Below are positions 1 through 64,000 of a stretch of 64,000 nucleotides of DNA, piece after piece. Within the stretch, counting starts at the first letter, position 1. Each line of letters starts with the position of its first letter. The notes under the pieces are model-generated. The model ran no database searches. It worked only from the letters and a program-made list of their open reading frames with translations, and was not told where the DNA came from. Both the position numbers and the translations under genes were made by a program. The DNA lies in IMG/VR virus record IMGVR_UViG_3300027759_006101, positions 186,001 to 250,000 of that record; one strand, given 5' to 3'.

Positions 1-1
1 T

Positions 2-361
2 TGGTCTTACAGCATCCCACTTAACACCCCAATTATTAAGGTTCCAAGAATACCAGTCATGATAACCTGTTTCCTCGAACGCTTTGATGTTTTGAATAAT
101 CTCTTTAGCACGATGAACAACCCACTCATCATCACAAGTAGCAACTTCCTCTAATGTAAGAAAATTAGTATTCTTGTGCTTATTCACTTCATTGATATAA
201 TCACCTGGAGCAAGATGAGGAGATGATGTTCCCTTTAAAACTTCAGGCATAGGGATGAAGGAGTTGAACAATCCTTCAAGATTGACTTTCTCTTTAAAAA
301 CATTATACTCTTCCTGTGTTTGGAAAATACAGGTGAGTTCGTTCATTACCCAGTTAGGCAT
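2..361 (-). CDS. DUF1281/YubB-like protein, 3'-truncated by window edge (not in ORF track)
   Basis: Hand translation from ATG at 361: MPNWVMNELTC...FNSFIPMPEVL...DWYSWNLNNWGVKWDAVRP. The MPNW start and WY.WN..NWG.KWD motif are typical of this family. Confidence 0.75.
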   Translation of the reverse strand, partial: MPNWVMNELTCIFQTQEEYNVFKEKVNLEGLFNSFIPMPEVLKGTSSPHLAPGDYINEVNKHKNTNFLTLEEVATCDDEWVVHRAKEIIQNIKAFEETGYHDWYSWNLNNWGVKWDAVRP

Positions 362-588
362 CTTTTGGCTTCTTTCTCGTACATCATAAATGTACAGGAT
401 GTTATATCATCTACAACAGTGTATTGCCAGTAATTAAGGGATATATTTCTCTTGTAGAAATTATATCCCTTAAAGCTCTTATGATAGAAATTAAATGTTA
501 CTTGGTCCCACTCTAAGTATTTAATTTCTGCAGCAAGTTGTTTTGCTGCACTAGTCTTCAAAAAATTCTGCATCATCATAGCGCACAT
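346..588 (-). CDS. hypothetical protein
   Basis: ORF in a tightly overlapping - strand run. Confidence 0.5.
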   Translation of the reverse strand: MCAMMMQNFLKTSAAKQLAAEIKYLEWDQVTFNFYHKSFKGYNFYKRNISLNYWQYTVVDDITSCTFMMYEKEAKRCLTG

Positions 589-790
589 TAGTTATGCTAT
601 GATTTTCCATTTCCTCGAATTGATGAACAATATCATATCCACCAGCACCAGCTTCAGCAACAATACACATTTGCAGCATATACATTATGTCATTGAATTC
701 TAATGCATATAATTTACCAGCAACATCATAGTGCTTTATTACGTCATCAGGTATTTCCATTGTACCTGTAATTTTAAAATTGATTTTCAT
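551..790 (-). CDS. hypothetical protein
   Basis: Acidic 79-aa ORF, 4-nt overlap with the upstream ORF. Confidence 0.6.
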   Translation of the reverse strand: MKINFKITGTMEIPDDVIKHYDVAGKLYALEFNDIMYMLQMCIVAEAGAGGYDIVHQFEEMENHSITNVRYDDAEFFED

Positions 791-1041
791 TTGGCTTCCT
801 CAAAATCAATATACTCTACATTTGATTCCATACTAATATTTTTTATCTCGAATTCCTCAATGCTAGAAATATCATTAGGAAATCTTAATAAGTCTTCTGG
901 AAAGGATGGGTCAATTTCTATGCAATCAAAAGAAATTTCTGGATGAAAGAATACACCCTCTGCCTCGAAAACTGTATCGTGCAAAATAACACCATCAGGA
1001 ACAGTGAATTCTGCGACAACTGTAACACGCATCTTTTTCAT
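787..1041 (-). CDS. hypothetical protein
   Basis: 84-aa ORF with GA-rich RBS; N-terminus resembles 551..790 (alternating hydrophobic residues, then IPD/VPD). Confidence 0.6.
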   Translation of the reverse strand: MKKMRVTVVAEFTVPDGVILHDTVFEAEGVFFHPEISFDCIEIDPSFPEDLLRFPNDISSIEEFEIKNISMESNVEYIDFEEAK

Positions 1042-1182
1042 ATTGGCTCTCTCTAATGTAATATATCATAAGAGACATAATAACGCAAACAATAAAAGCT
1101 TCTTTATTGGGAGGGAGAACGACATTGTTCTCCCTCTAATCGCTACAGGACAAGAAGCCAAAATCATCCTGTAGCAATCTTT

Positions 1183-1857
1183 TTAAAAATCAAAGTGCAA
1201 TTGATTCTCTAAACAAGAAGACCAATACCTCGAATTTTTATAACCTTGTTTGACATCCCAATAAATACATCTGGCTATATAATTGGGTGCTTTCATTTTC
1301 TCTGCTCGATAATGCCATTTTCTTTCGCCTTGTTCATACTCGGCAACATCTTTAGAGTTATCTTTCTTATATCCCTGTTCATTCATTCCAAGTAAACGGA
1401 GCATATGAACATCAAGACATACCGCTTGACATTTTTCTGGATAACATAATTCAAGAGCAAAACTTGTTTTTGCTAATCCAATTCCCCACAATTCAAGAGA
1501 GAGACGATTGCGAAACTTAAACCAGTTCTCTCTATTAGTCTTTTTAAACTTTTCTGGATTCGCCCAAAACTTACTCGAAAAGTCCCAAATATACTTTGTG
1601 CGCTGATTATGACAACCTGCTCTACCTATATATAATAAATGAGCAAGTTGGTCTTTATCACTAATCCAAGACTCGAAATTCTTGATATGATTGTATGCAC
1701 GAACATTACTTTCCCACGTAGTATGAATTGATGTATATGCGAACAACCATCTTTGGAAAAATTCTCCATCTGTCTGTGGAGCAATGTTATTCCAATACTC
1801 TTTATATCCATTCACCTTATGGCTATCAACACTCTCTAAAACACTCTGGAAGGTCAT
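1183..1857 (-). CDS. HhH-GPD superfamily DNA glycosylase-like protein (Ogg-like)
   Basis: HhH motif LWGIGLAKTSFAL followed by VCLDVHMLRLLG (candidate catalytic Lys and Asp). Confidence 0.65.
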   Translation of the reverse strand: MTFQSVLESVDSHKVNGYKEYWNNIAPQTDGEFFQRWLFAYTSIHTTWESNVRAYNHIKNFESWISDKDQLAHLLYIGRAGCHNQRTKYIWDFSSKFWANPEKFKKTNRENWFKFRNRLSLELWGIGLAKTSFALELCYPEKCQAVCLDVHMLRLLGMNEQGYKKDNSKDVAEYEQGERKWHYRAEKMKAPNYIARCIYWDVKQGYKNSRYWSSCLENQLHFDF

Positions 1858-1912
1858 TTTGGCTTCGACCCTTTCGTTTGATGTCTTATAGTATCAGATG
1901 TTTAAGGGTGTG

Positions 1913-2215
1913 TCAAAAGATTTTTTTCTTAATCTCGAAATAATGGTCATGAATTTTATTATATAATCGTTTTGAGATTGTTCTTGCATCGATACAAGAT
2001 TTATCTTTTATATTATAATATGATATAATGCATGTAGGGCTATTAAAATGATTAGATATATGTATTTGGGTTTTCTTATCTTTTAAATATATTACTCGAA
2101 AGTTTGGTGCCTCTAATTTGCCGCAACGTTCATCAAGCTTATATAATTTAAAAAGATTGCTCGAAAAGGTGGCTTCATCATCTTCTTCTATTAGTTCTGG
2201 ATATAAGGTACTCAT
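1913..2215 (-). CDS. hypothetical protein
   Basis: 100-aa ORF in coupled operon. Confidence 0.55.
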   Translation of the reverse strand: MSTLYPELIEEDDEATFSSNLFKLYKLDERCGKLEAPNFRVIYLKDKKTQIHISNHFNSPTCIISYYNIKDKSCIDARTISKRLYNKIHDHYFEIKKKIF

Positions 2216-2433
2216 TTTAAAAGTCCTAGTAATCTTTCTATTACTCTTGCAGGCACGTTTTTTAAATCTAACTCAACGTTTACCATTAAAGACTGTTCTC
2301 CAATTAAATCTTTATTTTGATATTCTACTTTTTGATAATTAGCTGTCTCAAAACTCTTTAATAATAATTGAAATAATAACGCAGCTTCATCGTCATTAAG
2401 AATTTGCGCTAGCGCTTGAATCTTCTCTTTCAT
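2212..2433 (-). CDS. hypothetical protein
   Basis: 73-aa ORF, coupled overlap. Confidence 0.55.
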   Translation of the reverse strand: MKEKIQALAQILNDDEAALLFQLLLKSFETANYQKVEYQNKDLIGEQSLMVNVELDLKNVPARVIERLLGLLK

Positions 2434-2608
2434 CTGTAAATAAATTTAATACCTTATAAATAGTGCTGAGCTCAAAATCCTGAATTGAAGTGTGTAAATT
2501 GATCTTATCATCTTCCCAGGACTCAAGCAAATTTGTTAGCAGTGTGATAATATTATCTGATTCAATTTCATTTAAGGAATCAGACAGTTGTAAGAATTTC
2601 TCTTTCAT
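2396..2608 (-). CDS. hypothetical protein
   Basis: 70-aa ORF; begins MKEK like its neighbour. Confidence 0.5.
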   Translation of the reverse strand: MKEKFLQLSDSLNEIESDNIITLLTNLLESWEDDKINLHTSIQDFELSTIYKVLNLFTDEREDSSASANS

Positions 2609-3497
2609 TGTATCTCTTTAATATATCTAATATTGCGTAGTCTTTATTCTTTAATTCTACATCAAACAATACATCTTTATCATAATGTACTGGAAGATTC
2701 TCGGCCATATCACTGTGAGCTCTAGTTCCATTCTTGCCTTCAGAGTAATGGAATATAGGAGCACAATTCCAGGTAGAAAATGCATCGAAAAACGCATCCT
2801 TATGAGAAGTTCCGTGATTCAACATTTCGTGATGCAAATTATCAAATGTAACGGGAATTTCACACCTATTATAAAAATATTTTTTAAGATTAGATACAGT
2901 CCAAGTATTGCCAGTATCGTTGTTCTCTAATACTAGTCTACTCTTTACACTTTCAGATAAGCGCTCGAAATTTTTAATAAACGTTCCTGATAAATCTTCT
3001 GCATCTCCTTCTTTACGTATATGTATATTTAAAGGATTGTAATGGGACCTACTTAAATCTAATCTATCAAATATTTCCCCGTGCATTTCTAAATCAATTA
3101 AGGAATGTTTTATTTTAACGTCGTCATCAGAGGTAAGAGTTATATATTCACTAGGATGTGCGCTTACTCTAATACCTGTTTCTTTAATCGTATGGGATAA
3201 ATCTTCTATTGATTTATTAATAAGATTATAATTTGGCAGATCTTCCAGGGCCAACATTACTTCAGGATGTTTTATTACTGGAGTTAAATCGCTCGAAAGT
3301 CTATATCCCTGAATATTATTAGCAGCACAATGACGAACGATTTTCTCAGACACAGTAAAATTATTAATTATTATCTCTGACAGCTTCTCTAATGATTCGG
3401 ATCTTTCTTTACTCGAAAAAGATTTATAAGTCATTGTTCGAAATTTATGGCCCTGTTCTGCCAAAATGTTCGAAATGCAGCATAAGGAAAGATTCAT
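2580..3497 (-). CDS. uvsE: UV DNA damage endonuclease (UvsE/UvdE)
   Basis: YRLSSDL, SAHPSEY, LVLENND, PVTFDNLHH, HYSEG, AHSD and VELKNKD motifs. Confidence 0.92.
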   Translation of the reverse strand: MNLSLCCISNILAEQGHKFRTMTYKSFSSKERSESLEKLSEIIINNFTVSEKIVRHCAANNIQGYRLSSDLTPVIKHPEVMLALEDLPNYNLINKSIEDLSHTIKETGIRVSAHPSEYITLTSDDDVKIKHSLIDLEMHGEIFDRLDLSRSHYNPLNIHIRKEGDAEDLSGTFIKNFERLSESVKSRLVLENNDTGNTWTVSNLKKYFYNRCEIPVTFDNLHHEMLNHGTSHKDAFFDAFSTWNCAPIFHYSEGKNGTRAHSDMAENLPVHYDKDVLFDVELKNKDYAILDILKRYNEREILTTV

Positions 3498-3513
3498 ATA
3501 AAGATGATATCAT

Positions 3514-3927
3514 ATGCAGGAAGAAAACACTAATATTAAGAAGTTATTTCCTATGAACGAAGAGATTTTAAAGAAGCTCGGTTATAATAGTATTGCTCTC
3601 GAAATGCTTTTAAAAAGAGAAGCTCAAATTGATCCTAGAGATATTATAATGCCAGGAGAAGATAGATCTAGTATTCAACAAGATTATAGTAATGTTGAAA
3701 TTGTATTAGAAAATTTAAAATCTCAAATTATTCAAATTTTAAATACAGCTAAATCTCTACCTCAATTCTTAGAAGGTGAAGAAGGTCCTGATGATTCTGC
3801 ATTCTATGATTACAGAAGATCACTAGTAGATAGTTTAGAAGAAGCGGGAAATAAAATATCTACATTACTAATAGAAAATAATCAATCTAGTAGTGCTGAT
3901 GAATTAGATAACTTTTTACAGCAATAA
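3514..3927 (+). CDS. hypothetical acidic helical protein
   Basis: 137-aa ORF followed by a terminator. Confidence 0.6.
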   Translation: MQEENTNIKKLFPMNEEILKKLGYNSIALEMLLKREAQIDPRDIIMPGEDRSSIQQDYSNVEIVLENLKSQIIQILNTAKSLPQFLEGEEGPDDSAFYDYRRSLVDSLEEAGNKISTLLIENNQSSSADELDNFLQQ

Positions 3928-3928
3928 T

Positions 3929-3961
3929 AAAAAAGGATTCTTCTAGAAAGAATCCTTTTTT
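3929..3961. terminator. bidirectional intrinsic terminator
   Basis: AAAAAAGGATTCTT-CTAG(A)-AAGAATCCTTTTTT. Confidence 0.85.
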
Positions 3962-4068
3962 ATTTAATTCCACAATTAAAGTGTTTAGGGAAGAGTAGAT
4001 TCAGTACTTCATTGTCTTATTCGTCTCTTCAATTAGATCTTATCAACTCTATCCTGTATAATCCTTTT

Positions 4069-4683
4069 ATGCTAGACAATTATGAAAAAGATTCTAATGG
4101 TGTAATATTTCAAAAAGATAGAGAACCATTCTTATACGATTATTCTTACGCAGACAATTATAATACACTTCCTACAAATGATATTATGTCTCACTTGCGT
4201 TTAGGCTACATCATTGGTTCTTTGGGAAAAATGCCAGAATCAATTTTAGATGTTGGATATGGTAATGGTGCTTTTTTAAATTTAGCAAAAAATTACTCGA
4301 AATGTTATGGACACGATATTTCTCATTATCCAATTCCAGAAGGTGTTGAATTTGTAAAAGATATATCTGAAAAACATTTTGATGTAATAACTTTTTTTGA
4401 TGTATTAGAACATTTTCCCAATCCATACTTCCTCGAAAATTTAAATTGTAATTATATTGTTTGCTCTCTACCACATTGCTATAATTTTTCTGATGAATGG
4501 TTTGAGAATTGGAAACATCGAAAACCAAATGAACATCTTTGGCATTTTAATCAAGAATCTTTAATTAGGTTCTTTGATGCACAAGGATACTCAGAAGTCA
4601 ACACCTCTAATTTTGAAGATGTAGTGAGAAAGAGTAAAGAAGAATACTCTAACATTCTTTCTGGAGTGTTTAAGAAAAGATAA
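4069..4683 (+). CDS. class I SAM-dependent methyltransferase
   Basis: ILDVGYGNGAFL and FDVITFFDVLEH motifs; start moved to ATG 4069, 6 nt after TATAAT. Confidence 0.8.
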   Translation: MLDNYEKDSNGVIFQKDREPFLYDYSYADNYNTLPTNDIMSHLRLGYIIGSLGKMPESILDVGYGNGAFLNLAKNYSKCYGHDISHYPIPEGVEFVKDISEKHFDVITFFDVLEHFPNPYFLENLNCNYIVCSLPHCYNFSDEWFENWKHRKPNEHLWHFNQESLIRFFDAQGYSEVNTSNFEDVVRKSKEEYSNILSGVFKKR

Positions 4684-4709
4684 AAAAGAGGAGCAAAGCT
4701 CCTCTTTTT
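4683..4709. terminator. bidirectional intrinsic terminator
   Basis: AAAAAGAGGAGC-AAA-GCTCCTCTTTTT between convergent genes. Confidence 0.9.
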
Positions 4710-4711
4710 CT

Positions 4712-4939
4712 TTACGCTGCTAGTAAATCTAAACTGAATTGTATTTGTCTCATTACAGGGATAAAATCATTAACATCGATTTTCTCATCTTGTAATACCT
4801 CGAAAATCTTTAGCGCATTATATTTAGCACTATCTGGCATATCTGAGCAATTGTAAAAATAAGAAACATAGTCTATCAAAGCATCATATAACATTTTATT
4901 TTTCTTTGTCATCTCCCACACCTCAAGATATATTTTCAT
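4712..4939 (-). CDS. hypothetical protein
   Basis: 75-aa ORF ending at a terminator. Confidence 0.55.
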   Translation of the reverse strand: MKIYLEVWEMTKKNKMLYDALIDYVSYFYNCSDMPDSAKYNALKIFEVLQDEKIDVNDFIPVMRQIQFSLDLLAA

Positions 4940-4983
4940 TAATATCTTTTACTCGAAATCCTATCCTAATAACTCTTTTATTC

Positions 4984-5559
4984 TTATTTCAAAATTACAC
5001 CTAAATCTTTTAAAACTTTCCTCGAAATGTTAGGAAAACCAGTCATAACTATTTTATCACTCTCTAAAGAAAGTTCTATCTCTTGATCGAAAAATAACTC
5101 TTCCTTGGAAATCTTATTAGAGAAGAAATAAAACTCTTGATTAAGGCTACCTCTAAGAGAATCTTCTGTCTTATACTCTTCCTCATACCGTCCATCAATT
5201 AAAACATCTATATACTCTAAACATTTTTCTCTAAGAGGATTTTCTCGGATTTCATTACGAGAAAATCCAGTAAACAATATAATTCCTTTAGGGAGTTTTA
5301 TTTCTTTTAAGAGAAATAAAAGCTCTAACAATTCTCTCTCTTGCTCTAAAGGATCTCCGCCAGATATTGTTATTCCATCTACCTCGAAATTTTTTATTAG
5401 CTCGAAAATTTGTCTAGGAGAAAGTTCTTTATAAACTTCATAGCTCCAAGTCTCAGGATTAAAACAATTCTTACATCCTTTAGAACAACCTTGAGTCCAT
5501 AATACAAATCTTAATCCTGGGCCATTTACTTTACTTAAACAATAACCTCGAATATTCAT
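4984..5559 (-). CDS. radical SAM 4Fe-4S protein, NrdG-like (anaerobic RNR activase family)
   Basis: NGPGLRFVLWTQGCSKGCKNCFN (CxxxCxxC), ISGGDPLEQ, IDGRY and LRGSLNQ motifs. Confidence 0.8.
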   Translation of the reverse strand: MNIRGYCLSKVNGPGLRFVLWTQGCSKGCKNCFNPETWSYEVYKELSPRQIFELIKNFEVDGITISGGDPLEQERELLELLFLLKEIKLPKGIILFTGFSRNEIRENPLREKCLEYIDVLIDGRYEEEYKTEDSLRGSLNQEFYFFSNKISKEELFFDQEIELSLESDKIVMTGFPNISRKVLKDLGVILK

Positions 5560-6767
5560 AGGCTCGAAATCTGTCTCCCCTCTAATGATAAAATGTTGAA
5601 GCTAAATAAGAAAGATATTCTTATGCACTAACATAAGAATATTCTAAAAGAAATAGGCTCGAAAATTTGGCCTCTCTAATTGTTTGGGAGATGAAGGTAA
5701 AGATTTATCTTACATAGAATAATACTTATTACGTCCCAAAATTTATAGTTCAATTTAGATTGTTCTCGCTTTTTCTTAAGAGCCCCGATAACTGAGACCA
5801 ATCTTTCTTCTAGTGTGAACAATCTTTATCTATATTAGACCATTCTTTAATCTAATATTTCTTTTTTTTCTCTATGGTAATAATTATTTTTCTCCCTTAT
5901 TAAAAAGCTCGAAATATATTTTCTTTCTTATATAACAAAAAATAGATCCCTCGAATTTGAAGGATCTATTTCTTTTTTAATAATGGTGTTTTAGGATATG
6001 TATTGTTCTATAATGTGTTAATATATTCCTTCTCTAATAATGTAATAAAAATATTATTCTCCATATAGTCTCCACCCTGTCTCCACTCAACCTCCACTAG
6101 TATTATAATTTTGTAATTATAATATGTGAATAATGTTATAAGGTCTCCACTGTTTTTATATTTTCTTTTTTCTGTAAATTTTTATGCTCAAAAGGTATCA
6201 AAAACTTATATTTGAGGATAAGTCTGTATTAATGCAAGGTAGCTGATTCATTAAAGGAATATGTTTCTTATATGTAGAAGAGACAAAGTCTTTATATAAT
6301 TTTAATAGTGTTTGATATGCTCGAAAATTGTTTTACTCTAATGGTGTTTATAAAAGCTCGAAATATATTGTTGTTTAGTGGTGTATTGTTTTAGTTTGTA
6401 ATATTTCATCTTGGTATAGTAGATTATTAATTATTTTGATTGTTGTTTGTTTTTCTTTAATGGCGAAAAATAATATAATGATGAGAAAGATTAATGTTAT
6501 GTATGGTTTTATGTTTTTCATTATTTGCTCGAAAATGTTTGTTTCTCTAATAGTGTTTTTGAAATTTATATTGTTCATCTATATTGTCTATGATAAATCT
6601 TTCTATATGGAATTTTAAAGATGTTTGTTCTATGTAGTCTAACATTTCTTTTGTTCTCTCTAATGGGTTTTTTAAATTGCTCAGAATATTATATAAGCTT
6701 TTCTACTAATGGGCAAAAAAGAAATGCTCGAAAAGTAGATGGATAATTTAAGTAGAATATATATTGT
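5560..6767. other. ~1.2-kb AT-rich, essentially non-coding region with iterated motifs (candidate origin or packaging control region)
   Basis: Longest gene-poor stretch in the window. Contains 9 CTCGAA and 6 CTCTAA, an 18-bp direct repeat AAAAGCTCGAAATATATT (5903 and 6352), clustered CTCCAC repeats (~6070-6150) and a hairpin AATAGATCC/GGATCTATT (~5941-5970). Confidence 0.55.
6733..6759 (+). promoter_or_regulatory. putative phage late promoter AAG(G/T)-N16/17-TAGAATA
   Basis: AAGT-N16-TAGAATA here and at 46202 (+); AAGG-N17-TAGAATA at 23011-22984 (-); AAGG-N16-TAGAATA at 50390-50364 (-). Confidence 0.5.
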
Positions 6768-7352
6768 ATGGATAAATTATTAAAGGTTGCAAGTTTATTA
6801 GATAATCTTGGTAGTTATGTTTTATCTGATAAGTTATATAAGATTGCTGAATTGTATATTCCTCCTGTTGAATTTTATGAGGGTGTTGACAAGAGGCATT
6901 ATAATGATTACAGGGCTCCGGGAAGTAAATCTTATGATGAGATGATGATTTCTCGAATGAAGAATATGCCTAAGAATTTATCAGGTACAGCCGTTATGGA
7001 TGGCAGTATGTATCGTGACAATCCATATACTCCGAAAGAAATATTAGATATTAGAAAAAAATTAATCCCTACTAATTTCAGGAATGAGATTAGTCGTTAT
7101 GAGAGTGGGGATAGTGTAAGTAACAGTAGTAATCCGAGAAGTTTTGTTACTAGTTTATTTGAGTTTGGTAGAAAGAATGGGATGAATAATTTGACAGCTG
7201 CTTTTGATGCTTATGCTGATAGTGGTGCAACATATAATAATCAGAGTATAAAGAATATCCCTCAATTAAAGAAATTATATATGCAGATAAAATCTAATCC
7301 TCGAATGTTTAGTGAGACAGAAATTGGAGATATGTTGGAAGTTTTGTTTTAA
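6768..7352 (+). CDS. hypothetical putative virion-internal protein with shared helical leader
   Basis: N-terminus MDKLLKVASLLDNLGSYVLSDKLYKIAE. Confidence 0.7.
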   Translation: MDKLLKVASLLDNLGSYVLSDKLYKIAELYIPPVEFYEGVDKRHYNDYRAPGSKSYDEMMISRMKNMPKNLSGTAVMDGSMYRDNPYTPKEILDIRKKLIPTNFRNEISRYESGDSVSNSSNPRSFVTSLFEFGRKNGMNNLTAAFDAYADSGATYNNQSIKNIPQLKKLYMQIKSNPRMFSETEIGDMLEVLF

Positions 7353-7354
7353 AG

Positions 7355-7391
7355 AAAAAAATCCCTCGAATCTTTAATCGGGGGATTTTTT
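7355..7391. terminator. bidirectional terminator with CTCGAA in the stem/loop
   Basis: AAAAAAATCCC...GGGATTTTTT between convergent genes. Confidence 0.75.
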
Positions 7392-9150
7392 ATTTAATTA
7401 TTTGTTTTATTTTATATGCTGCTTTTGTATATATGCCTGGGTTTACAGTTTCAGGAGTGGATGTGTAATTTGGCACGTATTGTTCTGAGAGTAATCTTAA
7501 AACAAAATCCTGAAATTGTTCTTCAAAATCAGCTGCCTTACGTCTTGCAAAAAAGGGAATTCTTTTAATTGGTATTGAGAAATAATTTGCAAAGTTGTTT
7601 TTAATTTGATCAGAAACAATTTTATTTGTAATATCCATCTCTGTGTTTGGTCTTGCGTAATAATGATCACTTCCATCAAATTCTAAAATATATTGAATTC
7701 TTTTACTACTGTCTAAAACAACAGCATCAAAAGAATATGATAGTGGATCAAAATTATTATTATTCAAAAAGATAGAATAAGAATCTGCAAAACCATCTTT
7801 ATTAGGTGTGTAAGTTGTACATTTCCATTTAGTGCAGGATCTCATTTCATCATTTGCAGTTTCTGCACACTCTAGCTCAAACTCATATAATTTTTTATCT
7901 TCGAAATCTGGATCTTCAGGTGTAAGATTTTTTCTATACGACCAGCCATCTTTTACTTCTGGGATTTTTTCAAATTCAGTGTTAGATAAATTGAAGCAAT
8001 GGATAGTTTTTCCATTTCTTTCGATTACTGTTTTATGTGATTTTATGCTACTAAAGAGATAAGTAAAAATGTCTTTGTTTCTATCTTTTTTGATTTGTGT
8101 TTCAACAAACTCTTCGAATCTGGGATCGAGTTTACATAGAAATCCTTGCTTAAAAAATAAATTTTGTGGAAGTATATTTTGAGTAAGATTGGTTTGTTGA
8201 ATGTTAAAAAAAACTTTATCACCAAGACTTGATGTTGGCTCTCTTTTATCAATGATCAATTCTTCGTAAACAGTTTTTAAATCACTATTAAATGGATCTC
8301 TTAATTGTCTGAGTGATAATATATGATAATTTTCATTGTTGAAATTATATATTGATATTTCTTTATTATTGATATCTATAATTTTATCATATTTTTGTTC
8401 TACAGATATTTTATATGTTCTTTCAGTAATGTCTTTTGGTAGTGTTCTTAGGAAACTTTCCCAAGCAATAGGATTTTCTCTGAATGATAAAACTTTTGGA
8501 TTCATTTCATTCCTAAAGATATTTAATTGTTGTTTGTCTAGAGCATTAAGATTGCTTTTAGATTTTAATTGATACCACACATCATTAAAATAATATTGTT
8601 TTGGCAAACCTTCATATACTGTTTCAGAAAATCTATTTGATATTATATTTTTATTTTTCATATCTCTTAAAATATTTAAGAATGTTTGAGCATCAGGAGT
8701 TATAAAGTCAATTCTGTATTTATTATTTATTTCATAATCAGGATAACGTATATTTTTATTGTTTTTTCTAATAAAAGGTATAGGTTGCACTCCGAGTTGT
8801 GCATATGCATTTTGTATTATATCTAAATTTGGAAGATCTTTTAATAAGGGTTTTCCAATTCTTAGTATTAAAGTATTATTTTGTCCAGGTTCTGTGTTTA
8901 TATCAGCAAAATAATGTGGTGAAGAAGAATAAAATTGTGTAAGTTGAGTTGCTTTTTCTTGAGATAATCTTTCAATAAAAATTTGTTTACTTGCAAATTT
9001 AGTTTTTGATAGTAAAGTTATGTGATCTTTTGTATCTTTTAATAAATTGTTAAATTCTTCTGGGGATAGATCATTGACTGAAATAGGAGCTGGCATATCG
9101 TATTGAACGATTTTGCTTTTTGGCATTCTTATCTTGATTCTATAATACAT
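7390..9150 (-). CDS. large hypothetical protein with C-terminal Vsr/DUF559-like PD-(D/E)XK nuclease domain
   Basis: C-terminal SFDAVVLD...ILEFDGSDHY...DQIKNNFA...IPIKRIPF pattern. Confidence 0.6.
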   Translation of the reverse strand: MYYRIKIRMPKSKIVQYDMPAPISVNDLSPEEFNNLLKDTKDHITLLSKTKFASKQIFIERLSQEKATQLTQFYSSSPHYFADINTEPGQNNTLILRIGKPLLKDLPNLDIIQNAYAQLGVQPIPFIRKNNKNIRYPDYEINNKYRIDFITPDAQTFLNILRDMKNKNIISNRFSETVYEGLPKQYYFNDVWYQLKSKSNLNALDKQQLNIFRNEMNPKVLSFRENPIAWESFLRTLPKDITERTYKISVEQKYDKIIDINNKEISIYNFNNENYHILSLRQLRDPFNSDLKTVYEELIIDKREPTSSLGDKVFFNIQQTNLTQNILPQNLFFKQGFLCKLDPRFEEFVETQIKKDRNKDIFTYLFSSIKSHKTVIERNGKTIHCFNLSNTEFEKIPEVKDGWSYRKNLTPEDPDFEDKKLYEFELECAETANDEMRSCTKWKCTTYTPNKDGFADSYSIFLNNNNFDPLSYSFDAVVLDSSKRIQYILEFDGSDHYYARPNTEMDITNKIVSDQIKNNFANYFSIPIKRIPFFARRKAADFEEQFQDFVLRLLSEQYVPNYTSTPETVNPGIYTKAAYKIKQIIK

Positions 9151-9232
9151 TTCATAAGTTTTATACGTTATGATGTACTGCTATCCCTCGAAAAAGTGGG
9201 AGATTTTTCTTTTTAAGTAGAATAAATATAGT

Positions 9233-10294
9233 ATGGAAAACTTTATTTATTTAGCTGAACATTTTGACAATTGTGGTGATTACGAGCTTTCAGACAAACT
9301 ATTTAAAATAGCGCAATTAAGTACAGTCCTTCCAAATAATTCCAAAGGAATTCCAAAATATTTAAAAGCCTTAAATCCTATGATGGGAATAGCTTTATCT
9401 CCCGAAGGTTTAGCTATTGAAAAAAAAGTTATAGATGAAGCTCAAGCTAATCCAGTTTATCAGGGAGCTAGTAAAGTTCAAGAATTATCAGAACAAGTTA
9501 AATCTCCTGTAAGTAATGCAAAAACAATTGCTTCAATTGGAAACTTAACAGGTTGGTTTACTAAAAATATTCCCTCAATGATAAAAACATTAGATGCTGC
9601 TGAACAAAAGCTTGATGTGTTTAGTAAGTATCCACTTGCACAAAAAGTTTTTCAAACTTTAGACATTGTAAATCTTATCAAAGATTCAGTTGAATTTTTA
9701 ACAAATATTTATAAGTCGGGATTTAATGCAATGTATAAAAATGACCCAGGCGGAGTAACAAAATATTTAGCTAGGATCGTTAGTACTTTTACAAATCCAA
9801 ACTTGACAAAATATTTTCCTCCTATATTGCCATTACAACCACAATTGATGGCTTTAAATACATTAAGTTCGGGAATGGGTTTAATGGTTAGTGGAGCAGA
9901 ATCCCTTGGAACATTTTATGGAAATATGGAAAATAAAGGTAGTAATAGAATAGAACAAATTCCACAAGCACAAGCATATACTAGCCAAGGAATGAAAGCT
10001 AAAGGTGCCACGATGCCATTAGATGAATTAGCGCTAAAGTATGGTGAAGTTTATAATGTTTTGTTAGATTATGTAAATAAAAAAGCCACAGTTCCAGAAA
10101 TGATTACAAAACTTGGCAATGAGCCTGGAAGAATGGCTTTGATGAGTGCTCACATTGCTCAAGGTATTCTTCCGCCAGCAAATGGACAGTATCAAATTTC
10201 CAGCTACAAGAGAGCCCGTGATCAAGCTCAAAAACAAAATCAAAAGAATTATGTTTACAGTCCTGGATCTGGAGGAATGGGATATTCAAGATAA
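9233..10294 (+). CDS. hypothetical putative virion-internal protein with shared helical leader
   Basis: N-terminus MENFIYLAEHFDNCGDYELSDKLFKIAQ; GTAGAATA upstream. Confidence 0.7.
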   Translation: MENFIYLAEHFDNCGDYELSDKLFKIAQLSTVLPNNSKGIPKYLKALNPMMGIALSPEGLAIEKKVIDEAQANPVYQGASKVQELSEQVKSPVSNAKTIASIGNLTGWFTKNIPSMIKTLDAAEQKLDVFSKYPLAQKVFQTLDIVNLIKDSVEFLTNIYKSGFNAMYKNDPGGVTKYLARIVSTFTNPNLTKYFPPILPLQPQLMALNTLSSGMGLMVSGAESLGTFYGNMENKGSNRIEQIPQAQAYTSQGMKAKGATMPLDELALKYGEVYNVLLDYVNKKATVPEMITKLGNEPGRMALMSAHIAQGILPPANGQYQISSYKRARDQAQKQNQKNYVYSPGSGGMGYSR

Positions 10295-10912
10295 TTAGTT
10301 GTCTTGTAGTCTTTTTCTTCGATTAGTCAGTGTCTCATCTTCATAGCACCAGTATTTAGGGCCTTGAATTTCTTTTTGAGAAATAAGTCCTGTTTTTCTT
10401 GCAGCTTCTGTTAGGGTAAGTACTTGAGAATTAAATAAAACTGTATTTTCTGAAAATACAGTGCAAGTAATTTCTTCATTTTTACAAAAGTAAAGTACAG
10501 AGCCTAGTGGGATATAAGCTTTCGAAAAAGTAAAATTAGCTTCTCTTTTCCTTGCAACTTTTTCTATTTCTTTAAGTTCATCTGGTTCAATGTATGTATT
10601 TTCTTCTGGAGTAACATCTACAGGATTTGCCAAAGAAAGTGCTGTTTTAACTTGTTCTGGATCCACGTTAAAAAATTCACGTCTAGGATTGACTCTACTC
10701 GAATTAAATAATTTGTGAATAGTATCTTCAACTTTTTGTGCATTTTGGACTTTGCAAGCGTAATAAATTCCAAATGGATATGGAACTGATGTTGATGAGG
10801 ATAGTTCTTTGACTCTTTCCTTAACATCATTCTTTTCAGTAAATCCAATCTTATAAATATCTGGCATACCAATATTGCTTAAAATATAAACTATTCCTAA
10901 ATTTTCATTCAT
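10295..10912 (-). CDS. T5orf172/MUG113 (GIY-YIG) domain protein
   Basis: GIVYILSN.GMPDIYKIGFT...ERVKELSSSTSVPYPF...REFF. Confidence 0.85.
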   Translation of the reverse strand: MNENLGIVYILSNIGMPDIYKIGFTEKNDVKERVKELSSSTSVPYPFGIYYACKVQNAQKVEDTIHKLFNSSRVNPRREFFNVDPEQVKTALSLANPVDVTPEENTYIEPDELKEIEKVARKREANFTFSKAYIPLGSVLYFCKNEEITCTVFSENTVLFNSQVLTLTEAARKTGLISQKEIQGPKYWCYEDETLTNRRKRLQDN

Positions 10913-10947
10913 AAAAAGATTATACGTTTAGGTAATAATATTTGAAT

Positions 10948-11424
10948 TTACATTTCAGATAAATGTTTCATTCCGTATCCCACCCAGTTTACAAAGTCTT
11001 CAATAGTAAATACTTTGATAATCTTTTTGCTATTGGGGTCAAGATACTTTTTATTATTTGCAGCTGTCCTAATCCACTCGAAAGCTTTAGGTTTATATCC
11101 TCCGCCATCTAGTATGATTATGATTTCGTCTTCTGCCCATACTTCTGCAGCATTTTGTAGTAAGTATGGGAATTTTTCATCTACACTTCCAGATACACTT
11201 TGCCATTTACATTCAATTCTTATTTTTCTGTCATCAAAGCAGATTAAAAATTCTGTACGGCATTTGCTTCCATAGATTGAGATGTATGGAATGTGTTTAA
11301 TGATAGTGCGTTCTGTATCATTGTTTTTGATATAATCTGCGTAAGAAATTTCTCGAAACTTGTTGCTGATAAAGAAATCATAAACAAATCTTTCTAATTG
11401 TTTTCCGCTTTTTGTATCTGGCAT
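10948..11424 (-). CDS. PD-(D/E)XK restriction-endonuclease-like protein
   Basis: TEF...RIECKWQSVSGSVDEKFPYLL...IIILDGGGY motif; start moved to ATG 11424 (AAGG RBS, just after the dam stop). Confidence 0.7.
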   Translation of the reverse strand: MPDTKSGKQLERFVYDFFISNKFREISYADYIKNNDTERTIIKHIPYISIYGSKCRTEFLICFDDRKIRIECKWQSVSGSVDEKFPYLLQNAAEVWAEDEIIIILDGGGYKPKAFEWIRTAANNKKYLDPNSKKIIKVFTIEDFVNWVGYGMKHLSEM

Positions 11425-11425
11425 A

Positions 11426-12235
11426 TTATTTACCTTTATATATTGCAAGCAATTCAGGAGCGTTCTTCCTATTTTCTGCTTTACTTGCTATAGTTCTCTT
11501 AACGTCAAAAGAAATTATATCATCTGCGTCTTTATATATATCTCGAATATCTTTTGTATCGTGATTTGATATTACAACAGTGCAAGAACGTTCTTTAGAA
11601 TATTGTATTGCTAAATCTCTTAATTGCAAGTGTTCTTTGATAGAAAAATCGTTTGTAGAGTATTTACTAAAATCAGCAGTATCAGTAAGTGGTAAGTATG
11701 GTGGGTCGCAATAAATTACTGTATTTTCATCTGCTTGTTTGAAAAGTTCAGAAAAATCTTCATTAAGGAATACAAAATTATTTTTAGTATAATCATGGAA
11801 TTCAATAATTTCTTTCTCTGGAAAATAAGGTGCTTTAAATTTGCCAAAAGGCACGTTAAACTTACCTTTACTATTGTATCTACATAATCCATTGAAGCAG
11901 TGTCTATTTAGATATAAAAACAGTGCAGATTTGAGATTTTTATCAGGGGTGTTATTATATAGTTCACGTAATTCATAAAATCTTGTTTCTTCATTACCAT
12001 TTAGGAAAAAGTCTTGCGCTAATTTTATAAACTCTGTGGGATTTTTTTGAATTAGCTGATACATATTAATCATATCAGCATTAATGTCATTACAAATATA
12101 TTTTTTAAAATTTGTATTTAGTGAAACAGCGCAACTTCCAGCAAAAGGTTCAATTAATGTTTCGCCAACAAGGCAAGGAGCAATTTTCTCAATGATGGAA
12201 GATTTATTTCCAGCCCATTTCATAAACGTTTTCAT
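11426..12235 (-). CDS. dam: DNA adenine methyltransferase (Dam, D12 class)
   Basis: FMKWAGNK, IEPFAGS, CNDIN, LYLNRHCFNGLCRYN...FNVPFG and YCDPPY motifs. Confidence 0.93.
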   Translation of the reverse strand: MKTFMKWAGNKSSIIEKIAPCLVGETLIEPFAGSCAVSLNTNFKKYICNDINADMINMYQLIQKNPTEFIKLAQDFFLNGNEETRFYELRELYNNTPDKNLKSALFLYLNRHCFNGLCRYNSKGKFNVPFGKFKAPYFPEKEIIEFHDYTKNNFVFLNEDFSELFKQADENTVIYCDPPYLPLTDTADFSKYSTNDFSIKEHLQLRDLAIQYSKERSCTVVISNHDTKDIRDIYKDADDIISFDVKRTIASKAENRKNAPELLAIYKGK

Positions 12236-12251
12236 AGGGCTATTATATCAC

Positions 12252-12282
12252 AAAAAAATCCCCTCATTTCTGGGGGGATTTT
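12252..12282. terminator. intrinsic terminator
   Basis: AAAAAAATCCCC(C)...GGGGGATTTT downstream of - strand gene 12288..12746. Confidence 0.8.
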
Positions 12283-12287
12283 ATTAT

Positions 12288-12746
12288 CTAGAAATCTGAG
12301 TCTTTATCAAAGTATCCTTTCTTGTCATCACCATACATATCTTCATCGTCTTCTGGTGATTCATAGTCGAATTCATCTTCTTCAGGTCCCATATCGAAAT
12401 CATCTTCCATATCTTCGGCATATTCATCATCTTCATCAAATGACATTTCTGATGCTCTGCCAGATTCTTGATTTAGGATATTCATAATAGAAGAAATATC
12501 CTCGTCATTAAGATCGCCTTCAGAATGTGCCTTCATAAGAGAATCAATAAGTGTGTCAAATTCATCTGTTTTAGCATCCAAATCATCTGAAGCTTCGTCA
12601 TCTGGATTGTATACCATAGGATCGAATTTATCGTCCATCATATCTTCGGCTATTTTTGTCAAAGAGTTTGCTTCGCCGTGAAGTTTAGAATTGTCAAGAA
12701 GGTTTGCAATCTTGATTAATTCTTTAGTAATTATCAATCTGTTCAT
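12288..12746 (-). CDS. very acidic hypothetical protein with shared helical leader (scaffold/internal-protein-like)
   Basis: MNRLIITKELIKIANLLDNSKLHGEANSLTKIAE, then D/E-rich. Confidence 0.7.
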   Translation of the reverse strand: MNRLIITKELIKIANLLDNSKLHGEANSLTKIAEDMMDDKFDPMVYNPDDEASDDLDAKTDEFDTLIDSLMKAHSEGDLNDEDISSIMNILNQESGRASEMSFDEDDEYAEDMEDDFDMGPEEDEFDYESPEDDEDMYGDDKKGYFDKDSDF

Positions 12747-12845
12747 AAAAACTTTTTCCTTATTCGGATTTATAATTTATTTTTACAAGTAAGAAATGTT
12801 TTTTCCTGGCATTCAAAATAAAATACAAACTTGTATAATAAGAAT

Positions 12846-13595
12846 ATGAAATTCAATACTAATCTTTCTGCTCCTGTGGCAAGTCCTGTAATTGGTGCGC
12901 CTGTAAGAAAACCAGTAGTAGTTTGTTGTATTCCCGGAAAAGAATTTACCCCTGGTTTTTTTGATTCTTGGACAAAGCTTACACTTGCTACTTCTCGTGG
13001 TCTTCCTTTTGACATCATTGTTTCACGACATTATTCTCCTGTAATTTTTCACTGTAGAGCAAACTTACTAGGTGCTGACAACAGAGCAGGTGTTCATCAA
13101 ATTCCATTCCAAGGAAAAATTGATTACGATTACATTATGTGGTTTGACTCAGATATCGTTTTTGAGCCTGAGCAAGTATTACAGCTTTTCACAAAAATGC
13201 AAAGAGATCGTTCGTTGGAAGTTCTTTGTGGAATTTATCTTACTACTTCTGGCACTCACTCTACCATTGTCAAGGATTGGGATTTGGATTTCTTCTTAAA
13301 GACGGGTATGTTCCCATTCTTAAGTCCAGCAGATTTAAAGAACATTGCAAGCGAATCACCAAAGAAGCTTGCTGAAGTATTCTACGCAGGTATGGGCTTT
13401 ATGATGTGTCGAAAAGGCGCATTGGAGAAAGTTACATATCCTTGGTTCGAGCCAGCAATGCACGAAATTGATATCAGTCGTGATTTTTCATCAGAAGACG
13501 TTTCATTATGTTGGAAGTGGAAGGATGCTGGAGTCAAGGTTTGGGTTGATCCTGAAGTTATTGTCGGACACGAAAAACAAATTATCATCAGATAG
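12846..13595 (+). CDS. GT-A fold (GT2-like) glycosyltransferase
   Basis: YIMWFDSDIVF (DxD), GMGFMMCRK and SEDVSLCWK...GVKVWVDP...VGHEK; start moved to ATG 12846. Confidence 0.8.
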   Translation: MKFNTNLSAPVASPVIGAPVRKPVVVCCIPGKEFTPGFFDSWTKLTLATSRGLPFDIIVSRHYSPVIFHCRANLLGADNRAGVHQIPFQGKIDYDYIMWFDSDIVFEPEQVLQLFTKMQRDRSLEVLCGIYLTTSGTHSTIVKDWDLDFFLKTGMFPFLSPADLKNIASESPKKLAEVFYAGMGFMMCRKGALEKVTYPWFEPAMHEIDISRDFSSEDVSLCWKWKDAGVKVWVDPEVIVGHEKQIIIR

Positions 13596-13596
13596 T

Positions 13597-13625
13597 AAAA
13601 AAGGTCTCTTTCGAGACCTTTTTTT
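13597..13625. terminator. bidirectional terminator
   Basis: AAAAAAGGTCTC-TTTC-GAGACCTTTTTTT. Confidence 0.9.
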
Positions 13626-13893
13626 ATTTGTAAAACTTTTCCAATTTATTTTCTAACTGAGCAAACTTTATAAAATATGGAACAAGTGAAGATAGTAATT
13701 CTGTTATCTCATTGATATTTTCTAATTTATCTTTTGATTCATTGTCTGTGTCAATCAAATTTTCAGAAACAACGTGCATCTTGAATTCTTCTGCTTTAGA
13801 TAATACAGGAGAGAAATGCTCGATAAAACTAATGAAAGAGCCTAATAATTCTTGATGTAAAACTTTATCTATTTCAATGCCAACATTTTTCAT
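13624..13893 (-). CDS. hypothetical protein
   Basis: Last ORF of a coupled - strand operon. Confidence 0.6.
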   Translation of the reverse strand: MKNVGIEIDKVLHQELLGSFISFIEHFSPVLSKAEEFKMHVVSENLIDTDNESKDKLENINEITELLSSLVPYFIKFAQLENKLEKFYK

Positions 13894-14348
13894 AACTTTG
13901 CCTCTAATATTTTAAAACTCATATCGTAGAAATCAGATAATAATTTTTTGTGCTGATTTTCATCTTCTAAAAAATTATGAGCCCAATGAACTGAAATAAT
14001 AGCATATTTATCATCAGTAAATCCCCAAGATACATTGATTCCATTAGTGTTGCATAATGGCAATGGGGTTATTTCGTCAATTTTGGGGTCTAAAGTATTA
14101 AATAACAATCCTAATAAGACAGGAATGCATTTTTTCTTAACAATAAATACAAAATAAGGCAGTGATTGTGAATTATCATCATGGTTATGTCCTTCACAAC
14201 TAAACAAAGTCCAGCACCAGGAAGATTTATTGATGTTTTTGATAGTTTCTTTGATGCTTGTATCTATAGAGCTGTCAGCATCAAAGTCGTATTCGCTTGG
14301 ATCATCAAATTTAATTTTGTTTAGAAAATCTTTAAGACTTGATTTCAT
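13890..14348 (-). CDS. hypothetical protein with ID..I...IN.....T..SCEGH motif (TYW3 N-terminus-like)
   Basis: IDTSIKETIKNINKSSWCWTLFSCEGH. Confidence 0.5.
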   Translation of the reverse strand: MKSSLKDFLNKIKFDDPSEYDFDADSSIDTSIKETIKNINKSSWCWTLFSCEGHNHDDNSQSLPYFVFIVKKKCIPVLLGLLFNTLDPKIDEITPLPLCNTNGINVSWGFTDDKYAIISVHWAHNFLEDENQHKKLLSDFYDMSFKILEAKL

Positions 14349-14590
14349 AGGTTGATTGTATCGTCTTTTCTAAAATCTTGTTGTTTGTTAATTGCAACAA
14401 TCAATGAATCTTTAAAATAAATACCTGAGGTAGTAATTTCATGAACATCGATAGAGCATTCTCTATTATTATCTACAAAATCATCACGAAGATCATATAA
14501 TAGGAATTCCTTACCATTATAAATTACTGATAAATTTTCAAAATAAAGATCAATGAGTTTATCGATTGCAGAAACATCACATACTAACAT
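14345..14590 (-). CDS. hypothetical protein
   Basis: Coupled ORF. Confidence 0.55.
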   Translation of the reverse strand: MLVCDVSAIDKLIDLYFENLSVIYNGKEFLLYDLRDDFVDNNRECSIDVHEITTSGIYFKDSLIVAINKQQDFRKDDTINL

Positions 14591-15177
14591 TATTGAGTGT
14601 ATCCTATATTTAATCTACGAATAAGATGGGTGAAATTATAATTGCGAACAAGATGGTAAAGAAAATAAGCCCGTCTACCAAAAGAAAACGCACGAAATTC
14701 GGATTCTGTTTTAAATACTTGTGTACCATCATCATATTGGCTTGGAGTTCTGATGCCGACTTTTGCCCATTCTTTTTGTTTGGTAAATCTACTCTCTATA
14801 ACAGACAAAAGAAAATCCCATTCTTCTTGGTTATATCTGTCATTTTCTGGCTCTAAAAACTCATCAAATTCAATCTTTTTATGAGAGAATGAGCTTTTAT
14901 GAATAACGACATAAATCTCTTGTTTATTAGCTTTTTCAACTGGTGGTAATTCTAGAGACCAGCCTATATATTTTGAAACACAATATTCAGGAGCAGAATG
15001 ATTTTTGACTCGCATTTGTCCTGTCTCTAAATTAATCATATGATCAATGCAATAATGATCGTGGAATTCAGGGACTGTATCAGAATCTGTCTCAAACGAT
15101 TCAACAAATTTGAATTCAGATTTGTATTTTTCTGTGCTTGGTACGTATCGCCAAAAAGAATGTTTGTATTTAGCCAT
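14590..15177 (-). CDS. hypothetical protein
   Basis: 195-aa coupled ORF. Confidence 0.65.
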   Translation of the reverse strand: MAKYKHSFWRYVPSTEKYKSEFKFVESFETDSDTVPEFHDHYCIDHMINLETGQMRVKNHSAPEYCVSKYIGWSLELPPVEKANKQEIYVVIHKSSFSHKKIEFDEFLEPENDRYNQEEWDFLLSVIESRFTKQKEWAKVGIRTPSQYDDGTQVFKTESEFRAFSFGRRAYFLYHLVRNYNFTHLIRRLNIGYTQ

Positions 15178-15841
15178 TTTTTATAATCTTAAGTCTAGGT
15201 AGTGTTCCTATATTCTTGATTATATCATCATTATCAATACTGTCAATGCACTTACAAATGTCATAAGCCCATTTCGCTTTACGATTAATAAATTTATCTT
15301 CAATTGAAAAATAATAATTACTTTCAACTAAATTTCTTGCTAACAAACCAGCTGCAAATAAATCTGTTTCAAAATCATCTAAAGTGTTGTATTTTTTAAA
15401 AGATATTATATAAGAAAAATCTCCAACTAAGATTTTCCAATACAAAGTGCAAGCTATATTTATAATACGTAATTCATTTTCTGATAATTTGACATTAATA
15501 TTATTAATTCTTTTATTTTTCATAATTATGCCAGTATCAATAAATTTTTGCTTTACATCTACTAATAAAAAACCAAAATCTCCCAGTTGTAAAACATTTA
15601 ATAATTTGTTATTATAATGTTTTACTTGCATATCTGCTAAAAAATGATGAAGCTTAATCATTCTTGAGTCAAATATTTCTGGGAGATCGATTTTGTTTTC
15701 TAAATAAGTTTTTTTATTTTCTATGAATAATGATTCTATTCGGGTAAGTTCGCCTTTACTAATTGATTTCAAAATATCCAAAGATTTGGAAATAAGTTTG
15801 ATGTGAGCAATCTCAAATCTTATTTTGAAATCATACAACAT
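15170..15841 (-). CDS. hypothetical protein
   Basis: 223-aa coupled ORF. Confidence 0.6.
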   Translation of the reverse strand: MLYDFKIRFEIAHIKLISKSLDILKSISKGELTRIESLFIENKKTYLENKIDLPEIFDSRMIKLHHFLADMQVKHYNNKLLNVLQLGDFGFLLVDVKQKFIDTGIIMKNKRINNINVKLSENELRIINIACTLYWKILVGDFSYIISFKKYNTLDDFETDLFAAGLLARNLVESNYYFSIEDKFINRKAKWAYDICKCIDSIDNDDIIKNIGTLPRLKIIKNG

Positions 15842-15842
15842 A

Positions 15843-16391
15843 CTAATCTAAAATTTCAAAACTAAAGTCCAAAGGACCAAAAACTGTTATTGCAATTTCT
15901 TCTTCTGTTGAGAGTGGGTATTTAAATTTATAATATGACAACCAATCACTAATTACTGGTGGCTTTGGAGCTAAACCATTTTGAACATAGTACTGAGTTA
16001 AGTTTTTATAAGTGCGATTGTCAAAAGGATTTACGTTAAAAAGAACTAAATCTTCTTCGTTAGTTGTAGGTTGGCTAAGGGTAACTATATAGTTTTCCAA
16101 TTGTAGTTTATTTTTAAGCAAATATTCTTCAAGCTTTTTTGAGTTATCTGGAAGTTCTTCCAATAAAGTTCCTTTTTCGTAAACTTTATATTTTCGTGTG
16201 GATTCAACTTCTGCAACGTTTGATTGTTCAACAGGCTCTGGCATTTCTTCAGCAATAGCTTCTACAATTGAATCAAATTCTTTCTTAGCTTCCAAATCTG
16301 ATATAAGCTCAGAAGAAATTTCGTTATTATCAACTACAAAAGGTTCGTCAATTTCAATATGTGGAATATCAACTTTTTTAGGTCTTGGCAT
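15843..16391 (-). CDS. hypothetical acidic protein
   Basis: 182-aa ORF with AGGA RBS. Confidence 0.65.
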   Translation of the reverse strand: MPRPKKVDIPHIEIDEPFVVDNNEISSELISDLEAKKEFDSIVEAIAEEMPEPVEQSNVAEVESTRKYKVYEKGTLLEELPDNSKKLEEYLLKNKLQLENYIVTLSQPTTNEEDLVLFNVNPFDNRTYKNLTQYYVQNGLAPKPPVISDWLSYYKFKYPLSTEEEIAITVFGPLDFSFEILD

Positions 16392-16422
16392 TTTTGTTTT
16401 TCCTTACCGCTAGTAAAAGAGA

Positions 16423-16764
16423 TTAATTACTTATTTTTTTTACTGCTCTCCATAAACTTATACCTATTATTACATTTAGCATCAATAATATCAGAGCTAA
16501 ATGGTAATTATTTTGAATATATTTATATAAGAATGGTCCAAAAGCAGAGGATGCAATAATACTGGCCATTGTGAAAAAAATAAATTTGAGCATTATTTTA
16601 GAAGAAAACTCATCTTTATATTTTTCAAAGTGCTTACATCTTTGGCAAGTTTTGTCAAATGTGTCAGTAGTAAATGGCTGTTTGCAAAATGTACAAATTT
16701 CCCACCACGGCTTATACGTGTGGGAACTTTTACGAGATATGAGTGTTTTATCAATTAAACTCAT
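16423..16764 (-). CDS. membrane protein with CxxC...CxxC motif
   Basis: ICTFC/TCQRC plus two hydrophobic segments; TATAAT 6 nt upstream of ATG. Confidence 0.65.
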   Translation of the reverse strand: MSLIDKTLISRKSSHTYKPWWEICTFCKQPFTTDTFDKTCQRCKHFEKYKDEFSSKIMLKFIFFTMASIIASSAFGPFLYKYIQNNYHLALILLMLNVIIGISLWRAVKKISN

Positions 16765-16775
16765 ACTTATATTAT

Positions 16776-16806
16776 AAAGGGGAAGATAAAATTTATCTTC
16801 CCCTTT
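16776..16806. terminator. intrinsic terminator
   Basis: AAAGGGGAAGATAAA-A-TTTATCTTCCCCTTT. Confidence 0.85.
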
Positions 16807-16815
16807 AGTCTTAAG

Positions 16816-17337
16816 TTAGAATACTTGCTTTACGAAATTACGTACAGTTTTCTCAGCTTTCGCCGGAGTACTCATAACGTTGCGAACAAGAGTCATAGGA
16901 TCAACAGCCACTGCAACTGTTGGGTAGTAAGAATTGTTGACATTGAAACCACGTTGCAATTCAACGCCACGTACAGTGACACCAGCAGCAACTGAAAGAC
17001 CTGGAGCAACTGGCCCAAATTCAACCATTGCAGAAGCACCAGCATATGCCTTGTCTACATTCTTATTAGTTGAAAGTGTTGCAGTTGTATAGAATTTCAG
17101 TCCTTGAAAGCTGAATGATTGCAAAGTCTTTTGTACTGCACCATTACCATTCTTATTATCATAGATGCCAACAAACTTTACATCATTGACGCTCTTAACT
17201 TCAACGCCATATGACTTAGCATGAAAAGTGCCAGTGCCTTCCTTGACTGGAGGCTTTGCTGGTCCAAAGATTGGATCTGCAGCAAATGCTGATGTTGCAA
17301 CACAAAGTGCAACTAATGAAAGTAAAATATTCTTCAT
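16816..17337 (-). CDS. exported beta-strand-rich protein (signal peptide)
   Basis: MKNILLSLVALCVATSAFA signal peptide; alternating beta pattern. Confidence 0.7.
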   Translation of the reverse strand: MKNILLSLVALCVATSAFAADPIFGPAKPPVKEGTGTFHAKSYGVEVKSVNDVKFVGIYDNKNGNGAVQKTLQSFSFQGLKFYTTATLSTNKNVDKAYAGASAMVEFGPVAPGLSVAAGVTVRGVELQRGFNVNNSYYPTVAVAVDPMTLVRNVMSTPAKAEKTVRNFVKQVF

Positions 17338-17371
17338 TTTATTTTTCCTTTTTCAAATGAAACTTTAACCA

Positions 17372-17947
17372 TTATACCGTTGTTTCTTCATATCTATGAG
17401 AAATTTCACGGTATTTTTCTTGCAACAACTTCTTAGCCCTAAAGACACGAGATTTAACAGTGCCAATTGGAATTTTTTGTTGAATTGCAATATCTTTGTA
17501 GTCTACATCGTGAACTACATTCAATTTAAAAGTATTTACGTGAATATTATCTTCAAAATGAGACAATAATTCTTTGACTAAATTAGTTTGACTATCAAAA
17601 TTACACAAAGTTTCAGAAAAGTCATCCACCGAAATTTGCTCAAATAGAAATAAATCTTCAGAAGAATCTAAAGTATATTCATTTTTATTGTATGTTTTTC
17701 TAAATGTATCAAGATACATATTAACAGCAATTACAGTAAGCCAAGTTTTTAGCGAGGAATCACCTTGCCATTTATCAACAAATTTTACTGCTTTAATAAT
17801 TGCATTTTGCACTGCATCTTCAACATCTTCTCTTCTGGCTTTGGGAAATTTTCTAAACAAGTAATTATGTAAGAATTCTCTATAACTACAAATTTGTAAT
17901 TCTTTTGTCATTGCATTTCTAATGAATAATCGCACAAAGGTTTCCAA
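17372..17947 (-). CDS. ECF-type RNA polymerase sigma factor
   Basis: VEDAVQNAIIKA, SSLKTWLTVIAVNMYLD and YKDIA...IPIGTVKSRVFRAKKLL. Confidence 0.88.
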   Translation of the reverse strand: METFVRLFIRNAMTKELQICSYREFLHNYLFRKFPKARREDVEDAVQNAIIKAVKFVDKWQGDSSLKTWLTVIAVNMYLDTFRKTYNKNEYTLDSSEDLFLFEQISVDDFSETLCNFDSQTNLVKELLSHFEDNIHVNTFKLNVVHDVDYKDIAIQQKIPIGTVKSRVFRAKKLLQEKYREISHRYEETTV

Positions 17948-18438
17948 TAACTCAATGCTTTTTCAAGAAACACCAAACCATTTTCAGTATCATTGTTTTT
18001 CCATAACATTGCCTGAAAAACACAATAATAAGAAAGACTTACTAGATTTTCTTGAGCACGATTAGATAAATTCTCATAAAAGTTTGAATGTGGTTTTTTA
18101 ATTTCCTGAATGAGACAAGACATCAAAATAGCATAGTTAGCAAGATCAATTACTGTATCTTCAGCTTTTTCAGAAAGAACAAGATATTCTTTTTCTTTGA
18201 GAAAGTTTTCAAGACGAGACATTTTATCGCCAATTCTTACTAAACAACCTCGCCAAGCATCAATCCCAGCATCCTCACACTTGCGCAGATTGCCCATAGG
18301 AAGACCAGTAGCAGAATAATCATTATCCTTTGCTTCGTAGACTGCTTGCATATTATCAAGAATATCTAAAGCTGTTTCGTCTTTAAACATACTTTTGATT
18401 TCGAAAATAGTTTTATCGTAAAATTTATTTCTTGACAT
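17908..18438 (-). CDS. DUF1599 (nucleotide modification-associated domain 1) protein
   Basis: KDNDYS...LVRIGDKMSRL...EDTVIDLANYAIL. Confidence 0.75.
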   Translation of the reverse strand: MSRNKFYDKTIFEIKSMFKDETALDILDNMQAVYEAKDNDYSATGLPMGNLRKCEDAGIDAWRGCLVRIGDKMSRLENFLKEKEYLVLSEKAEDTVIDLANYAILMSCLIQEIKKPHSNFYENLSNRAQENLVSLSYYCVFQAMLWKNNDTENGLVFLEKALSYWKPLCDYSLEMQ

Positions 18439-18727
18439 AATTCATAGTCCATCCATAGTTTTCTGAGTTTCTTGGACTCCATTCTACGGTAACTTTATAT
18501 GGCTTTTCAACTCTGACTAACCACCCAGCCGAAGAAGCCTCAAATTTATCTTGAGGTAAATCATAATTTCTCAAGATAGCTCGATATAAATCTTCTACGA
18601 TAGTTAAATGAGATTTTTGTGAATCAAAGCGACTTTTACATCCTCTTTCCAAAATCATAAAATCAAAATTGACTAATGCCTTATTTAAAGCATCGTATTG
18701 TTCTTCGGTAAAAAATCTTTTAATCAT
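18425..18727 (-). CDS. hypothetical protein
   Basis: Coupled ORF. Confidence 0.6.
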   Translation of the reverse strand: MIKRFFTEEQYDALNKALVNFDFMILERGCKSRFDSQKSHLTIVEDLYRAILRNYDLPQDKFEASSAGWLVRVEKPYKVTVEWSPRNSENYGWTMNYVKK

Positions 18728-18729
18728 AT

Positions 18730-19731
18730 TTATCTCCTTGGTGGTAATGAGTTTTGTTTAATTTCAAAAACACCATTGCCGATGAAGTTAGTAAGTGTAT
18801 CATAACCGCCATAAGAAACAGCAGAAGATATACCACCCCACAGTTCATCGACAAGTGTTTCAAGGGGGCTTAATTCATCAAGAATTGTTACTTCTTTCCC
18901 TTCTGAATGTCGATATGCTTTGCCAGTGGAAAGAATCTGCTGTTTATGAGATGCACCACCCCAATAAGTACCATCGCCTATTTGATGAGTCTCTGCTTCA
19001 AATGCTTTAGCAAAATATCCACCCATCATTACATAATCAGCGCCAGCACCAAAAGCTTTAGCAGCATAGCCAGAATTCTTTATTCCACCATCAGCAATAA
19101 TAAATGGTTTATGCCTATGATCTAAAAAAGGATCCCAAGGATTAGACTGGTCAATTTCCATAATTTCAGTAATTGGCCCACGATTGTATCCAGTAGAATC
19201 ATTGGTTGCACAAGGACTACCACCAGCAATACCTACACGGACATATCTCATAAATGTTTTATCAGTTCTGATTGCTGACAACATCTGAAAACCACGTTCA
19301 GAGTGTACGTTGCCCATCATCAAATTGTGAATTCTTGCTCTGTCGGAAAGCTTAATGACACAATCGTTAATTTCTTGATGCATATAGCCATTTGCCATAT
19401 CAATCAACCAAGACGTTGCTCCTGCTTCGGCTAACGCATCAACTCTGTCCCAATCATTTAAGCCTATGGAAACAAAAACATTTCTGCTGTTAGGTAAAGA
19501 ATTATAAAGCTCTACTTGCTCTTGGATAGAACAGAAGCGATGTAGACAGACAGTGAGACCAAGTTCGTTAGCTTTAAGAGCAAATGTCTTTCCTACAATT
19601 GCTTCCATAGGAGATACAATAATCCTATTTAATTCAACAGGAATATCTTTGCGTGACTTAACTTTACAAGGTTGAGCTACAAGATTTACATCATTGTAGT
19701 AAATAGATTTTGTCTTAAGTATTTGTGCCAT
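18730..19731 (-). CDS. guaC: GMP reductase/IMPDH-family oxidoreductase (no CBS domains)
   Basis: IDMANGY, VGIAGGSPCAT (catalytic Cys), IADGGIKNSG..AKAFGAGADYVMMGG and SEGK motifs. Confidence 0.7.
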   Translation of the reverse strand: MAQILKTKSIYYNDVNLVAQPCKVKSRKDIPVELNRIIVSPMEAIVGKTFALKANELGLTVCLHRFCSIQEQVELYNSLPNSRNVFVSIGLNDWDRVDALAEAGATSWLIDMANGYMHQEINDCVIKLSDRARIHNLMMGNVHSERGFQMLSAIRTDKTFMRYVRVGIAGGSPCATNDSTGYNRGPITEIMEIDQSNPWDPFLDHRHKPFIIADGGIKNSGYAAKAFGAGADYVMMGGYFAKAFEAETHQIGDGTYWGGASHKQQILSTGKAYRHSEGKEVTILDELSPLETLVDELWGGISSAVSYGGYDTLTNFIGNGVFEIKQNSLPPRR

Positions 19732-19837
19732 ATGGTACCCTTCAAAATAATATTATAGCTTACAAACAAACAATGCAAGAGGAACTATGAAAAAAAAGTA
19801 AGAAGAAAACTTTATAAATCCTAAAAAGGAATTCACT

Positions 19838-20344
19838 ATGAAAAGACAAATTATAGCAAAAATTAATAATATTGCTAATCAATTAGACAGTAGCGGGTTT
19901 TACGTTGAAGCAAATGCTCTTACAAGCGTAATGAAGAAATTGGCTTTTGACCGTGATTTTGACGAAGAAGGCACATACGACGAAATGTTTGGGGAAATGG
20001 ATGATGATCGTGAGCCAAACCTTCCTGATCCACCTGGAAATAACTCAAATGTTGCAGTGCGCAAAGGTGATAGAGGTTTTTACGTAAGTGCAACCTTATC
20101 AACAGATAAAGATAATATTTATCTTGGCGAAAAACATGGAAGAGAATCAGCTGGAGGATACATGGCCAAGTTTGAAAATAATAAAATGGATGCTATTGTA
20201 TATGCACAAGAATGGGCAGATGAACTTGGAGAAAAATACGATATTTTATTCACAGTTAAAGATAGAACAAAGCCAAGACCTTTTATGCCTGATACTGGTG
20301 CTATGGCGTATGAAAGAGAAAGAGACGAAAAATCTAGTTATTAA
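19838..20344 (+). CDS. hypothetical putative virion-internal protein with shared helical leader
   Basis: MKRQIIAKINNIANQLDSSGFYVEANALTSVMKKLA. Confidence 0.7.
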   Translation: MKRQIIAKINNIANQLDSSGFYVEANALTSVMKKLAFDRDFDEEGTYDEMFGEMDDDREPNLPDPPGNNSNVAVRKGDRGFYVSATLSTDKDNIYLGEKHGRESAGGYMAKFENNKMDAIVYAQEWADELGEKYDILFTVKDRTKPRPFMPDTGAMAYERERDEKSSY

Positions 20345-20346
20345 AC

Positions 20347-20378
20347 AAAAAAGGGGAGATTTATTCTCCCCTTTTTTT
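20347..20378. terminator. bidirectional terminator
   Basis: AAAAAAGGGGAGA-TTTAT-TCTCCCCTTTTTT. Confidence 0.9.
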
Positions 20379-20976
20379 ATTTTGTCTTCTTGCTTTCAAT
20401 CACAGTGTCGATGATTCCATATGCCTTTGCTTCATCTGCGCTCATATAGTAATCACGGTCACAATCATTTCGAAGCTTCTTTACTGTTTGTCCTGACTTT
20501 ACAGAAAGAATTTCAAGCAACTGGTCATAAAGCTTATTAGTCTCTTTTACTTGAATGTTGATGTCAGCAGCTGTTCCACGATATCCAGATGATACTTGGT
20601 GAATCATAATACGAGAGTGTGGAAGTGCAGAACGAGTACCAGTTCCTCCACATAATAGGATTGCTCCCATACTAGCAGCAGTTCCAACACAGGTAGTATT
20701 AATTGGTGCAGAAATGGTGTGCATAACGTCATATAATGCTAAACCATCTACTACACTTCCTCCTGGGCTATTAATGTAAAATTCAATAGCCATATGAGGA
20801 TCTTCACGATCAAGAAACAACATCTGCATAATACAGAGGTTCATAGAATGTTCGTTGACTTCTTCGCCAAGGAAAATGATGCGATCCTTGAGCAAACGTG
20901 AATACAGATCATAAGCACGTTCGCCTGTAGCAGATTTTTCGAGAACTGTTGGAATAATCATATATTGATTATCCAC
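20377..20976 (-). CDS. clpP: ATP-dependent Clp protease proteolytic subunit
   Basis: DLYSRLLKDRIIFL, YINSPGGSV, AASMG (Ser), IMIHQ (His) and RDYYMSA.EA..YGIID. Confidence 0.96.
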   Translation of the reverse strand: MDNQYMIIPTVLEKSATGERAYDLYSRLLKDRIIFLGEEVNEHSMNLCIMQMLFLDREDPHMAIEFYINSPGGSVVDGLALYDVMHTISAPINTTCVGTAASMGAILLCGGTGTRSALPHSRIMIHQVSSGYRGTAADINIQVKETNKLYDQLLEILSVKSGQTVKKLRNDCDRDYYMSADEAKAYGIIDTVIESKKTK

Positions 20977-20987
20977 TATATTTTCGA

Positions 20988-21755
20988 TTATGTCAAGCTT
21001 AATATTTTTGGATTTGGTGAAAGTATTTCAAATTCATCAAAAAATTCAACATTGTCATAAAACAAATGATCTGAGCCATATAGTGTATTTATCCATTTAC
21101 CTAATTCACCGATTCTAGGAGCATTTAACACAGATGCCATTGTAATTGGAGCTGTAGCATTAAATAAATTCATTTTAGCGCTGTTGATTATAGTAAGTTG
21201 TTCTTCTAAATTCTTGCAAACTAATAAATCTATTTTTTTCTTAAGTGGGAAATCATCATAGAGCTTTTCATCATAAGTAATAAATAATTTTTTATCATAT
21301 TGTTCAAACAACTGCAGGTATTGTTTTTCAACAAAACTATTAAAATCAAAAAGTGGTTTTCTATGAACAATCAAGTGATCTTTGTATTGATCATTTTTCT
21401 TCCAATTTAAAACTTTAAAATTTTTTGGAATAGTTGGACAATTTGGAAAAGCTGTATGCAAAAATATTGCCCAGAAAGGACGAGTACACCACATTCCATT
21501 AGTGCGGAATAAATTTAAATCATAATCAATTTTTTCGCCATTGTAAATTTGAAATGATTGGGTAAAAGATTGCGAAATAATAATTTGATACAAGCTATGA
21601 TAAGTATCTTCTAATCCAGTGCTAAATTTATCAAACTTTTCAGTTATATATATGTTAGATTTTACTCCATAAAAATAATACAAATATTTGGGGACAGTAA
21701 GCATATGGAATAAATCACCAAGCTTAGGGCCTATTAAAATATTTTTTGTTTGCAT
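20988..21755 (-). CDS. hypothetical protein, possibly GT9-like glycosyltransferase
   Basis: GPKLGD near N-terminus; LEEQLTIINSAK...ITMASVLNAPRI resembles the GT9 C-terminal pattern (weak). Confidence 0.45.
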   Translation of the reverse strand: MQTKNILIGPKLGDLFHMLTVPKYLYYFYGVKSNIYITEKFDKFSTGLEDTYHSLYQIIISQSFTQSFQIYNGEKIDYDLNLFRTNGMWCTRPFWAIFLHTAFPNCPTIPKNFKVLNWKKNDQYKDHLIVHRKPLFDFNSFVEKQYLQLFEQYDKKLFITYDEKLYDDFPLKKKIDLLVCKNLEEQLTIINSAKMNLFNATAPITMASVLNAPRIGELGKWINTLYGSDHLFYDNVEFFDEFEILSPNPKILSLT

Positions 21756-21773
21756 AAATTTATGATACAGAAT

Positions 21774-21806
21774 AAAAAAGGGGAAGAATTGCTTCTTCCC
21801 CTTTTT
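21774..21806. terminator. intrinsic terminator
   Basis: AAAAAAGGGGAAGAA-TTGC-TTCTTCCCCTTTTT. Confidence 0.9.
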
Positions 21807-21808
21807 GT

Positions 21809-22318
21809 TTATGATTTCTTGATTGAAATCTTCTTAACTGTTTCTTTTGGTTCTTCAGCTTTCAGAATAATCTTTTTGAAAGCTAATTTCAAGACACCAT
21901 CTTCTAAATGACAAACTTCAGGTTCAAGTTCAAGATCATCTGGTAATTGAATTGTTCTTGTAAAAGCAGATTGTTTTAATTCCTTAAGATGATAGAAATA
22001 ACTTTTCTCTCTTAAAATTCTTGAACTTCCAGTAATTGTAAGAAGTTTTGTTTCCTTGACAACTTCAATGTCAAGATCTTTTTCTACAACACCTGGTACA
22101 GCAAAATCCAAGCAGAAATAAAAATCGTCTTCAAAGATATCCATTTTTGGATAAGAAGTGTTGGAATGAATAAAGTTTTTACGATTACCTAAAAAATCGT
22201 CAAAAAACTTATTAATAATCTGTTCATGTTGAGCCATGATCATATTACGTTGTGGCATTAAAATTCTACGCTGAGGTAGATTTAATACATCATCTATACT
22301 AGCCATATATTTCTCCAT
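21809..22318 (-). CDS. Hsp20/alpha-crystallin small heat shock protein
   Basis: YPKMDIFE, FAVPGV, LTITG, FTRTIQLP and LEDGVLKL motifs; may start at the second ATG (22303, GGAG RBS). Confidence 0.9.
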   Translation of the reverse strand: MEKYMASIDDVLNLPQRRILMPQRNMIMAQHEQIINKFFDDFLGNRKNFIHSNTSYPKMDIFEDDFYFCLDFAVPGVVEKDLDIEVVKETKLLTITGSSRILREKSYFYHLKELKQSAFTRTIQLPDDLELEPEVCHLEDGVLKLAFKKIILKAEEPKETVKKISIKKS

Positions 22319-22395
22319 TTGCGCCCATTAGGTACGCTTGATAATAGGTGTCTGAAAGATCACCTGAGTGAATGCACTCAGTAAATATTATACCA
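22319..22395 (-). promoter_or_regulatory. extended -10 promoter and three-hairpin 5' UTR of Hsp20
   Basis: TGGTATAAT at 22395-22387; hairpins at 22364-22381, 22347-22364 and 22321-22337. Confidence 0.55.
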
Positions 22396-22423
22396 AGTTT
22401 AGAGAAAAATATTCCTTTTAAAT

Positions 22424-22448
22424 AAAAAATCCCCCGAAGGGGATTTTT
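22424..22448. terminator. intrinsic terminator
   Basis: AAAAAATCCCC-CGAA-GGGGATTTTT. Confidence 0.9.
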
Positions 22449-22449
22449 A

Positions 22450-22947
22450 TTACATTTCTGGCATTTCAGGCATTTCTTCTGCCATAAAATCCATTGGACT
22501 TTCTTCTAATGAGCTTTTCATTGCTGGAACTTTAAGTTTAGTTCCAGGTTGCAAAACATTTTTAGGGTTGATTTGAGGATTTAATTTTAATAACATTTGT
22601 AAGCTTATTCCCTTACGTGATGCGATTGAACTTAATGAATCGCCTTGGGAAACTGTATACACCCCAGGAGCATCTTTCCTTGGTGCTGGACCTAAATTTA
22701 TTGTTTGACCTTCATAAAGTACATTTTTAACTCCAGGATTGTATCCTTTTAATTGCATGACTGATACGCCAGTTTTTTCAGCAATGTCTCTTAAAAATTC
22801 TCTAAAATCTGTAACTTTATATGTTCTCTTTTCCTGTGCAACTTTCATAAATTCATTGTGAAATTTTGACGCTAAAACAAAATCACCATCTTGTGCGCAT
22901 TCATTTGCAATTTTATTAATTTGAGCTAATTTTTGAAACTTTGACAT
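22450..22947 (-). CDS. LysM-domain protein (two LysM-like repeats) with shared helical leader
   Basis: YTVSQGDSLSSIASRKGISLQMLLKLNP...LQPGTKLKVP; leader ends FMKVAQ. Confidence 0.8.
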   Translation of the reverse strand: MSKFQKLAQINKIANECAQDGDFVLASKFHNEFMKVAQEKRTYKVTDFREFLRDIAEKTGVSVMQLKGYNPGVKNVLYEGQTINLGPAPRKDAPGVYTVSQGDSLSSIASRKGISLQMLLKLNPQINPKNVLQPGTKLKVPAMKSSLEESPMDFMAEEMPEMPEM

Positions 22948-23067
22948 TATAAAATCCTTATCTAATGTAGATATTTACTAATTTATTCTACTGGTTAAAA
23001 ATAAAAACCTTTAAAAAATTATTTCTATTTTCTTAAAATAAAAATTTATCGCAGTATAATCTTTTGT

Positions 23068-23613
23068 ATGAATTATGATTTATGTGATTTGTTAAATAGA
23101 AAAATGGAAAATGCATTTAGCTATATTGCTAATGATTTGCCAAGAAATTCTATGCTTAAAAATACCAATATCATAGATGAATTTTTTGAATATGTCTCTC
23201 CAGATGAATATATCGAAACTATGGAATCTGAAGATTGTGAACACGAGTGTTATGGGTTTTGGATATACAGAAATGGAAAAATTTCAAATCAAATTGAAGA
23301 TTTTGACAAATCTGCTAGAAAAATTACCAGAGAACTTGCTAACATGAGCTTTTCAAACAGTCCAGCTCTTGATATAATGTATTTTTCTGGTTGTATGAAA
23401 GTTTTTATTTCCAAGAATAAAGCGATTTATGTAGAAACTTGCATTAGACCAACTCTCGACCAAATGTTTGCAATTAAAGATTTAGAAGCAAAATTTTTAG
23501 TAAAATCAGGTAAATTTTTGTGGAGAATCATCGAACGCAAAAAGAAATCATTGTGTCACGATGGCATTGGAAGTAACGCACTTCACGATTTTAAATGGGG
23601 GAAGATTAAGTAA
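23068..23613 (+). CDS. hypothetical protein (GFWI...G...VE...PT..Q pattern)
   Basis: 181-aa ORF; TATAAT 7 nt upstream. Confidence 0.65.
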   Translation: MNYDLCDLLNRKMENAFSYIANDLPRNSMLKNTNIIDEFFEYVSPDEYIETMESEDCEHECYGFWIYRNGKISNQIEDFDKSARKITRELANMSFSNSPALDIMYFSGCMKVFISKNKAIYVETCIRPTLDQMFAIKDLEAKFLVKSGKFLWRIIERKKKSLCHDGIGSNALHDFKWGKIK

Positions 23614-23948
23614 TGAAAAGTAATTATGTTCTTATGAGTGAGCAAGAAATCAATTTAATCAAGAATAGATTGAAAAATGACAAAGATATTGACGTGAATA
23701 ATTTCATTCACAAGCTTGACTATTACAAGAATTTGTGCACCAAAGAAAATATTAAAAAGAATTTAGAATACAAGACAACTGCAATTAGCAAGCTCAAATC
23801 TTATGATGTTGATTCTATTGATAATGAAGATTTTATTGTTGATGATGATGCAATGATTTCCACTATGAAGGATGGAGCATATGTACAAGTCTGGATGTGG
23901 GTGGAAAATGCTACTAAGCCTAAAAGAACGAGGAAGAAAACAGTCTAA
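23613..23948 (+). CDS. hypothetical protein
   Basis: Coupled ORF; ends DGAYVQVWMWV. Confidence 0.65.
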   Translation: MKSNYVLMSEQEINLIKNRLKNDKDIDVNNFIHKLDYYKNLCTKENIKKNLEYKTTAISKLKSYDVDSIDNEDFIVDDDAMISTMKDGAYVQVWMWVENATKPKRTRKKTV

Positions 23949-24481
23949 TGGTCAAAGAAAATTGGTATGCTGTTCACGTTCTTTCTCAATATGAAAATAA
24001 AGTAAAGAGCTATATTGAAAAAGTCAAGAAAGAACGTGGATTTGAAGATAAAGTTACAGAAATTATAGTTCCTGTTGACACAGAAGTTAAGAGAGTTCAA
24101 GGAAAAAAAATTGAAAAACAAAATAAAGTTTTTCCTGGATACGTTCTTGTCAAAATGAAATTAGATGATGAAACTTTTAACTTTATAAGAAGAGTTCCGG
24201 GAGTTACAAATTTTGTTTCATCTAGTGCAAAAAAACCAGTAGCACTTAAGGACTCTGAAATTAAAGCTATCTTAGATTCCCTTGACCCAAACAAAGGATT
24301 CACTCCTAAAAAGAAGTTTTCAAAAGATATGCTTGTAAGAATTATTGAAGGCCCGTTTTCAGAGTTTACTGGTAAAATTGAAACTGTTTACGAAGATAAA
24401 GAAATACTCAAGGTAATGATTTCCTTATTTGGCCGAGATACACCAATCGAAATTGAATACGCTCAAGTTGAAAGGATATAA
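23948..24481 (+). CDS. nusG: transcription termination/antitermination factor NusG
   Basis: WYAVHV...ENKVK, VFPGYVLVKM, PGVTNFV; KOW domain VRIIEGPFSEFTG...SLFGRDTPIE. Confidence 0.93.
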   Translation: MVKENWYAVHVLSQYENKVKSYIEKVKKERGFEDKVTEIIVPVDTEVKRVQGKKIEKQNKVFPGYVLVKMKLDDETFNFIRRVPGVTNFVSSSAKKPVALKDSEIKAILDSLDPNKGFTPKKKFSKDMLVRIIEGPFSEFTGKIETVYEDKEILKVMISLFGRDTPIEIEYAQVERI

Positions 24482-24509
24482 AAAAAGCTCCCTTTTGGGA
24501 GCTTTTTTT
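24481..24509. terminator. bidirectional terminator
   Basis: AAAAAAGCTCCC-TTTT-GGGAGCTTTTTT. Confidence 0.9.
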
Positions 24510-24511
24510 AT

Positions 24512-25534
24512 TTAGTATGTTTCGTAAGTTTCTGATACTGGAAGTATTTTATTGAATGTTACTAATCCATCAGCTGCTACAGCTGAAAGATTGAATCTTA
24601 CCCAATATCTTTCAGGATTAGGCGGAAGAACAACAATTGGATATCCACCAGCAATTATTCTATTTTGTTGAACTGTTAATGGATCGTTAGGAAGTAAAGT
24701 GTTAGCGGAAAAATCAGCTTTTACTGGAACCCATGTTGAACTACCAAGACCAGAGCCTTCTACAATGCCAGAGAATTTCATAGTATCTGAATTACCTGTA
24801 GAAGTATCATCAATTACTGTAAAGGAAGACCAAGCGGTCCCACTCCAAACTTGTCCTAGTAAATTAGCAGGAGCAGTAAGGCCAGTACCAACTTGGAATT
24901 CCCAGTGATCAATTTTCTTTCTTGACCCAATATAGATATAGTCTGTTGTAGCATTAAGGTTAAATTGAGAAGCATTTTCTCCACCATTACCTTTTGCAAT
25001 ACCTGTCACATCGTATATTGTTCCAGCAGTACCGCCAGTTCCAGTTTGTGCTTTTCCAACCAAAACTCTATAATCATCAATACTTTCTATACCTTGAGTA
25101 TCAGATCTAGGATAATCTAAAGGTAACGCTTTCTTACCAATCGCTGATATTCTTAAGGCAATATTGCTTCTAGACTCAGTAAATGTAAAAGCAACATTTA
25201 AGAAAGGTCTATTATATAATTGTTCGTGGTAAATTGCAGGATTAAAACCCCATCTGGCAATGAAAGATTCTGCAGCGGTAGCATTTACATCTGTGCCATC
25301 TCTGTAAATTAAATGAGCTTTACCATCTGTAGTACTATTTCTGTAATGAGCTCCCGTATTTAAAATACTAAATGCAGATACTGTAAATGCTGTGCCTGAT
25401 ACATTTGTAATTCTTAATTCATCTATTGTTGATTGGGGATACCAAGGTATAGTTGCATATACAGATGTGCCTGAAACTGTAAATCCAACTGATGACTTTA
25501 ATATTTGATTATATAAACCATTGACGACACTCAT
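24512..25534 (-). CDS. putative virion structural protein (beta-rich, G/T/S-rich)
   Basis: Composition like the tail proteins; YWVRF motif. Confidence 0.6.
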   Translation of the reverse strand: MSVVNGLYNQILKSSVGFTVSGTSVYATIPWYPQSTIDELRITNVSGTAFTVSAFSILNTGAHYRNSTTDGKAHLIYRDGTDVNATAAESFIARWGFNPAIYHEQLYNRPFLNVAFTFTESRSNIALRISAIGKKALPLDYPRSDTQGIESIDDYRVLVGKAQTGTGGTAGTIYDVTGIAKGNGGENASQFNLNATTDYIYIGSRKKIDHWEFQVGTGLTAPANLLGQVWSGTAWSSFTVIDDTSTGNSDTMKFSGIVEGSGLGSSTWVPVKADFSANTLLPNDPLTVQQNRIIAGGYPIVVLPPNPERYWVRFNLSAVAADGLVTFNKILPVSETYETY

Positions 25535-25607
25535 AAATGATGCTCCGTTTTAGCAGACTTCTTATTGATTATTTTTCTTGCGAGAGCTTTTTATTTCCTT
25601 TTATCCA

Positions 25608-25705
25608 TTGACTTTCAGCAATGGTTTCTGTAAAATAAGATTGTTCAAGAGTATCGTCTATGTAAAAAGGGAAAGGCGCTCTGCTCTTGAACAAAGGTAT
25701 AAATT
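25608..25705 (+). promoter_or_regulatory. sigma70-type promoter and structured 5' UTR of thyX
   Basis: TTGACT-N17-TAAAAT (25608-25636); 11-bp inverted repeat TTGTTCAAGAG/CTCTTGAACAA (25641-25694). Confidence 0.65.
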
Positions 25706-27088
25706 ATGAAAATACAATACGTTTCAATATGCCCAACTGAATCTGCTAAACAAAATGATTGCTATGCATTAACTCCCGAATTACTTGCAGCCACAGGAGC
25801 TCGTTATTCTAGGAATAATGAAGGGCTTGATGCTATTGTATCAAAGATTGATTTCTCAAATACAGACAAATCAGTTGATGGTATTTTCAAGATGGTAGAT
25901 TACGGACACGCTTCTATTGCGGATATGGCTCCAGTCGCCTTATTTATTGATGATATCTCTTTGTTTGCAGCATATTTTCTTTGGACATTAGCTCCTACTG
26001 CTGGTGGACAAGAATGTTCAACAAGATACATTAAGTTAGATGCTAATAGTGTAGTTGATGATGACACTTTAGGCATTCCTGAACATTTAAAATTAGATTA
26101 TTGGAAATATGTTGAAAAATCATTTCAATCTTATGAATTAGCACTTGAATATTGGACTGATCTAGGCAATTTACATCCAGAATTAACCAAAATATCATCT
26201 CTTTTGCTCAATTCGTCATCTGATAAAGATAAGAAACAAGTATCCAGAATGATGCGTAATTTTGCATTTGACAGAGCTAGAGTTTATCTTCCTGTTTCTG
26301 CAATGACTGGCGTGATGATGATTCAATCTGCTCGTGCTTGGGCAAATATGTCAGCACATCTACAGTCTCATTCTTTACGTGAATTGAACCTTATTGGTAA
26401 AGAAATTGAAGAAAAACTAAAGATTGGTGCATCACGACTTGTAAAACATTGTCGTCCAACACAAGCAATAAAAGATTTTTATTCTTTTGAAAATAACTTT
26501 GAGAAAAAGTATTGCAAAATGAAGAATAAGTTCTTGCCTTCTTCAAATCAATGTGATACTTCACTGAAAGTACATACAAATAAAAAACTTGACATTGAAG
26601 CTTTATCTTTCAGAACTAATAGATATTCTCCATTTGGTCATACAATATCTCAAATTCCAGTAACATTTAGCTGGGAAGGTATTACATTTGGAGAAATAAG
26701 AGACCTAAATCGTCATAGAACTGGCTCTAAGTATTGTTCTCTAGTTCCAATAGGCTTTTATGGTGCAACAGATCAGATTCCAAACGAACAGTCTGCAGTT
26801 TCCGAAAAAATAAATCTGTTGCATAGTAATTTCAGCCAATCATCTGAAGCTGCAAGAAAACTTATGAACTCAATTCCAGAATATATTTATTTTACTTCTT
26901 TAGGTCATAAATATTTCTTTGAGCATACAACTACTGCAAATAATTTTATTTACGAAATGGAATTAAGGACTGGAGTTGGTTCTCATTATAAATATGCAGA
27001 ACATTGCCATAAAGCTTTAGAACTCTGGTATCAAAAATATCCTCAAACAAATGGGTTAATATTTGAAGGCAGCGCAGAACCAGAATAG
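25706..27088 (+). CDS. thyX: FAD-dependent thymidylate synthase, tandem-domain ThyX-like
   Basis: HASIAD, ECSTRY, FDRARVYLP and EIRDLNRHR motifs; 460 aa is consistent with two Thy1 domains. Confidence 0.75.
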   Translation: MKIQYVSICPTESAKQNDCYALTPELLAATGARYSRNNEGLDAIVSKIDFSNTDKSVDGIFKMVDYGHASIADMAPVALFIDDISLFAAYFLWTLAPTAGGQECSTRYIKLDANSVVDDDTLGIPEHLKLDYWKYVEKSFQSYELALEYWTDLGNLHPELTKISSLLLNSSSDKDKKQVSRMMRNFAFDRARVYLPVSAMTGVMMIQSARAWANMSAHLQSHSLRELNLIGKEIEEKLKIGASRLVKHCRPTQAIKDFYSFENNFEKKYCKMKNKFLPSSNQCDTSLKVHTNKKLDIEALSFRTNRYSPFGHTISQIPVTFSWEGITFGEIRDLNRHRTGSKYCSLVPIGFYGATDQIPNEQSAVSEKINLLHSNFSQSSEAARKLMNSIPEYIYFTSLGHKYFFEHTTTANNFIYEMELRTGVGSHYKYAEHCHKALELWYQKYPQTNGLIFEGSAEPE

Positions 27089-27808
27089 TTAGATTCTGTA
27101 GTAAAGCTCAAAACCTTCTATGGATTTTATTTGCATAGAGTAATTAGAAACAGTAGTAGGTAAATCAAATAACATAATGCAGTCATCGTGTTCTTTGATT
27201 CTATTGTAATAAAAATTGATTTTTGTCAAATAATTATTTTTATTATGTTCAATTATTATATTTTGCAACTCAAATGGCATAAACTCACAACTAGCATCCA
27301 TAATTAGATTTTTTTCAGGTAAAAGTTCTTTCATTGCTATTTTGAAATCTCCATATGAAATTAGCTCACCATTCATAGCTTGCGAAATGATGTCTGAATA
27401 ATTAGTTATGGATTGTTTTATGTCCAAAGGTTCTAGAACACTATTGAACACAAAATCTGCTCGTGAAATTGAAAATAAATAATCTTTATTTGTATGTTCT
27501 CCATTCAATAAAGAATGAAAACATTGCTGTAAATCATTTAAGCTTAAAACATTATTTGATAAATATACAGCAATGTTTTCATAATTAGGTAAAGAGTAAC
27601 ACAGAATTAATCTTTTCAGTAAATTTGTGTCATCATCATAACTTTTTATTTCCAAAAAAGAATCAGTATCAATTGTAAATCTTGAGGTTTTGGAAGCTTC
27701 AAAACCTACCAGAATAAAATATCTGTGGTAGTTAATTTGACTGGTCTGATAAGCTACTTTTTCAAGCTCTTCCTGCGATTTTATTAAGAAACACACTAGA
27801 TTGTTCAC
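27089..27808 (-). CDS. hypothetical protein
   Basis: 239-aa ORF, GTG start with TATAAA 6 nt upstream. Confidence 0.6.
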   Translation of the reverse strand: MNNLVCFLIKSQEELEKVAYQTSQINYHRYFILVGFEASKTSRFTIDTDSFLEIKSYDDDTNLLKRLILCYSLPNYENIAVYLSNNVLSLNDLQQCFHSLLNGEHTNKDYLFSISRADFVFNSVLEPLDIKQSITNYSDIISQAMNGELISYGDFKIAMKELLPEKNLIMDASCEFMPFELQNIIIEHNKNNYLTKINFYYNRIKEHDDCIMLFDLPTTVSNYSMQIKSIEGFELYYRI

Positions 27809-27890
27809 GACTGTTTTATACAGGCTGAAGTTTGCAATTTGGTCAGCTTATGATATTATCGTTATATCGAATCCGAAGGTTTATTACTAA

Positions 27891-28973
27891 ATGACTACAC
27901 AAGTGAATAATATGGACACTGACTTTAGGCCAAAAACATTTGATCAAGTTATTGGTCAAGAAGAAATTAAAGAGAATCTTAGACTTAAAATTACTGCTTT
28001 CAAGAAGACACAAAAAAGCGTTGTTCATATGCTTTTCCTTGGATTTTCTGGTGCGGGAAAGACAACTCTTGCAAATGTAGTGGCAAATGAAATGGGTGTT
28101 ACTTTTCATCAAGTTATGGCTACCAGAATTAAAAACTGGAATGATTTTTACGCAATTCTTCGCAACGTAGAAGAAAACGATGTCCTGTTTATTGATGAAA
28201 TTCACGCATTGTCTAGTGATGTGCAAGAAAATCTTTACGGTGTAATGGAAGATTTTAAATGTACTATCGAAGACAAGAATCTCCAGCGCCAAAGAATTAT
28301 CAATCTACCAAAGTTCACTCTTATTGGTGCAACTACGCACACTGGCGACTTAAAGACCGCCTTGCTGTCACGTTTTCAATATAAAGGACAGCTTGTTCCT
28401 TACACTGTTGACGAGCTTACAAATATGGCAATAACTGCTGGAGAAAGAGTTTACAATCTTGACATTCCTGAAGATATTGCTCGTAGAATCGCCCAGCTTT
28501 CACGTAAAACTGCCAGAATCTGCTACACTCTTCTTCGCCACTTTGTAGATATCGCTGAGGCATCTACTCCTGGTAGAGTTACTAGAGATATGCTTACCAA
28601 AACATTATTGTATAAAATGCTTAGACTGCACCAAATAGACCCTATTGTAGGTCTTGACTATGCAAGCCGAAATTACATTACAAAAATGTTACGTGAGAGT
28701 CGGCCTTTAGGTAGTCGCTCCATCGCAAATATGTGTCAGGAACAAGAAAGTACCGTCATATCAATGATTGAACCATTTCTTCTTTCTGATATAACTCTTG
28801 AATACATAAACCCATCAAATGGACAAACTGTTGTTATAATTTCACCATTTGTTCGTATAACAAGTAAGGGGAGAATTGCGTTGGAAGCTGCTTACAAATA
28901 CATTAAGCTCTGCCAGTCTCTTCAGAAGCAAGGTTGGTTTAATAATGAAGCCTTGAGTGTCAAACCGGAGTAA
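27891..28973 (+). CDS. ruvB: Holliday junction branch migration ATPase RuvB-like
   Basis: FRPKTF..VIGQ, GFSGAGKTTLA (variant Walker A), VLFIDEIH, LPKFTLIGATT and SRF. Confidence 0.88.
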   Translation: MTTQVNNMDTDFRPKTFDQVIGQEEIKENLRLKITAFKKTQKSVVHMLFLGFSGAGKTTLANVVANEMGVTFHQVMATRIKNWNDFYAILRNVEENDVLFIDEIHALSSDVQENLYGVMEDFKCTIEDKNLQRQRIINLPKFTLIGATTHTGDLKTALLSRFQYKGQLVPYTVDELTNMAITAGERVYNLDIPEDIARRIAQLSRKTARICYTLLRHFVDIAEASTPGRVTRDMLTKTLLYKMLRLHQIDPIVGLDYASRNYITKMLRESRPLGSRSIANMCQEQESTVISMIEPFLLSDITLEYINPSNGQTVVIISPFVRITSKGRIALEAAYKYIKLCQSLQKQGWFNNEALSVKPE

Positions 28974-28975
28974 AT

Positions 28976-30589
28976 ATGCCAGCAAAACAATTATCTTTCA
29001 ATGATGATGCACGACAAGCTATGGGTCGTGGAGTTGATATCGTAAGTAACGCAGTAAAAACCACATTAGGCCCTAAAGGTCGCAATGTAGTCATCCAATC
29101 ACCTTCAGGGCCAATTGTTACTAAAGATGGCGTAACAGTAGCTAAACACGTAGAACTTGAAGACCCTTATGAAGATTTGGGTGCACAATTATGTAAGCAA
29201 GTTTCCAGCAAGACTAATGATGTAGCTGGTGACGGAACTACTACCGCTACGGTTCTTGCGCAAGCTTTAGTTAATGGTGGCCTTAAATATATTTCTTCTG
29301 GTGGCAATCCAATCAGCGTTAAGGTTGGTATGGAATATGCTGCAAATAAAGCAGTTGAAATTATTGAAAGTCTTGCAAAACCTATCGAAAGCAAAGAACA
29401 AATTACATTTGTTGCAACTATCTCAGGCAATGAAGCTGAAGTTGGACAAATTGTTGCTGATGCTATGGAAGCTGTTGGCAAAGATGGTGTCATTACCATT
29501 GAAGAATCTAGAGGTCGAGAAACATGCTTATCACTTGTTGAAGGTATGAAATTTGACAAGGGTTATGTTTCTGCATTCTTTGTAAATAATGCAGAAAAGA
29601 TGCAGTGTCGTCATTCAGAACCATTTATTCTTCTTTATGATGGCAAAATTTCAGACCCAGCAGAAATTCTACCAATTCTCACTAAGGTAAACGAGCAAAA
29701 GAAACCCATCGTAATCGTTGCTGACAATGTTGACGGTCCAGCTCTTCAAATGCTCGTTATCAATGTCCATAAGGGTGCTATGCCTTGGGTTGCTGTAAAG
29801 ACTCCTGGATTTGCTGGACAAAAGAAAGAATATCTTTATGACATTGCTGCTTTAACTGGCGCCGATGTTATTTCCTCAGAGATGGGAACTACTCTTGAAA
29901 ATTGTACTATTGAAAATTTAGGTAAAGCAAAAAGTGTTATCATCAACAAAGAAACTACTACTATTATTGGTGGAGAAGGTGATGACGTTAAGATTGAAGA
30001 TCGTATTTCTCAATTAAAAGTTACTCTTTCACAAGTAGAGAGTGATTATGAAGCTAGAATGCTCAATGAAAGAATTGCAAAGCTTTCGGGTGGTGTTGCA
30101 ATCATTAAGGTCGGCGCCAGTACTGAAGCAGAATTAGTTGAGAAGAAGTATCGATATGAAGATGCTTTGGCTGCTACTCGTGCTGCTGTTGAAGAAGGTA
30201 TCGTTCCTGGTGGTGGTACAACTCTCTTACGTATTTCTCAACAATTAGAAACTATGAATGTTCTCACTGAAGAAGATGAGAAAGTTGGTTTTGAAATTGT
30301 TAGAAAAGCACTTATGGAACCTATCAGACAAATTGCTTTCAACGCTGGTATTAGTCCTGATGTTGTTGTTGATACAGTGTGTTCAAGAGACAACGGAATT
30401 GGACTTAATGCAAGGTCAGGTAAGTATGTTGATATGATACAAGAAGGCATTATCGATCCTGCTAAAGTCACTCGTTCAGCTGTCCAAAATGCAGTATCAA
30501 TTGCTGTTTTAGTATTGACTACAGAAGCCTTAATTGTAGACAAGCCAGTAACAAATGAAAAGGTCTTAATTCAAGAAGGAAGTTTCTAA
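28976..30589 (+). CDS. groL: chaperonin GroEL
   Basis: TLGPKGRNV, TKDGVTVA, AGDGTTTATVLA, GMKFDKGY, GIVPGGG and GIIDPAKV. Confidence 0.97.
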   Translation: MPAKQLSFNDDARQAMGRGVDIVSNAVKTTLGPKGRNVVIQSPSGPIVTKDGVTVAKHVELEDPYEDLGAQLCKQVSSKTNDVAGDGTTTATVLAQALVNGGLKYISSGGNPISVKVGMEYAANKAVEIIESLAKPIESKEQITFVATISGNEAEVGQIVADAMEAVGKDGVITIEESRGRETCLSLVEGMKFDKGYVSAFFVNNAEKMQCRHSEPFILLYDGKISDPAEILPILTKVNEQKKPIVIVADNVDGPALQMLVINVHKGAMPWVAVKTPGFAGQKKEYLYDIAALTGADVISSEMGTTLENCTIENLGKAKSVIINKETTTIIGGEGDDVKIEDRISQLKVTLSQVESDYEARMLNERIAKLSGGVAIIKVGASTEAELVEKKYRYEDALAATRAAVEEGIVPGGGTTLLRISQQLETMNVLTEEDEKVGFEIVRKALMEPIRQIAFNAGISPDVVVDTVCSRDNGIGLNARSGKYVDMIQEGIIDPAKVTRSAVQNAVSIAVLVLTTEALIVDKPVTNEKVLIQEGSF

Positions 30590-30639
30590 TTTTTCATAAT
30601 ATATTTCATACACCAGATTATAAATTAAGTATAATATCT

Positions 30640-30825
30640 ATGAGTGTGTGGAGGGTTATTATGGAGATCAGAAATCTTAGAATCAAGCTTTCAAAAGGGC
30701 AATTATTTACAGTCAGCGCAATACTTCTTGTGCTGACTTCTGTTTCATATCAGCTTTATTTATTGCGCAAGCATAATAAAAAAGAGGAGATGGGAGAAGC
30801 ATATTTTGTTTATCCCGAAAACTAA
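30640..30825 (+). CDS. small membrane protein
   Basis: One hydrophobic segment; coupled to the next gene. Confidence 0.45.
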   Translation: MSVWRVIMEIRNLRIKLSKGQLFTVSAILLVLTSVSYQLYLLRKHNKKEEMGEAYFVYPEN

Positions 30826-31182
30826 ATGACAGAATTTTTATATCATTACAAAATGACAGTAACCAGAGTTGTTGATGGAGATACAATTTATGGTGATGTT
30901 GATCTTGGTTTCAATTTTGGTGCAAGAAAAATGGAGTTTAGACTTGCTGAAATAAACACACCTGAAATCAGAGGTGAAAATAGAACGGCAGGATTAGCTT
31001 CAAAAGAATATGTTGAGAGTAAAATCTTAAATAAAGAAGTTTGTATCTTGACCAAAAAAGATACTAAAGAAAAGTATGGTAGATATTTAGCTTGGGTATA
31101 TTACAAAGAAGCAGAAAATCTTTGGGTTTGTTTAAATCAAAAATTAGTTGAGTTGAATCTAGCTGTGCCATTTATGGTATAG
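30826..31182 (+). CDS. thermonuclease (SNase-like) family protein
   Basis: RVVDGDTI, FRLAEINTPE, EKYGRYLAWVY and LNQKLVE...A. Confidence 0.88.
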   Translation: MTEFLYHYKMTVTRVVDGDTIYGDVDLGFNFGARKMEFRLAEINTPEIRGENRTAGLASKEYVESKILNKEVCILTKKDTKEKYGRYLAWVYYKEAENLWVCLNQKLVELNLAVPFMV

Positions 31183-31189
31183 TGTATGT

Positions 31190-32374
31190 ATGGCATTTTA
31201 TAGGCGATTATTTATTGATTTTAATTCATTCTATGCTAGTGTGGAACAGCAAGATAATGAACAGTATCGTGGGAAGCCTGTAATTGTAGTTCCTGTTGTT
31301 TCTGACTATACGTGTGCAATTGCTGCATCATATCAGGCTAAAAGACTTGGGGTAAAGACTGGAACCCGTGTAAAAACGGCGAAGGAAAAAATCCCAGGTC
31401 TTTTTGTTTGTGGGGCTAGACCTCATCGATATGTAGAAGTGCATAATAAAATAGTTGAAATTTTATATCGTCATTTTGAAAAAGTACAAGTTCTAAGTAT
31501 TGATGAAATGGCTTGTGAAATTGATGAGGACGATGAGTTTGAGTGTGAAATGATAGCAGCCTTATTGAAGCTTGATTTGATGGACGAGTTGGGAGAGCAT
31601 ATGACTTGTTCAATAGGTGTTGCTAGAAATGTATTTTTGTCTAAAGTAGCTGCTGATATGGAAAAGCCTAATGGATTCACTGCCCTGGGCCAAAAAGCCC
31701 AGGAGCAGTTGGAGACTTTAGGCTTGACAGATCTTCCAGGAATAGCAGAAAGAATGGAGGCTCGTCTAAATAAATCTAAAATAAAAACTGTTAATGATTT
31801 ATTTAGTATGGAAGAGTTGAAATTGAAAAAAGCTTGGGGGAGTATAATTGGTGCTCGTTGGTATCATATGATTCGTGGGTCTTTGCAATGTGATTACGGT
31901 TTATCTGGAAATGACATACCTAAATCATTTGGGCATACTCACGTTTTACCCCCTAATAAACGAGATGATTCTGGTGCTTACGAAGTTTTTGAGGCATTAC
32001 TCTATAAAGGCTTAGAAAGGCTAAATAAGAACAGAATTGGGGCTAAAAGAATATCTGTTTATTTATCTTGGCGCAATACTGAAACTAAACGAAGAGGTAC
32101 TTATAAAAAAGTAAGTCCTATTGCTATTGCTTCAATGGATTATACTTATTGGTCTGTCATTGCTAATTCTTTATGGAAAAAGATGCCAGAATTAGATTTG
32201 AGAGCGATTCCTTTAATTGTTGGCATTAGATTTACAAGAACAATCAAACAAGAAGATATAAACTTACAGCTATTTGATTTGGATTTTTTTCCAACATTTG
32301 AAGCTAAAGAATTATATGAAGTTCCTGATAGAATTTCTTTTGGGGATCCTGGAAGACTGTTTGATGATGTATAA
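31190..32374 (+). CDS. dinB: Y-family DNA polymerase (Pol IV/DinB-like)
   Basis: FIDFNSFYASVEQ, CAIAASYQAK..GV, LSIDE, SIGVA.N.FLSKVA.D..KPNG and LPGI. Confidence 0.88.
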   Translation: MAFYRRLFIDFNSFYASVEQQDNEQYRGKPVIVVPVVSDYTCAIAASYQAKRLGVKTGTRVKTAKEKIPGLFVCGARPHRYVEVHNKIVEILYRHFEKVQVLSIDEMACEIDEDDEFECEMIAALLKLDLMDELGEHMTCSIGVARNVFLSKVAADMEKPNGFTALGQKAQEQLETLGLTDLPGIAERMEARLNKSKIKTVNDLFSMEELKLKKAWGSIIGARWYHMIRGSLQCDYGLSGNDIPKSFGHTHVLPPNKRDDSGAYEVFEALLYKGLERLNKNRIGAKRISVYLSWRNTETKRRGTYKKVSPIAIASMDYTYWSVIANSLWKKMPELDLRAIPLIVGIRFTRTIKQEDINLQLFDLDFFPTFEAKELYEVPDRISFGDPGRLFDDV

Positions 32375-32392
32375 GTTGATTGAGGTAATGTT

Positions 32393-32707
32393 ATGAAAAT
32401 TAATGTTGAATTTGACAATTTGACTGAAGCTCAAGCTGTGGCATTAGAAGAATATTTTGCAGTTTGGATGTTTTTAAAAGAAAAACAAATGAGTATGTGG
32501 ACTGCATTTTTTGCTGATACTGCAATTGACTTCAAGCCTGTTGTTAAAGTAAATGGTGAAGATCCCAAGCGATTTATGAAAGACATTGGACTCAGAGTTG
32601 GCAAAGTAAAGTTTGTAACTGACAGTGGTGATATTCAAGACGATATGTATTTGCTTGATTATGAAAGAGTAGAAAAAGCAATAAATGAAGACAGTACAGA
32701 AGGATAA
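32393..32707 (+). CDS. hypothetical protein
   Basis: GAGG RBS, 104 aa. Confidence 0.65.
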   Translation: MKINVEFDNLTEAQAVALEEYFAVWMFLKEKQMSMWTAFFADTAIDFKPVVKVNGEDPKRFMKDIGLRVGKVKFVTDSGDIQDDMYLLDYERVEKAINEDSTEG

Positions 32708-33338
32708 GTACCTTCCAGAGAGTGTCAAAATTAAGATTGGCAAGAATATTTTTGACGCTGATGTAGATGTTCTTATTGCGTCTATGACTCATCAAGTAAT
32801 CCATAAAAATAACAGTCTTTATAATTCTGAAGATTTTGGCTTAGTTTTTGATATAACAAGAGCAGAAGTTACAAGTTTTCTTGAAAGCAATTATGATGAA
32901 GGTGCAGAATATTTTGATTTATTTGAAGATTGGGTAAGTCTTTTTGATGAATATCAAAAGAATAAAAACAAATTGTTCTGCAAAGACTTAATTATAACTT
33001 TCCCGGACAAAACAAAATGGCAAGTTAGGATTTTAGATGTTTTATCTTTAAGAAATAAACTGTCGGGTGATGAAAACTCTGAAGTTGATTTAGGCGATGA
33101 ACTGCTATTGGATGATCAAAAACTTTTAGCTTGGATTGATGAAAATCTCTCTTGGGAAGAATTATCTGAATATGCTGAATTCCTCAAAGAAACAAGACAA
33201 GAAAATACAAGAAAAAAGAATTTTCAGAAAGCAAAAAAAGAAATTAAACAATGGTCTAAGCAATTATCGATATTTGATTTTATCCAAGTTGGTGATATGA
33301 TAATTAGTGAAGATGAAGATGATGACGACGAAGATTGA
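32685..33338 (+). CDS. hypothetical acidic protein
   Basis: Coupled ORF. Confidence 0.65.
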   Translation: MKTVQKDKYLPESVKIKIGKNIFDADVDVLIASMTHQVIHKNNSLYNSEDFGLVFDITRAEVTSFLESNYDEGAEYFDLFEDWVSLFDEYQKNKNKLFCKDLIITFPDKTKWQVRILDVLSLRNKLSGDENSEVDLGDELLLDDQKLLAWIDENLSWEELSEYAEFLKETRQENTRKKNFQKAKKEIKQWSKQLSIFDFIQVGDMIISEDEDDDDED

Positions 33339-33948
33339 CCCTTACAAGATAACTAATTATAACAGGACAGAGGAAGAGCTTCAGCTTTTCCTCTTGTTTT
33401 GCATTGTAGTGGCTGGAAAAACTGCATATATACAAGCAGAGAAACTTGAACAATTTTTAATTTCTGTAAACAAAAGATTGTTAATGCCAGAAAATGTAAA
33501 GCCATTTCAAACAATTAAAAGCGCAGAACAACACGGTATTTTGTTTGAAGAAATTAAATTAGCAAAACTAGGTCAATACAAAAAAATCTTTTCTGGATTC
33601 AAATATATTTCTGAACGTGAATATAACTTGAACAGAATGACACCAAAAATACTAGAAGAAATTCCTGGTGTTGGAATGAAAACAAGTAGATTTTTCCTAT
33701 TGCATTCAGACACATTTTATAAGGACAAAATTGCAATATTAGATACTCATATTTTAAAGTTTATAAAAGAAAACATTGATGATAGAGCGCCTAAATCTAC
33801 TCCTGTAATCCCATTGACCTATAGATACTGGGAAGATATGTTTTTAAATTGGTGTGCAAAGAATAATAAAAATGTTGCAGATTTTGATTTAGAAGTTTGG
33901 AAGAGTTTTGCGAGAACAAAAAAAGAAGTTGTTGCATCTAATAGCTGA
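33307..33948 (+). CDS. HhH-GPD superfamily DNA glycosylase-like protein (Ogg-like)
   Basis: LEEIPGVGMKTSRFFLLH...AILDTHILKFI. Confidence 0.7.
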   Translation: MKMKMMTTKIDPYKITNYNRTEEELQLFLLFCIVVAGKTAYIQAEKLEQFLISVNKRLLMPENVKPFQTIKSAEQHGILFEEIKLAKLGQYKKIFSGFKYISEREYNLNRMTPKILEEIPGVGMKTSRFFLLHSDTFYKDKIAILDTHILKFIKENIDDRAPKSTPVIPLTYRYWEDMFLNWCAKNNKNVADFDLEVWKSFARTKKEVVASNS

Positions 33949-33957
33949 GGGCAAACA

Positions 33958-34527
33958 ATGATAGCTATTGATAAGCGGAAAGAAGAAAAAGTTTTACGTG
34001 ATTTTGAAAAGTTGATATTCAAATTAGCTAACAAACAATATCTTCGCTACAACAAGAAATATCCTTTAGAAGATGTTTTGCAAGAAGCTAAAATAAGTGC
34101 AATAAGAGCCTTTAGGAATTATGATCCTAGCAAAAACACAAAGCTCATTACTCATCTTTACAATTATATCAATTTTTACTTAAGCCACTATTTTAGAAGC
34201 GACACTGGATTGATCAAAATTCCATCAAGAGTTTTAGACAATAAAGAAAAGATTAAGCCAGAAATAGTTCAAAATGATTTTCTTTATGACAATTCCACAG
34301 AAAATCATCCTTTTGAAGATATTAGTTCTTATGAAAATAAAATATTATTAGACAATATGCTTTGTCAATTAAATAAAAAAGAAAAAGAAATTTTGAGCTT
34401 AATTTATTTGCAAGGTTTTACTTACGATGAAGTAGCTATTATGTACAATGTAAGTAGACAGGCAATTAACAACACTGCAAATAAAAGTTTAAAAAAATTA
34501 CGAGAAAAAATGTCTGTGTCAAATTAG
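33958..34527 (+). CDS. sigma-70 family RNA polymerase sigma factor
   Basis: EDVLQEAKISAIRAFRNYDPSKNTKLITH (region 2); LNKKEKEIL..IY.QGFTYDEVA...VSRQAI (region 4). Confidence 0.85.
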   Translation: MIAIDKRKEEKVLRDFEKLIFKLANKQYLRYNKKYPLEDVLQEAKISAIRAFRNYDPSKNTKLITHLYNYINFYLSHYFRSDTGLIKIPSRVLDNKEKIKPEIVQNDFLYDNSTENHPFEDISSYENKILLDNMLCQLNKKEKEILSLIYLQGFTYDEVAIMYNVSRQAINNTANKSLKKLREKMSVSN

Positions 34528-34534
34528 GCTTGAA

Positions 34535-34951
34535 ATGTTAAAAAATAGCTATCTTTATCAATCTTTTATAAATGCATACGGATATGAAGTTCAGGCAAAA
34601 TATTGTTTTGAATCTGAGCTAGTTGAAATTCCAAACACTGAAATGTATTTGGAAGTAGATTCTGGGATGTGGGTAATTTATTCAGAAGATACAGACAGTA
34701 TTGATATGATATTGCACGAAGATTTTATAGTTAATTATAATCCAGTTGACAAAATTGCAACAAATTATTTAGAATTTGTAGTAGATTCAATTAGTTCTGA
34801 TTATTCTCCGGTTACAAGTAATCTTGACGAAGTACTTATAGAAACTGTTGAAGAGTTTGTAGAAAAAGAAATCAGCTTAAGTTTCTTAGAGAGACTTAAG
34901 CTGATTTGGAAGATTATTTTGGGAAAGAAAATTTATATTTCTAAATATTAA
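34535..34951 (+). CDS. hypothetical protein
   Basis: 138-aa ORF ending the operon. Confidence 0.6.
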   Translation: MLKNSYLYQSFINAYGYEVQAKYCFESELVEIPNTEMYLEVDSGMWVIYSEDTDSIDMILHEDFIVNYNPVDKIATNYLEFVVDSISSDYSPVTSNLDEVLIETVEEFVEKEISLSFLERLKLIWKIILGKKIYISKY

Positions 34952-35550
34952 ATTTCGCTTGGTTCTTCTTCCATATCTTCTGGCATTTCTTCATCTTGAG
35001 CACTCATCATTTGGCTTAAGATTTCGTAAGCTGCAGTAATAACATCTTTATCCTTTTGTTTTTCTTCTTCTGGCAATTCAGAATAAGGTACGCCTAAAGG
35101 ACCATCTTTTGCCCAAGAGTTTCTTGACAACCATTGCTCGTGAACTTCAGAAGCAAGACCATCAATATTGCCCATTGCATTATCCATATTTTCAGCTACT
35201 AAACTAATAGCTGATTCTGCTTGAGCTTTATTTTCTGCTTGCCATTTTGGTGGTAAGTCAGTGTAAGATGTATTCAAGATATCAACTTGCCCACCCATAC
35301 CGTCATCTTTCATTCTGGTTGGATTTTCATTACCTTTGGCTGATTCTCCAGCTCTGTAGCCTGATGCCCAATTCTCGTGTAATTTTGAAGCTAACATACT
35401 TACAGCTTTTTCTAAACCACCCGAAAGCATAGACAAACCAATGCCCATAGAGACCTTAACGAATCTTTGTCTCTTCTCAGCTTTTGGAAAAAGTTTTTTT
35501 ACTTCGATGACATTTCCAGCAAATCTAATCATTTTTTTATTCCTTTTCAA
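34948..35550 (-). CDS. RyR-domain-like protein (two repeats)
   Basis: LASKLHENW...SYTDLPPKWQAEN and LASEVHEQW...VPYSELPEEEKQKD. Confidence 0.65.
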   Translation of the reverse strand: MKRNKKMIRFAGNVIEVKKLFPKAEKRQRFVKVSMGIGLSMLSGGLEKAVSMLASKLHENWASGYRAGESAKGNENPTRMKDDGMGGQVDILNTSYTDLPPKWQAENKAQAESAISLVAENMDNAMGNIDGLASEVHEQWLSRNSWAKDGPLGVPYSELPEEEKQKDKDVITAAYEILSQMMSAQDEEMPEDMEEEPSEI

Positions 35551-35843
35551 AAAGATAAATTTTTTATATCTTCAACTCTTAAATTTTTCAAGTCTAAAGA
35601 GCCATATACCAAACCATTTTTTTGCCAAAATTGAGTATTGTGTAAATGCATAAAAACATAATACAAATATCCAGGATCCAAAACATTTAGTGAATCTTCT
35701 TTAACTTTTATTCCTATTTTTTTAGCTATATTTTCAGAATCTTTTGTAGGTTGGCCCAAACTTTTTTCTGAACCTCTTGCGTAAATCCAAAAATCTGCTT
35801 CAGACAAACCATATTTTACAATACAATAATCATCTAATTTCAT
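35547..35843 (-). CDS. small protein resembling a type I R-M specificity (TRD) half-domain
   Basis: ADFWI..RGS...IGIKVK...LDPGYLYYVF. Confidence 0.45.
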   Translation of the reverse strand: MKLDDYCIVKYGLSEADFWIYARGSEKSLGQPTKDSENIAKKIGIKVKEDSLNVLDPGYLYYVFMHLHNTQFWQKNGLVYGSLDLKNLRVEDIKNLSF

Positions 35844-36631
35844 TTCATTCTTTTTTCTAAAACTTCTCTGACTACGCCAGATACATCACCAGAATTGAAT
35901 GGATTGATATTGTTTTTACGTAACAATAATGCAATTTCTGCCATTTTTGCGTCTTGGCTTTTGACTGCTTTTTCATATAGATTATTTCTTGCTTTAACTG
36001 CAAATCTGATATACCTAAGATATTCTCTTTCAGTCATTTCATCTTGATTTGCATCTGGAAGTTTTTGCAAAATCTCAGGTGCTGAAGTGTCTTTGCCAGT
36101 AAATGGATCTCCTGGACCTGTTAAGCCTGGTTCTATCGAATCTGTTACAGACATTAAAGAGCCAACTGTTATAGCTCTAGTCATTTCCTGAACAATCGTA
36201 TCAATATCATTAAAGTATTTGCTGAGATCAGATGTTCTTTCTTCATCCTCTTCGCCCATCAATGCAACTTTTACAAATCTCGGGCTTTCATTGCTTGTAA
36301 CAATTCTAAACCTAGATGTATTAGAAACATTAGATTTTCCGCCAGCTTGTTCTGTATACTTTGTTACATTAGGCTTTTTATCTGGGTTTGGATCTCTTTC
36401 TTTCTTTCTCTTTTGACGAATTCTATTTTTTCTTTGTCTGTCAGATAAATTTTTAGCTTTGTTGGCAGGAGTACATACAGGCTTCTTACCTTTTGAAGTA
36501 TCTCCTCTTCCACAAGGTTCAAATCCCTTACCCTTTTTCTTTGGTCTTGATACATCCACCCACTTTTCTTTCTTAAACCAATCATCAAGTCCGCCGTGAT
36601 TTTTACATTCAACAATTCGCTTAATTTCCAT
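35840..36631 (-). CDS. basic virion-associated protein with cyanophage-type WFK.EKWVD/PCGR module
   Basis: GGLDDWFKKEKWVDVSR...EPCGR...KPVCTPA; internal RFVKVA motif. Confidence 0.65.
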   Translation of the reverse strand: MEIKRIVECKNHGGLDDWFKKEKWVDVSRPKKKGKGFEPCGRGDTSKGKKPVCTPANKAKNLSDRQRKNRIRQKRKKERDPNPDKKPNVTKYTEQAGGKSNVSNTSRFRIVTSNESPRFVKVALMGEEDEERTSDLSKYFNDIDTIVQEMTRAITVGSLMSVTDSIEPGLTGPGDPFTGKDTSAPEILQKLPDANQDEMTEREYLRYIRFAVKARNNLYEKAVKSQDAKMAEIALLLRKNNINPFNSGDVSGVVREVLEKRMK

Positions 36632-36632
36632 T

Positions 36633-37055
36633 TTAATCGTCAGCTCTTTTAATAAATCTTGTTTTCTTACTTGGATTATTATGTAAAGTTTCTAAGTGAT
36701 GTTTTGGAATCATATTCATAACTTCGACATGATTTTTGTCTTCATTATAAAAAATTAAGTGATCGTCATCTACTGCAGCTGGACTGTGCATCATATCGTC
36801 AGAAGTTTCTTCTCTAAAATCACTTATAGTTTCAGTATCTTCCCAATGTCCATCTTTATCCACTTCATAAGAATCAGCGTCAAATTCATCTAGAGCTTGA
36901 TTAAGATTCATAGGAAATTTCACATTATAATCTTTATCAAACTCTGAGGCTTGTTTCATAAAAAGATTATGAACTACGTTTGCTTCAATTATGTTGCCTT
37001 CGTTTTCTAACTTCTCAACTAATGATGATAAAAATCTTAATTTATTCGTATCCAT
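36633..37055 (-). CDS. hypothetical protein with shared helical leader
   Basis: MDTNKLRFLSSLVEKLENEGNIIEANVVHNLFMKQAS. Confidence 0.7.
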   Translation of the reverse strand: MDTNKLRFLSSLVEKLENEGNIIEANVVHNLFMKQASEFDKDYNVKFPMNLNQALDEFDADSYEVDKDGHWEDTETISDFREETSDDMMHSPAAVDDDHLIFYNEDKNHVEVMNMIPKHHLETLHNNPSKKTRFIKRADD

Positions 37056-37222
37056 TATTTGCTCTTATAGATTGCTTTTGATACTTTGATAAAAACTTTA
37101 TGCAATGCTTCAACTTCTTTGGTCATTTCTGGATCTTTTTCAAGTTCAGCAATGACATCGTTGATTGCTTTAAGTGGATTTGATTGTGCTTTTTTATCTT
37201 CAACAATATTTTTTTCTTCCAT
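37055..37222 (-). CDS. 55-aa protein consisting almost entirely of the shared helical leader (not in ORF track)
   Basis: Hand translation MEEKNIVEDKKAQSNPLKAINDVIAELEKDPEMTKEVEALHKVFIKVSKAIYKSK; AGGA RBS; TAATG coupling to the next gene. Confidence 0.75.
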   Translation of the reverse strand: MEEKNIVEDKKAQSNPLKAINDVIAELEKDPEMTKEVEALHKVFIKVSKAIYKSK

Positions 37223-37226
37223 ATAT

Positions 37227-38087
37227 TTATCCTATATTGATATTAATATTTGCAGCTTTACTCTCAAAAGAACCATTAGAAGCTTTATATGTAAATGAGT
37301 CAGTGCCAATTACATCTTGATTAGGAGTGTATGTAAATACATCTCCAGACTGACTTACAGAACCATTAGCTGGATTACTTGAAACAGAATATGTCAATGC
37401 TAAATCATTAGGGTCTGTTGCGCTAAATGGTAAAACTACTGCAACGTTCATTCCAGTTGTTAATGAAAAAGACGATGCGCTTGGAATTTGAGTAGGAACT
37501 GCAATTGTAACAATCGCTGTATTACCCACAATTCCATTGTCGTTTGTAGCAGTGTAAGAAAATGAATCTTGACCGGCGAAACCAGCATCAGGAGTGTATG
37601 TAAAAACTGGGCTTGATAATGTTCCAGCTCCAAAATCAACATTTGCCATTTCGATAGTGACTGAACCATTTGCTGGTTGGTCTACAATTGAAAACGTAAA
37701 AGGAACATTGTATGGGTCATATGCACCGATTGTAATTGCTACAGGAGTTTCCATTTCAGTTGTTACAGAAGCATCTTGACATTTTGGGTTTTGCACTGGA
37801 TCATCATAAATCATCACAGCGTTTGCCCATTCTGACCTTTGCATCAATGCACTGTAAATACAAACTCTAAAATCATATGAAACAGATGCATCAATATCAT
37901 AAAGAGACATTCTAGTAGTTCTTCTCTCCATAATTGATTTACCATCAAGTTTGGCTTGTCTGTCTAAATACAAATCCATAGAGGCGTTGACAAATGGATT
38001 TTCGTTACAGATAACTTCAACGTAGCCTAAATACCAATAATTTCCTGACACACCTGTTGATAGAGATGTGTTGAGTTCAAATGCCAT
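37227..38087 (-). CDS. Ig-like (Big_9/cadherin-like) tandem-domain protein, likely virion decoration
   Basis: Two repeats of P.NGSV...FTYTP...G.DSF.Y.A. Confidence 0.8.
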   Translation of the reverse strand: MAFELNTSLSTGVSGNYWYLGYVEVICNENPFVNASMDLYLDRQAKLDGKSIMERRTTRMSLYDIDASVSYDFRVCIYSALMQRSEWANAVMIYDDPVQNPKCQDASVTTEMETPVAITIGAYDPYNVPFTFSIVDQPANGSVTIEMANVDFGAGTLSSPVFTYTPDAGFAGQDSFSYTATNDNGIVGNTAIVTIAVPTQIPSASSFSLTTGMNVAVVLPFSATDPNDLALTYSVSSNPANGSVSQSGDVFTYTPNQDVIGTDSFTYKASNGSFESKAANININIG

Positions 38088-38369
38088 TTACTTTTCCTTT
38101 CTCCAAGTTCCACCTTTTGATTTATACTGTTTAGCAGCCCAGCCATTTGCATAAGCTGAAGGATATACATCAAATTTAGCTTTTGCTTGTGCTTTACAAC
38201 TTGACCATAAAGATGGATTGTTAGGAACGTTTTTTCCTGAACTTTTTTTCTTTTTCTTAGCAGAAACTTTCACAAAAACATCGTGAATTTCCGCTGCTAA
38301 ATCCTCTTTGCCATTATTTTCAAAAAAAGAAGCAATCTTGTGCAAACTATCGAGAATATTATTGTTCAT
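38088..38369 (-). CDS. small basic protein: shared helical leader plus cyanophage-type module (KFDVYPSAYANGW...YK.KGG.W)
   Basis: Leader LDSLHKIASFFENNGKEDLAAEIHDVFVKVSA. Confidence 0.75.
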   Translation of the reverse strand: MNNNILDSLHKIASFFENNGKEDLAAEIHDVFVKVSAKKKKKSSGKNVPNNPSLWSSCKAQAKAKFDVYPSAYANGWAAKQYKSKGGTWRKEK

Positions 38370-38436
38370 TTTTTTATCCCAAGAAAAAATTAATCTTACT
38401 TAGAATATTATAAATAATAGTTGTGAGTACCTGGAA

Positions 38437-38691
38437 ATGAATAACGAGAAAAATACAAACTGGCCTATTTTGATTGGCAATATTTTAATTTGGATGAACT
38501 TTGCAACTTGTGCTTGGGAGTTAAAAAAAACATTATTTGAAAAGGGAAATAATTCTTCTTATCAAATTCAATCAAGCAAAATTAAGATTGGTGGTTTAGA
38601 AAATAAAAATTCTAAAATAACTGTAGTAGAAGATAAAGAAAAAGTATATTTTTCTTACGATCCTTGTGAAAACCTAAAGAAGGAAAAATAA
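38437..38691 (+). CDS. small membrane-anchored protein
   Basis: N-terminal hydrophobic segment. Confidence 0.5.
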   Translation: MNNEKNTNWPILIGNILIWMNFATCAWELKKTLFEKGNNSSYQIQSSKIKIGGLENKNSKITVVEDKEKVYFSYDPCENLKKEK

Positions 38692-38693
38692 TT

Positions 38694-38861
38694 ATGGATA
38701 TTTTATTTTTTTCAATAAATATAATTGGCTGCTTAGTATATTTTTTATTTTCATTCAAGTCTCATCAAAATAAACGTCAGGTTGAACAATTTTCAAATGA
38801 TGAGACTGAACTGCAAAAAATAGATAATAGATTATCTCAATTAGAAAAACAACTTAAGTAA
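38694..38861 (+). CDS. small TM + coiled-coil protein (not in ORF track)
   Basis: Hand translation MDILFFSINIIGCLVYFLFSFKSHQNKRQVEQFSNDETELQKIDNRLSQLEKQLK. Confidence 0.5.
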   Translation: MDILFFSINIIGCLVYFLFSFKSHQNKRQVEQFSNDETELQKIDNRLSQLEKQLK

Positions 38862-38862
38862 A

Positions 38863-39165
38863 TTAAAAATCTTGATCAATAAAATCTAGTAATTGATCTT
38901 TTGTCAACTTGCCAGGTTTTCTTGCGATCATTTCTCCATTGTTGAAGAGAATTGTTACTGGAATACTCTTGACATCAAAATCTTCAGCAATTTCAGGAGC
39001 AACTTGACAATCTACAGAAAAACATTTTACTTTGTCATTCTCTTCTGAAAACTCTTTATAGATTGGAGCATAAGCTTTGCAAGGTCCGCACCAAGATGCT
39101 TCGAACTTTACTAAGCATTTTCCATCACTGATACTGTCGTAAAAATTTGTTGAATCTAACTTCAT
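38863..39165 (-). CDS. trxA: thioredoxin
   Basis: ASWCGPCK active site; VKSIPVT. Confidence 0.92.
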   Translation of the reverse strand: MKLDSTNFYDSISDGKCLVKFEASWCGPCKAYAPIYKEFSEENDKVKCFSVDCQVAPEIAEDFDVKSIPVTILFNNGEMIARKPGKLTKDQLLDFIDQDF

Positions 39166-39210
39166 TTTTCTTTCCTAATATTTTTTCAATATGGTATAAT
39201 TTCATTTGAA

Positions 39211-39723
39211 ATGAACAGAATTTTACTGCTTAATTTAAACTACGAGCCATTATACGTTTGTTCCTTATCTAGAGCGATGAAATTGTTGATAATGGGCAAA
39301 GCTGAGACACTTCATTTCAAAGATGACACGTATTTTTTTACAGGAGCTGGACAACAATATCAAGTTCCTTCTGTTATTAGACTAAAATATAACATCAAGA
39401 AAAAAGGCAACCCAGTTTACAAAGTTAGTAGAATGGGAATTTTCAGTAGAGATAATTTCACTTGCCAATACTGCGGAATAAGAAAACAGAACTTAACTCT
39501 TGATCACGTACATCCTAGACACTTAGGAGGACAACACGTATGGGAGAATCTAGTTACTTGTTGTTCGGATTGTAATCATAAAAAAGGCGGAAAGAAGTTA
39601 GATCTTACTGGAATGAAATTGCTCTCCAAACCCAAAGTGCCCAGATATACCTTTAATTACTTGCTTAACAGGCCAATTGATAGAGAAGATGAGTATTGGT
39701 CTTATTACTTGACTGCATACTAA
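39211..39723 (+). CDS. HNH endonuclease (McrA-like)
   Basis: LLLNLNYEPL, VPSVIRL, RDNFTCQYCG, LTLDHVHP...GG...WENLVTCC..CN.KKG. Confidence 0.9.
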   Translation: MNRILLLNLNYEPLYVCSLSRAMKLLIMGKAETLHFKDDTYFFTGAGQQYQVPSVIRLKYNIKKKGNPVYKVSRMGIFSRDNFTCQYCGIRKQNLTLDHVHPRHLGGQHVWENLVTCCSDCNHKKGGKKLDLTGMKLLSKPKVPRYTFNYLLNRPIDREDEYWSYYLTAY

Positions 39724-39749
39724 AAACGGAGGGTTTATCCCTCCGTTTT
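39722..39749. terminator. bidirectional terminator
   Basis: AAAACGGAGGG-TTTAT-CCCTCCGTTTT. Confidence 0.9.
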
Positions 39750-40895
39750 GTATTTTCCACCACTTCTTTTTCTTTTGCAATATTGTTTCTGAGAAAAGCC
39801 TTTTGGATTACTGCAATTAATGCTTCCTTTGTACTTTGTTGACCATCTCTTTTTCATTTTGCCAGTACGAGGAGCATTGTAATCTTTTTTTGCTTCTTTG
39901 AATTGATCAGATGTTTCTACTGGCTCTTTCATAAACTCTTCAAGAAATTTTTGAAAATTATCATAAATAATTTTGTATACATTTCTTCTCATTTGTTCAT
40001 TTTCAGTATGTTGCAAAATTTGTGATATTAAGTATTCACCTTGCCAACTTATATCCTTGAGTACATTAGATGCATTTAAACTCATCGGATCTTGAATAAC
40101 AAATTTTAAAGCTTTTATTATGGATTGCTTATCTAAGAAAGAATATTTTTCAGCAAACTTACTAAATACGGCTGGACTGAAAAAGTCATTTATGTCAGAA
40201 AGAAGTGTGCTGTATTCTTGAGGATGATTGACATTGTAATAAGATATAACGCTCTTTTCATCTTCACCAGTGGCCAATCTTTGGAACACTTCGTAAACTT
40301 GGTCTGGTCGCTTAATTAATGTATCAACAAATTTTGCTACTTGTTGTGCCTTTCTATCTGGAGGCAATCTCATAAATAAATCTTTTTCTTTAGTTGATAA
40401 AAAATCATATACCATCATAAGCATTAATTTATCTGGGCTATCTTTTAGTTTTTTAGTGTCAGGATCTACCAATTGTTCTTTGTATTTACTAAAATAATCA
40501 GCAGCCATATCAAGTATTAGATTGCTTATATAAGGTTTTCTAAAAGTGCGGCCTTTGTCTACTGAGTGTCTTAATTCGTGTTTGATTGATTGAGCCATAT
40601 CATCAATAGTGTCACCACGTTGCAAATCTCTTAATCCAACTTCTTTTGTTTTTGGATCAAATGTTGCTAAAGCTTTATCAGTTCTAATTGGTACAAATGA
40701 AGAAATGTAGTTTTGTAATTTTGATTTTGCTAAATTTTCATTTAATGTATGAAAATATATAATTCCAAAATTAGGACTTACACCAGATTGTAACAACGCT
40801 TCAAGTTCAGCGTCAAAGTCATAATCTTTGCCTTCATTTTCAGATATATACTTTTGTAAATCTATAGTGCCATAAGCAGCAAATTTATACCACAT
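39735..40895 (-). CDS. MWY-tagged protein with HExxH metalloprotease-like motif and C-terminal cyanophage-type basic module
   Basis: MWYKFA; IKHELRHSVD; YY...PQEY; WSTKYKGSINCSNPKGFSQKQYC. Confidence 0.65.
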   Translation of the reverse strand: MWYKFAAYGTIDLQKYISENEGKDYDFDAELEALLQSGVSPNFGIIYFHTLNENLAKSKLQNYISSFVPIRTDKALATFDPKTKEVGLRDLQRGDTIDDMAQSIKHELRHSVDKGRTFRKPYISNLILDMAADYFSKYKEQLVDPDTKKLKDSPDKLMLMMVYDFLSTKEKDLFMRLPPDRKAQQVAKFVDTLIKRPDQVYEVFQRLATGEDEKSVISYYNVNHPQEYSTLLSDINDFFSPAVFSKFAEKYSFLDKQSIIKALKFVIQDPMSLNASNVLKDISWQGEYLISQILQHTENEQMRRNVYKIIYDNFQKFLEEFMKEPVETSDQFKEAKKDYNAPRTGKMKKRWSTKYKGSINCSNPKGFSQKQYCKRKRSGGKYKTEG

Positions 40896-41664
40896 CTGTA
40901 TCTGTCTCCAATGAACTAGTACTATAAGTTTGAGGTATTTTCACAGAATCCTTATATTTCTGCGTTTTATTATATGGAAGTCTCTTTAATCTGTGCTTGA
41001 CCATAAAACTATCGGGAGGAATATCGCCACTACCCATCGCATCAAATCTTGCTGGTACAAGTTCATTTGGCATCTTTTTTGATAATTCTTCTCTTTCACT
41101 TCTCGGAGTTTTTTCGTCAATTTTATAGCCGAAAGATTCAGAAGGATCATAAGATTCAACAGGTAAACCAAAGACTGAATTTCTTACTTCGAAAGCATCT
41201 TTGGAATGAACATCTCCAGAAATATACTGTATTTGAGGTTTATGATTTTGAAGAAACTTTTTCATTTCTTGATATAATTTTCTTCCCAAACCCCATTTTG
41301 CTCTTGTAATAGAAGATTCATCAACATCATATCCAGCATTTCTAAGTTCATCAGTCAAATCCATTTTATTTCTATCTGCTGGATTGATTGGTTTTTCCCA
41401 TTCTTCTCTTCCTGGTCTTAATGGATACTCATTCAAAGATACTAACTGAACAAAAGCAGTGTCTGAATAATCTTTGGCTTTAAAATCTATATAACCTAAA
41501 ACTCTACCGTAAAGATTTGCTTTTATAGAGTAAAGGTATTCATTATAGACTTCGATATCAAATTGAATATTTTTTAAGTCAAACGGCTTAGGTTTAATAT
41601 CAGGAAAATCCATATTTATTTGACCAGAAGGATCAACTCTTGTAACTGCTTCCCTGTACCACAT
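40885..41664 (-). CDS. MWY-tagged protein, GNAT-fold-like
   Basis: MWYREA; LGYIDF...RAKWGLGRKLYQEM...ISGDVHSKDA. Confidence 0.55.
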   Translation of the reverse strand: MWYREAVTRVDPSGQINMDFPDIKPKPFDLKNIQFDIEVYNEYLYSIKANLYGRVLGYIDFKAKDYSDTAFVQLVSLNEYPLRPGREEWEKPINPADRNKMDLTDELRNAGYDVDESSITRAKWGLGRKLYQEMKKFLQNHKPQIQYISGDVHSKDAFEVRNSVFGLPVESYDPSESFGYKIDEKTPRSEREELSKKMPNELVPARFDAMGSGDIPPDSFMVKHRLKRLPYNKTQKYKDSVKIPQTYSTSSLETDTDVV

Positions 41665-41888
41665 TAGCGCTTATCCTCGTATCTTGGAAATAAATGACCA
41701 ACTGCTGCTTCATATAATACTCTGGAAACATCATCGTCATTAAGCGCCATTTTTCTCACTCTATCTGCCATATAAAAAATATCTACACTATTAGCATAAG
41801 GGAATATATCTTGTAAATGATCTTTCAATGGTTTAGATTCTCCATTGAAAAAATAATACTTAACTTTTCCAGATTCTCTGTACCACAT
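41664..41888 (-). CDS. MWY-tagged small protein
   Basis: MWYRES; coupled. Confidence 0.7.
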   Translation of the reverse strand: MWYRESGKVKYYFFNGESKPLKDHLQDIFPYANSVDIFYMADRVRKMALNDDDVSRVLYEAAVGHLFPRYEDKR

Positions 41889-42529
41889 TATTTATTTTTT
41901 GCCTCTAGATAAAGCTTGATAAATGTGATTTCAATTTTATTTCTTATATCTTCATCATTAGAATATGTTTCTGACAAAAGCATTTCTTCAAGTTTATCTC
42001 TGTCAATTTTTTGACCAGATATAGAACTTAATTCATAAGTAAGATTTGGTATTTTATAAACAATGAAATTTTTAAAATGATCATCTACTGGCTGAGACAT
42101 TTCATTTTCATAAGTTTCAAACCAGTCGCTGTCTATTTGATTAGCAACTTTTCTAAATAAAGGAATAAGTTCTCTTTCTTTAGCATCCAAGTTAATTCCA
42201 TTGTCTACCAATCTTCCTTGCACTTCATCAATTTCGATTGGATGCATATAAGTACTACCTCTTTCCAAAAGGTCAGACAAGAAATCAGCTGGTTTGGTTG
42301 ATTGATTTAAAATTCCCAAAACTGTTTGTTTCAATGGAGGTGAAACACTATCTAAAATTTCAGGATAGTCTCTTGCCATAGCTACTAATGTTGGAAAAAA
42401 CTCAACCTCACTTATCTCTCCGGATTCAATTCTCTGATGTAAATTTGCAAGAAGCGGATGCATTTTTACTTTTGGTTCTTCTATTTCAAAAGGAGGCTTA
42501 GAAGTGTCAATGGCTTTTCTGTACCACAT
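41888..42529 (-). CDS. MWY-tagged hypothetical protein
   Basis: MWYRKAID; coupled. Confidence 0.7.
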   Translation of the reverse strand: MWYRKAIDTSKPPFEIEEPKVKMHPLLANLHQRIESGEISEVEFFPTLVAMARDYPEILDSVSPPLKQTVLGILNQSTKPADFLSDLLERGSTYMHPIEIDEVQGRLVDNGINLDAKERELIPLFRKVANQIDSDWFETYENEMSQPVDDHFKNFIVYKIPNLTYELSSISGQKIDRDKLEEMLLSETYSNDEDIRNKIEITFIKLYLEAKNK

Positions 42530-43228
42530 TTAATAATCTCTCCATTGTCTCATAGTAGATGGTTTCTTTTTTCCGTGCATTTCAAATTGCTTGATATCAT
42601 TTTTAAAATCAGCAGCAGCATCAATGTCGTAAACTTCGTCAAATACACCTTTGCCAGTTCTTACTTTAAATCTTATATTTTGAGGTTGCAACAAATGGAC
42701 AATTTCAAATAATTTTTGCATTTGTGTAAATGTTGGAACGTGTACAGCATTTACAGTCATCACCGAACCCATATTGCTTATTCTGATACCTTTGTCAAAA
42801 TAATCGTGAAGAATTTCAGTTACAGCGTCCTCTTGTTCCATAAAAGGTTGTTCAGGTCCAGAATCAAAATTTATTCTTTCTGCATAATCCATTGGGCCAT
42901 AAGCTTTATCTGGCAAGTTTCTGATATTATACTTTTCTGATATTTCTGGATTGTCACGAAGACTTTTACGAGTTTGTTCTAATACTTTATCGATATAATT
43001 GCTATGACTTGAACCTTGATGAATACCTCCAGAACCAGTAAGAATTAAGTGATGATCTCCTTTGGAATGGTCTATTTGATCAACTGGCTGAGGAATATTT
43101 GCTCTGACTAAATCTTTAAAAACATCATCTGGAACACCCGGTTTTTCAACTGGTGTAGGAGCATTTGGTTGTTCTGGTTCCTTTAGCCCAAACAATTCTG
43201 CAAGATCAATAGCAGTTCTATACCACAT
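42530..43228 (-). CDS. MWY-tagged hypothetical protein (H..Y...GIRI...PT..Q pattern)
   Basis: MWYRTAID; coupled. Confidence 0.7.
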   Translation of the reverse strand: MWYRTAIDLAELFGLKEPEQPNAPTPVEKPGVPDDVFKDLVRANIPQPVDQIDHSKGDHHLILTGSGGIHQGSSHSNYIDKVLEQTRKSLRDNPEISEKYNIRNLPDKAYGPMDYAERINFDSGPEQPFMEQEDAVTEILHDYFDKGIRISNMGSVMTVNAVHVPTFTQMQKLFEIVHLLQPQNIRFKVRTGKGVFDEVYDIDAAADFKNDIKQFEMHGKKKPSTMRQWRDY

Positions 43229-43989
43229 TATCTGACCTTAGAAACAAGAATTTTAACAAGAACATTTTCCAGCGCTGTATTTACGTTTCTTTGATTAACA
43301 TTGGCCTCTTCTAATGCTGTAAGAACTTCTTGTTCCGTCACTTGAATATCTTTATTGTAAGGTGAGCGTGAAGCTGCTTCTTCAATCATATCTACCATTT
43401 CAGGCACTCTTGATTTTAAATAATCATCAAAGTAATCATAGAAATCTTGGAATGGAGTTATTGCTCTAATTGCATCATTTATGGTTAAGTTATTGATTGG
43501 ATTTGCTTGAGCAAGATCTAGCAACATATCTCCTGCTTGTCCTGGGTAATTTACATCAACACCATTTTCTCTAAAAAAATCTTCTGCATCATCTTCAAGA
43601 TCTGAAATCCACATAACAGAAGTATCATCTGCGAATTCAGTTGCTTGTTCTAAAAAAGCTCTATCTTGTCCGAAAGTTTGAACACCAGATTCTTGCAATC
43701 GAGTTTGGAAATTATCAATATCTGCAGCATTAGCGACAGGAGTTGCTTCTACCATCTCAATAAAAAGATTGTTGAATTCATCCTCTGATATTTCGCCTCT
43801 TTCAAGTTTTGCCCTTAGATCAGCAAATTTATCTTTTCTTTCGTTTGGGACACTCATACCTAAAGGATCTTGTGAAAAATCAAAATCATCTGTTTGAGCT
43901 TGAACAAATTTAAAAATAGAATCTGAAGTACTATATTTGCCTTGTTTATCTAATTTGTTTGCAAGCTTAAGTAAATTGAAAATATTCAT
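43228..43989 (-). CDS. acidic hypothetical protein with shared helical leader
   Basis: MNIFNLLKLANKLDKQGKYSTSDSIFKFVQAQ. Confidence 0.7.
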   Translation of the reverse strand: MNIFNLLKLANKLDKQGKYSTSDSIFKFVQAQTDDFDFSQDPLGMSVPNERKDKFADLRAKLERGEISEDEFNNLFIEMVEATPVANAADIDNFQTRLQESGVQTFGQDRAFLEQATEFADDTSVMWISDLEDDAEDFFRENGVDVNYPGQAGDMLLDLAQANPINNLTINDAIRAITPFQDFYDYFDDYLKSRVPEMVDMIEEAASRSPYNKDIQVTEQEVLTALEEANVNQRNVNTALENVLVKILVSKVR

Positions 43990-44558
43990 TATTTGCCTTT
44001 CAAGTTATCAGATACAGACCTGCCAGCTTCCCAATTTCTGCACGACCAGTAACGAGCTTTAGTTTTTGGCCCTGGATTATCGCAATTATGTCTAGCTCTA
44101 AAATTCTTTCTTCTATTTGGGTTGTTTCTTTTTATGCTGAGGCCTGGATCGCCGAAGTTAACTTTGATGATATTTCCCTTGTCATTCTTTACATAAACAG
44201 AAAATTTCTTTGGACCACCTGGAGTACGAAAAGGCTTATTAAGTTTCTTGCCTTTGTTCTTATCCGATGCTGTTTTATGTTCACTTTTTAAGTAATCAGA
44301 CACTCCATCAAGCATTTCTACAGCATTAGTAATCTTTGACTGAACCCAAGCCATAAGATTGCCTTCGCCTTCTTCACCTACGACATCTTCAATGTTTTCG
44401 ATTGCTCTTTCTGCTGTTTCCATTTGATTTCTGACCATATCGTATTCGTGATCATAATCATTGGAAGCAGTCTTTATCAAAGATGTAATTTTATCTGCTA
44501 ATCTATGTGCTTGATTGTTGTCAAGTTCGTTAGCTAAATCGGCTAATATTTCTAACAT
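43989..44558 (-). CDS. shared helical leader plus two cyanophage-type head modules
   Basis: Start at ATG 44558 (AGGA RBS); DHEYDM...AWVQSKIT and KLNKPFRTPGGPKKFSVYV...RARHNCD...ARYWSC. Confidence 0.75.
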   Translation of the reverse strand: MLEILADLANELDNNQAHRLADKITSLIKTASNDYDHEYDMVRNQMETAERAIENIEDVVGEEGEGNLMAWVQSKITNAVEMLDGVSDYLKSEHKTASDKNKGKKLNKPFRTPGGPKKFSVYVKNDKGNIIKVNFGDPGLSIKRNNPNRRKNFRARHNCDNPGPKTKARYWSCRNWEAGRSVSDNLKGK

Positions 44559-44559
44559 A

Positions 44560-44958
44560 TTATATTCCTGCCTTGAAAGTAAAATCATAAGTAAAAGGCG
44601 TAAGTCCAACAGAAACAATTGGATTGTTTAATAGTCCAAATGTCACAACGCCTGTAACTGCTGTCCCTGCAGTTGATCCAATAGAGTTTAAGATTATAAG
44701 TCTTGCTGTATCTGCAAATGTTGACATTGTAGTATAAGCTAAACCACTAAAATTAGTTTCTACATAATCAACTGCATCTGAATAACTTGTAGTAGAACCA
44801 ATGCCCTCATAAAATGTAGTTAAATCAAAAATATTAAGGTATTTTTTAGTAAGGGGTGCGACTGAATTGGTCAATGTATAAAAAACTTCAACAATACTTC
44901 CAGATTTTGTGATTGAATTGATTGTGTAGTTTACAGAAACAGTTATTCCGATTGCCAT
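44560..44958 (-). CDS. putative structural protein
   Basis: T/S/G-rich 132-aa ORF, GGAG RBS. Confidence 0.6.
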   Translation of the reverse strand: MAIGITVSVNYTINSITKSGSIVEVFYTLTNSVAPLTKKYLNIFDLTTFYEGIGSTTSYSDAVDYVETNFSGLAYTTMSTFADTARLIILNSIGSTAGTAVTGVVTFGLLNNPIVSVGLTPFTYDFTFKAGI

Positions 44959-45008
44959 AATAAACTCCTATACAAGTTATTTGTTCTTAAATCGAGAATA
45001 AAAATCCT

Positions 45009-45425
45009 ATGAAACGCTTTCTTAAATTTTGTTCAGATTTGGATGAATTAGGTTATATTGAGGAGTCTGATAAACTTTTTAACAAATATGCCTACACTCA
45101 TAATGAATTGTTGAAAAAGCAAATATTAATTCCATCTAATGTAAAATCAACTGCTACTAAAGCATATGGTTACAGAAATAAAGACATAAAATTTGGAACT
45201 ATAGAAGACATTGAAGTTGCAAGGCAGCTTACACAAAGAAGTTATCTTGAGCTTGATACTGTTTTGAAAATTCATAAAATTACAGCAAAAAAATGGCATT
45301 CTCGTAGTAAAAAAGATGACAATCCTACTTATTGGGAATATCTTTGTTATGGCGGGGATGATGGGAAAAGCTGGGCTGAAAATATAATAAAAATCTACTT
45401 ACAAAAGGAATGGAAAATTAATTAG
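45009..45425 (+). CDS. helical-leader protein with ARQL...YGGD.G..WA module
   Basis: MKRFLKFCSDLDELGYIEESDKLFNKYA. Confidence 0.7.
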   Translation: MKRFLKFCSDLDELGYIEESDKLFNKYAYTHNELLKKQILIPSNVKSTATKAYGYRNKDIKFGTIEDIEVARQLTQRSYLELDTVLKIHKITAKKWHSRSKKDDNPTYWEYLCYGGDDGKSWAENIIKIYLQKEWKIN

Positions 45426-45444
45426 TTTGTAGTATAATAATCTT

Positions 45445-46200
45445 GTAAGCAATTTGACAAAAGAATATGGAAATCGGTGGCTTGACGTCGTAAGATAATA
45501 ATAAAGGGATAAAGTAATTCTCTACTGCTCCCGCCAAATAAAATTGGTCAGTCAAGCAAGCTCAATCTTTGTGAGTTTCAAGCACAGAACTTGGAAATAT
45601 GGAATAAGATGAAAGCGGACTTATATACGCTGAATATAAGCCAAGCACAGCATCATCGAAGCCTAAAAGATGAAGAGTAATTATAAGGTTCGAGAAGTCA
45701 CGATTAAGAGCTTTATAGTATGATGAGAGGTTTTGCGGAAGATACAATTTAATTCCTTCCGTTATAGTCTCAAAATCAGGTCTAAATACTTTGTGGAGTA
45801 TTAGGCATTGAAGTGAGTTGTATTCCTTATCCAGGAGCAACAAGATACGCACACTTCTGTAGAGAGCGGGTATAGAATTATTAAAGAGATCGCAATCCGT
45901 TGATAAGATAACAATAATTCACTCAAGAAATAGACGTATCTCGTGTTAGTTGTAAACAATCAAAAAATAAAAAGTGTAATGCAACAAACACTTAAAACAT
46001 AGTGCAGATGCTTAAACATCTAAAATTTCACTTATGTTTAAAAGACTAACATTAGACTAGAAATGCCACTAGTTTAAAAAGGCGATTGTGTAGTTTGACT
46101 GTAAAGTGGATAAGCAAGCAATCTATAAGTTGCGAGTAGAGTAATCTTGCAAACGAAACTACAGGGCTAGAAATAATCTCATTCTAGCCCTTTACTTTTT
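45445..46200 (+). ncRNA. putative large structured ncRNA (~750 nt; GOLLD/ROOL-class candidate)
   Basis: TATAAT at 45433-45438; no credible ORF; at least 9 helices (e.g. GCTTGAC 45480/GTCAAGC 45551 and TGTAGTTT 46089/AAACTACA 46156); 3' terminator. Confidence 0.65.
46163..46200 (+). terminator. intrinsic terminator closing the ncRNA
   Basis: AGGGCTAGAA...TTCTAGCCCT followed by TTACTTTTT. Confidence 0.85.
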
Positions 46201-46245
46201 TAAGTGTCTATGATAAAAACATAGAATATTAATTTGAGGAATATT

Positions 46246-46701
46246 ATGAAAACACAATTTTTATTATTAACATTATCTTTATCTTCTTTGTGTTTTGGCC
46301 AACAATTTGGAAATAATTTTTCACAAAATCCATATTCAGAATCATATTTTGTAAAGCCTAATCAAACTTTATTAAATGCAAATGTAAAACTTAAAAAACT
46401 TCCAGGTTTTGAAGTAAACATTGATAGCTTGCATAAAGGCACAGATTTATCTGCATCAGAAAAACACAAATTGCTGATGGGTTACAATTATAAGTCACCT
46501 ATAGGTACGTTCAATTTTTCTGCCGGGAACACAAAAATGCCAGGATTTGTTGAAGATAAGAAATCACTTTCTGCATCTTATGTACTCAAAAATAAATGGA
46601 GTGATTTTAAATTTTCTTATGAAAATAATAATAATTTATTACCAAACTCTAATAAATTCAGTGACCCTAGATTAGTTGTTTCCGGTTCTTTCATTTTATA
46701 A
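46246..46701 (+). CDS. exported beta-rich protein (signal peptide)
   Basis: MKTQFLLLTLSLSSLCFG; GAGGA RBS; late-type promoter upstream. Confidence 0.65.
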   Translation: MKTQFLLLTLSLSSLCFGQQFGNNFSQNPYSESYFVKPNQTLLNANVKLKKLPGFEVNIDSLHKGTDLSASEKHKLLMGYNYKSPIGTFNFSAGNTKMPGFVEDKKSLSASYVLKNKWSDFKFSYENNNNLLPNSNKFSDPRLVVSGSFIL

Positions 46702-46718
46702 GGTACAATGAACGTATT

Positions 46719-47612
46719 ATGGAAAAAACACCAGAATACGCATTAGAAGCTGGAATTGCTGTTTGGACTGCTGATAATCAAGATATTGTCAAGTGCGCTC
46801 TTGAATTAGCTACAGTATCAACTAACTTAGGATTAGTTGATACAAATCAAAACTCTTTTATGGGAATTGTTCCTACTGAAGTTTTTGGTCCAGATGGCAA
46901 TTTGATTCACGAATGTTTTTTAAACATCAATCATATGGCTTGGGGATATTTTAAGATTATCATCAAGTCAATTTCTCATTTTGAAGTAATTGCTCCAAGA
47001 CTTACTACTTTCAAGAATCAAATCTTGCTTTCACAACAAGAAGCTTTAGATTTCATTAAAGATCTTGCTACGTCTCTTGATGATTTATATCTGCTTGAGT
47101 CATTCCTTGAAAAAGAAGAAATTCGTGATGCTGAAAAATTACTTGAAAATATGCTTATTGGATATCACGAAGCAGTAAAGCACGAACTTATTTCAATCAA
47201 AGAATATATTTCTAGTTTTCCAGGCAAGATGTATATTCAAAGCACAAATAGTGATGACAAGCAATATATTGATGATATTCCTAATCGTTATGATTTAGCC
47301 TTACAACACCCTGAAAACTGGCATATCGAGTTCTTTGATGGCATCGGTACTACAGAGCAAGAAGATAAGGAATTTCGTAAGAGACTTTCAGAATTTCAGA
47401 AGCTTGAAAATCATTATGCTTGTAGGTTATATCTAGCACAGAAAATTGTGTTAGAATCTAAGCGTAGGTTGACTGTTTTGACAGATAGTGAAGTTCCTGA
47501 GCCTGATACTAGCGGTGAAGTCTTGTATGATAAAGGATTGGGACTTGCTCTTGTTCGACCTGTAATTCACTGTATTGGAATGAGAATAGATTATGAATTC
47601 TTATGTTCGTAA
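46719..47612 (+). CDS. hypothetical protein
   Basis: 297-aa ORF. Confidence 0.7.
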   Translation: MEKTPEYALEAGIAVWTADNQDIVKCALELATVSTNLGLVDTNQNSFMGIVPTEVFGPDGNLIHECFLNINHMAWGYFKIIIKSISHFEVIAPRLTTFKNQILLSQQEALDFIKDLATSLDDLYLLESFLEKEEIRDAEKLLENMLIGYHEAVKHELISIKEYISSFPGKMYIQSTNSDDKQYIDDIPNRYDLALQHPENWHIEFFDGIGTTEQEDKEFRKRLSEFQKLENHYACRLYLAQKIVLESKRRLTVLTDSEVPEPDTSGEVLYDKGLGLALVRPVIHCIGMRIDYEFLCS

Positions 47613-48300
47613 AGATTATGCCAGAAAAACCAGCAACAAATACTCTCAGGCTCAACTTGATGTAGCAGGTAAATATTGCACAAAAATTATTTGCCTGTAT
47701 TTATTTAAAGAAATTGCGCCTGAATACACACTTGACTTGACTGAAAAATATATTTTTGGTGACATTATAACTCGTACAAATGATAAGTTTGTCCGAGCAA
47801 GTGAGAGTGAATGCAAGGGTACTAAGTTGTTTGATATGGTTTGGAATCTCAAATGGGAGCCAAACCTATTGAAAAAGAAAGGCTTAGAACAATTTAGCTC
47901 TATTTTTAAGACTGATGTTACAGGAAGTGTGGAAGTTTTAGATTATTCAAAAATAACTCAAACTTCAATATACACTGGACATAGACTTTCAAAACCAGAA
48001 GATATATTTGAATTTTATCATTTCCTCTTTCCTTTAGAAGAAGCAATGGAATGTATGAATAATAAAACTTTTCCCTCAAGGTTTATTTATTGGAAGTTGA
48101 ATCCTGAAATTTACGGACTTCAATATAAAGAAGAAATTTCATCTGATGCTGATGGAAATAAATTTAAGGAACTCAAATCCAAAGTTCCATTGAAGTATAT
48201 TGAAAGAATTACATTTAATTCTGACACAGGTAAATTTACAAGATTAGAAAAATATAAGACATACACTAAGAATGATGGAAACTTAACATATGAATATTAA
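47593..48300 (+). CDS. hypothetical protein (possible PD-(D/E)XK: GD...ESECK)
   Basis: 235-aa coupled ORF; motif weak. Confidence 0.55.
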   Translation: MNSYVRKDYARKTSNKYSQAQLDVAGKYCTKIICLYLFKEIAPEYTLDLTEKYIFGDIITRTNDKFVRASESECKGTKLFDMVWNLKWEPNLLKKKGLEQFSSIFKTDVTGSVEVLDYSKITQTSIYTGHRLSKPEDIFEFYHFLFPLEEAMECMNNKTFPSRFIYWKLNPEIYGLQYKEEISSDADGNKFKELKSKVPLKYIERITFNSDTGKFTRLEKYKTYTKNDGNLTYEY

Positions 48301-48661
48301 AATTACAGACAAAGCAGCCGAATTAGTGAAAGATTCTATATCTCAAATTGAAACAGATGATCCACATCTCTACTTTTATGTAGCTGGAGGAGGTTGCTCT
48401 GGGCTTCAATACGGATTGGCTGTCTCTGAAGGTGAGCCGGAAATTGACGACATTATTGTTTATGACAATGATATCAAAATTGTAGTTGATGCAAAATCAG
48501 CAAAATATCTTGATGGTGCAATTATATGCTACAAAGAAGATGGATTGATGTCAGGATTCAAGATTGAAAATCCTAATGCTGAAAAGAGTTGTGGTTGTGG
48601 CAGTTCTTTTTCAGTTGACGGAGAAACTTATGACTCTTGTGGTGGCTGTGGATATAAGTAA
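48290..48661 (+). CDS. HesB/IscA/ErpA iron-sulfur cluster assembly accessory protein
   Basis: ITDKAA, GGGCSGLQY and NPNA..SCGCGSSF. Confidence 0.92.
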   Translation: MNIKITDKAAELVKDSISQIETDDPHLYFYVAGGGCSGLQYGLAVSEGEPEIDDIIVYDNDIKIVVDAKSAKYLDGAIICYKEDGLMSGFKIENPNAEKSCGCGSSFSVDGETYDSCGGCGYK

Positions 48662-48873
48662 TCTTTCTTTATCCCAATAATCATATTGATAGCCTTTCCA
48701 AATTTAGTTTTACGCTGTTTTTTGGAAAGGTTTTCTTCTATTTTTTCAAGCTGTTCAACGCTCATCAACAAACAGATATCTAAACTCTTCACCATATCTT
48801 TTCTAGATAATTCTAATTCAGTGAGTTTTCTAGCCACCATTGCTTTGTAGCCGTCTGAGTCTGAATAATCCAT
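48628..48873 (-). CDS. hypothetical protein
   Basis: Coupled ORF. Confidence 0.5.
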   Translation of the reverse strand: MDYSDSDGYKAMVARKLTELELSRKDMVKSLDICLLMSVEQLEKIEENLSKKQRKTKFGKAINMIIGIKKDYLYPQPPQES

Positions 48874-49247
48874 TACATCATTTTCAAACGATATTTTGTC
48901 TGATTTAAGATAGCAAGCATTTCATCTTTGATATTTAATAAATCAGTATCAGAATTTGAGTCTAATGATTGAGGAAGATAATTTATAAAATATTCAACTG
49001 CTTCATCGATAAATACATTGTAATCATCAGATAAATTTTCAAGATTTACAACAAAACCATTCTTGCCCATCAAAGCGCCATTCTTACCTTGAAAAACTTC
49101 TATGAAATCATCAATAAGTGGGTCAAGTGCTTCATAAGCTTTTCCGAATGCCTCGTGTTGAGCAAAAGAACCTGGCTTCTTTTGTGTTTGCCAATGATAA
49201 ACTCTAAACTGATTCTGTATTGTTAAAAGATTTGTAATTATATTCAT
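48873..49247 (-). CDS. ferritin/Dps-like four-helix protein (DUF5856-type)
   Basis: YHWQT...FAQHEAFGKAYE.L..LID.FIEVFQG...IKDEML. Confidence 0.75.
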   Translation of the reverse strand: MNIITNLLTIQNQFRVYHWQTQKKPGSFAQHEAFGKAYEALDPLIDDFIEVFQGKNGALMGKNGFVVNLENLSDDYNVFIDEAVEYFINYLPQSLDSNSDTDLLNIKDEMLAILNQTKYRLKMM

Positions 49248-49909
49248 TTGTAACTCTCCAAGGTTTCATTGACAAAATCCCAATTAATTAAGTTAACCCA
49301 TTTTTTTAAATATTTTTCTCTATCATTTTGATATTTTAAATAGTAAGCGTGTTCCCATAAATCACATCCGATTAATGGTTTGCCGCATTCTTCTATATAT
49401 GGATTGTTTTGATTTGCCATTGAAGACAGTTTTAGATTTCTACCATCTTCAGTGCATAACCAAACCCAACCAGAACCAAAATGATCCATTCCTGTTTTGA
49501 TAAATTCTATTTTAAACTTATCAAGTGACCCAAACTTCTTGTCAATAAGATTTTTTATAGCGCCAGAGTAGACAGGCTTTTCAGTAGTCATTACATTCCA
49601 GAAGAAAGAATGATTGAAATATCCACCAGCATTATTCTTAAACTTTTCTCTATCTTTTGCTGGAATCTTATTTAAATCTGACATTAATTCGACTAATGAA
49701 TTCTTTTGTAATTTTGAGTTTTCATCAACAATGCTCATCATATTATCAAAATATTTTTTCTGATGCTTTGTGTGATGAATTTTCATTGTTTCTGCGTCAA
49801 TTACAGGTTCTAGAAAAGAATATTCGTATGGTAATTTTTGGAATTCAAAACCGTTTGATTCTACTTTTTCTTTTTTTGATGAAAGTATTACAGTATTAGT
49901 TATAAACAT
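49244..49909 (-). CDS. sod: Fe/Mn superoxide dismutase
   Basis: LPY...LEP...MKIHHTKH, NHSFFW, FGSGWVWL and DLWEHAYY. Confidence 0.93.
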   Translation of the reverse strand: MFITNTVILSSKKEKVESNGFEFQKLPYEYSFLEPVIDAETMKIHHTKHQKKYFDNMMSIVDENSKLQKNSLVELMSDLNKIPAKDREKFKNNAGGYFNHSFFWNVMTTEKPVYSGAIKNLIDKKFGSLDKFKIEFIKTGMDHFGSGWVWLCTEDGRNLKLSSMANQNNPYIEECGKPLIGCDLWEHAYYLKYQNDREKYLKKWVNLINWDFVNETLESYK

Positions 49910-50355
49910 TATCCACCCTGGACAAACACATTGTAATTACCTCTTTCATTTGGTTGATTACTCCATTGTAATTGTAAAACACCCTGATAAGAAGTTAAGT
50001 TATTAAATGCGCTTGTATTTGCTGCGCCTTGTTTGCACGATAGAATAAAGTTGCCCGGATTTACACCATTTCTAGCAGCCCACTCATTAAAGTTTTCTTC
50101 TGTGCCCATATCATTATTCTGCCCACTTAGAAAAAACTTTCCATTTTGGTCAACATTTCCGTGAACTATACTGACCATTTTCCCAGTAGTAACATCACGA
50201 ACAGTTACAGGCGCACCAGTTGTTTTGAACTGCTGAAGCTTTGGTAAATCTGCTTGAGAAATTTCTATACCCTGTCCACCACCTGAAATGGTTGATGGAT
50301 TAGAAGTAGTTGTCAAATTTTGTAAAGGCTGAGCTTGAGAATATCTGTACCACAT
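49909..50355 (-). CDS. MWY-tagged protein with HG...LSC dyad-like motif
   Basis: MWYRYSQA; IVHGN...FILSCKQG; late-type promoter upstream. Confidence 0.6.
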   Translation of the reverse strand: MWYRYSQAQPLQNLTTTSNPSTISGGGQGIEISQADLPKLQQFKTTGAPVTVRDVTTGKMVSIVHGNVDQNGKFFLSGQNNDMGTEENFNEWAARNGVNPGNFILSCKQGAANTSAFNNLTSYQGVLQLQWSNQPNERGNYNVFVQGG

Positions 50356-50378
50356 AATATTTTTATTCTATGAAAAGA

Positions 50379-50918
50379 CTAACTAACCTTCCATTCAATA
50401 AAACTTTCATAAGAGATACATTCAGTACAAAGATCCTCTAATTCAGTTAATGCTTCAAATATATTTTCAACAAGAGCTGTATCATTTTGTGACAAATCTA
50501 TAAACTGCACTAACTTTTTATGAAACTTTTCTGGATGCATTTTTCCAAACATTGGGAGTTTCATTTCGTTTAAAATATCTCTAGCAATATTTTTTGGAAT
50601 TATAATTTGATTAAAATTTGTATTGAGATCTTTTGCTTGGATTGTGATCCTTACTGCATCAGGCAATATAAAATCCCAAGCATATTCTTTACAAAAAGGA
50701 AAATCCATATCCAGAACAAACCCAAGATTAGTGAACTCTTTTTGCCAATATGCCAAAGGATAATTTATAGAGTTTTTATTTTTGACAAGAGCCAACATTT
50801 CTTCTGGAAGTGTTGGCTCAATATCTGGATGAATATGAAAAGTAGCAGACCAAAGGACAGTATCTTTTACCTCGTCATCTCCTAAATCCACAGGCTGAAA
50901 AACTACGTGTTTTGACAT
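50379..50918 (-). CDS. hypothetical protein
   Basis: 179-aa coupled ORF. Confidence 0.65.
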   Translation of the reverse strand: MSKHVVFQPVDLGDDEVKDTVLWSATFHIHPDIEPTLPEEMLALVKNKNSINYPLAYWQKEFTNLGFVLDMDFPFCKEYAWDFILPDAVRITIQAKDLNTNFNQIIIPKNIARDILNEMKLPMFGKMHPEKFHKKLVQFIDLSQNDTALVENIFEALTELEDLCTECISYESFIEWKVS

Positions 50919-51196
50919 TATATTGTAGGTTCTTCAACTTCAGTTTTTTTGATATGTTCGTTTACATAAGTTCTCAAGAAATAGATTTCTTTTCTTAAAT
51001 CAGCTAACTCTCTATGTAAAGCTCCTACTTCTTCATTCATTCTATAGGGTGCTGGATCAACTATTGCATTTCTTCTATTTATAATGAGTTCAGCTTCTTC
51101 TTTAGTGAGATAATTTGACATTTCTTTTTTGATTTGTGTTATCATTTCATCAGTTTCAAGAAAAGAATAACTTTTTTGCCTATAAAAATGAGACAT
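50918..51196 (-). CDS. hypothetical protein
   Basis: 92-aa coupled ORF. Confidence 0.6.
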   Translation of the reverse strand: MSHFYRQKSYSFLETDEMITQIKKEMSNYLTKEEAELIINRRNAIVDPAPYRMNEEVGALHRELADLRKEIYFLRTYVNEHIKKTEVEEPTI

Positions 51197-51852
51197 TAGA
51201 AATTTCTTCCTCCGCCAAATCCACCATTACCAGAGAATCCACCTTGACTTCCCATCATACCGCCAAAGCCCCCCATTGCTCCTCCGCCCATTCCGTTACC
51301 AGCGCCCATTCCAAAGCCTCCATTGCCTCCCATAGCGCCGTTCCCAAAACCGCCAGCCCCACCAAAGCCACCTGTGCCCATTCCATTCATTCCACCTGTA
51401 TATCTACTAAATTGATTAATAAATAATATATTACCCAAAACTGCTTGTAAATCAAATGGATCTATATAATTTAAATGAATTTTTTCCCAAGCTCTAGAAG
51501 TTTTTGTTTCTATAATTAAGTCAGAATAATTAGTAGGCTCTGGGTTTGGTCCTATTACTATTTTTCTACTCTTTACAATATAAACATCATTTTCTTTAGT
51601 ATATGTAAGGGGAATTGTATTTGCTCTCATAACTAATTTGAGAGCATTTTCAAATGGTTGTTCTGAAAGATTCATTGAAATTACACCAGACACAGAGTTT
51701 TCAATGACATAACTTTTGATTCCAGCTTGTTTAAAAATCATTTCCAAGCTTGTTCTTACTGGCGCATCTTTTAACTCCATTGTTATATTAGATTGCGCAA
51801 AAGAGACTGAACAAATCACTAAAAGGACTAAGAGAGCAAATAACTTTTTCAT
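51196..51852 (-). CDS. exported secretin/TonB short N-terminal (STN) domain protein with Gly/Met-rich tail
   Basis: Signal peptide; ITMELKDAPVRTSLEMIFKQAG..YVI..SVSGVISMNL.E.PFENAL; WEKIHLNYIDP; GGFGG tail. Confidence 0.75.
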   Translation of the reverse strand: MKKLFALLVLLVICSVSFAQSNITMELKDAPVRTSLEMIFKQAGIKSYVIENSVSGVISMNLSEQPFENALKLVMRANTIPLTYTKENDVYIVKSRKIVIGPNPEPTNYSDLIIETKTSRAWEKIHLNYIDPFDLQAVLGNILFINQFSRYTGGMNGMGTGGFGGAGGFGNGAMGGNGGFGMGAGNGMGGGAMGGFGGMMGSQGGFSGNGGFGGGRNF

Positions 51853-52214
51853 TTTTTCTTAGGCTCCACGTTATATATTTTTTTCTTGCCAATTGTTTCG
51901 ACAGTAAATGTTACATTGTATTTTGATGATAAGTACCCTATTGCTTCGTCAAGAGTAAAATCAACAAAACTGAAATTCTTCTTATCTAGCTTATCCAATG
52001 AACTGTCAATATATTTATTTCTTATATTAGCTTGCTTGAAAAAACCTTCAATAACTTCCTTGGCATTTCTGTAATATGTTGAATTTAAACTAATCAAAAT
52101 TTCTTTTTTTGGTTTTTCGTCAACTTGAAAGATTGGCTGAGCAGGCCGAGAAAAAGATTCTACTGGCGATAAAACAATACACAAACAGCCTAAGATAGCA
52201 AAAACATTATTCAT
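51849..52214 (-). CDS. exported STN-like domain protein
   Basis: Signal peptide; EVIEGFFKQANI...FVDFTLDEAIGYL...VTFTVE. Confidence 0.55.
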   Translation of the reverse strand: MNNVFAILGCLCIVLSPVESFSRPAQPIFQVDEKPKKEILISLNSTYYRNAKEVIEGFFKQANIRNKYIDSSLDKLDKKNFSFVDFTLDEAIGYLSSKYNVTFTVETIGKKKIYNVEPKKK

Positions 52215-52252
52215 TCTATTATCCTCTATATCATAAATTGTACAATCCTAAT

Positions 52253-52540
52253 ATGAACTACGAAGATTTAGACGAAGAACAGCAATTAGAACTTCAAAAA
52301 CAATTTGAAGAAAATAGAAAAATTATTCTTGCTATGGATCCAGAAACATTTTTGGAGAGATTGGTAAAGATGCACGATTCTACTGATGTTATTTTAGAAG
52401 GCTATGATTTAGTGACTAACATTAATGAAGGACACGGAATTGCAGTAGCCGGATTAATTAGATTGAGAAATGCACTTATGGATAGCATTGAGTGGATTAC
52501 TACAAATCTAATTGCTGGTGATGAAGAAGAAGAACTATAA
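52253..52540 (+). CDS. hypothetical acidic protein
   Basis: Start moved to ATG 52253, 6 nt after TACAAT. Confidence 0.65.
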   Translation: MNYEDLDEEQQLELQKQFEENRKIILAMDPETFLERLVKMHDSTDVILEGYDLVTNINEGHGIAVAGLIRLRNALMDSIEWITTNLIAGDEEEEL

Positions 52541-52965
52541 TGTCTGCATATAAGAAGATTGAATGTGAAATTGTTGATAAAGAATGTTTATTAGAAGCAT
52601 TAAGTCTTCTTGGTTTTTATCCTGATGTTTTGAATGAGCCAAAAAACTTAAAAGGTTATAGGGGTGATGATCGGAAAGAAGTTGCCCATATTATTATCCC
52701 AAGAGACCAAGTCAATAAGTTCACTGGTGCATCTAACGACATTGGATTTTTCTGGAATGAAAAAGAGCAGAAATATGACTTTATTCTTTCAGATTATGAT
52801 AAAGCAAAAATTATGGATCAAAGAATTATTCAAGCATATGTAAAAGTTGCTCTGGAAAAAGCATTAGCCAAAAATGGATTCAAGATTAAAGTAAATATAA
52901 ATGATGAGGAATTCTTGAAACGAACTATGTCTGAAATGGAAATAGTTGCAAGAAAAATAATCTAA
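52540..52965 (+). CDS. DUF1257 (Ycf35-like) protein
   Basis: MSAY..IECEI.DKE.L.EAL..LG, GYRG, SNDIGF and YDFI.SDYD. Confidence 0.8.
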   Translation: MSAYKKIECEIVDKECLLEALSLLGFYPDVLNEPKNLKGYRGDDRKEVAHIIIPRDQVNKFTGASNDIGFFWNEKEQKYDFILSDYDKAKIMDQRIIQAYVKVALEKALAKNGFKIKVNINDEEFLKRTMSEMEIVARKII

Positions 52966-53171
52966 TGGCAAAAGAAGTAGAACTTAATATCAAGATTGGT
53001 AAAGATGGAAAAGTTGAAGTTGAGCCTAAAGGTACATCTGGAAAAGAATGTTTAGAACTTATGAAATTTCTTGACAAAATTCCTGGATTTGTTGTGAAAG
53101 AAACAACCCCAAACAAAGATATGCAGGACGATTATAAAGAAATTGTTAATCAGGAGAATAAAACAAAATGA
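52965..53171 (+). CDS. DUF2997 protein
   Basis: IKIGKDGKVEVE.KG.SG.EC; follows DUF1257. Confidence 0.8.
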   Translation: MAKEVELNIKIGKDGKVEVEPKGTSGKECLELMKFLDKIPGFVVKETTPNKDMQDDYKEIVNQENKTK

Positions 53172-53779
53172 ATCAAGTTAAACAATTTTTTTGGAAGTTA
53201 TTATCAACAGACAAATTTAATGATTTTTCAAGCTTAGCAGTAAAGACACCAGGCCCTATTAGCAAGAAAGCTGCTGTTGATGCTTGTGCGAAAGAAGTAT
53301 TAAGTGTAAGAGAAGATGGTGCTAATTCAGGAACTTTTGTAGAACGATATCTTTCTGCTGTTGGTCTTGGGGCTGGCAATCCTTGGTGTATGGCTTTTGT
53401 AGTTTTAAGATTAATTAAAGCTGCTCATTCATTAGCACTTACAATTCCAAATGAAATGCCAAGAACAGGAAGCACAGTAGTTTTTTCTAATTTTGGTAAG
53501 AAGAAAAGTTTGTGGATTAAAAGAGCTGATCTTGAGTTAGGTAGAGCAAGAATTCAAGAAGGCGATATTGTATTTTATTTCTTCGCTGCAAAAGGAAGAA
53601 TTGCTCACACTGGAATTGTTGTTGATGCTACTTCTAATAATGATTTTAAAACTGTTGAAGGTAATACATCTTCTGGTTTGAGAGATGTTGTTGATAGAGA
53701 TGGGCAAGGTGTTTATATGAAACAAAGAAGCATCTCATCTCTTGGTTTATTTGGTGGTGTAGTGAGATTACCTTACTAA
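53168..53779 (+). CDS. CHAP-domain peptidoglycan hydrolase (endolysin candidate)
   Basis: PWCMAFV (Cys), HTGIV (His) and TVEGNTS. Confidence 0.85.
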   Translation: MNQVKQFFWKLLSTDKFNDFSSLAVKTPGPISKKAAVDACAKEVLSVREDGANSGTFVERYLSAVGLGAGNPWCMAFVVLRLIKAAHSLALTIPNEMPRTGSTVVFSNFGKKKSLWIKRADLELGRARIQEGDIVFYFFAAKGRIAHTGIVVDATSNNDFKTVEGNTSSGLRDVVDRDGQGVYMKQRSISSLGLFGGVVRLPY

Positions 53780-54592
53780 CTCTGCAATCAATACTTCTGT
53801 TTTATTCTTAGTCAACGAAGCAGCAATAACTCTTCCTGTAGCATCAACAATTTGAGAATGTCCTTGAAAATATAGGGGAAACATCCATCCAGCACAATAT
53901 GGCCTGACTATTGTAAAACCATTTTCTTTAGCCCTTTGTATCTGAGGAGTTTCTTTATTGTAATCAAAAGGATATCCTGGGAAAGGGCGCCATCCATTAG
54001 AAGGAGCAAATAAAATTACTGCTCCTTCTTTTTTAAATTTACTAATATAATAAGCATCATTTAAGTCGTAACAAACACATAGCCCTACTTCACCAAATCT
54101 TGTCTCTAAAACAATAGGCTCGTATTGTGTTTGTAATCTAAGAGCTTTTTCAAATCCAACAAGATATTTTTTTGAAGCTTTGCCTACAACATCTCCATTA
54201 GAATCTATTAGTGTCTGAGAGTTATAAATACCATCATATCTTTTTTCATAATATGTTCCTGAAACTATATGAACATTATATTTTTTTGCAAGATTTGACA
54301 TAGTTTGCAAAATAATTTTTTCTTGATTTTTGATATTAAACAATCTTAAAATAAAAGATAAATCTAACTTTGAAATAACTTTATCAAATAAAGATTCAAA
54401 ATTATTTTTGATGTTTAGTGATGATATTTTTTCTTGCTTTGCAAACAATAAACAATAATTTATATTTTCTGGGAAGCATATAATATCAGGTTTTATAAGC
54501 AAATTTTCAAAAACTTGTTTTTCTATGTAATATTGAAAAGATTTTTGAGAAAAACAATATTTAAGATTAAGTTGAACAGAAGCAACTTTCAT
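53768..54592 (-). CDS. nitrilase/carbon-nitrogen hydrolase family protein
   Basis: E-K-C triad: ICFPEN, ASKKYL and GLCVCYDL; GHSQIVDATG. Confidence 0.85.
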   Translation of the reverse strand: MKVASVQLNLKYCFSQKSFQYYIEKQVFENLLIKPDIICFPENINYCLLFAKQEKISSLNIKNNFESLFDKVISKLDLSFILRLFNIKNQEKIILQTMSNLAKKYNVHIVSGTYYEKRYDGIYNSQTLIDSNGDVVGKASKKYLVGFEKALRLQTQYEPIVLETRFGEVGLCVCYDLNDAYYISKFKKEGAVILFAPSNGWRPFPGYPFDYNKETPQIQRAKENGFTIVRPYCAGWMFPLYFQGHSQIVDATGRVIAASLTKNKTEVLIAELVR

Positions 54593-56115
54593 TAGGTGTT
54601 TATAACTCTTCGTCTAAAGTAAAAGTCTTCGTCTCTTATGGCTAAAAACCAACCGTATCTAGCGCCATTAGCAAGAGTTGTATAGGTTACTGTAAAACCA
54701 TTTTCTCCAGTAAAGTTTTGTATATCACCTACTGCTTGAAGCGTTGGAGTTGTAGCAGTAAAACTCACAATACCATTAGTAGAAACTCTTCCTCTCATTG
54801 CATCATTTCCGTTAGTGTTGTTGTCAACGTTTCCATAAGATAAAGAAAATTGTTGCGATTTTTGAAATTCATACGTTGCACTTGTTACAGTCGTAGTAGC
54901 ATTAGATTGTAAAAGAAGTGCTGTATTAGAAGTAATTGAACTAACAACTCCAACAAGACGAAAATTGCTATCATACAAAGTGTCTGTGGCACCTAACTCT
55001 GAAAGAAAAGATGTGCCTGTACCACTTACAGAAGTATTAGCCGTGTTAGATGTAATAGTACCTGTTCCTGTAATGTTTTTTCCACCCAAACCATTTGCTG
55101 TAAAAAATGACATCACTTCACAACCATTATTAGCTGCTGTGTTTGTAGTGTTGAGAGTATTGGAGTGAGAAAAACAACCCAATACATGACAGGGCTTGAA
55201 TCCAACACCATAAGAGCTTGATGTTGTAGCAGTGCCCGTTGGAGATTGGAATGTTCCAGCTGCAAAAGATGGATCCAAAGTACGACCAAAACCAGCAGTC
55301 ATAGCTAAAAAAATTATTGAGTGTCCAGTATTCGCTGAACTTTGTGTCACTGCAAAACCAGTATCAAACATTGTTTGAAATTTAACACTTGATGTTGAAG
55401 CTAAAGTCAAGCTGCCATCGTCAGAGATTCTTGTTGTTACTGCGCTATTACCACCACCATCGTCTACATTCCTCCAGATAGCACCTACTTGAGATGTAAC
55501 AAAAGAACCGCCCGTAGAAGCTATTCTTACAGCTGCTCCAAAATGTAATTGCCCATCTGTTGTTTGAGCAGGACGTATATGAGAATATAAAATAGCATCT
55601 GGCTGAAATGTTGTTCCCACGACCGTTCTTGTATTTGCTGGAGGTGGAACTACGGTTTGTCCAACTGCACAAGTGAAGTCATCTCCTGCAAAAACTGTAA
55701 ATACTGCATCTAATGGTGTTTGCTGAGTGCCAACACCTTGATATGTGCCTAAAATAGTATCTTGAGCAAATCCTGTTAGCTGCCACTGTCTTCTGATAGT
55801 CTGTGCAGTATTTGTTGTAAATATTGAAACTGTATTACCGAAACTTGCTCTACTTACTACAGGGTCTGCAGCTTCCTCATTGCTTGTCCAAACGCAAGCA
55901 TTTGTAAGACCTGTACCTGCTATATTACTACCACCAAAACCAACTGAAAAACAAGGAAAGTCAGTAGTAGAATCAAAGTTATCAGGTTGTACAAAATTAT
56001 CTTGAGCGTAAACTAAGTAACCTTTAGGAACTCCAAATCCTGTTGGCAAACTAATGTTAAATGTACCACTTGCTTGAGCTGCAGGTATTCTGACAGATAC
56101 AATTCGAGTTTTCAT
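54592..56115 (-). CDS. putative tail/baseplate structural protein
   Basis: T/G/S-rich beta protein; SGTGTSFLSELG segment; coupled upstream of the nitrilase. Confidence 0.65.
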   Translation of the reverse strand: MKTRIVSVRIPAAQASGTFNISLPTGFGVPKGYLVYAQDNFVQPDNFDSTTDFPCFSVGFGGSNIAGTGLTNACVWTSNEEAADPVVSRASFGNTVSIFTTNTAQTIRRQWQLTGFAQDTILGTYQGVGTQQTPLDAVFTVFAGDDFTCAVGQTVVPPPANTRTVVGTTFQPDAILYSHIRPAQTTDGQLHFGAAVRIASTGGSFVTSQVGAIWRNVDDGGGNSAVTTRISDDGSLTLASTSSVKFQTMFDTGFAVTQSSANTGHSIIFLAMTAGFGRTLDPSFAAGTFQSPTGTATTSSSYGVGFKPCHVLGCFSHSNTLNTTNTAANNGCEVMSFFTANGLGGKNITGTGTITSNTANTSVSGTGTSFLSELGATDTLYDSNFRLVGVVSSITSNTALLLQSNATTTVTSATYEFQKSQQFSLSYGNVDNNTNGNDAMRGRVSTNGIVSFTATTPTLQAVGDIQNFTGENGFTVTYTTLANGARYGWFLAIRDEDFYFRRRVINT

Positions 56116-56132
56116 AATATTATTATAAAAAA

Positions 56133-59100
56133 TTAAACTTCGTTTAATGTAAATGACACTGAGAAGTTGGCGTGAGTAGCATTCAATAAATTAAAGTTCA
56201 ATCTCAAAAGATTTCCTGAAGTTACAAAAGTGCCTGCTACAAATGTGTTAGTTGTAGTCACATAAATGCCTGCACCAGAAAGGGTCAAACCTGAACCTCC
56301 AATTAAACTTGACCCTGTAGCAGCAAGAGTAAATGCTCCAGTGTCGGTCGAAGATCTTTCAAGTTGAATTCTTGAAGAGCCAGCAGATGGTGTTTCTACC
56401 CTTACATTAAATTCAGTAAGTATGAAAGTTTGCTTCGTAGCACCATCTTCAGAAGAGTCAGGTATTAGGTAAATTATGTTATCTGGACCGGCTGCCAAAG
56501 GTGTATATCCTGCTGCCATCCAAACATGGTGCTCCATTTTATTTCTTAGAACAACACGATTGCCTGTAACAGATGTAGTTGCTAATCCACCCTCCAGAGG
56601 GGCAAAGAACATATTTCCAGATGTATCAACTAATATTGTTGAATATCCATTACCGACAGGAGCTGTAGGTAAAGATAATGTATAGTTTGTAGCAACATTC
56701 GAAGCTTGAATAGCAGCGTATCGTGAGTTGTCAGCATTAAAAAATCTTACATCATTCTGCGCTCTCAAATCAAAGTTTGTAAATACAGAAATTGCAGTGC
56801 CAGCTTCGTGAATGTATATAGTGTCTGTAGCACCATTATTGACGGCAAATCTTATTGGGTGAGATGTTGTAGTACCCAAAACTAATGGCCCACTTGTAGC
56901 AGCCAAATAAGTTGCATTTGGCGCAAATAAGGCTCCTGAACCAGTAAAGGTACTAGAGTTCATACCAATTTCACCATAATTTGCAGCGTCTGTGCTTATA
57001 TCATTATTGACAACTAAATTGGCTGATGCACTAGTACCATTAGATTTATTTTGAATGACAAGTTGATTATATGAGTTGACAGTAGAAACAAATGAAGCTA
57101 GATTATTAGGAATGTTATAGCTTGGGGTTGTTCCTACAGATAAAGTAGTACCAACAAATAAACTCTTTGCAATTCCAGCCCCACCGTCAACTTGAAATGC
57201 GCCTGTTGTTGTAGATGTAGACTCTGTAGTATGAGTAATTTCTACTACTCCAGTTGAAGTATTGTTTGTAAATGTATTAGAACCAGAAACTGAAGCACCA
57301 GTTCCTGCATAATATGCTACTGAATATTGAGCATTAGGAATTGCTACTGTTCCTGAACCTGCTCCAGAAGAGCCACCTGATGGTGCAGCCACCCAAGCCA
57401 TAACTCCAGTGGTACTTGCAGACAAAAAGGATGTTCCAGTTCCAGAAGGGTAAGCAAGCGGAAGAGTATACGTCAAATTGGCTGCTTGTGAAGCGCTTGT
57501 TGTCAGTGTGTTGTTATTTGTTCGTGTTGCATATGAAGAGCTAGTAATGGTAAGGTCTGCAACTGTGGTTTTGCCAACATAATCCACTTTGAAAACTGAA
57601 AGATTAGATGGAGGTGAACCATTATCAAATTTTGCATCAATAAAGTTATATTGAGCTCCATTCAATGATGTATTACTCAGGGCTAAAAGTGTTCCAGTTG
57701 CAGAACCTGTAAAGTTTACAGAGTTATTTTCTCCTATCAATAATGCAAAATTTGTTGAACTGCCAGTGTTATAATTTATGGTTTTCAACATTCCAGTAGC
57801 GTTTGCATAATTGAAAGTCGATGACGCAGCAAAATTTCCAGTGCCAGAATTATATTGAACATCGCCAACAGACCCTGAAGGGGATCCACCACCACCACCA
57901 GCAGGAGCAGCCACCCAAGCCATAACACCAGCTTGTGTAGATGTCAAGAATGAAGCTCCAGCACTAGAAGGGGATGTTGGTGGAAGTATATATGTAGTGT
58001 TAACTCCAGACTGAGCGCTTGCAAATGCAGTATATAAACTACCGTTGAACATTTGTAATCTGCCACCAATGCTGACAGACAATCCAATTCCAACTCCACC
58101 TGTCGCTATTAAACCACCTACTCCAGGAGTTGTGGAATTGATATTTGACTCAAAGCGAGAAGCATCACCAACGTAAAGACTTCCACCAATCCCAGCTCCT
58201 CCTGTGACAGTTAAAGCCCCAGTTCCATTTGATATTGCTGCAATTGAAGAAGAAAATCTTGAAGCACCCGCAACATACAAACTCCCACCTATGCCAACTC
58301 CACCAATTGCTTGCAGAGCTCCAGTAGTAGTATTAATTGCTGCTGCCGTTCCAACTACTGTTATTGCTGTCCCTGCAGAAATTCCTACTGCAGCAAATGT
58401 TCCTCTTGCTGGATTTATTTGGATGGTATTTACAGTTGATAATCCTAAGCCTGTACCTGATGCTGCAGATATTACTGTTGGATAAAAGACTGCATCAACA
58501 ACGGTACTGCTAACTGCTACTGAGGATGCTGCTGAAGGAGGGACTGCAGCCCATATAGGTGCTGTACCCGGACCTTGGGCAGTCAGAACTTGATTTGTTG
58601 AACCAGAGGGAAGTTTACCTAATGATGTCGCAGTTGCAGCATATAATATATCCCCAACTGCATATGTATTAAATCCAGTACCACCGTAGAATGATGTGAT
58701 AGTGGAACCAGACCAAGTTCCTACAGTTACTAATCCATTATTTAGAACTACACCTGAAATGCTTGATGGAACTGATGTGCTAGTAAATACTGAACCACCA
58801 ATACCAACACCACCAGTTACTGTCAATGCTCCAGTTCCTGAACTTATGGATGAAGCGCTAGAGGTAAATCTTGAAGCTCCTCCAGCAAATACGGACCCAC
58901 CAATGCCTACTCCCCCAGTTACAACTAGAGCTCCACTGCCCACATCTATGGCAGCTGTAGTGGCTTCAAACTCGGATGGTAATGCTACATTTAAACTTCC
59001 GCCGATTCCAACGCCACCAGTGACTGTTAGTGCCCCGGTGCCTGAATTTAAAGATGCAATACTAGAAGTAAATCTAGAGGCTTCGCCTACATATAATGAA

Positions 59101-61544
59101 CCAGCAATTCCAGCTCCACCTGTCACGGTCAATGCCCCAGTTCCAATAGAAATTGCTGTGGCAGTTGAGGAGAACCTGGATGCTCCTCCTGCATTTATGC
59201 TTCCCCCAATTCCTACTCCACCAGTTACCACCAATGCGCCAGATCCAACATTTATTGAAGCTACCGATGATTCAAACTGTGAAGCAGATGCTACATACAA
59301 GCTTCCACCGATACCCACACCACCAGACACTGTAAGTGCTCCAGTTCCAGAAGATGATGCAACATTAGTGGCAGAGAATCTCGAAGCACTTCCTACAAAT
59401 AATGAGCCACCAATACCAACTCCTCCTATTACTTGTAGCGCCCCAGTAGTTGTGCTTGATGCTACTGCATTGCCTACTACAGTTATGGCAGTTCCAGCAG
59501 ATATACCAACTGCTGCAAAAGTTCCTCTAGCAGGGTTAATCTGAATAAAAGGAACTGTAGATAAACCTAATCCAGCGCCTGATACAGCGGACACTACGGT
59601 TGGATAAAAAACTTGATCTAATACGGTACTGATGACTGCTACCGATGATGCTGCAGATGCTGGCACTGCTACCCAAGTTACACCAGAAGGCGATGTAGCG
59701 CTGGCTGTTAGGACAAAATTATCTGAGCCAACTCCCTGTCTTATAAATGTATTACCAAAACCTACTAAAATATCGCCTTTTGTGTATGTGTTAAATCCGG
59801 TACCACCGTAAAAGGCCGTTATAGTTGAACCTGCCCAAGTCCCTTGATTCACCACACCCTGTATTACAGACAATCCCGAAATACTTGCACCAATTCCACC
59901 AACATACAAGCTTCCACCAATACCCACACCGCCAGACACTGTAAGTGCTCCTGTAGCAGAAGTTGTTGATACTGTAGCGTGAGATATATTTACTACACCA
60001 GTTGAAGTGTTGTTTGTAAACGTAGCAGAACCTGAAACAGAGGCGCCAGTTCCAGCATAATAAGCTACTGAGTGTTGAGCATTTGGAATTGCTACTGTAC
60101 CCGAACCAGCTCCAGAAGATGAAGATGCCACCATAGGAACCCAAGACATTACACCTTCCGCTGTTGATTGTAAAACTGATGATCCTGTAGCGGGAGTTGT
60201 TGCAGGAAGCGTATAAACTGTATTTCCTGTTCCTGAACTTACAAATGCTGTTACATTTGCTCCATTAAGTAATTGTAATCTGCCTGCCACACTAATTGAT
60301 TTTGCAAATCCAGCTCCGCCTGAAACTACTAAGCCACCTGTCGTAGATGATATAGAATTGTCAGTTGAATTGAACGTAGCTTTTCCTGTTGCTGCACCAA
60401 TATTCATTGCAGTAGCGGCACCAAATGCATTTATGGTTGTTGCATTTGTATTAAAAACAGCAAAAGTTGCGTCACCTGTAGTGACTCCTGTACCAAATGA
60501 AGGTTGAGTATTGAAGACTAAAACGCCTGAACCTGTTTCATCAGTTATTGCACTAAGTATTGCTGACGAGGTGGTTGAGGCAGAAACAGTACCAGAAGAT
60601 ATGGTCAATACACCAGAGGAAGAACCTAAGTTTTGCCCAGTTCCGCCATAAGTAGTAGATATAGCAGTACCGTTCCAAGTCCCTCTAGTTATTGTTGAAT
60701 TTGAAAAAGTGACGCCAGTTATACTTGCGCCAATACCTCCAACATACAAACTTCCGCCAATACCGACACCACCCGTGACTTTGAAGGCTCCGGTACTAGA
60801 ATCTGTTGCAACTGTAGCATGTGTAATACTTACTACACCTGTAACAGTGTTATTAGTAAAGGTATTAGATCCTATAACAGAAAGTCCAGTGCCAGGATAA
60901 TAGGCCATTTCATATTGGCCACCTTGTCCTACTCCAGCAGTGCTTCCTGTGCCTCCAGACCCAGTAGCAGTTGCCCAAGTAAGTGTAGCTGAACCGTTTG
61001 TTTGTAAAAATTGACCTGATGAACCATCTGTTGTTGGAAGCGTATATGTTATGTTTGTCGCAGCGTTAGATTTAAAGCCTGTGTAAAAAGTATTTCCAGA
61101 ATTATAAAGTAGTAAAGAATTTGCTGACCGTATTGATAAACTATTACTTCCTGATACTGCTGAATTACTAAAAATAAAATTATATAAACCATCATTGGAA
61201 GAAGCTAAACCAAAACTTCCCTTAAGATCTAATTTATATATAGGATTTGTTTGTCCAATTCCTACAATACCGCCATAAACTGCAAGGCCAACAGTTCCAC
61301 CAGCACTTGAAGACAATAATGGAACACCAGAAATATCTGACACAGCCCAGATTGTTCCTGAAGATAAGTTAGAGTCAATAGAAAAAACTTGTCCTTCATT
61401 ACTTGTGAAAGAAAGTGTATTATCATCTAAAACTTCAAGAGTAATAACTGATGAGCCAGCAGCAGAACCAGTAAAGACAATATTAGGATAAGTTGTCTTA
61501 TTTTTACTAGTTGTGATTCTTATATTTTTATCGGAGTTTGCCAT
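56133..61544 (-). CDS. giant Gly/Thr/Ser-rich tail fibre protein with GAL.V.GGVGIGGS repeats
   Basis: Tandem 34-aa repeats, duplicated modules and repeated YTLP...G.M.WV hinges. Confidence 0.8.
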   Translation of the reverse strand: MANSDKNIRITTSKNKTTYPNIVFTGSAAGSSVITLEVLDDNTLSFTSNEGQVFSIDSNLSSGTIWAVSDISGVPLLSSSAGGTVGLAVYGGIVGIGQTNPIYKLDLKGSFGLASSNDGLYNFIFSNSAVSGSNSLSIRSANSLLLYNSGNTFYTGFKSNAATNITYTLPTTDGSSGQFLQTNGSATLTWATATGSGGTGSTAGVGQGGQYEMAYYPGTGLSVIGSNTFTNNTVTGVVSITHATVATDSSTGAFKVTGGVGIGGSLYVGGIGASITGVTFSNSTITRGTWNGTAISTTYGGTGQNLGSSSGVLTISSGTVSASTTSSAILSAITDETGSGVLVFNTQPSFGTGVTTGDATFAVFNTNATTINAFGAATAMNIGAATGKATFNSTDNSISSTTGGLVVSGGAGFAKSISVAGRLQLLNGANVTAFVSSGTGNTVYTLPATTPATGSSVLQSTAEGVMSWVPMVASSSSGAGSGTVAIPNAQHSVAYYAGTGASVSGSATFTNNTSTGVVNISHATVSTTSATGALTVSGGVGIGGSLYVGGIGASISGLSVIQGVVNQGTWAGSTITAFYGGTGFNTYTKGDILVGFGNTFIRQGVGSDNFVLTASATSPSGVTWVAVPASAASSVAVISTVLDQVFYPTVVSAVSGAGLGLSTVPFIQINPARGTFAAVGISAGTAITVVGNAVASSTTTGALQVIGGVGIGGSLFVGSASRFSATNVASSSGTGALTVSGGVGIGGSLYVASASQFESSVASINVGSGALVVTGGVGIGGSINAGGASRFSSTATAISIGTGALTVTGGAGIAGSLYVGEASRFTSSIASLNSGTGALTVTGGVGIGGSLNVALPSEFEATTAAIDVGSGALVVTGGVGIGGSVFAGGASRFTSSASSISSGTGALTVTGGVGIGGSVFTSTSVPSSISGVVLNNGLVTVGTWSGSTITSFYGGTGFNTYAVGDILYAATATSLGKLPSGSTNQVLTAQGPGTAPIWAAVPPSAASSVAVSSTVVDAVFYPTVISAASGTGLGLSTVNTIQINPARGTFAAVGISAGTAITVVGTAAAINTTTGALQAIGGVGIGGSLYVAGASRFSSSIAAISNGTGALTVTGGAGIGGSLYVGDASRFESNINSTTPGVGGLIATGGVGIGLSVSIGGRLQMFNGSLYTAFASAQSGVNTTYILPPTSPSSAGASFLTSTQAGVMAWVAAPAGGGGGSPSGSVGDVQYNSGTGNFAASSTFNYANATGMLKTINYNTGSSTNFALLIGENNSVNFTGSATGTLLALSNTSLNGAQYNFIDAKFDNGSPPSNLSVFKVDYVGKTTVADLTITSSSYATRTNNNTLTTSASQAANLTYTLPLAYPSGTGTSFLSASTTGVMAWVAAPSGGSSGAGSGTVAIPNAQYSVAYYAGTGASVSGSNTFTNNTSTGVVEITHTTESTSTTTGAFQVDGGAGIAKSLFVGTTLSVGTTPSYNIPNNLASFVSTVNSYNQLVIQNKSNGTSASANLVVNNDISTDAANYGEIGMNSSTFTGSGALFAPNATYLAATSGPLVLGTTTSHPIRFAVNNGATDTIYIHEAGTAISVFTNFDLRAQNDVRFFNADNSRYAAIQASNVATNYTLSLPTAPVGNGYSTILVDTSGNMFFAPLEGGLATTSVTGNRVVLRNKMEHHVWMAAGYTPLAAGPDNIIYLIPDSSEDGATKQTFILTEFNVRVETPSAGSSRIQLERSSTDTGAFTLAATGSSLIGGSGLTLSGAGIYVTTTNTFVAGTFVTSGNLLRLNFNLLNATHANFSVSFTLNEV

Positions 61545-61587
61545 AGGAGTATCTATATATTATTATAAAAAAATGAGCCTTAATCTT

Positions 61588-62256
61588 TTATGGTAATCTG
61601 AATCTACCTTTCATTGCATCGTAATGTTGTTTAACTTGTAAATCGGATAATGCATCACCTATATTCAACCAAATAAAACCAATAGCACCATCACAGCCAA
61701 TATAGTCAAACACTTTAGAGTCTCCAGAACCTGTACCATTAGCGCTTAATCCAGTGAATGTAGTAAAAACAGAACCATTTACATACATAGTAGCAGCGGT
61801 ACCAGAACGTGTATATGCATAGTGTCGCCAAACATCATCTGTCATACCAAGTCCAGAGGTAGTAAAATCAACATTATGATGTCTCATAGTTACCTGGCCA
61901 GCAGCATTATGGCTAAATGTCAAAACATTGGATTGAATCTGCATAATTGTAGAATCAGTCCCTGTCTGTGCTACTTTATAAGAAAAAAATAAAGTATACT
62001 TATCACTAGTCTCGTTTCCAACTTGTTCTATTCTTTGCGAGAATTGTTGCTTGCTTGTTTGCTTGACATATTTTGAAACTCCCGAGCCAGCAATTAAATT
62101 CGTGGTGTTTGTCATAGTCCAATCTGTATATCCTCTGAATCTAAAAGGATTATTAAATGTAAATCCAGTTCCAGGGTACAAAACATTACTAGATGGGTCT
62201 AAAATATTATCAAATGTTTCCCAATATGGAACATTGGGGCCGCCTTTTACTCCCAT
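61588..62256 (-). CDS. LamG/ConA-like domain virion protein
   Basis: WRHYAYTRSG...MYVNG...ALS..QVKQHYDAMKGRF. Confidence 0.75.
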   Translation of the reverse strand: MGVKGGPNVPYWETFDNILDPSSNVLYPGTGFTFNNPFRFRGYTDWTMTNTTNLIAGSGVSKYVKQTSKQQFSQRIEQVGNETSDKYTLFFSYKVAQTGTDSTIMQIQSNVLTFSHNAAGQVTMRHHNVDFTTSGLGMTDDVWRHYAYTRSGTAATMYVNGSVFTTFTGLSANGTGSGDSKVFDYIGCDGAIGFIWLNIGDALSDLQVKQHYDAMKGRFRLP

Positions 62257-63521
62257 TATGGTAATCCAAATCTATTTTTAATAGAATTATATTGTGTAGA
62301 TATTTCTGTTGCCGTAAGCGCTCTGTTATATATTTGACAAAAACCAATATTGGCAGTAATTCCAGCATTGGAGCCGGAATCTGACTTTTCCATAAAAAAT
62401 CTGAATCTGGAAGTAGAATCATAAGTCATATCCGATGTGTCTGTTAAATTAGCACTATTTTCAGCAGATGTTCCAACAGCAGCACCATTAAAATAAATCT
62501 TAAATGCGCTTTCTACTCCTGCAATTGTTGTTGGAGGTGTGCCAGTATAAGTTATAGCGTAATGAAGCCAACGTCTATGATAAAGAGAATATCTTGTAAC
62601 ACCACCGGGATTTGTTCCTTGTGAATATCCAAAATCAAGATTGTCAGACAGATTACCCTTACCAGCATTCCAATGAGTGATGCTTGATCCTGTTGCTGGA
62701 AACCAAGAAGCGCTAAAATTGTATAGGTTATTTCTCCAACCATTATTTCCAATTATAATTGGGCCTGTCAAAACTGTACTGCCTGTAGAAGTTTGTAAAT
62801 CTGCTTTTAACTGCGATATATAAGGAACGAATCTATAAGTAGTAGATTTTTGAAGAGGGAAAATTGTAGCTGATGATGTGAATTCAAAAATATTACTATT
62901 TTGCCAAGTTAATATATATGTTTGCCCAAAACTTGATGTAGCACTTGTAGAAACAAAAGGTCCAGCTTGTCCACTAAAATATGTTTGTCCATAGTCTCCC
63001 CAAGATATAGCAGTTCCAGCATAGACCCTTCTGCCACCAAAAAATAAATCATTAGCAAGAACAAAAGTTAATTTAGTTGAAGATTCAGGATATAAAGCCC
63101 ATCCTTTATTATTGACAAATCCATTGACCATAAATCCAGATCTATATTCATTAGAATTATTCGCCCATTGCAAGACACAAATTACTGTAAACGGAGTGCT
63201 ATTATTCAATTCAAATGTAGAATCTTTAATTTCTCTTTCTGTTGTTTGTTGTGTATATGCTCCAGAAATAAATGATTTTGGAGGGTTTCTAATCAAAGGA
63301 GCAGTCCAAGCATCAGTTGCACCAGACAAATGAAATGACTGCATTAATTGATTGGGATTTATAGTGGATGAATATTTTTGCATACTAACACCTAATCCAC
63401 TTCCTAAATCAACGTATTGAAAAATTCTTTGAGAACTTGCATCAAATTCAAAGGTCAAGTTACTAGAAAAGTCTTGCCCTCTATTTTCACTTAATTTTCT
63501 TTGTCCAACTTTACTTCCCAT
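62256..63521 (-). CDS. LamG/ConA-like domain virion protein
   Basis: LTFEFDAS; WLHYAITY...IYFNG...IYNRALT..EI..QYN.IKNRFG. Confidence 0.75.
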   Translation of the reverse strand: MGSKVGQRKLSENRGQDFSSNLTFEFDASSQRIFQYVDLGSGLGVSMQKYSSTINPNQLMQSFHLSGATDAWTAPLIRNPPKSFISGAYTQQTTEREIKDSTFELNNSTPFTVICVLQWANNSNEYRSGFMVNGFVNNKGWALYPESSTKLTFVLANDLFFGGRRVYAGTAISWGDYGQTYFSGQAGPFVSTSATSSFGQTYILTWQNSNIFEFTSSATIFPLQKSTTYRFVPYISQLKADLQTSTGSTVLTGPIIIGNNGWRNNLYNFSASWFPATGSSITHWNAGKGNLSDNLDFGYSQGTNPGGVTRYSLYHRRWLHYAITYTGTPPTTIAGVESAFKIYFNGAAVGTSAENSANLTDTSDMTYDSTSRFRFFMEKSDSGSNAGITANIGFCQIYNRALTATEISTQYNSIKNRFGLP

Positions 63522-64000
63522 TATGTTAGCCCAAACCTACTTTTTAAGGCATTATAATTTTTAGCGTGTTCAGCAGCAGAAAGTTGTCTATTGTATAAGA
63601 GGCACATAGCAATTCTCCCTTGAAAATCTCTTACTGCCCCACTATACCCTTCTGTCCCTAAAAAATATGTAAATGATGCCGGAAATGTTGTTTGATTAGT
63701 TCTATAAGCACCTAATATATTCCACCCATTTACTAAAGATGCACCATCAGCTACTGCTGAACCATTAACATAATAAGTAGTACCAGGATTTCCCCAGTCA
63801 TCACCATTAAGACCTGCTGACGCTCTAACAGTCCAAGGACCAGTGCCATTTGCATTATTAAATCTCATACTTTTATCTGTATTTGTAGTGTCATTTGAAG
63901 CTGCTATCAGACCTACCAATGCTGCATTACTGTTCAGTGCAAAATCAGGGTAAAATACAATAGTACAATCTAAATATTGTTGAGACAAAGTTGATGAAAT
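63521..64000 (-). CDS. LamG-like domain virion protein, 5'-truncated by window edge
   Basis: Frame is open to base 64000; C-terminus LYNRQLS..EH.KNYNALKSRFG. Confidence 0.7.
   Translation of the reverse strand: MSSTLSQQYLDCTIVFYPDFALNSNAALVGLIAASNDTTNTDKSMRFNNANGTGPWTVRASAGLNGDDWGNPGTTYYVNGSAVADGASLVNGWNILGAYRTNQTTFPASFTYFLGTEGYSGAVRDFQGRIAMCLLYNRQLSAAEHAKNYNALKSRFGLT

Follow-up and report, generated by a model that had tools for sequence, protein, structure and literature searches.

Why do six otherwise unrelated proteins of one phage begin with the same few residues? In the window, the 64,000-nucleotide stretch of DNA analysed here, ATGTGGTAY starts six minus-strand open reading frames (at 40895, 41664, 41888, 42529, 43228 and 50355), and their products begin MWYKFA, MWYREA, MWYRES, MWYRKA, MWYRTA and MWYRYS, respectively. 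The source is an uncultured jumbo phage with a 358-kb genome. The original prediction had read all six starts as MWY[KR]x[AS], had seen the similarity stop after the tag and had described five of the genes as coupled neighbors, and all three observations hold. A blastp comparison at E<=0.1 found no similarity among the six proteins or between them and the other proteins of the phage, and the junctions of the five adjacent genes are TAATG (1 nt), TAA followed by ATG, and an 11-nt overlap. The word ATGTGGTA has seven occurrences in the window where 1.5 are expected, and seven was reached in none of 100 shuffles. The seventh site, at 4469-4476, is spurious and translates as MW-stop.

The tag marks about 15 proteins genome-wide, more than the six of the window, and the relatives likewise have about 15 unrelated carriers per genome. 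When the N-terminal tripeptides of the 358-kb genome (G000) are ranked, MWY comes first, with 15 of about 393 ORFs where composition predicts about 0.2; the set consists of 15 genes plus one 29-codon ORF. Sixteen of the 17 ATGTGGTAY sites in the whole genome lie 0-15 codons past an in-frame stop, and no internal MWY is found in the 110,101 residues of the proteome. The scan for the motif that had been suggested as a check also covered relatives, and in every relative tested MWY is enriched over the control pattern. In one of these (G004) MWY[KR]x[AS] fits 10 long ORFs and does not fit 8 short spurious sites; pooled, the extended motif is present in 74 of 81 long ORFs versus 1 of 21 short ones. 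The tag is invariant in fast-diverging orthologues throughout the clade (portal identity at least 61%). The nearest database phages lack it: MWY is enriched neither in the distant phages reached by portal tblastn nor in LR745208, whose ten MWY sites are all internal or spurious. A blastn search against cultured phages found no relative. A W-to-Y variant of the tag is possible on a 586-aa protein encoded at 7390-9150, which begins MYYRIK and has no relatives for comparison.

Table 1. The tagged genes of the window, their neighbors and associated elements
Feature	Position	Strand	Basis or context
386-aa gene, start MWYKFAAY; HExxH and basic Cys-containing C-terminal tail	39735..40895	-	ORF, homologues
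259-aa gene, start MWYREAVT; GNAT-fold	40885..41664	-	homologues, AlphaFold2, Foldseek
74-aa gene, start MWYRESGK	41664..41888	-	ORF translation
213-aa gene, start MWYRKAID; remote paralogue of long-leader protein bodies	41888..42529	-	BLASTP
232-aa gene, start MWYRTAID	42530..43228	-	tag codons 43211-43228; ORF translation
253-aa long-leader protein	43228..43989	-	same operon, directly upstream of MWY array
189-aa long-leader protein, basic DUF5754-like C-terminal domain	43989..44558	-	Pfam, PHROG, leader alignment
132-aa gene, without tag or leader	44560..44958	-	opens eight-gene tightly coupled operon
138-aa long-leader protein	45009..45425	+	divergent from array operon; GAATAAAAAT at about -13
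Fe/Mn superoxide dismutase	49244-49909		next in run after 148-aa MWYRYSQA gene; then DUF5856 protein
148-aa gene, start MWYRYSQA; first of gene run	49909..50355	-	ORF translation
11-bp-stem GC-rich hairpin between A and T runs	39723..39749	.	terminator-like

The genes of the array and its surroundings are summarized in Table 1. Scans of the array proteins against Pfam, PHROG and NCBIfam were without a match. For the 232-aa protein the ESM Atlas gave no lead either; its G002 orthologue, at 78% identity, keeps the tag. Orthologues of the 74-aa gene start MWYSLAAR in G002 and MWYRESGK in L116, and the G002 orthologue of the 148-aa gene starts MWYKIAQQ. L116 keeps the gene order of the operon opened by the 132-aa gene. 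The terminator-like hairpin closes both the array operon and a convergent HNH gene.

The tagged proteins have one recognizable domain each at most. Pfam matches above the cut-offs identify ART-PolyVal (E 2.7e-10), PcfJ (E 2.3e-13) and NUDIX (E 1.5e-17) domains. The NUDIX protein, in which the tag is placed ahead of an internal Met, also matches a portal-fusion PHROG, and a small ART-like tagged protein matches a PHROG profile of 1664 positions. The 259-aa array protein is probably a protein acetyltransferase, judging from its AlphaFold2 model (pLDDT 73), whose best 50 Foldseek matches in the PDB are all GNATs, e.g. NatD, GCN5, Naa60 and RimI. Among its homologues that reach the N-terminus 58 of 60 carry MWY[RK]x[AV], a count that includes three over-extended gene calls with the motif a few residues inside the start. 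In the family of the 386-aa protein about 105 of 120 homologues start MWY[KR]xAA[YF]GT, and the HExxH motif (residues 106-110) is invariant in alignment A4. Foldseek found no significant fold match for the model of this protein (pLDDT 81.6). The HExxH peptidase and MuF-like assignments of tagged proteins are leads only; Phage_Mu_F was not detected in the genome. In both models the tag is predicted to be flexible and to lie outside the folded domain, the residues with pLDDT below 50 being 1-26 in the GNAT-fold protein and exactly 1-6 in the HExxH protein. Seven of the fifteen carriers are without an assigned function.

The repertoire of the carriers, with ART-PolyVal, PcfJ, NUDIX and a GNAT fold, is that of polyvalent effectors. 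In other phages such domain types are found joined to MuF or portal modules, and they have been predicted to be packaged in the capsid and injected (Iyer et al. 2017, PMC5512222). Polyvalent proteins, whose repertoire also includes metallopeptidase-like and MuF-like domains and for which delivery of several host-modifying activities with the DNA is predicted, combine their domains in a single polypeptide, frequently together with MuF or portal, whereas here the domains are encoded by separate tagged genes.

The phage has about 18 further proteins with a long leader of roughly 36-47 residues; the two-helix form has 36. The tag and the leader had been said to end alike, and they do: the last turn of the leader reads phi-x-[KR]-[LIF]-[AS]-[QIE] and contains the [KR]x[AS][QI] motif, so that the leader ends DRLAQN, FKIAQL and SRLAID correspond to the tags MWYRLAQN, MWYKIAQQ and MWYRTAID. 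The two are also interchangeable on the same cargo, since two cargo families carry one or the other. First, the G004 MWY protein L115:1681-2457 and the G001 long-leader protein L011:1459-2292 are 43% identical over the body (E 2e-57), and only two N-terminal types, MWY or long leader, were seen in this family among the 1.84 billion representatives searched. Second, in the HExxH homologue P0256 a 47-residue long-leader-like N-terminus replaces MWY. Together with the motif in the last turn of the leader, this supports a relation between tag and leader. The 213-aa array protein also aligns with L011:1459-2292 (BLASTP E 2e-8), beginning just past the tag or leader, and the profile-search hits P0128, P0135, P0145 and P0153 carry MWYR. 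The body family of the 253-aa protein is likewise seen with either the MWY tag or the long leader, and this gene is conserved at the DNA level with the corresponding G001 gene in the leader region only. Several long-leader proteins have very basic, DUF5754- or DUF5872-like C-terminal domains; in the 189-aa protein the Pfam DUF5754 match is below threshold (E 0.006) and phrog_7595 matches with E 4e-13. Searched as a profile against the PDB, the long leader had chance-level matches only.

The array had been proposed to be a cassette that can expand by recombination at the common start, with the gene content of relatives as a check, and it does behave as a cassette. Each relative examined has a different set of genes in the array, and the breakpoints of two whole-gene indels between relatives lie inside the tag-coding repeat: L116 is without the 232-aa gene and without the 259-aa GNAT-fold gene. 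The breakpoints of these indels, and the block ends, fall within a tag repeat of 10-25 nt. Complete tag-plus-cargo genes are gained or lost by recombination in the tag, in frame because each cassette opens with the same 9-13 nt. T4-type phages have mobile promoter/stem-loop cassettes, comparable to a gene-shuffling recombination site. Like the tag repeat, these are DNA elements at gene boundaries with recombination breakpoints, but they are intergenic and combine a promoter with a stem-loop, whereas the repeat here is coding, sigma-70 promoter-like sites are no commoner in the array than by chance and no hairpin was found within the array. No late-promoter motif common to the array and the head genes was evident by eye.

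The portal gene has one tagged gene immediately upstream of it, and the order [about 530 aa] [MWY protein] [portal] [protease fusion] is found in 38 of 38 relatives whose locus covers it. In this portal-adjacent family MWY accounts for three of only 8 invariant columns among 184. The 1379-aa protein on the other side of the portal contains a head maturation protease domain, which belongs to a family other than PF03420. The portal is Mu-like and carries a fused REase/DUF559-like (nuclease-like) domain, the sole such fusion. A portal tblastn search reached distant phages only, the nearest cultured relative being phage G at 28% identity, and no portal relative was found in GTDB species genomes. 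The association with the head module by gene context concerns one tagged gene only, and the others are scattered. MYRVAK on the protease fusion was considered as a loose variant of the tag and set aside, loose matches being near background and some orthologues having MKKVAK.

The reading that we favor, with a probability of about one half and by analogy with known systems, is that MWY[KR]x[AS] is an N-terminal procapsid-targeting signal for stand-alone injected effectors. From the cargo types and the gene context we infer packaging into the head. The tag would be a portable address peptide, a minimal form of the long leader. Through it, free-standing effector enzymes and small proteins of the head would dock onto some part of the procapsid during assembly, which may be the portal, the core or scaffold, or the protease fusion protein. 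The head would then close around the tagged proteins, and they would reach the next host together with the DNA, as do the T4 internal proteins and Alt and P1 DarB. The prohead protease is a candidate for removing the tag. No conserved protease-type cleavage residue (e.g. of the T4 L/I-x-E type) follows the tag, and a search of the genome with PF03420 (T4-type protease) gave no match, control genomes being equally silent.

Several known systems bear a likeness to this arrangement. The T4 capsid-targeting sequence (CTS) has 10-20 residues (PMC7411985), and that review, citing Mullaney and Black (1996), describes it as modular and transferable. The tag resembles the CTS of IPI-III and Alt in being a short N-terminal peptide that several unrelated proteins of the same phage carry, an ADP-ribosyltransferase type among them. 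The T4 sequences differ in that they have no MWY-type consensus, bind the gp22 core and end at a gp21 cleavage consensus, and their carriers are enclosed and injected, whereas packaging is what we infer here for a tag of six residues with a strict consensus, about 15 carriers and a long-leader alternative. In P1 DarB, a large anti-restriction effector that also has an N-terminal signal, the first 30 residues suffice for packaging of a reporter and nine are insufficient (PMC9024508). No consensus has been found in the P1 Dar proteins, in contrast to the six-residue MWY consensus common to many proteins here. At six residues the tag is below any experimentally sufficient capsid-targeting sequence, which speaks against capsid targeting. 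Phages of the phiKZ/SPN3US type have many head and ejection proteins with N-terminal extensions thought to target the prohead (PMC7411985). Those propeptides have 100-130 residues and an A-x-E end site, and the clade described here is unrelated. No description of an MWYR, MWYK or MWYS tag, or of a consensus packaging signal of this kind, was found in the literature searched. Encapsulin cargo-loading peptides, which have no sequence similarity to the tag, are terminal peptides of about 10 residues on diverse cargo enzymes that bind the inner face of an HK97-fold shell and can be swapped; their usual place is the C-terminus, and encapsulins lack a portal, DNA and injection.

The tag and the leader might instead signal another fate in the infected cell, either timed degradation or unfolding by ClpX-like/ClpP or GroEL, or docking to a non-virion hub or compartment. 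We consider this unlikely. A degradation signal is a live alternative because the phage encodes ClpP (E 3.9e-68) and a ClpX-like zinc-ribbon AAA+ (AAA_2) protein of 451 aa; it encodes GroEL as well. Among the signals recognized by ClpX are certain short N-terminal motifs with both hydrophobic and basic residues, and the tag, like degrons, is N-terminal, exposed and predicted disordered. Most tagged genes also lie outside the head module, but the one next to the portal is fixed there. A 36-residue two-helix leader would be an odd equivalent of a degron, the carriers are of polyvalent or virion-delivered domain types, and the very basic C-terminal domains of several long-leader proteins would suit internal head proteins.

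Less probable still is that [KR]x[AS][QI] is a processing site only, for the head maturation protease or one of the tagged HExxH peptidases, with targeting residing elsewhere; the leader would then be a removable propeptide and MWY its shortest stub. The protease domain beside the portal would fit, as would the motif closing the leader, the point at which a propeptide cut is expected. Downstream of the protease, a 562-aa ORF shows LKLAEIQ and [KR]TASL motifs within its N-terminal 45 residues, and head proteins of giant phages are commonly cut at a short consensus (PMC7411985). However, trimming 5-6 residues off an enzyme would have no evident purpose unless the stub has another role, and the invariant part, MWY, precedes the putative site, an argument for recognition of the aromatic pair itself.

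The original prediction had raised the possibility that the common start is no more than a translation-initiation motif without constraint on the protein. The comparisons support selection on the peptide, beyond any start motif in the DNA, because codons vary synonymously, no upstream sequence is common to all tagged genes and an MWNY variant occurs in distant orthologues. Codon 3 (Tyr) is TAT in 33 and TAC in 22 tagged genes, position 4 uses AGA, AGG, CGA, AAA and AAG, position 6 uses GCN and GTN, and the orthologues with MWNY and MWNF are at 36% identity. That the repeat acts as nucleic acid, setting the context for translation initiation (AUGUGGUA) or serving as a short site of gene-shuffling recombination, with the peptide as by-product, is very improbable: the single codons of Met and Trp fix the first 8 nt whichever level is selected, the recombination breakpoints do fall within the repeat, and TAC makes up 47% of codon 3 in the tagged genes of the genome versus 29% genome-wide (not significant, p 0.15), but codons 3, 4 and 6 vary with the amino-acid class retained, MWNY destroys the DNA word yet keeps Trp and Tyr, the same peptide motif lies about 30 codons inside long-leader genes, where initiation is irrelevant, the tag is also found on scattered single genes, and no upstream or stem-loop element is common to them.

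If procapsid targeting is taken together with the leader, a wider scheme can be put forward tentatively, with somewhat less confidence than the targeting signal itself. A two-format system, the 6-residue MWY tag and the 36-residue helical leader with one core motif, may send some 8% of the proteome, about 33 proteins in each genome, to the procapsid, and would thus be a phage-encoded sorting signal for separately encoded injected effectors. The coding sequence of the signal would double as a recombination joint, with effector cassettes coming and going in frame.

Injected phage proteins are usually known only through virion proteomics of cultured phages, and the known T4 and P1 capsid-targeting sequences have no searchable consensus. 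If procapsid targeting is correct, the tag would be the first consensus capsid-targeting signal that can be read directly from sequence, and the injected arsenal of an uncultured jumbo-phage clade would become predictable. Many proteins without an assigned function would be flagged as candidate host-takeover or anti-defense effectors, and the effector repertoire would turn over by recombination within the tag itself. Large capsids could also be loaded with foreign proteins by means of this minimal handle. Even with a destination other than the capsid, it is unusual for 4-8% of the proteins of a virus to bear a six-residue sorting or fate signal, and such a signal is testable.

G000, the 358,269-bp IMG/VR virus record from which the window was taken (bases 186,001-250,000; 34% G+C, estimated completeness 89%), is an uncultured jumbo phage; the closest portal of a cultured phage, that of Bacillus phage G, has only 28% identity to its own. 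It codes for a large terminase subunit, a Mu-type portal and a head maturation protease domain, as well as DNA polymerase, a clamp loader, GroEL, ClpP, a ClpX-like ATPase and both rIIA and rIIB.

As first noted, and at exactly the positions given, six ORFs in the window begin with MWY followed by a basic residue, the encoded proteins are unrelated, and the five array genes overlap or abut their neighbours (table). Together with three upstream genes the array forms an eight-gene operon closed by a hairpin. The window also has several auxiliary genes (table), of which those for the dismutase and the DUF5856 protein lie directly downstream of the sixth MWY gene. There are 7 copies of ATGTGGTA in the window vs 1.5 expected; the seventh site has no ORF. 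The phenomenon is genome-wide and extends beyond these six genes. MWY is the commonest N-terminal tripeptide in G000 (15 of ~393 ORFs vs ~0.2 expected from composition), 16 of the 17 ATGTGGTAY sites lie at ORF starts, and no internal MWY was found in G000 proteins. Outside the window, at G000 119056 (-), there is a 29-codon ORF that begins MWYSRIKLAISKDEA, has TGATGA at its end and overlaps a ~165-aa ORF (MTQQEAY..) at the latter's start; it is perhaps a tagged gene that has undergone a frameshift, or else a real mini-ORF. A 586-aa protein, for which a comparison search found no relatives, has the N-terminus MYYRIKIR, possibly a Trp-to-Tyr tag variant.

Coordinates of the features (window positions unless marked G000)
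Feature	Position	Strand	Remark
MWYKFA gene	40895	-	386 aa, HExxH
MWYREA gene	41664	-	259 aa, GNAT fold (predicted)
MWYRES gene	41888	-	
MWYRKA gene	42529	-	
MWYRTA gene	43228	-	232 aa
MWYRYS gene	50355		
Eight-gene operon	44958 to 39735	-	
Hairpin	39723-39749		
586-aa protein	7390-9150	-	
ClpP	20377-20976		
GroEL	28976-30589		
Thioredoxin-like ORF	38863-39165		Pfam hit on L116 orthologue only
Fe-S cluster biosynthesis (IscA-like) protein	48290-48661		
DUF5856 protein	48873-49247		
Fe/Mn superoxide dismutase	49244-49909		
Long-leader genes, window	6768, 9233, 19838, 38369(-), 43989(-), 44558(-), 45009		
Long-leader genes, rest of G000	G000 56809, 68630, 120255, 141335, 145518-151294, 198746		
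G[AG]ATAA[AG] sites	upstream of G000 137894, 236355 (window 50355), 289849, 231009 (window 45009), 195233 (window 9233), 224369 (window 38369)		among others
~1380-aa protein	G000 43855-47994		L019
Mu-type portal	G000 48118-50499		L020

Searches with the array proteins and the portal as queries retrieved 46 viral contigs with portal identities of 61-100%, and MWY is enriched in all 46. No enrichment of MWY starts was found in phage G, Tunturi_5 or the uncultured phage LR745208; the tag is therefore specific to the G000 clade. In the 316-kb relative G004 (portal identity 68%), 10 long ORFs begin MWY[KR]x[AS], and a further 8 ATGTGGTAY sites belong to short ORFs that arise by chance and lack the extended motif. 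With the relatives pooled, the extended motif is present in 74 of 81 long ORFs vs 1 of 21 short ORFs. The consensus of 81 distinct 9-mers is M-W-Y-[R 43, K 21, S 13]-x-[A 46, V 10, I 7, S 7]-[I/A/V/Q/K], a Ser at position 4 usually being followed by K or R. Orthologues do not always share the tag: the G002 and G004 versions of G000 287946 are tagged and G000 287946 itself is not, and orthologues of the 914-aa protein at ~36% identity have MWNYK or MWNF in place of the tag.

A two-helix N-terminal leader of ~36 residues is found on ~18 G000 proteins. It follows the pattern phi-phi-x-x-phi-A-x-x-L-D-x-x-G, then a second helix ending phi-x-[KR]-[LIF]-[AS]-[QIE] (more fully, ..phi-A-x-x-L-D-x-x-G-x-Y-x-x-[AS]-[DN]...[KR]-[LIF]-[AS]-[QIE]). 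The bodies behind it are unrelated, several with very basic DUF5754/DUF5872-like C-termini; the leader itself has no Pfam or PDB match, and PHROG matches fall only in the bodies. The proposed likeness of leader end and tag held, and two cargo families exchange one for the other. Leader ends DRLAQN, HKIAQI, FKIAQL, SRLAID and TKLAID match the tags MWYRLAQN, MWYKIAQQ and MWYRTAID. In the first family, a 258-aa G004 protein, MWYRLSKKIIKAEDEK-DPLGIS..., aligns with a 277-aa long-leader protein of the relative G001 from the latter's residue 37 on (43% identity, E 2e-57). When 1.84 billion representatives were searched with a profile of this family, only 30 proteins matched, and their N-termini, fragments aside, are the long leader or MWYR and nothing else. 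In the second, the HExxH family, ~105 of 120 members start with MWY, and the homologue P0256 (body 74% identical) has a 47-residue leader-like segment instead. MWY and long-leader genes adjoin twice in G000. In G001 the operon's two long-leader genes are separated by an inserted 267-aa ORF (L011 656-1459), which by eye looks GIY-YIG-like at its N-terminus and may be a homing endonuclease.

ART-PolyVal (361 aa), PcfJ (594 aa) and NUDIX (125 aa) proteins were recognized by Pfam among the tagged proteins. A 113-aa tagged protein aligns with the same ART region in a PHROG profile of 1664 positions, and the NUDIX protein also matches a portal-fusion PHROG. The best structural neighbours of the predicted GNAT-fold protein are protein acetyltransferases. 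The HExxH motif is present in the 386-aa and 914-aa proteins and invariant across the 386-aa family alignment; no significant fold match was found for either. For a 160-aa tagged protein with an LPPLHxNCxC motif, the ESM Atlas pointed weakly to Phage_Mu_F, a family that was undetected by Pfam. No replication, transcription or tail proteins occur among the tagged proteins with assignable function. Iyer et al. (2017) described such domains fused in polyvalent proteins that are predicted to be capsid-packaged and injected (PMC5512222); the G000 clade has the same domain set, but each domain is a separate gene. Two homologues of the GNAT-fold protein (window 40885-41664), P0115 and P0117, begin MWYKSVLAS, then FDKLAVV, which looks like a second, portal-adjacent-type tag ahead of a degenerate first tag.

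A tagged protein of 93-181 aa lies between a ~530-aa protein and the portal in every one of the 38 relatives with a locus that spans this region. The module continues with a ~1380-aa protein, the N-terminal part of which is the head maturation protease (residues ~52-243; also in loci L041-L082). This protein has a conserved N-terminus, M[YK][KR][VIA]AKGGAIT, loosely resembling the tag, and the candidate capsid/scaffold ORF after it (562 aa) has FAALKLAEIQ and [KR]TASL in its first 45 residues. Fused to the portal at its C-terminal end is a nuclease-like domain of the REase_MTES_1575/DUF559 type (residues 706-777).

These results point to MWY as a modular, exposed N-terminal peptide that assigns one shared fate to many proteins unrelated to each other. 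The fate with the best support, at a probability of about one half, is that tagged proteins would enter the procapsid and then reach the next host; the types of cargo speak for it, as do precedent and the tagged gene that is conserved beside the portal. A rival is that MWY is a degradation or hub-binding signal, and the phage does encode ClpP, a ClpX-like protein and GroEL. Alternatively, MWY could be purely a protease site. That the repeat acts as a nucleic-acid-level element is unlikely in view of the codons used and of the motif copies that lie internally in the leaders.

The original prediction had named a DNA start motif free of protein-level constraint as one of its refuting cases; varied codons and the lack of common upstream sequence speak against one. 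Codon 3 is TAT 33 or TAC 22 times, position 4 uses AGA, AGG, CGA, AAA and AAG, four Ala codons and three Val codons occur at position 6, and in the 20-110 nt upstream of tagged genes nothing is common beyond A+T richness. In the portal-upstream family MWY makes up 3 of only 8 invariant columns (184-column alignment) and position 4 is always K or R, with lengths of 93 to 181 residues. The linker after the tag varies in length between tag-keeping orthologues (MWYKSAQMTFMQSPETNEEW vs MWYRISADNIDIKKTWTKTSNNQESNEEW). In NUDIX proteins the tag is followed by a short linker, an internal Met and the first beta-strand, as if it had been added ahead of an older start. In AlphaFold2 models pLDDT is <50 at residues 1-26 of the GNAT-fold protein and at exactly residues 1-6 of the HExxH protein, placing the tag outside the predicted folded domain of each. 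The word G[AG]ATAA[AG], typically GAATAAAAAT, 8-16 nt before the ATG, is ~10-fold enriched at MWY and long-leader genes (8/39 vs 9/354 other genes at -16 to -8, p 6e-5) and may be a common promoter or translation signal. TTGACA and TGnTATAAT are enriched in other G000 intergenic regions.

The array had been proposed to be a cassette that is expandable by recombination at the common start, and its content indeed differs in each relative. G001 has a single 494-aa MWYRLAYG gene in place of three G000 genes, the G002 array brings together orthologues of genes scattered in G000, and L116, a 380-kb NCBI relative, lacks the 232-aa and GNAT genes. Homology between G000 and G001 picks up again exactly at the ATG of MWYREAVT, and a G000/G002 homology block has a tag at each of its two ends. 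In the comparison of G000 with L116, the homology blocks that flank the differences share 25 nt in one case and 10 nt in the other, and the shared stretch falls exactly on ATGTGGTAY...; this is the signature of recombination between tag-coding direct repeats and supports the cassette idea. Recombination at the tag repeat adds or removes one tag-plus-cargo unit in frame, keeping translational coupling. In addition, the GNAT gene ends inside the tag of the next gene: its final three codons and its stop (..DVV*, window 40885-40895) are read there in another frame (GAT GTG GTA TAA within ATG TGG TAT AAA); the DVV end is kept in GNAT homologues, thus the overlap with an MWYK gene is conserved.

Neither an MWY-type tag nor any capsid-targeting signal with a consensus turned up in full-text literature searches, and a P1 study reports explicitly that it found none among the Dar proteins (PMC9024508). 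The finding is assigned to the same kind as the known N-terminal capsid-targeting and propeptide signals. Its unusual points are the strict 6-residue consensus, the existence of two interchangeable formats, the presence of the signal on 4-8% of the proteome, and the second role of its coding sequence as a recombination joint.

Follow-up and report, generated by a model that had tools for sequence, protein, structure and literature searches.

The window analyzed here is a stretch of 64,000 nt from a 358-kb viral contig (IMGVR_UViG_3300027759_006101) that was recovered from a freshwater metagenome. The contig encodes a GroEL-type chaperonin, ThyX, RuvB, a Y-family polymerase, and an Fe-S assembly protein, and a superoxide dismutase gene occurs near the corresponding locus in relatives, a gene set that fits a jumbo phage. 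Between the stop codon of a gene encoding a 138-aa protein (45009 to 45425, + strand) and the start of a gene encoding a 151-aa protein (46246) lies a gap without a usable open reading frame (ORF): each of the three + frames contains 21 to 29 stops across 45426 to 46245. Because all three stop types occur in every + frame, a reassigned stop codon cannot rescue an ORF, and we rule out stop-codon reassignment as the cause of the gap. The GC content over 45400 to 45850 (0.35 to 0.37, versus 0.26 to 0.32 in the surrounding sequence) is at about the level of the neighboring coding DNA.

The 138-aa neighbor is predicted to be helical (pLDDT 78) and has no Pfam, PHROGs, or PDB relative, nor did a protein atlas return anything useful. 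Its residues 38 to 135 resemble, on predicted structure only, a small helical domain (TM 0.53 to 0.63 in AlphaFold DB) that is fused elsewhere to portal, prohead-protease, and XkdF proteins and whose role is unknown. This neighbor gives no hint about the role of the RNA described below. In IMG/VR, the flanking proteins have close relatives on the window's own contig only, neither flanking protein has a match in cultured phages (tblastn), and a search with GroEL yielded no lineage; given flanking genes without relatives in cultured phages, the host is unknown.

Several features elsewhere in the window merit description in their own right. Ten copies of the motif GCTCGAAAW (0.75 expected), all on the + strand, are found between 5400 and 6734 and also at 2159 and 2963; eight of the 10 copies lie in or beside a 1.2-kb gene-free stretch (5560 to 6767), and most are followed after 10 to 14 nt by a TCTCTAAT-like box. 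This cluster resembles phage-specific promoters or short transcription units, although we regard this as no more than a possibility. An ORF of 1,803 aa (56133 to 61544, − strand), for which there is no Pfam or PHROG match, carries some eight copies of a repeat of 102 nt (34 residues) within 58146 to 60824 and is likely to encode a repetitive fiber or surface protein. Adjoining it on the same strand are three ORFs (222, 421, and 155 aa; 61588 to 63988) whose similar 40-nt 3′ ends specify a related C terminus, and the middle one has a weak match to Laminin_G_3; these might be paralogous receptor-binding proteins. Finally, two near-identical palindromes (13591 to 13629 and 24475 to 24513; 82% alike), each with A-run and T-run flanks and situated between convergent genes, look as if they could be shared bidirectional terminators.

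Homologues of the gap sequence were obtained by an indirect route. The exact motifs that were scanned first came from the contig ends of relatives and yielded no homologues; the motif CAGCANCATCGAAGCCTAA returned 11 matches in IMG/VR, all of them in one unrelated protein gene. Homologues were instead fetched by using an antisense ORF within the gap (45565 to 45852, − strand) as a protein query, which retrieved at least 27 database protein clusters (P0001 to P0027; 56 to 159 aa) whose starts, stops, and frames disagree. Alignment of these relatives exposed an invariant 19-mer (45598 to 45616), and a scan with this 19-mer recovered 40 more homologous metagenome loci but no homologue in one genome per bacterial or archaeal species and none new in IMG/VR. 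The remaining 19-mer matches (16 in metagenomes, nine in genomes, and two in viruses) are due to chance, being nonhomologous by blastn, nhmmer, and a covariance model. The resulting alignment (A4) comprises 49 nonredundant sequences, i.e., the window plus 48 relatives from freshwater metagenomes, which are 80 to 100% identical to the window. Within IMG/VR, the window's contig alone carries the sequence, which is single copy in the window (a search for further copies found none), and blastn against 50,697 phage records detected no similar DNA. It is likely that the carriers form a clade of uncultured freshwater jumbo phages. Mean identity to the relatives is 87%, whereas the neighboring 138-aa gene reaches 78% at the DNA level. 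The noncoding sequence shows the higher identity in 29 of 31 relatives: it evolves at a slower rate than the protein gene beside it. Conservation is greatest in a 5′/central core (45500 to 45870; 84 to 96% identity).

That this conservation might reflect a protein, encoded either by the antisense ORF or by small + strand ORFs, is all but excluded. In favor of such a reading, gene callers have called the antisense ORF in the 27 or more database clusters noted above. Against it, the full antisense ORF (45562 to 45852, − strand; 96 aa with a GTG start) is intact in only seven of 46 relatives, with frame-shifting length changes in 29 and premature stops in 10, and its variable sites are distributed over the three codon positions (40/53/39) without any third-position bias. 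On the + strand, the longest ORFs span 27 to 60 aa and are not conserved, and the sole candidate is cut by a 1-nt indel polymorphism. By sequence comparison, the unit has no conserved ORF on either strand and is noncoding; the antisense ORF is a chance ORF, not a gene, and the "hypothetical proteins" in those database clusters are spurious antisense calls on relatives of an RNA gene.

The noncoding sequence has the boundaries of a transcription unit. At its 5′ end is a promoter −10 element (45431 to 45438, + strand; TATAAT at 45433 to 45438), which reads AGTATAAT in the window and TGTATAAT, an extended −10, in most relatives; no conserved −35 element was found among the relatives, and the sequence upstream of the −10 box is not conserved where the upstream gene differs. 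Transcription is inferred, from the spacing after the −10 box, to start at about 45445 to 45448, at the head of a moderately conserved 5′ leader (45445 to 45479); the earliest contig from an RNA run begins at 45460, and the 5′ end is unresolved. At the 3′ end is an intrinsic terminator (46164 to 46200, + strand) with a 9- to 10-bp stem, a conserved 9-nt loop, and a U-tract; the hairpin spans 46164 to 46190 and the U-tract extends to 46200. Five of the nine stem pairs have changed on both sides among relatives, and it is owing to the 9-nt loop that a simple terminator scan missed this element. Homology among relatives coincides with these signals, starting at 45426 or 45431 and ceasing at 46204.

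Rearrangements of the neighboring genes leave the unit intact. It usually sits between the 138-aa gene and a gene of 291 or 297 aa, and the 151-aa gene found downstream in the window is absent from most relatives. An insertion of about 1.9 kb separates the 138-aa gene from the unit in three relatives (L017, L045, and L082); in L017, the insert consists of a UDP-galactopyranose mutase gene, which adjoins the unit in the opposite orientation, and a 248-aa gene, yet the −10 box is retained and homology to the window begins exactly at 45431. That the unit survives such changes on either side argues that its promoter and terminator are its own and that it is not an untranslated region (UTR) of either neighbor. 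We conclude that 45431 to 46200 (+ strand) is a self-contained transcription unit, with its own −10 box and terminator, for an RNA of ~750 nt. The auxiliary genes beside the locus themselves differ among relatives, including the UDP-galactopyranose mutase (L017, 926 to 2035), a 2-hydroxyacid dehydrogenase (L027, 2497 to 3492), and an Fe superoxide dismutase (L015, 1227 to 1892); the neighborhood is thus a variable region in which the RNA itself is kept.

The RNA is abundant in the environment. Sequence from this stretch is present in 14 DNA runs, and RNA runs, numbering at least 24 and drawn from more than a dozen studies of lakes, rivers, an estuary, and sediment, contain 20 to 59% of sampled words from the 776-nt unit but only ~20% of words from a 1.9-kb stretch that includes the flanks. 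We mapped depth over 43900 to 47900 for four RNA runs from four studies. In X20, depth is 900 to 1,350 (peak, 1,355) over 45508 to 46043 and 318 over 46044 to 46177, with 0 to 35 in the upstream flank and 0 from 46178, after which it reaches at most 4.7. The other runs are shallower and show the same confinement: 2.7 to 25 over 45508 to 46177 with flanks at 0 (X16), 1.9 to 13.5 over the same interval with flanks at 0 to 1.8 (X17), and 1.5 to 2.9 over 45508 to 46043 with flanks at 0 to 0.9 (X15). In all four runs, depth is 0 from 46178 on. Contigs identical to the window occur in RNA runs, including a 389-nt contig with zero differences in X16. Since DNA contamination would give even depth, the signal represents RNA, at levels well above those of neighboring messages. 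These values are contig depths given by the assembler for runs that were selected for containing the RNA; they add up related strains and carry no strand information, so that the ratio of unit to flank is only semiquantitative. The drop in depth to the left of 45508 falls in a variable, indel-rich segment where assemblies break and accordingly leaves the 5′ end unresolved. With these limits, environmental samples contain far more of this RNA than of RNA from its flanking genes.

These data also bear on the possibility that the sequence is a cis-acting part of an mRNA, serving the 138-aa gene as a 3′ UTR or the downstream gene as a leader. In support of this reading, one contig (depth, 35) runs from the 138-aa gene into the first 135 nt of the unit, indicating some read-through from upstream, and there is no terminator between the two. 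Against it, both the −10 box and the sequence are kept when a divergently oriented gene replaces the upstream gene, as in L017, the downstream gene differs among relatives, and depth falls to 0 after the terminator. We consider a cis-acting role very unlikely.

Comparative evidence supports an elaborate fold of the + strand. This strand folds better than shuffled sequences (z = −4.2, versus −2.5 for the − strand), and RNAalifold applied to 35 full-length sequences predicts 203 pairs in about 30 helices. Over the 49 sequences, 97.1% of cells in these pairs are canonical, versus 39 to 40% when the 3′ partners are slid by one to three columns; 58 of the 203 pairs have changed on both sides, versus 12 to 22 in the slid versions and 27 ± 3 in shuffles (0 of 300 reach 58). 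By the criterion of at least 92% canonical cells plus at least three sequences changed on both sides, 33 of the 82 variable structure pairs (40%) covary, versus 0.49% of 20,000 random variable column pairs. A separate check, in which 46 matches to a covariance model of the subdomain from 45678 to 45808 were realigned with Infernal, showed 98.9% of cells to be paired and changes on both sides in 17 of 35 pairs, versus 7.3 ± 1.7 in shuffles (0 of 500 reach 17) and two to four in slid versions. Paired cells include 1,052 G-U but only 66 A-C combinations, an excess indicating that the + strand is the folded strand. As all relatives are at least 80% identical, many covarying cells trace to few events. 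In a search for pseudoknots or long-range covariation, no signal exceeded the phylogenetic background, nor did we find a conserved palindromic loop, as would suit a symmetric kissing contact; the loop 45827 to 45833 and the segment 46107 to 46113 are complementary in the window, but the loop varies without compensation, and this contact is not supported. What emerges is a conserved, multidomain fold of the + strand with two hypervariable peripheral hairpins.

From 5′ to 3′ (all on the + strand), Domain 1 (45480 to 45557) is closed by a helix (45480 to 45486 with 45551 to 45557) that encloses a GNRA hairpin and hairpins at 45506 to 45532 and 45533 to 45548; it is 99% paired, with compensatory change at 45481/45556, 45515/45527, and 45537/45544. 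The GNRA loops, identified by eye, are GUAA at 45490 to 45493 and a second at 46101 to 46104, which is GUAA in the window and GAAA in most relatives. Domain 2 (45560 to 45678), the most conserved part of the RNA, has helices 45560 to 45563 with 45675 to 45678 and 45565 to 45570 with 45666 to 45671, which lead into a three-way junction with a hairpin (45574 to 45598) and an arm (45601 to 45663), and it contains the invariant 19-mer. Its UAUGG and CCUAA(A/G) strands bear a possible resemblance, noted by eye only, to a GAAA-tetraloop receptor; the motif is situated at the three-way junction, which is not the classical context. Next comes a long hairpin (45680 to 45719) of 14 pairs (99.6% paired), six of which have changed on both sides; the 13 nt at its apex, GAGAAGUCACGAU (45692 to 45704), are invariant.

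The central part of the RNA continues with a branched arm and a further hairpin (together 45721 to 45806), both supported by covariation: the arm (45721 to 45778) has a hairpin tip (45735 to 45762) of variable length, and in the hairpin (45780 to 45806) seven of eight pairs have changed on both sides. A hairpin formed by UUGUAUUCC and GGAGCAAC (45817 to 45841) follows, with UA↔AU swaps at 45818/45840 and 45827/45833, and then a domain (45843 to 45941) closed by pairing of 45843 to 45850 with 45933 to 45941, which holds a hairpin (45855 to 45866) and the variable arm HV1 (45872 to 45924), whose apical stem is replaced in some subclades. The hairpin region from 45943 to 45993 allows two mutually exclusive pairings of the 3′ strand 45987 to 45993. 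Beyond it, the hypervariable hairpin HV2 (45994 to 46043; 42 to 71 nt) cannot be aligned between subclades, although all of its versions fold as long hairpins (mean z = −2.9, with z < −1 in 31 of 32 variants); in one RNA run, a relative has 93 nt in place of 77 nt here. HV2 separates the core from a conserved 3′ domain (46044 to 46163), which consists of a hairpin (46052 to 46077) and a multiloop closed by 46089 to 46097 with 46154 to 46163, inside which are the hairpin with the second GNRA loop and an arm (46114 to 46150) with seven pairs changed on both sides.

A structured noncoding RNA gene of ~750 nt had been proposed at this locus from the sequence alone, and that claim is now supported by covariation, by transcript abundance confined to the unit, and by decay of the antisense ORF. 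An 800-nt gap, a −10 box at 45433, and a strong terminator at 46163 to 46200 were all upheld; its GC content was said to exceed that of other intergenic DNA, and it does exceed that of the surroundings, but the comparison with other intergenic DNA was not measured. Among the individual helices named, those at 45480/45551, 45620 to 45640, 45735 to 45762, 45785 to 45802, and 46089/46156, together with the TCCT/AGGA pairing, are present in the consensus of the 35 full-length relatives, each with compensatory changes. The AAGTG/CACTT helix (45811 to 45815 with 45852 to 45856) remains possible: there is so little variation in its columns that the alignment cannot settle the pairing, and the coordinates of the sole test were one base off. 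The AAGTGT/ACACTT helix (45972/45993) is in competition with another pairing that uses its 3′ strand, each of the two having one or two compensatory events, and the AGATG/CATCT helix (46006 to 46021) is strain specific, falling within the hypervariable hairpin. Translation and conservation of the antisense ORF, which would have refuted the proposal, did not hold.

The RNA matches no known family. Searches of Rfam 15 gave no match at gathering scores over the whole window, only chance matches at E ≤ 10 over 45300 to 46350, and no family match at E ≤ 1 in six relatives; weak matches to VrrA, mir-458, and IMES-1 were discarded, the terminator hairpin alone having matched. The Rfam models unmatched include those for GOLLD (RF01998), ROOL (RF03087), OLE, HEARO, raiA, tmRNA, RNase P, group I and II introns, and 6S RNA. 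ARAGORN detected no tRNA or tmRNA in the 64-kb window or in 31 fetched loci (28 from relatives and three from the window's own contig), and no prior description of the RNA was found in the literature searched. GOLLD and ROOL are encoded by phages and prophages and form RNA-only cages; they often lie beside tRNA islands, an association that is frequent but not obligatory, and GOLLD has a universally conserved 3′ region, a less conserved 5′ region, and a variable linker (bioRxiv 10.1101/2024.12.08.627333). The cages are homo-oligomeric nanocages, of 14 subunits for GOLLD and eight for ROOL. The view that the RNA belongs to GOLLD or ROOL as a highly divergent member finds support in its phage origin, similar length, and abundance and in a variable interdomain segment reminiscent of the GOLLD/ROOL linker (bioRxiv 10.1101/2024.12.08.627333). 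Counting against membership, neither covariance model was matched in the window (E ≤ 10) or in six relatives (E ≤ 1), and no tRNA lies near the RNA in 32 loci; we deem it very unlikely. The original prediction had offered a GOLLD/ROOL-class RNA or a new giant phage RNA as alternatives, and it is the second that held, along with the absence of an adjacent tRNA and of tmRNA, RNase P, and intron hallmarks (by the Rfam models, and by ARAGORN for tmRNA). A suggested resemblance of the 3′ module to GOLLD/ROOL found no support, there being no Rfam match at E ≤ 10 and no tRNA association.

As to function, the size of the RNA, its number of conserved stems, its nearly invariant core, and its tolerance of variable arms lead us to infer that it acts in trans as a folded particle; by the same inference, its features fit those of large structured RNAs and not those of base-pairing regulators or leaders. 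We propose that the RNA is made during infection and would act in trans as a stable, compactly folded particle, binding or enclosing some component of the host or phage in the role of a scaffold or decoy, as has been proposed for ROOL and GOLLD. Higher-order assembly may also occur. On this proposal, the RNA would not act by coding, by regulating a neighbor in cis, or as a DNA site. A new RNA gene with such a scaffold or decoy mode of action is the account that we favor, with moderate confidence; the mode is inferred by analogy, and there are no partner, oligomer, or phenotype data.

The main rivals to this account are a sponge or regulator and a ribozyme. Were the RNA a sponge for protein or RNA, or a regulatory RNA, its unpaired conserved segments would titrate a regulator or defense protein of the host or pair with mRNAs of host or phage, and the fold would merely present conserved single-stranded segments. 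Consistent with this are the invariant unpaired segments (45598 to 45616, 45692 to 45704, and the terminator loop), the great abundance of the RNA, and its terminator hairpin with a U-tail, as found in many trans-acting bacterial RNAs. Inconsistent with it are a length of 750 nt and ~200 conserved pairs, which amount to far more structure than in known sponges or base-pairing RNAs, and the lack of any repeated binding motif in a repeat search and by inspection. With the host unknown, no sponge target can be tested; we judge this reading unlikely. Still less probable is that the RNA is a new large ribozyme whose substrate is the RNA itself or a molecule of the host or phage. Its size, multidomain architecture, GNRA loops, and receptor-like motif (recognized by eye) are typical of large ribozymes, and the core is almost invariant, but there is no match to a ribozyme or intron model, there are no flanking exons, and no internal joint or end recurs consistently in the RNA contigs (depth is 10 to 41 at the three skips in X20, versus ~1,000).

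Beyond the scaffold or decoy account, a bolder reading remains possible: the RNA could represent a third, unrelated family of giant phage RNA, forming, as GOLLD and ROOL do, an RNA-only or RNA-dominated higher-order particle, or else a new large ribozyme. If so, giant self-organizing RNAs would be a recurrent invention of phages and not two curiosities, and this one would be produced in very large amounts by jumbo phages with a wide distribution across lakes and rivers. Few bacterial or phage RNAs of unknown function are very large and intricately folded (OLE, GOLLD, ROOL, HEARO, and raiA), and each such large RNA has opened new RNA biology, the latest instance being RNA-only nanocages. For further study, the ends are known to ~15 nt (the 5′ end by inference), 49 natural variants with a covariation-supported structure are in hand, the peripheral hairpins are replaceable, and there is evidence of high natural abundance; in vitro transcription and cryo-electron microscopy are feasible without a cultured host. 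The spurious "hypothetical proteins" that public protein databases contain from the antisense strand of the RNA can, moreover, serve as handles for fetching homologues of a noncoding gene.

The RNA can be set against several known systems. An earlier screen of IMG/VR for structured RNAs identified virus-encoded candidates by covariation, all 29 to 151 nt in length and each required to occur in at least three IMG/VR regions (PMC10690425); the RNA described here is five times longer and is present on only one IMG/VR contig. OLE (RF01071) is likewise a large, ornate, structured noncoding RNA (~600 nt) with strong covariation, but it is a cellular RNA of anaerobic and extremophilic Firmicutes that has partner proteins (OapA/B/C), whereas the new RNA has a phage context, no match to the OLE model, and no conserved partner gene that we could see. 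With ROOL, it shares an origin in phages or prophages, a length of several hundred nucleotides, high abundance, the lack of a known protein partner, and an unknown function; it differs from ROOL in failing to match the covariance model and in lacking tRNA islands in its vicinity, ROOL comes from other hosts and habitats (Firmicutes and the rumen), and the two folds could not be compared by the tools used. In kind, GOLLD and ROOL come nearest to it. The new RNA and GOLLD are both phage encoded, very large (~750 nt, versus >800 nt for GOLLD), rich in conserved stems, strongly expressed, of unknown function, endowed with a variable segment between conserved domains, and first seen in lake metagenomes. 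Unlike GOLLD, the new RNA has no covariance-model match and no adjacent tRNAs, and its pattern of conservation is reversed, with the 5′/central core being the most conserved. It meets the criteria for "ornate" large RNAs in being >500 nt, noncoding, built of covariation-supported stems, equipped with its own promoter box and terminator, and visible as a discrete block of RNA depth. That the locus holds a new structured noncoding RNA gene is very likely, and we place it in a new family of large structured phage RNAs that is GOLLD/ROOL-like in kind but a member of neither.
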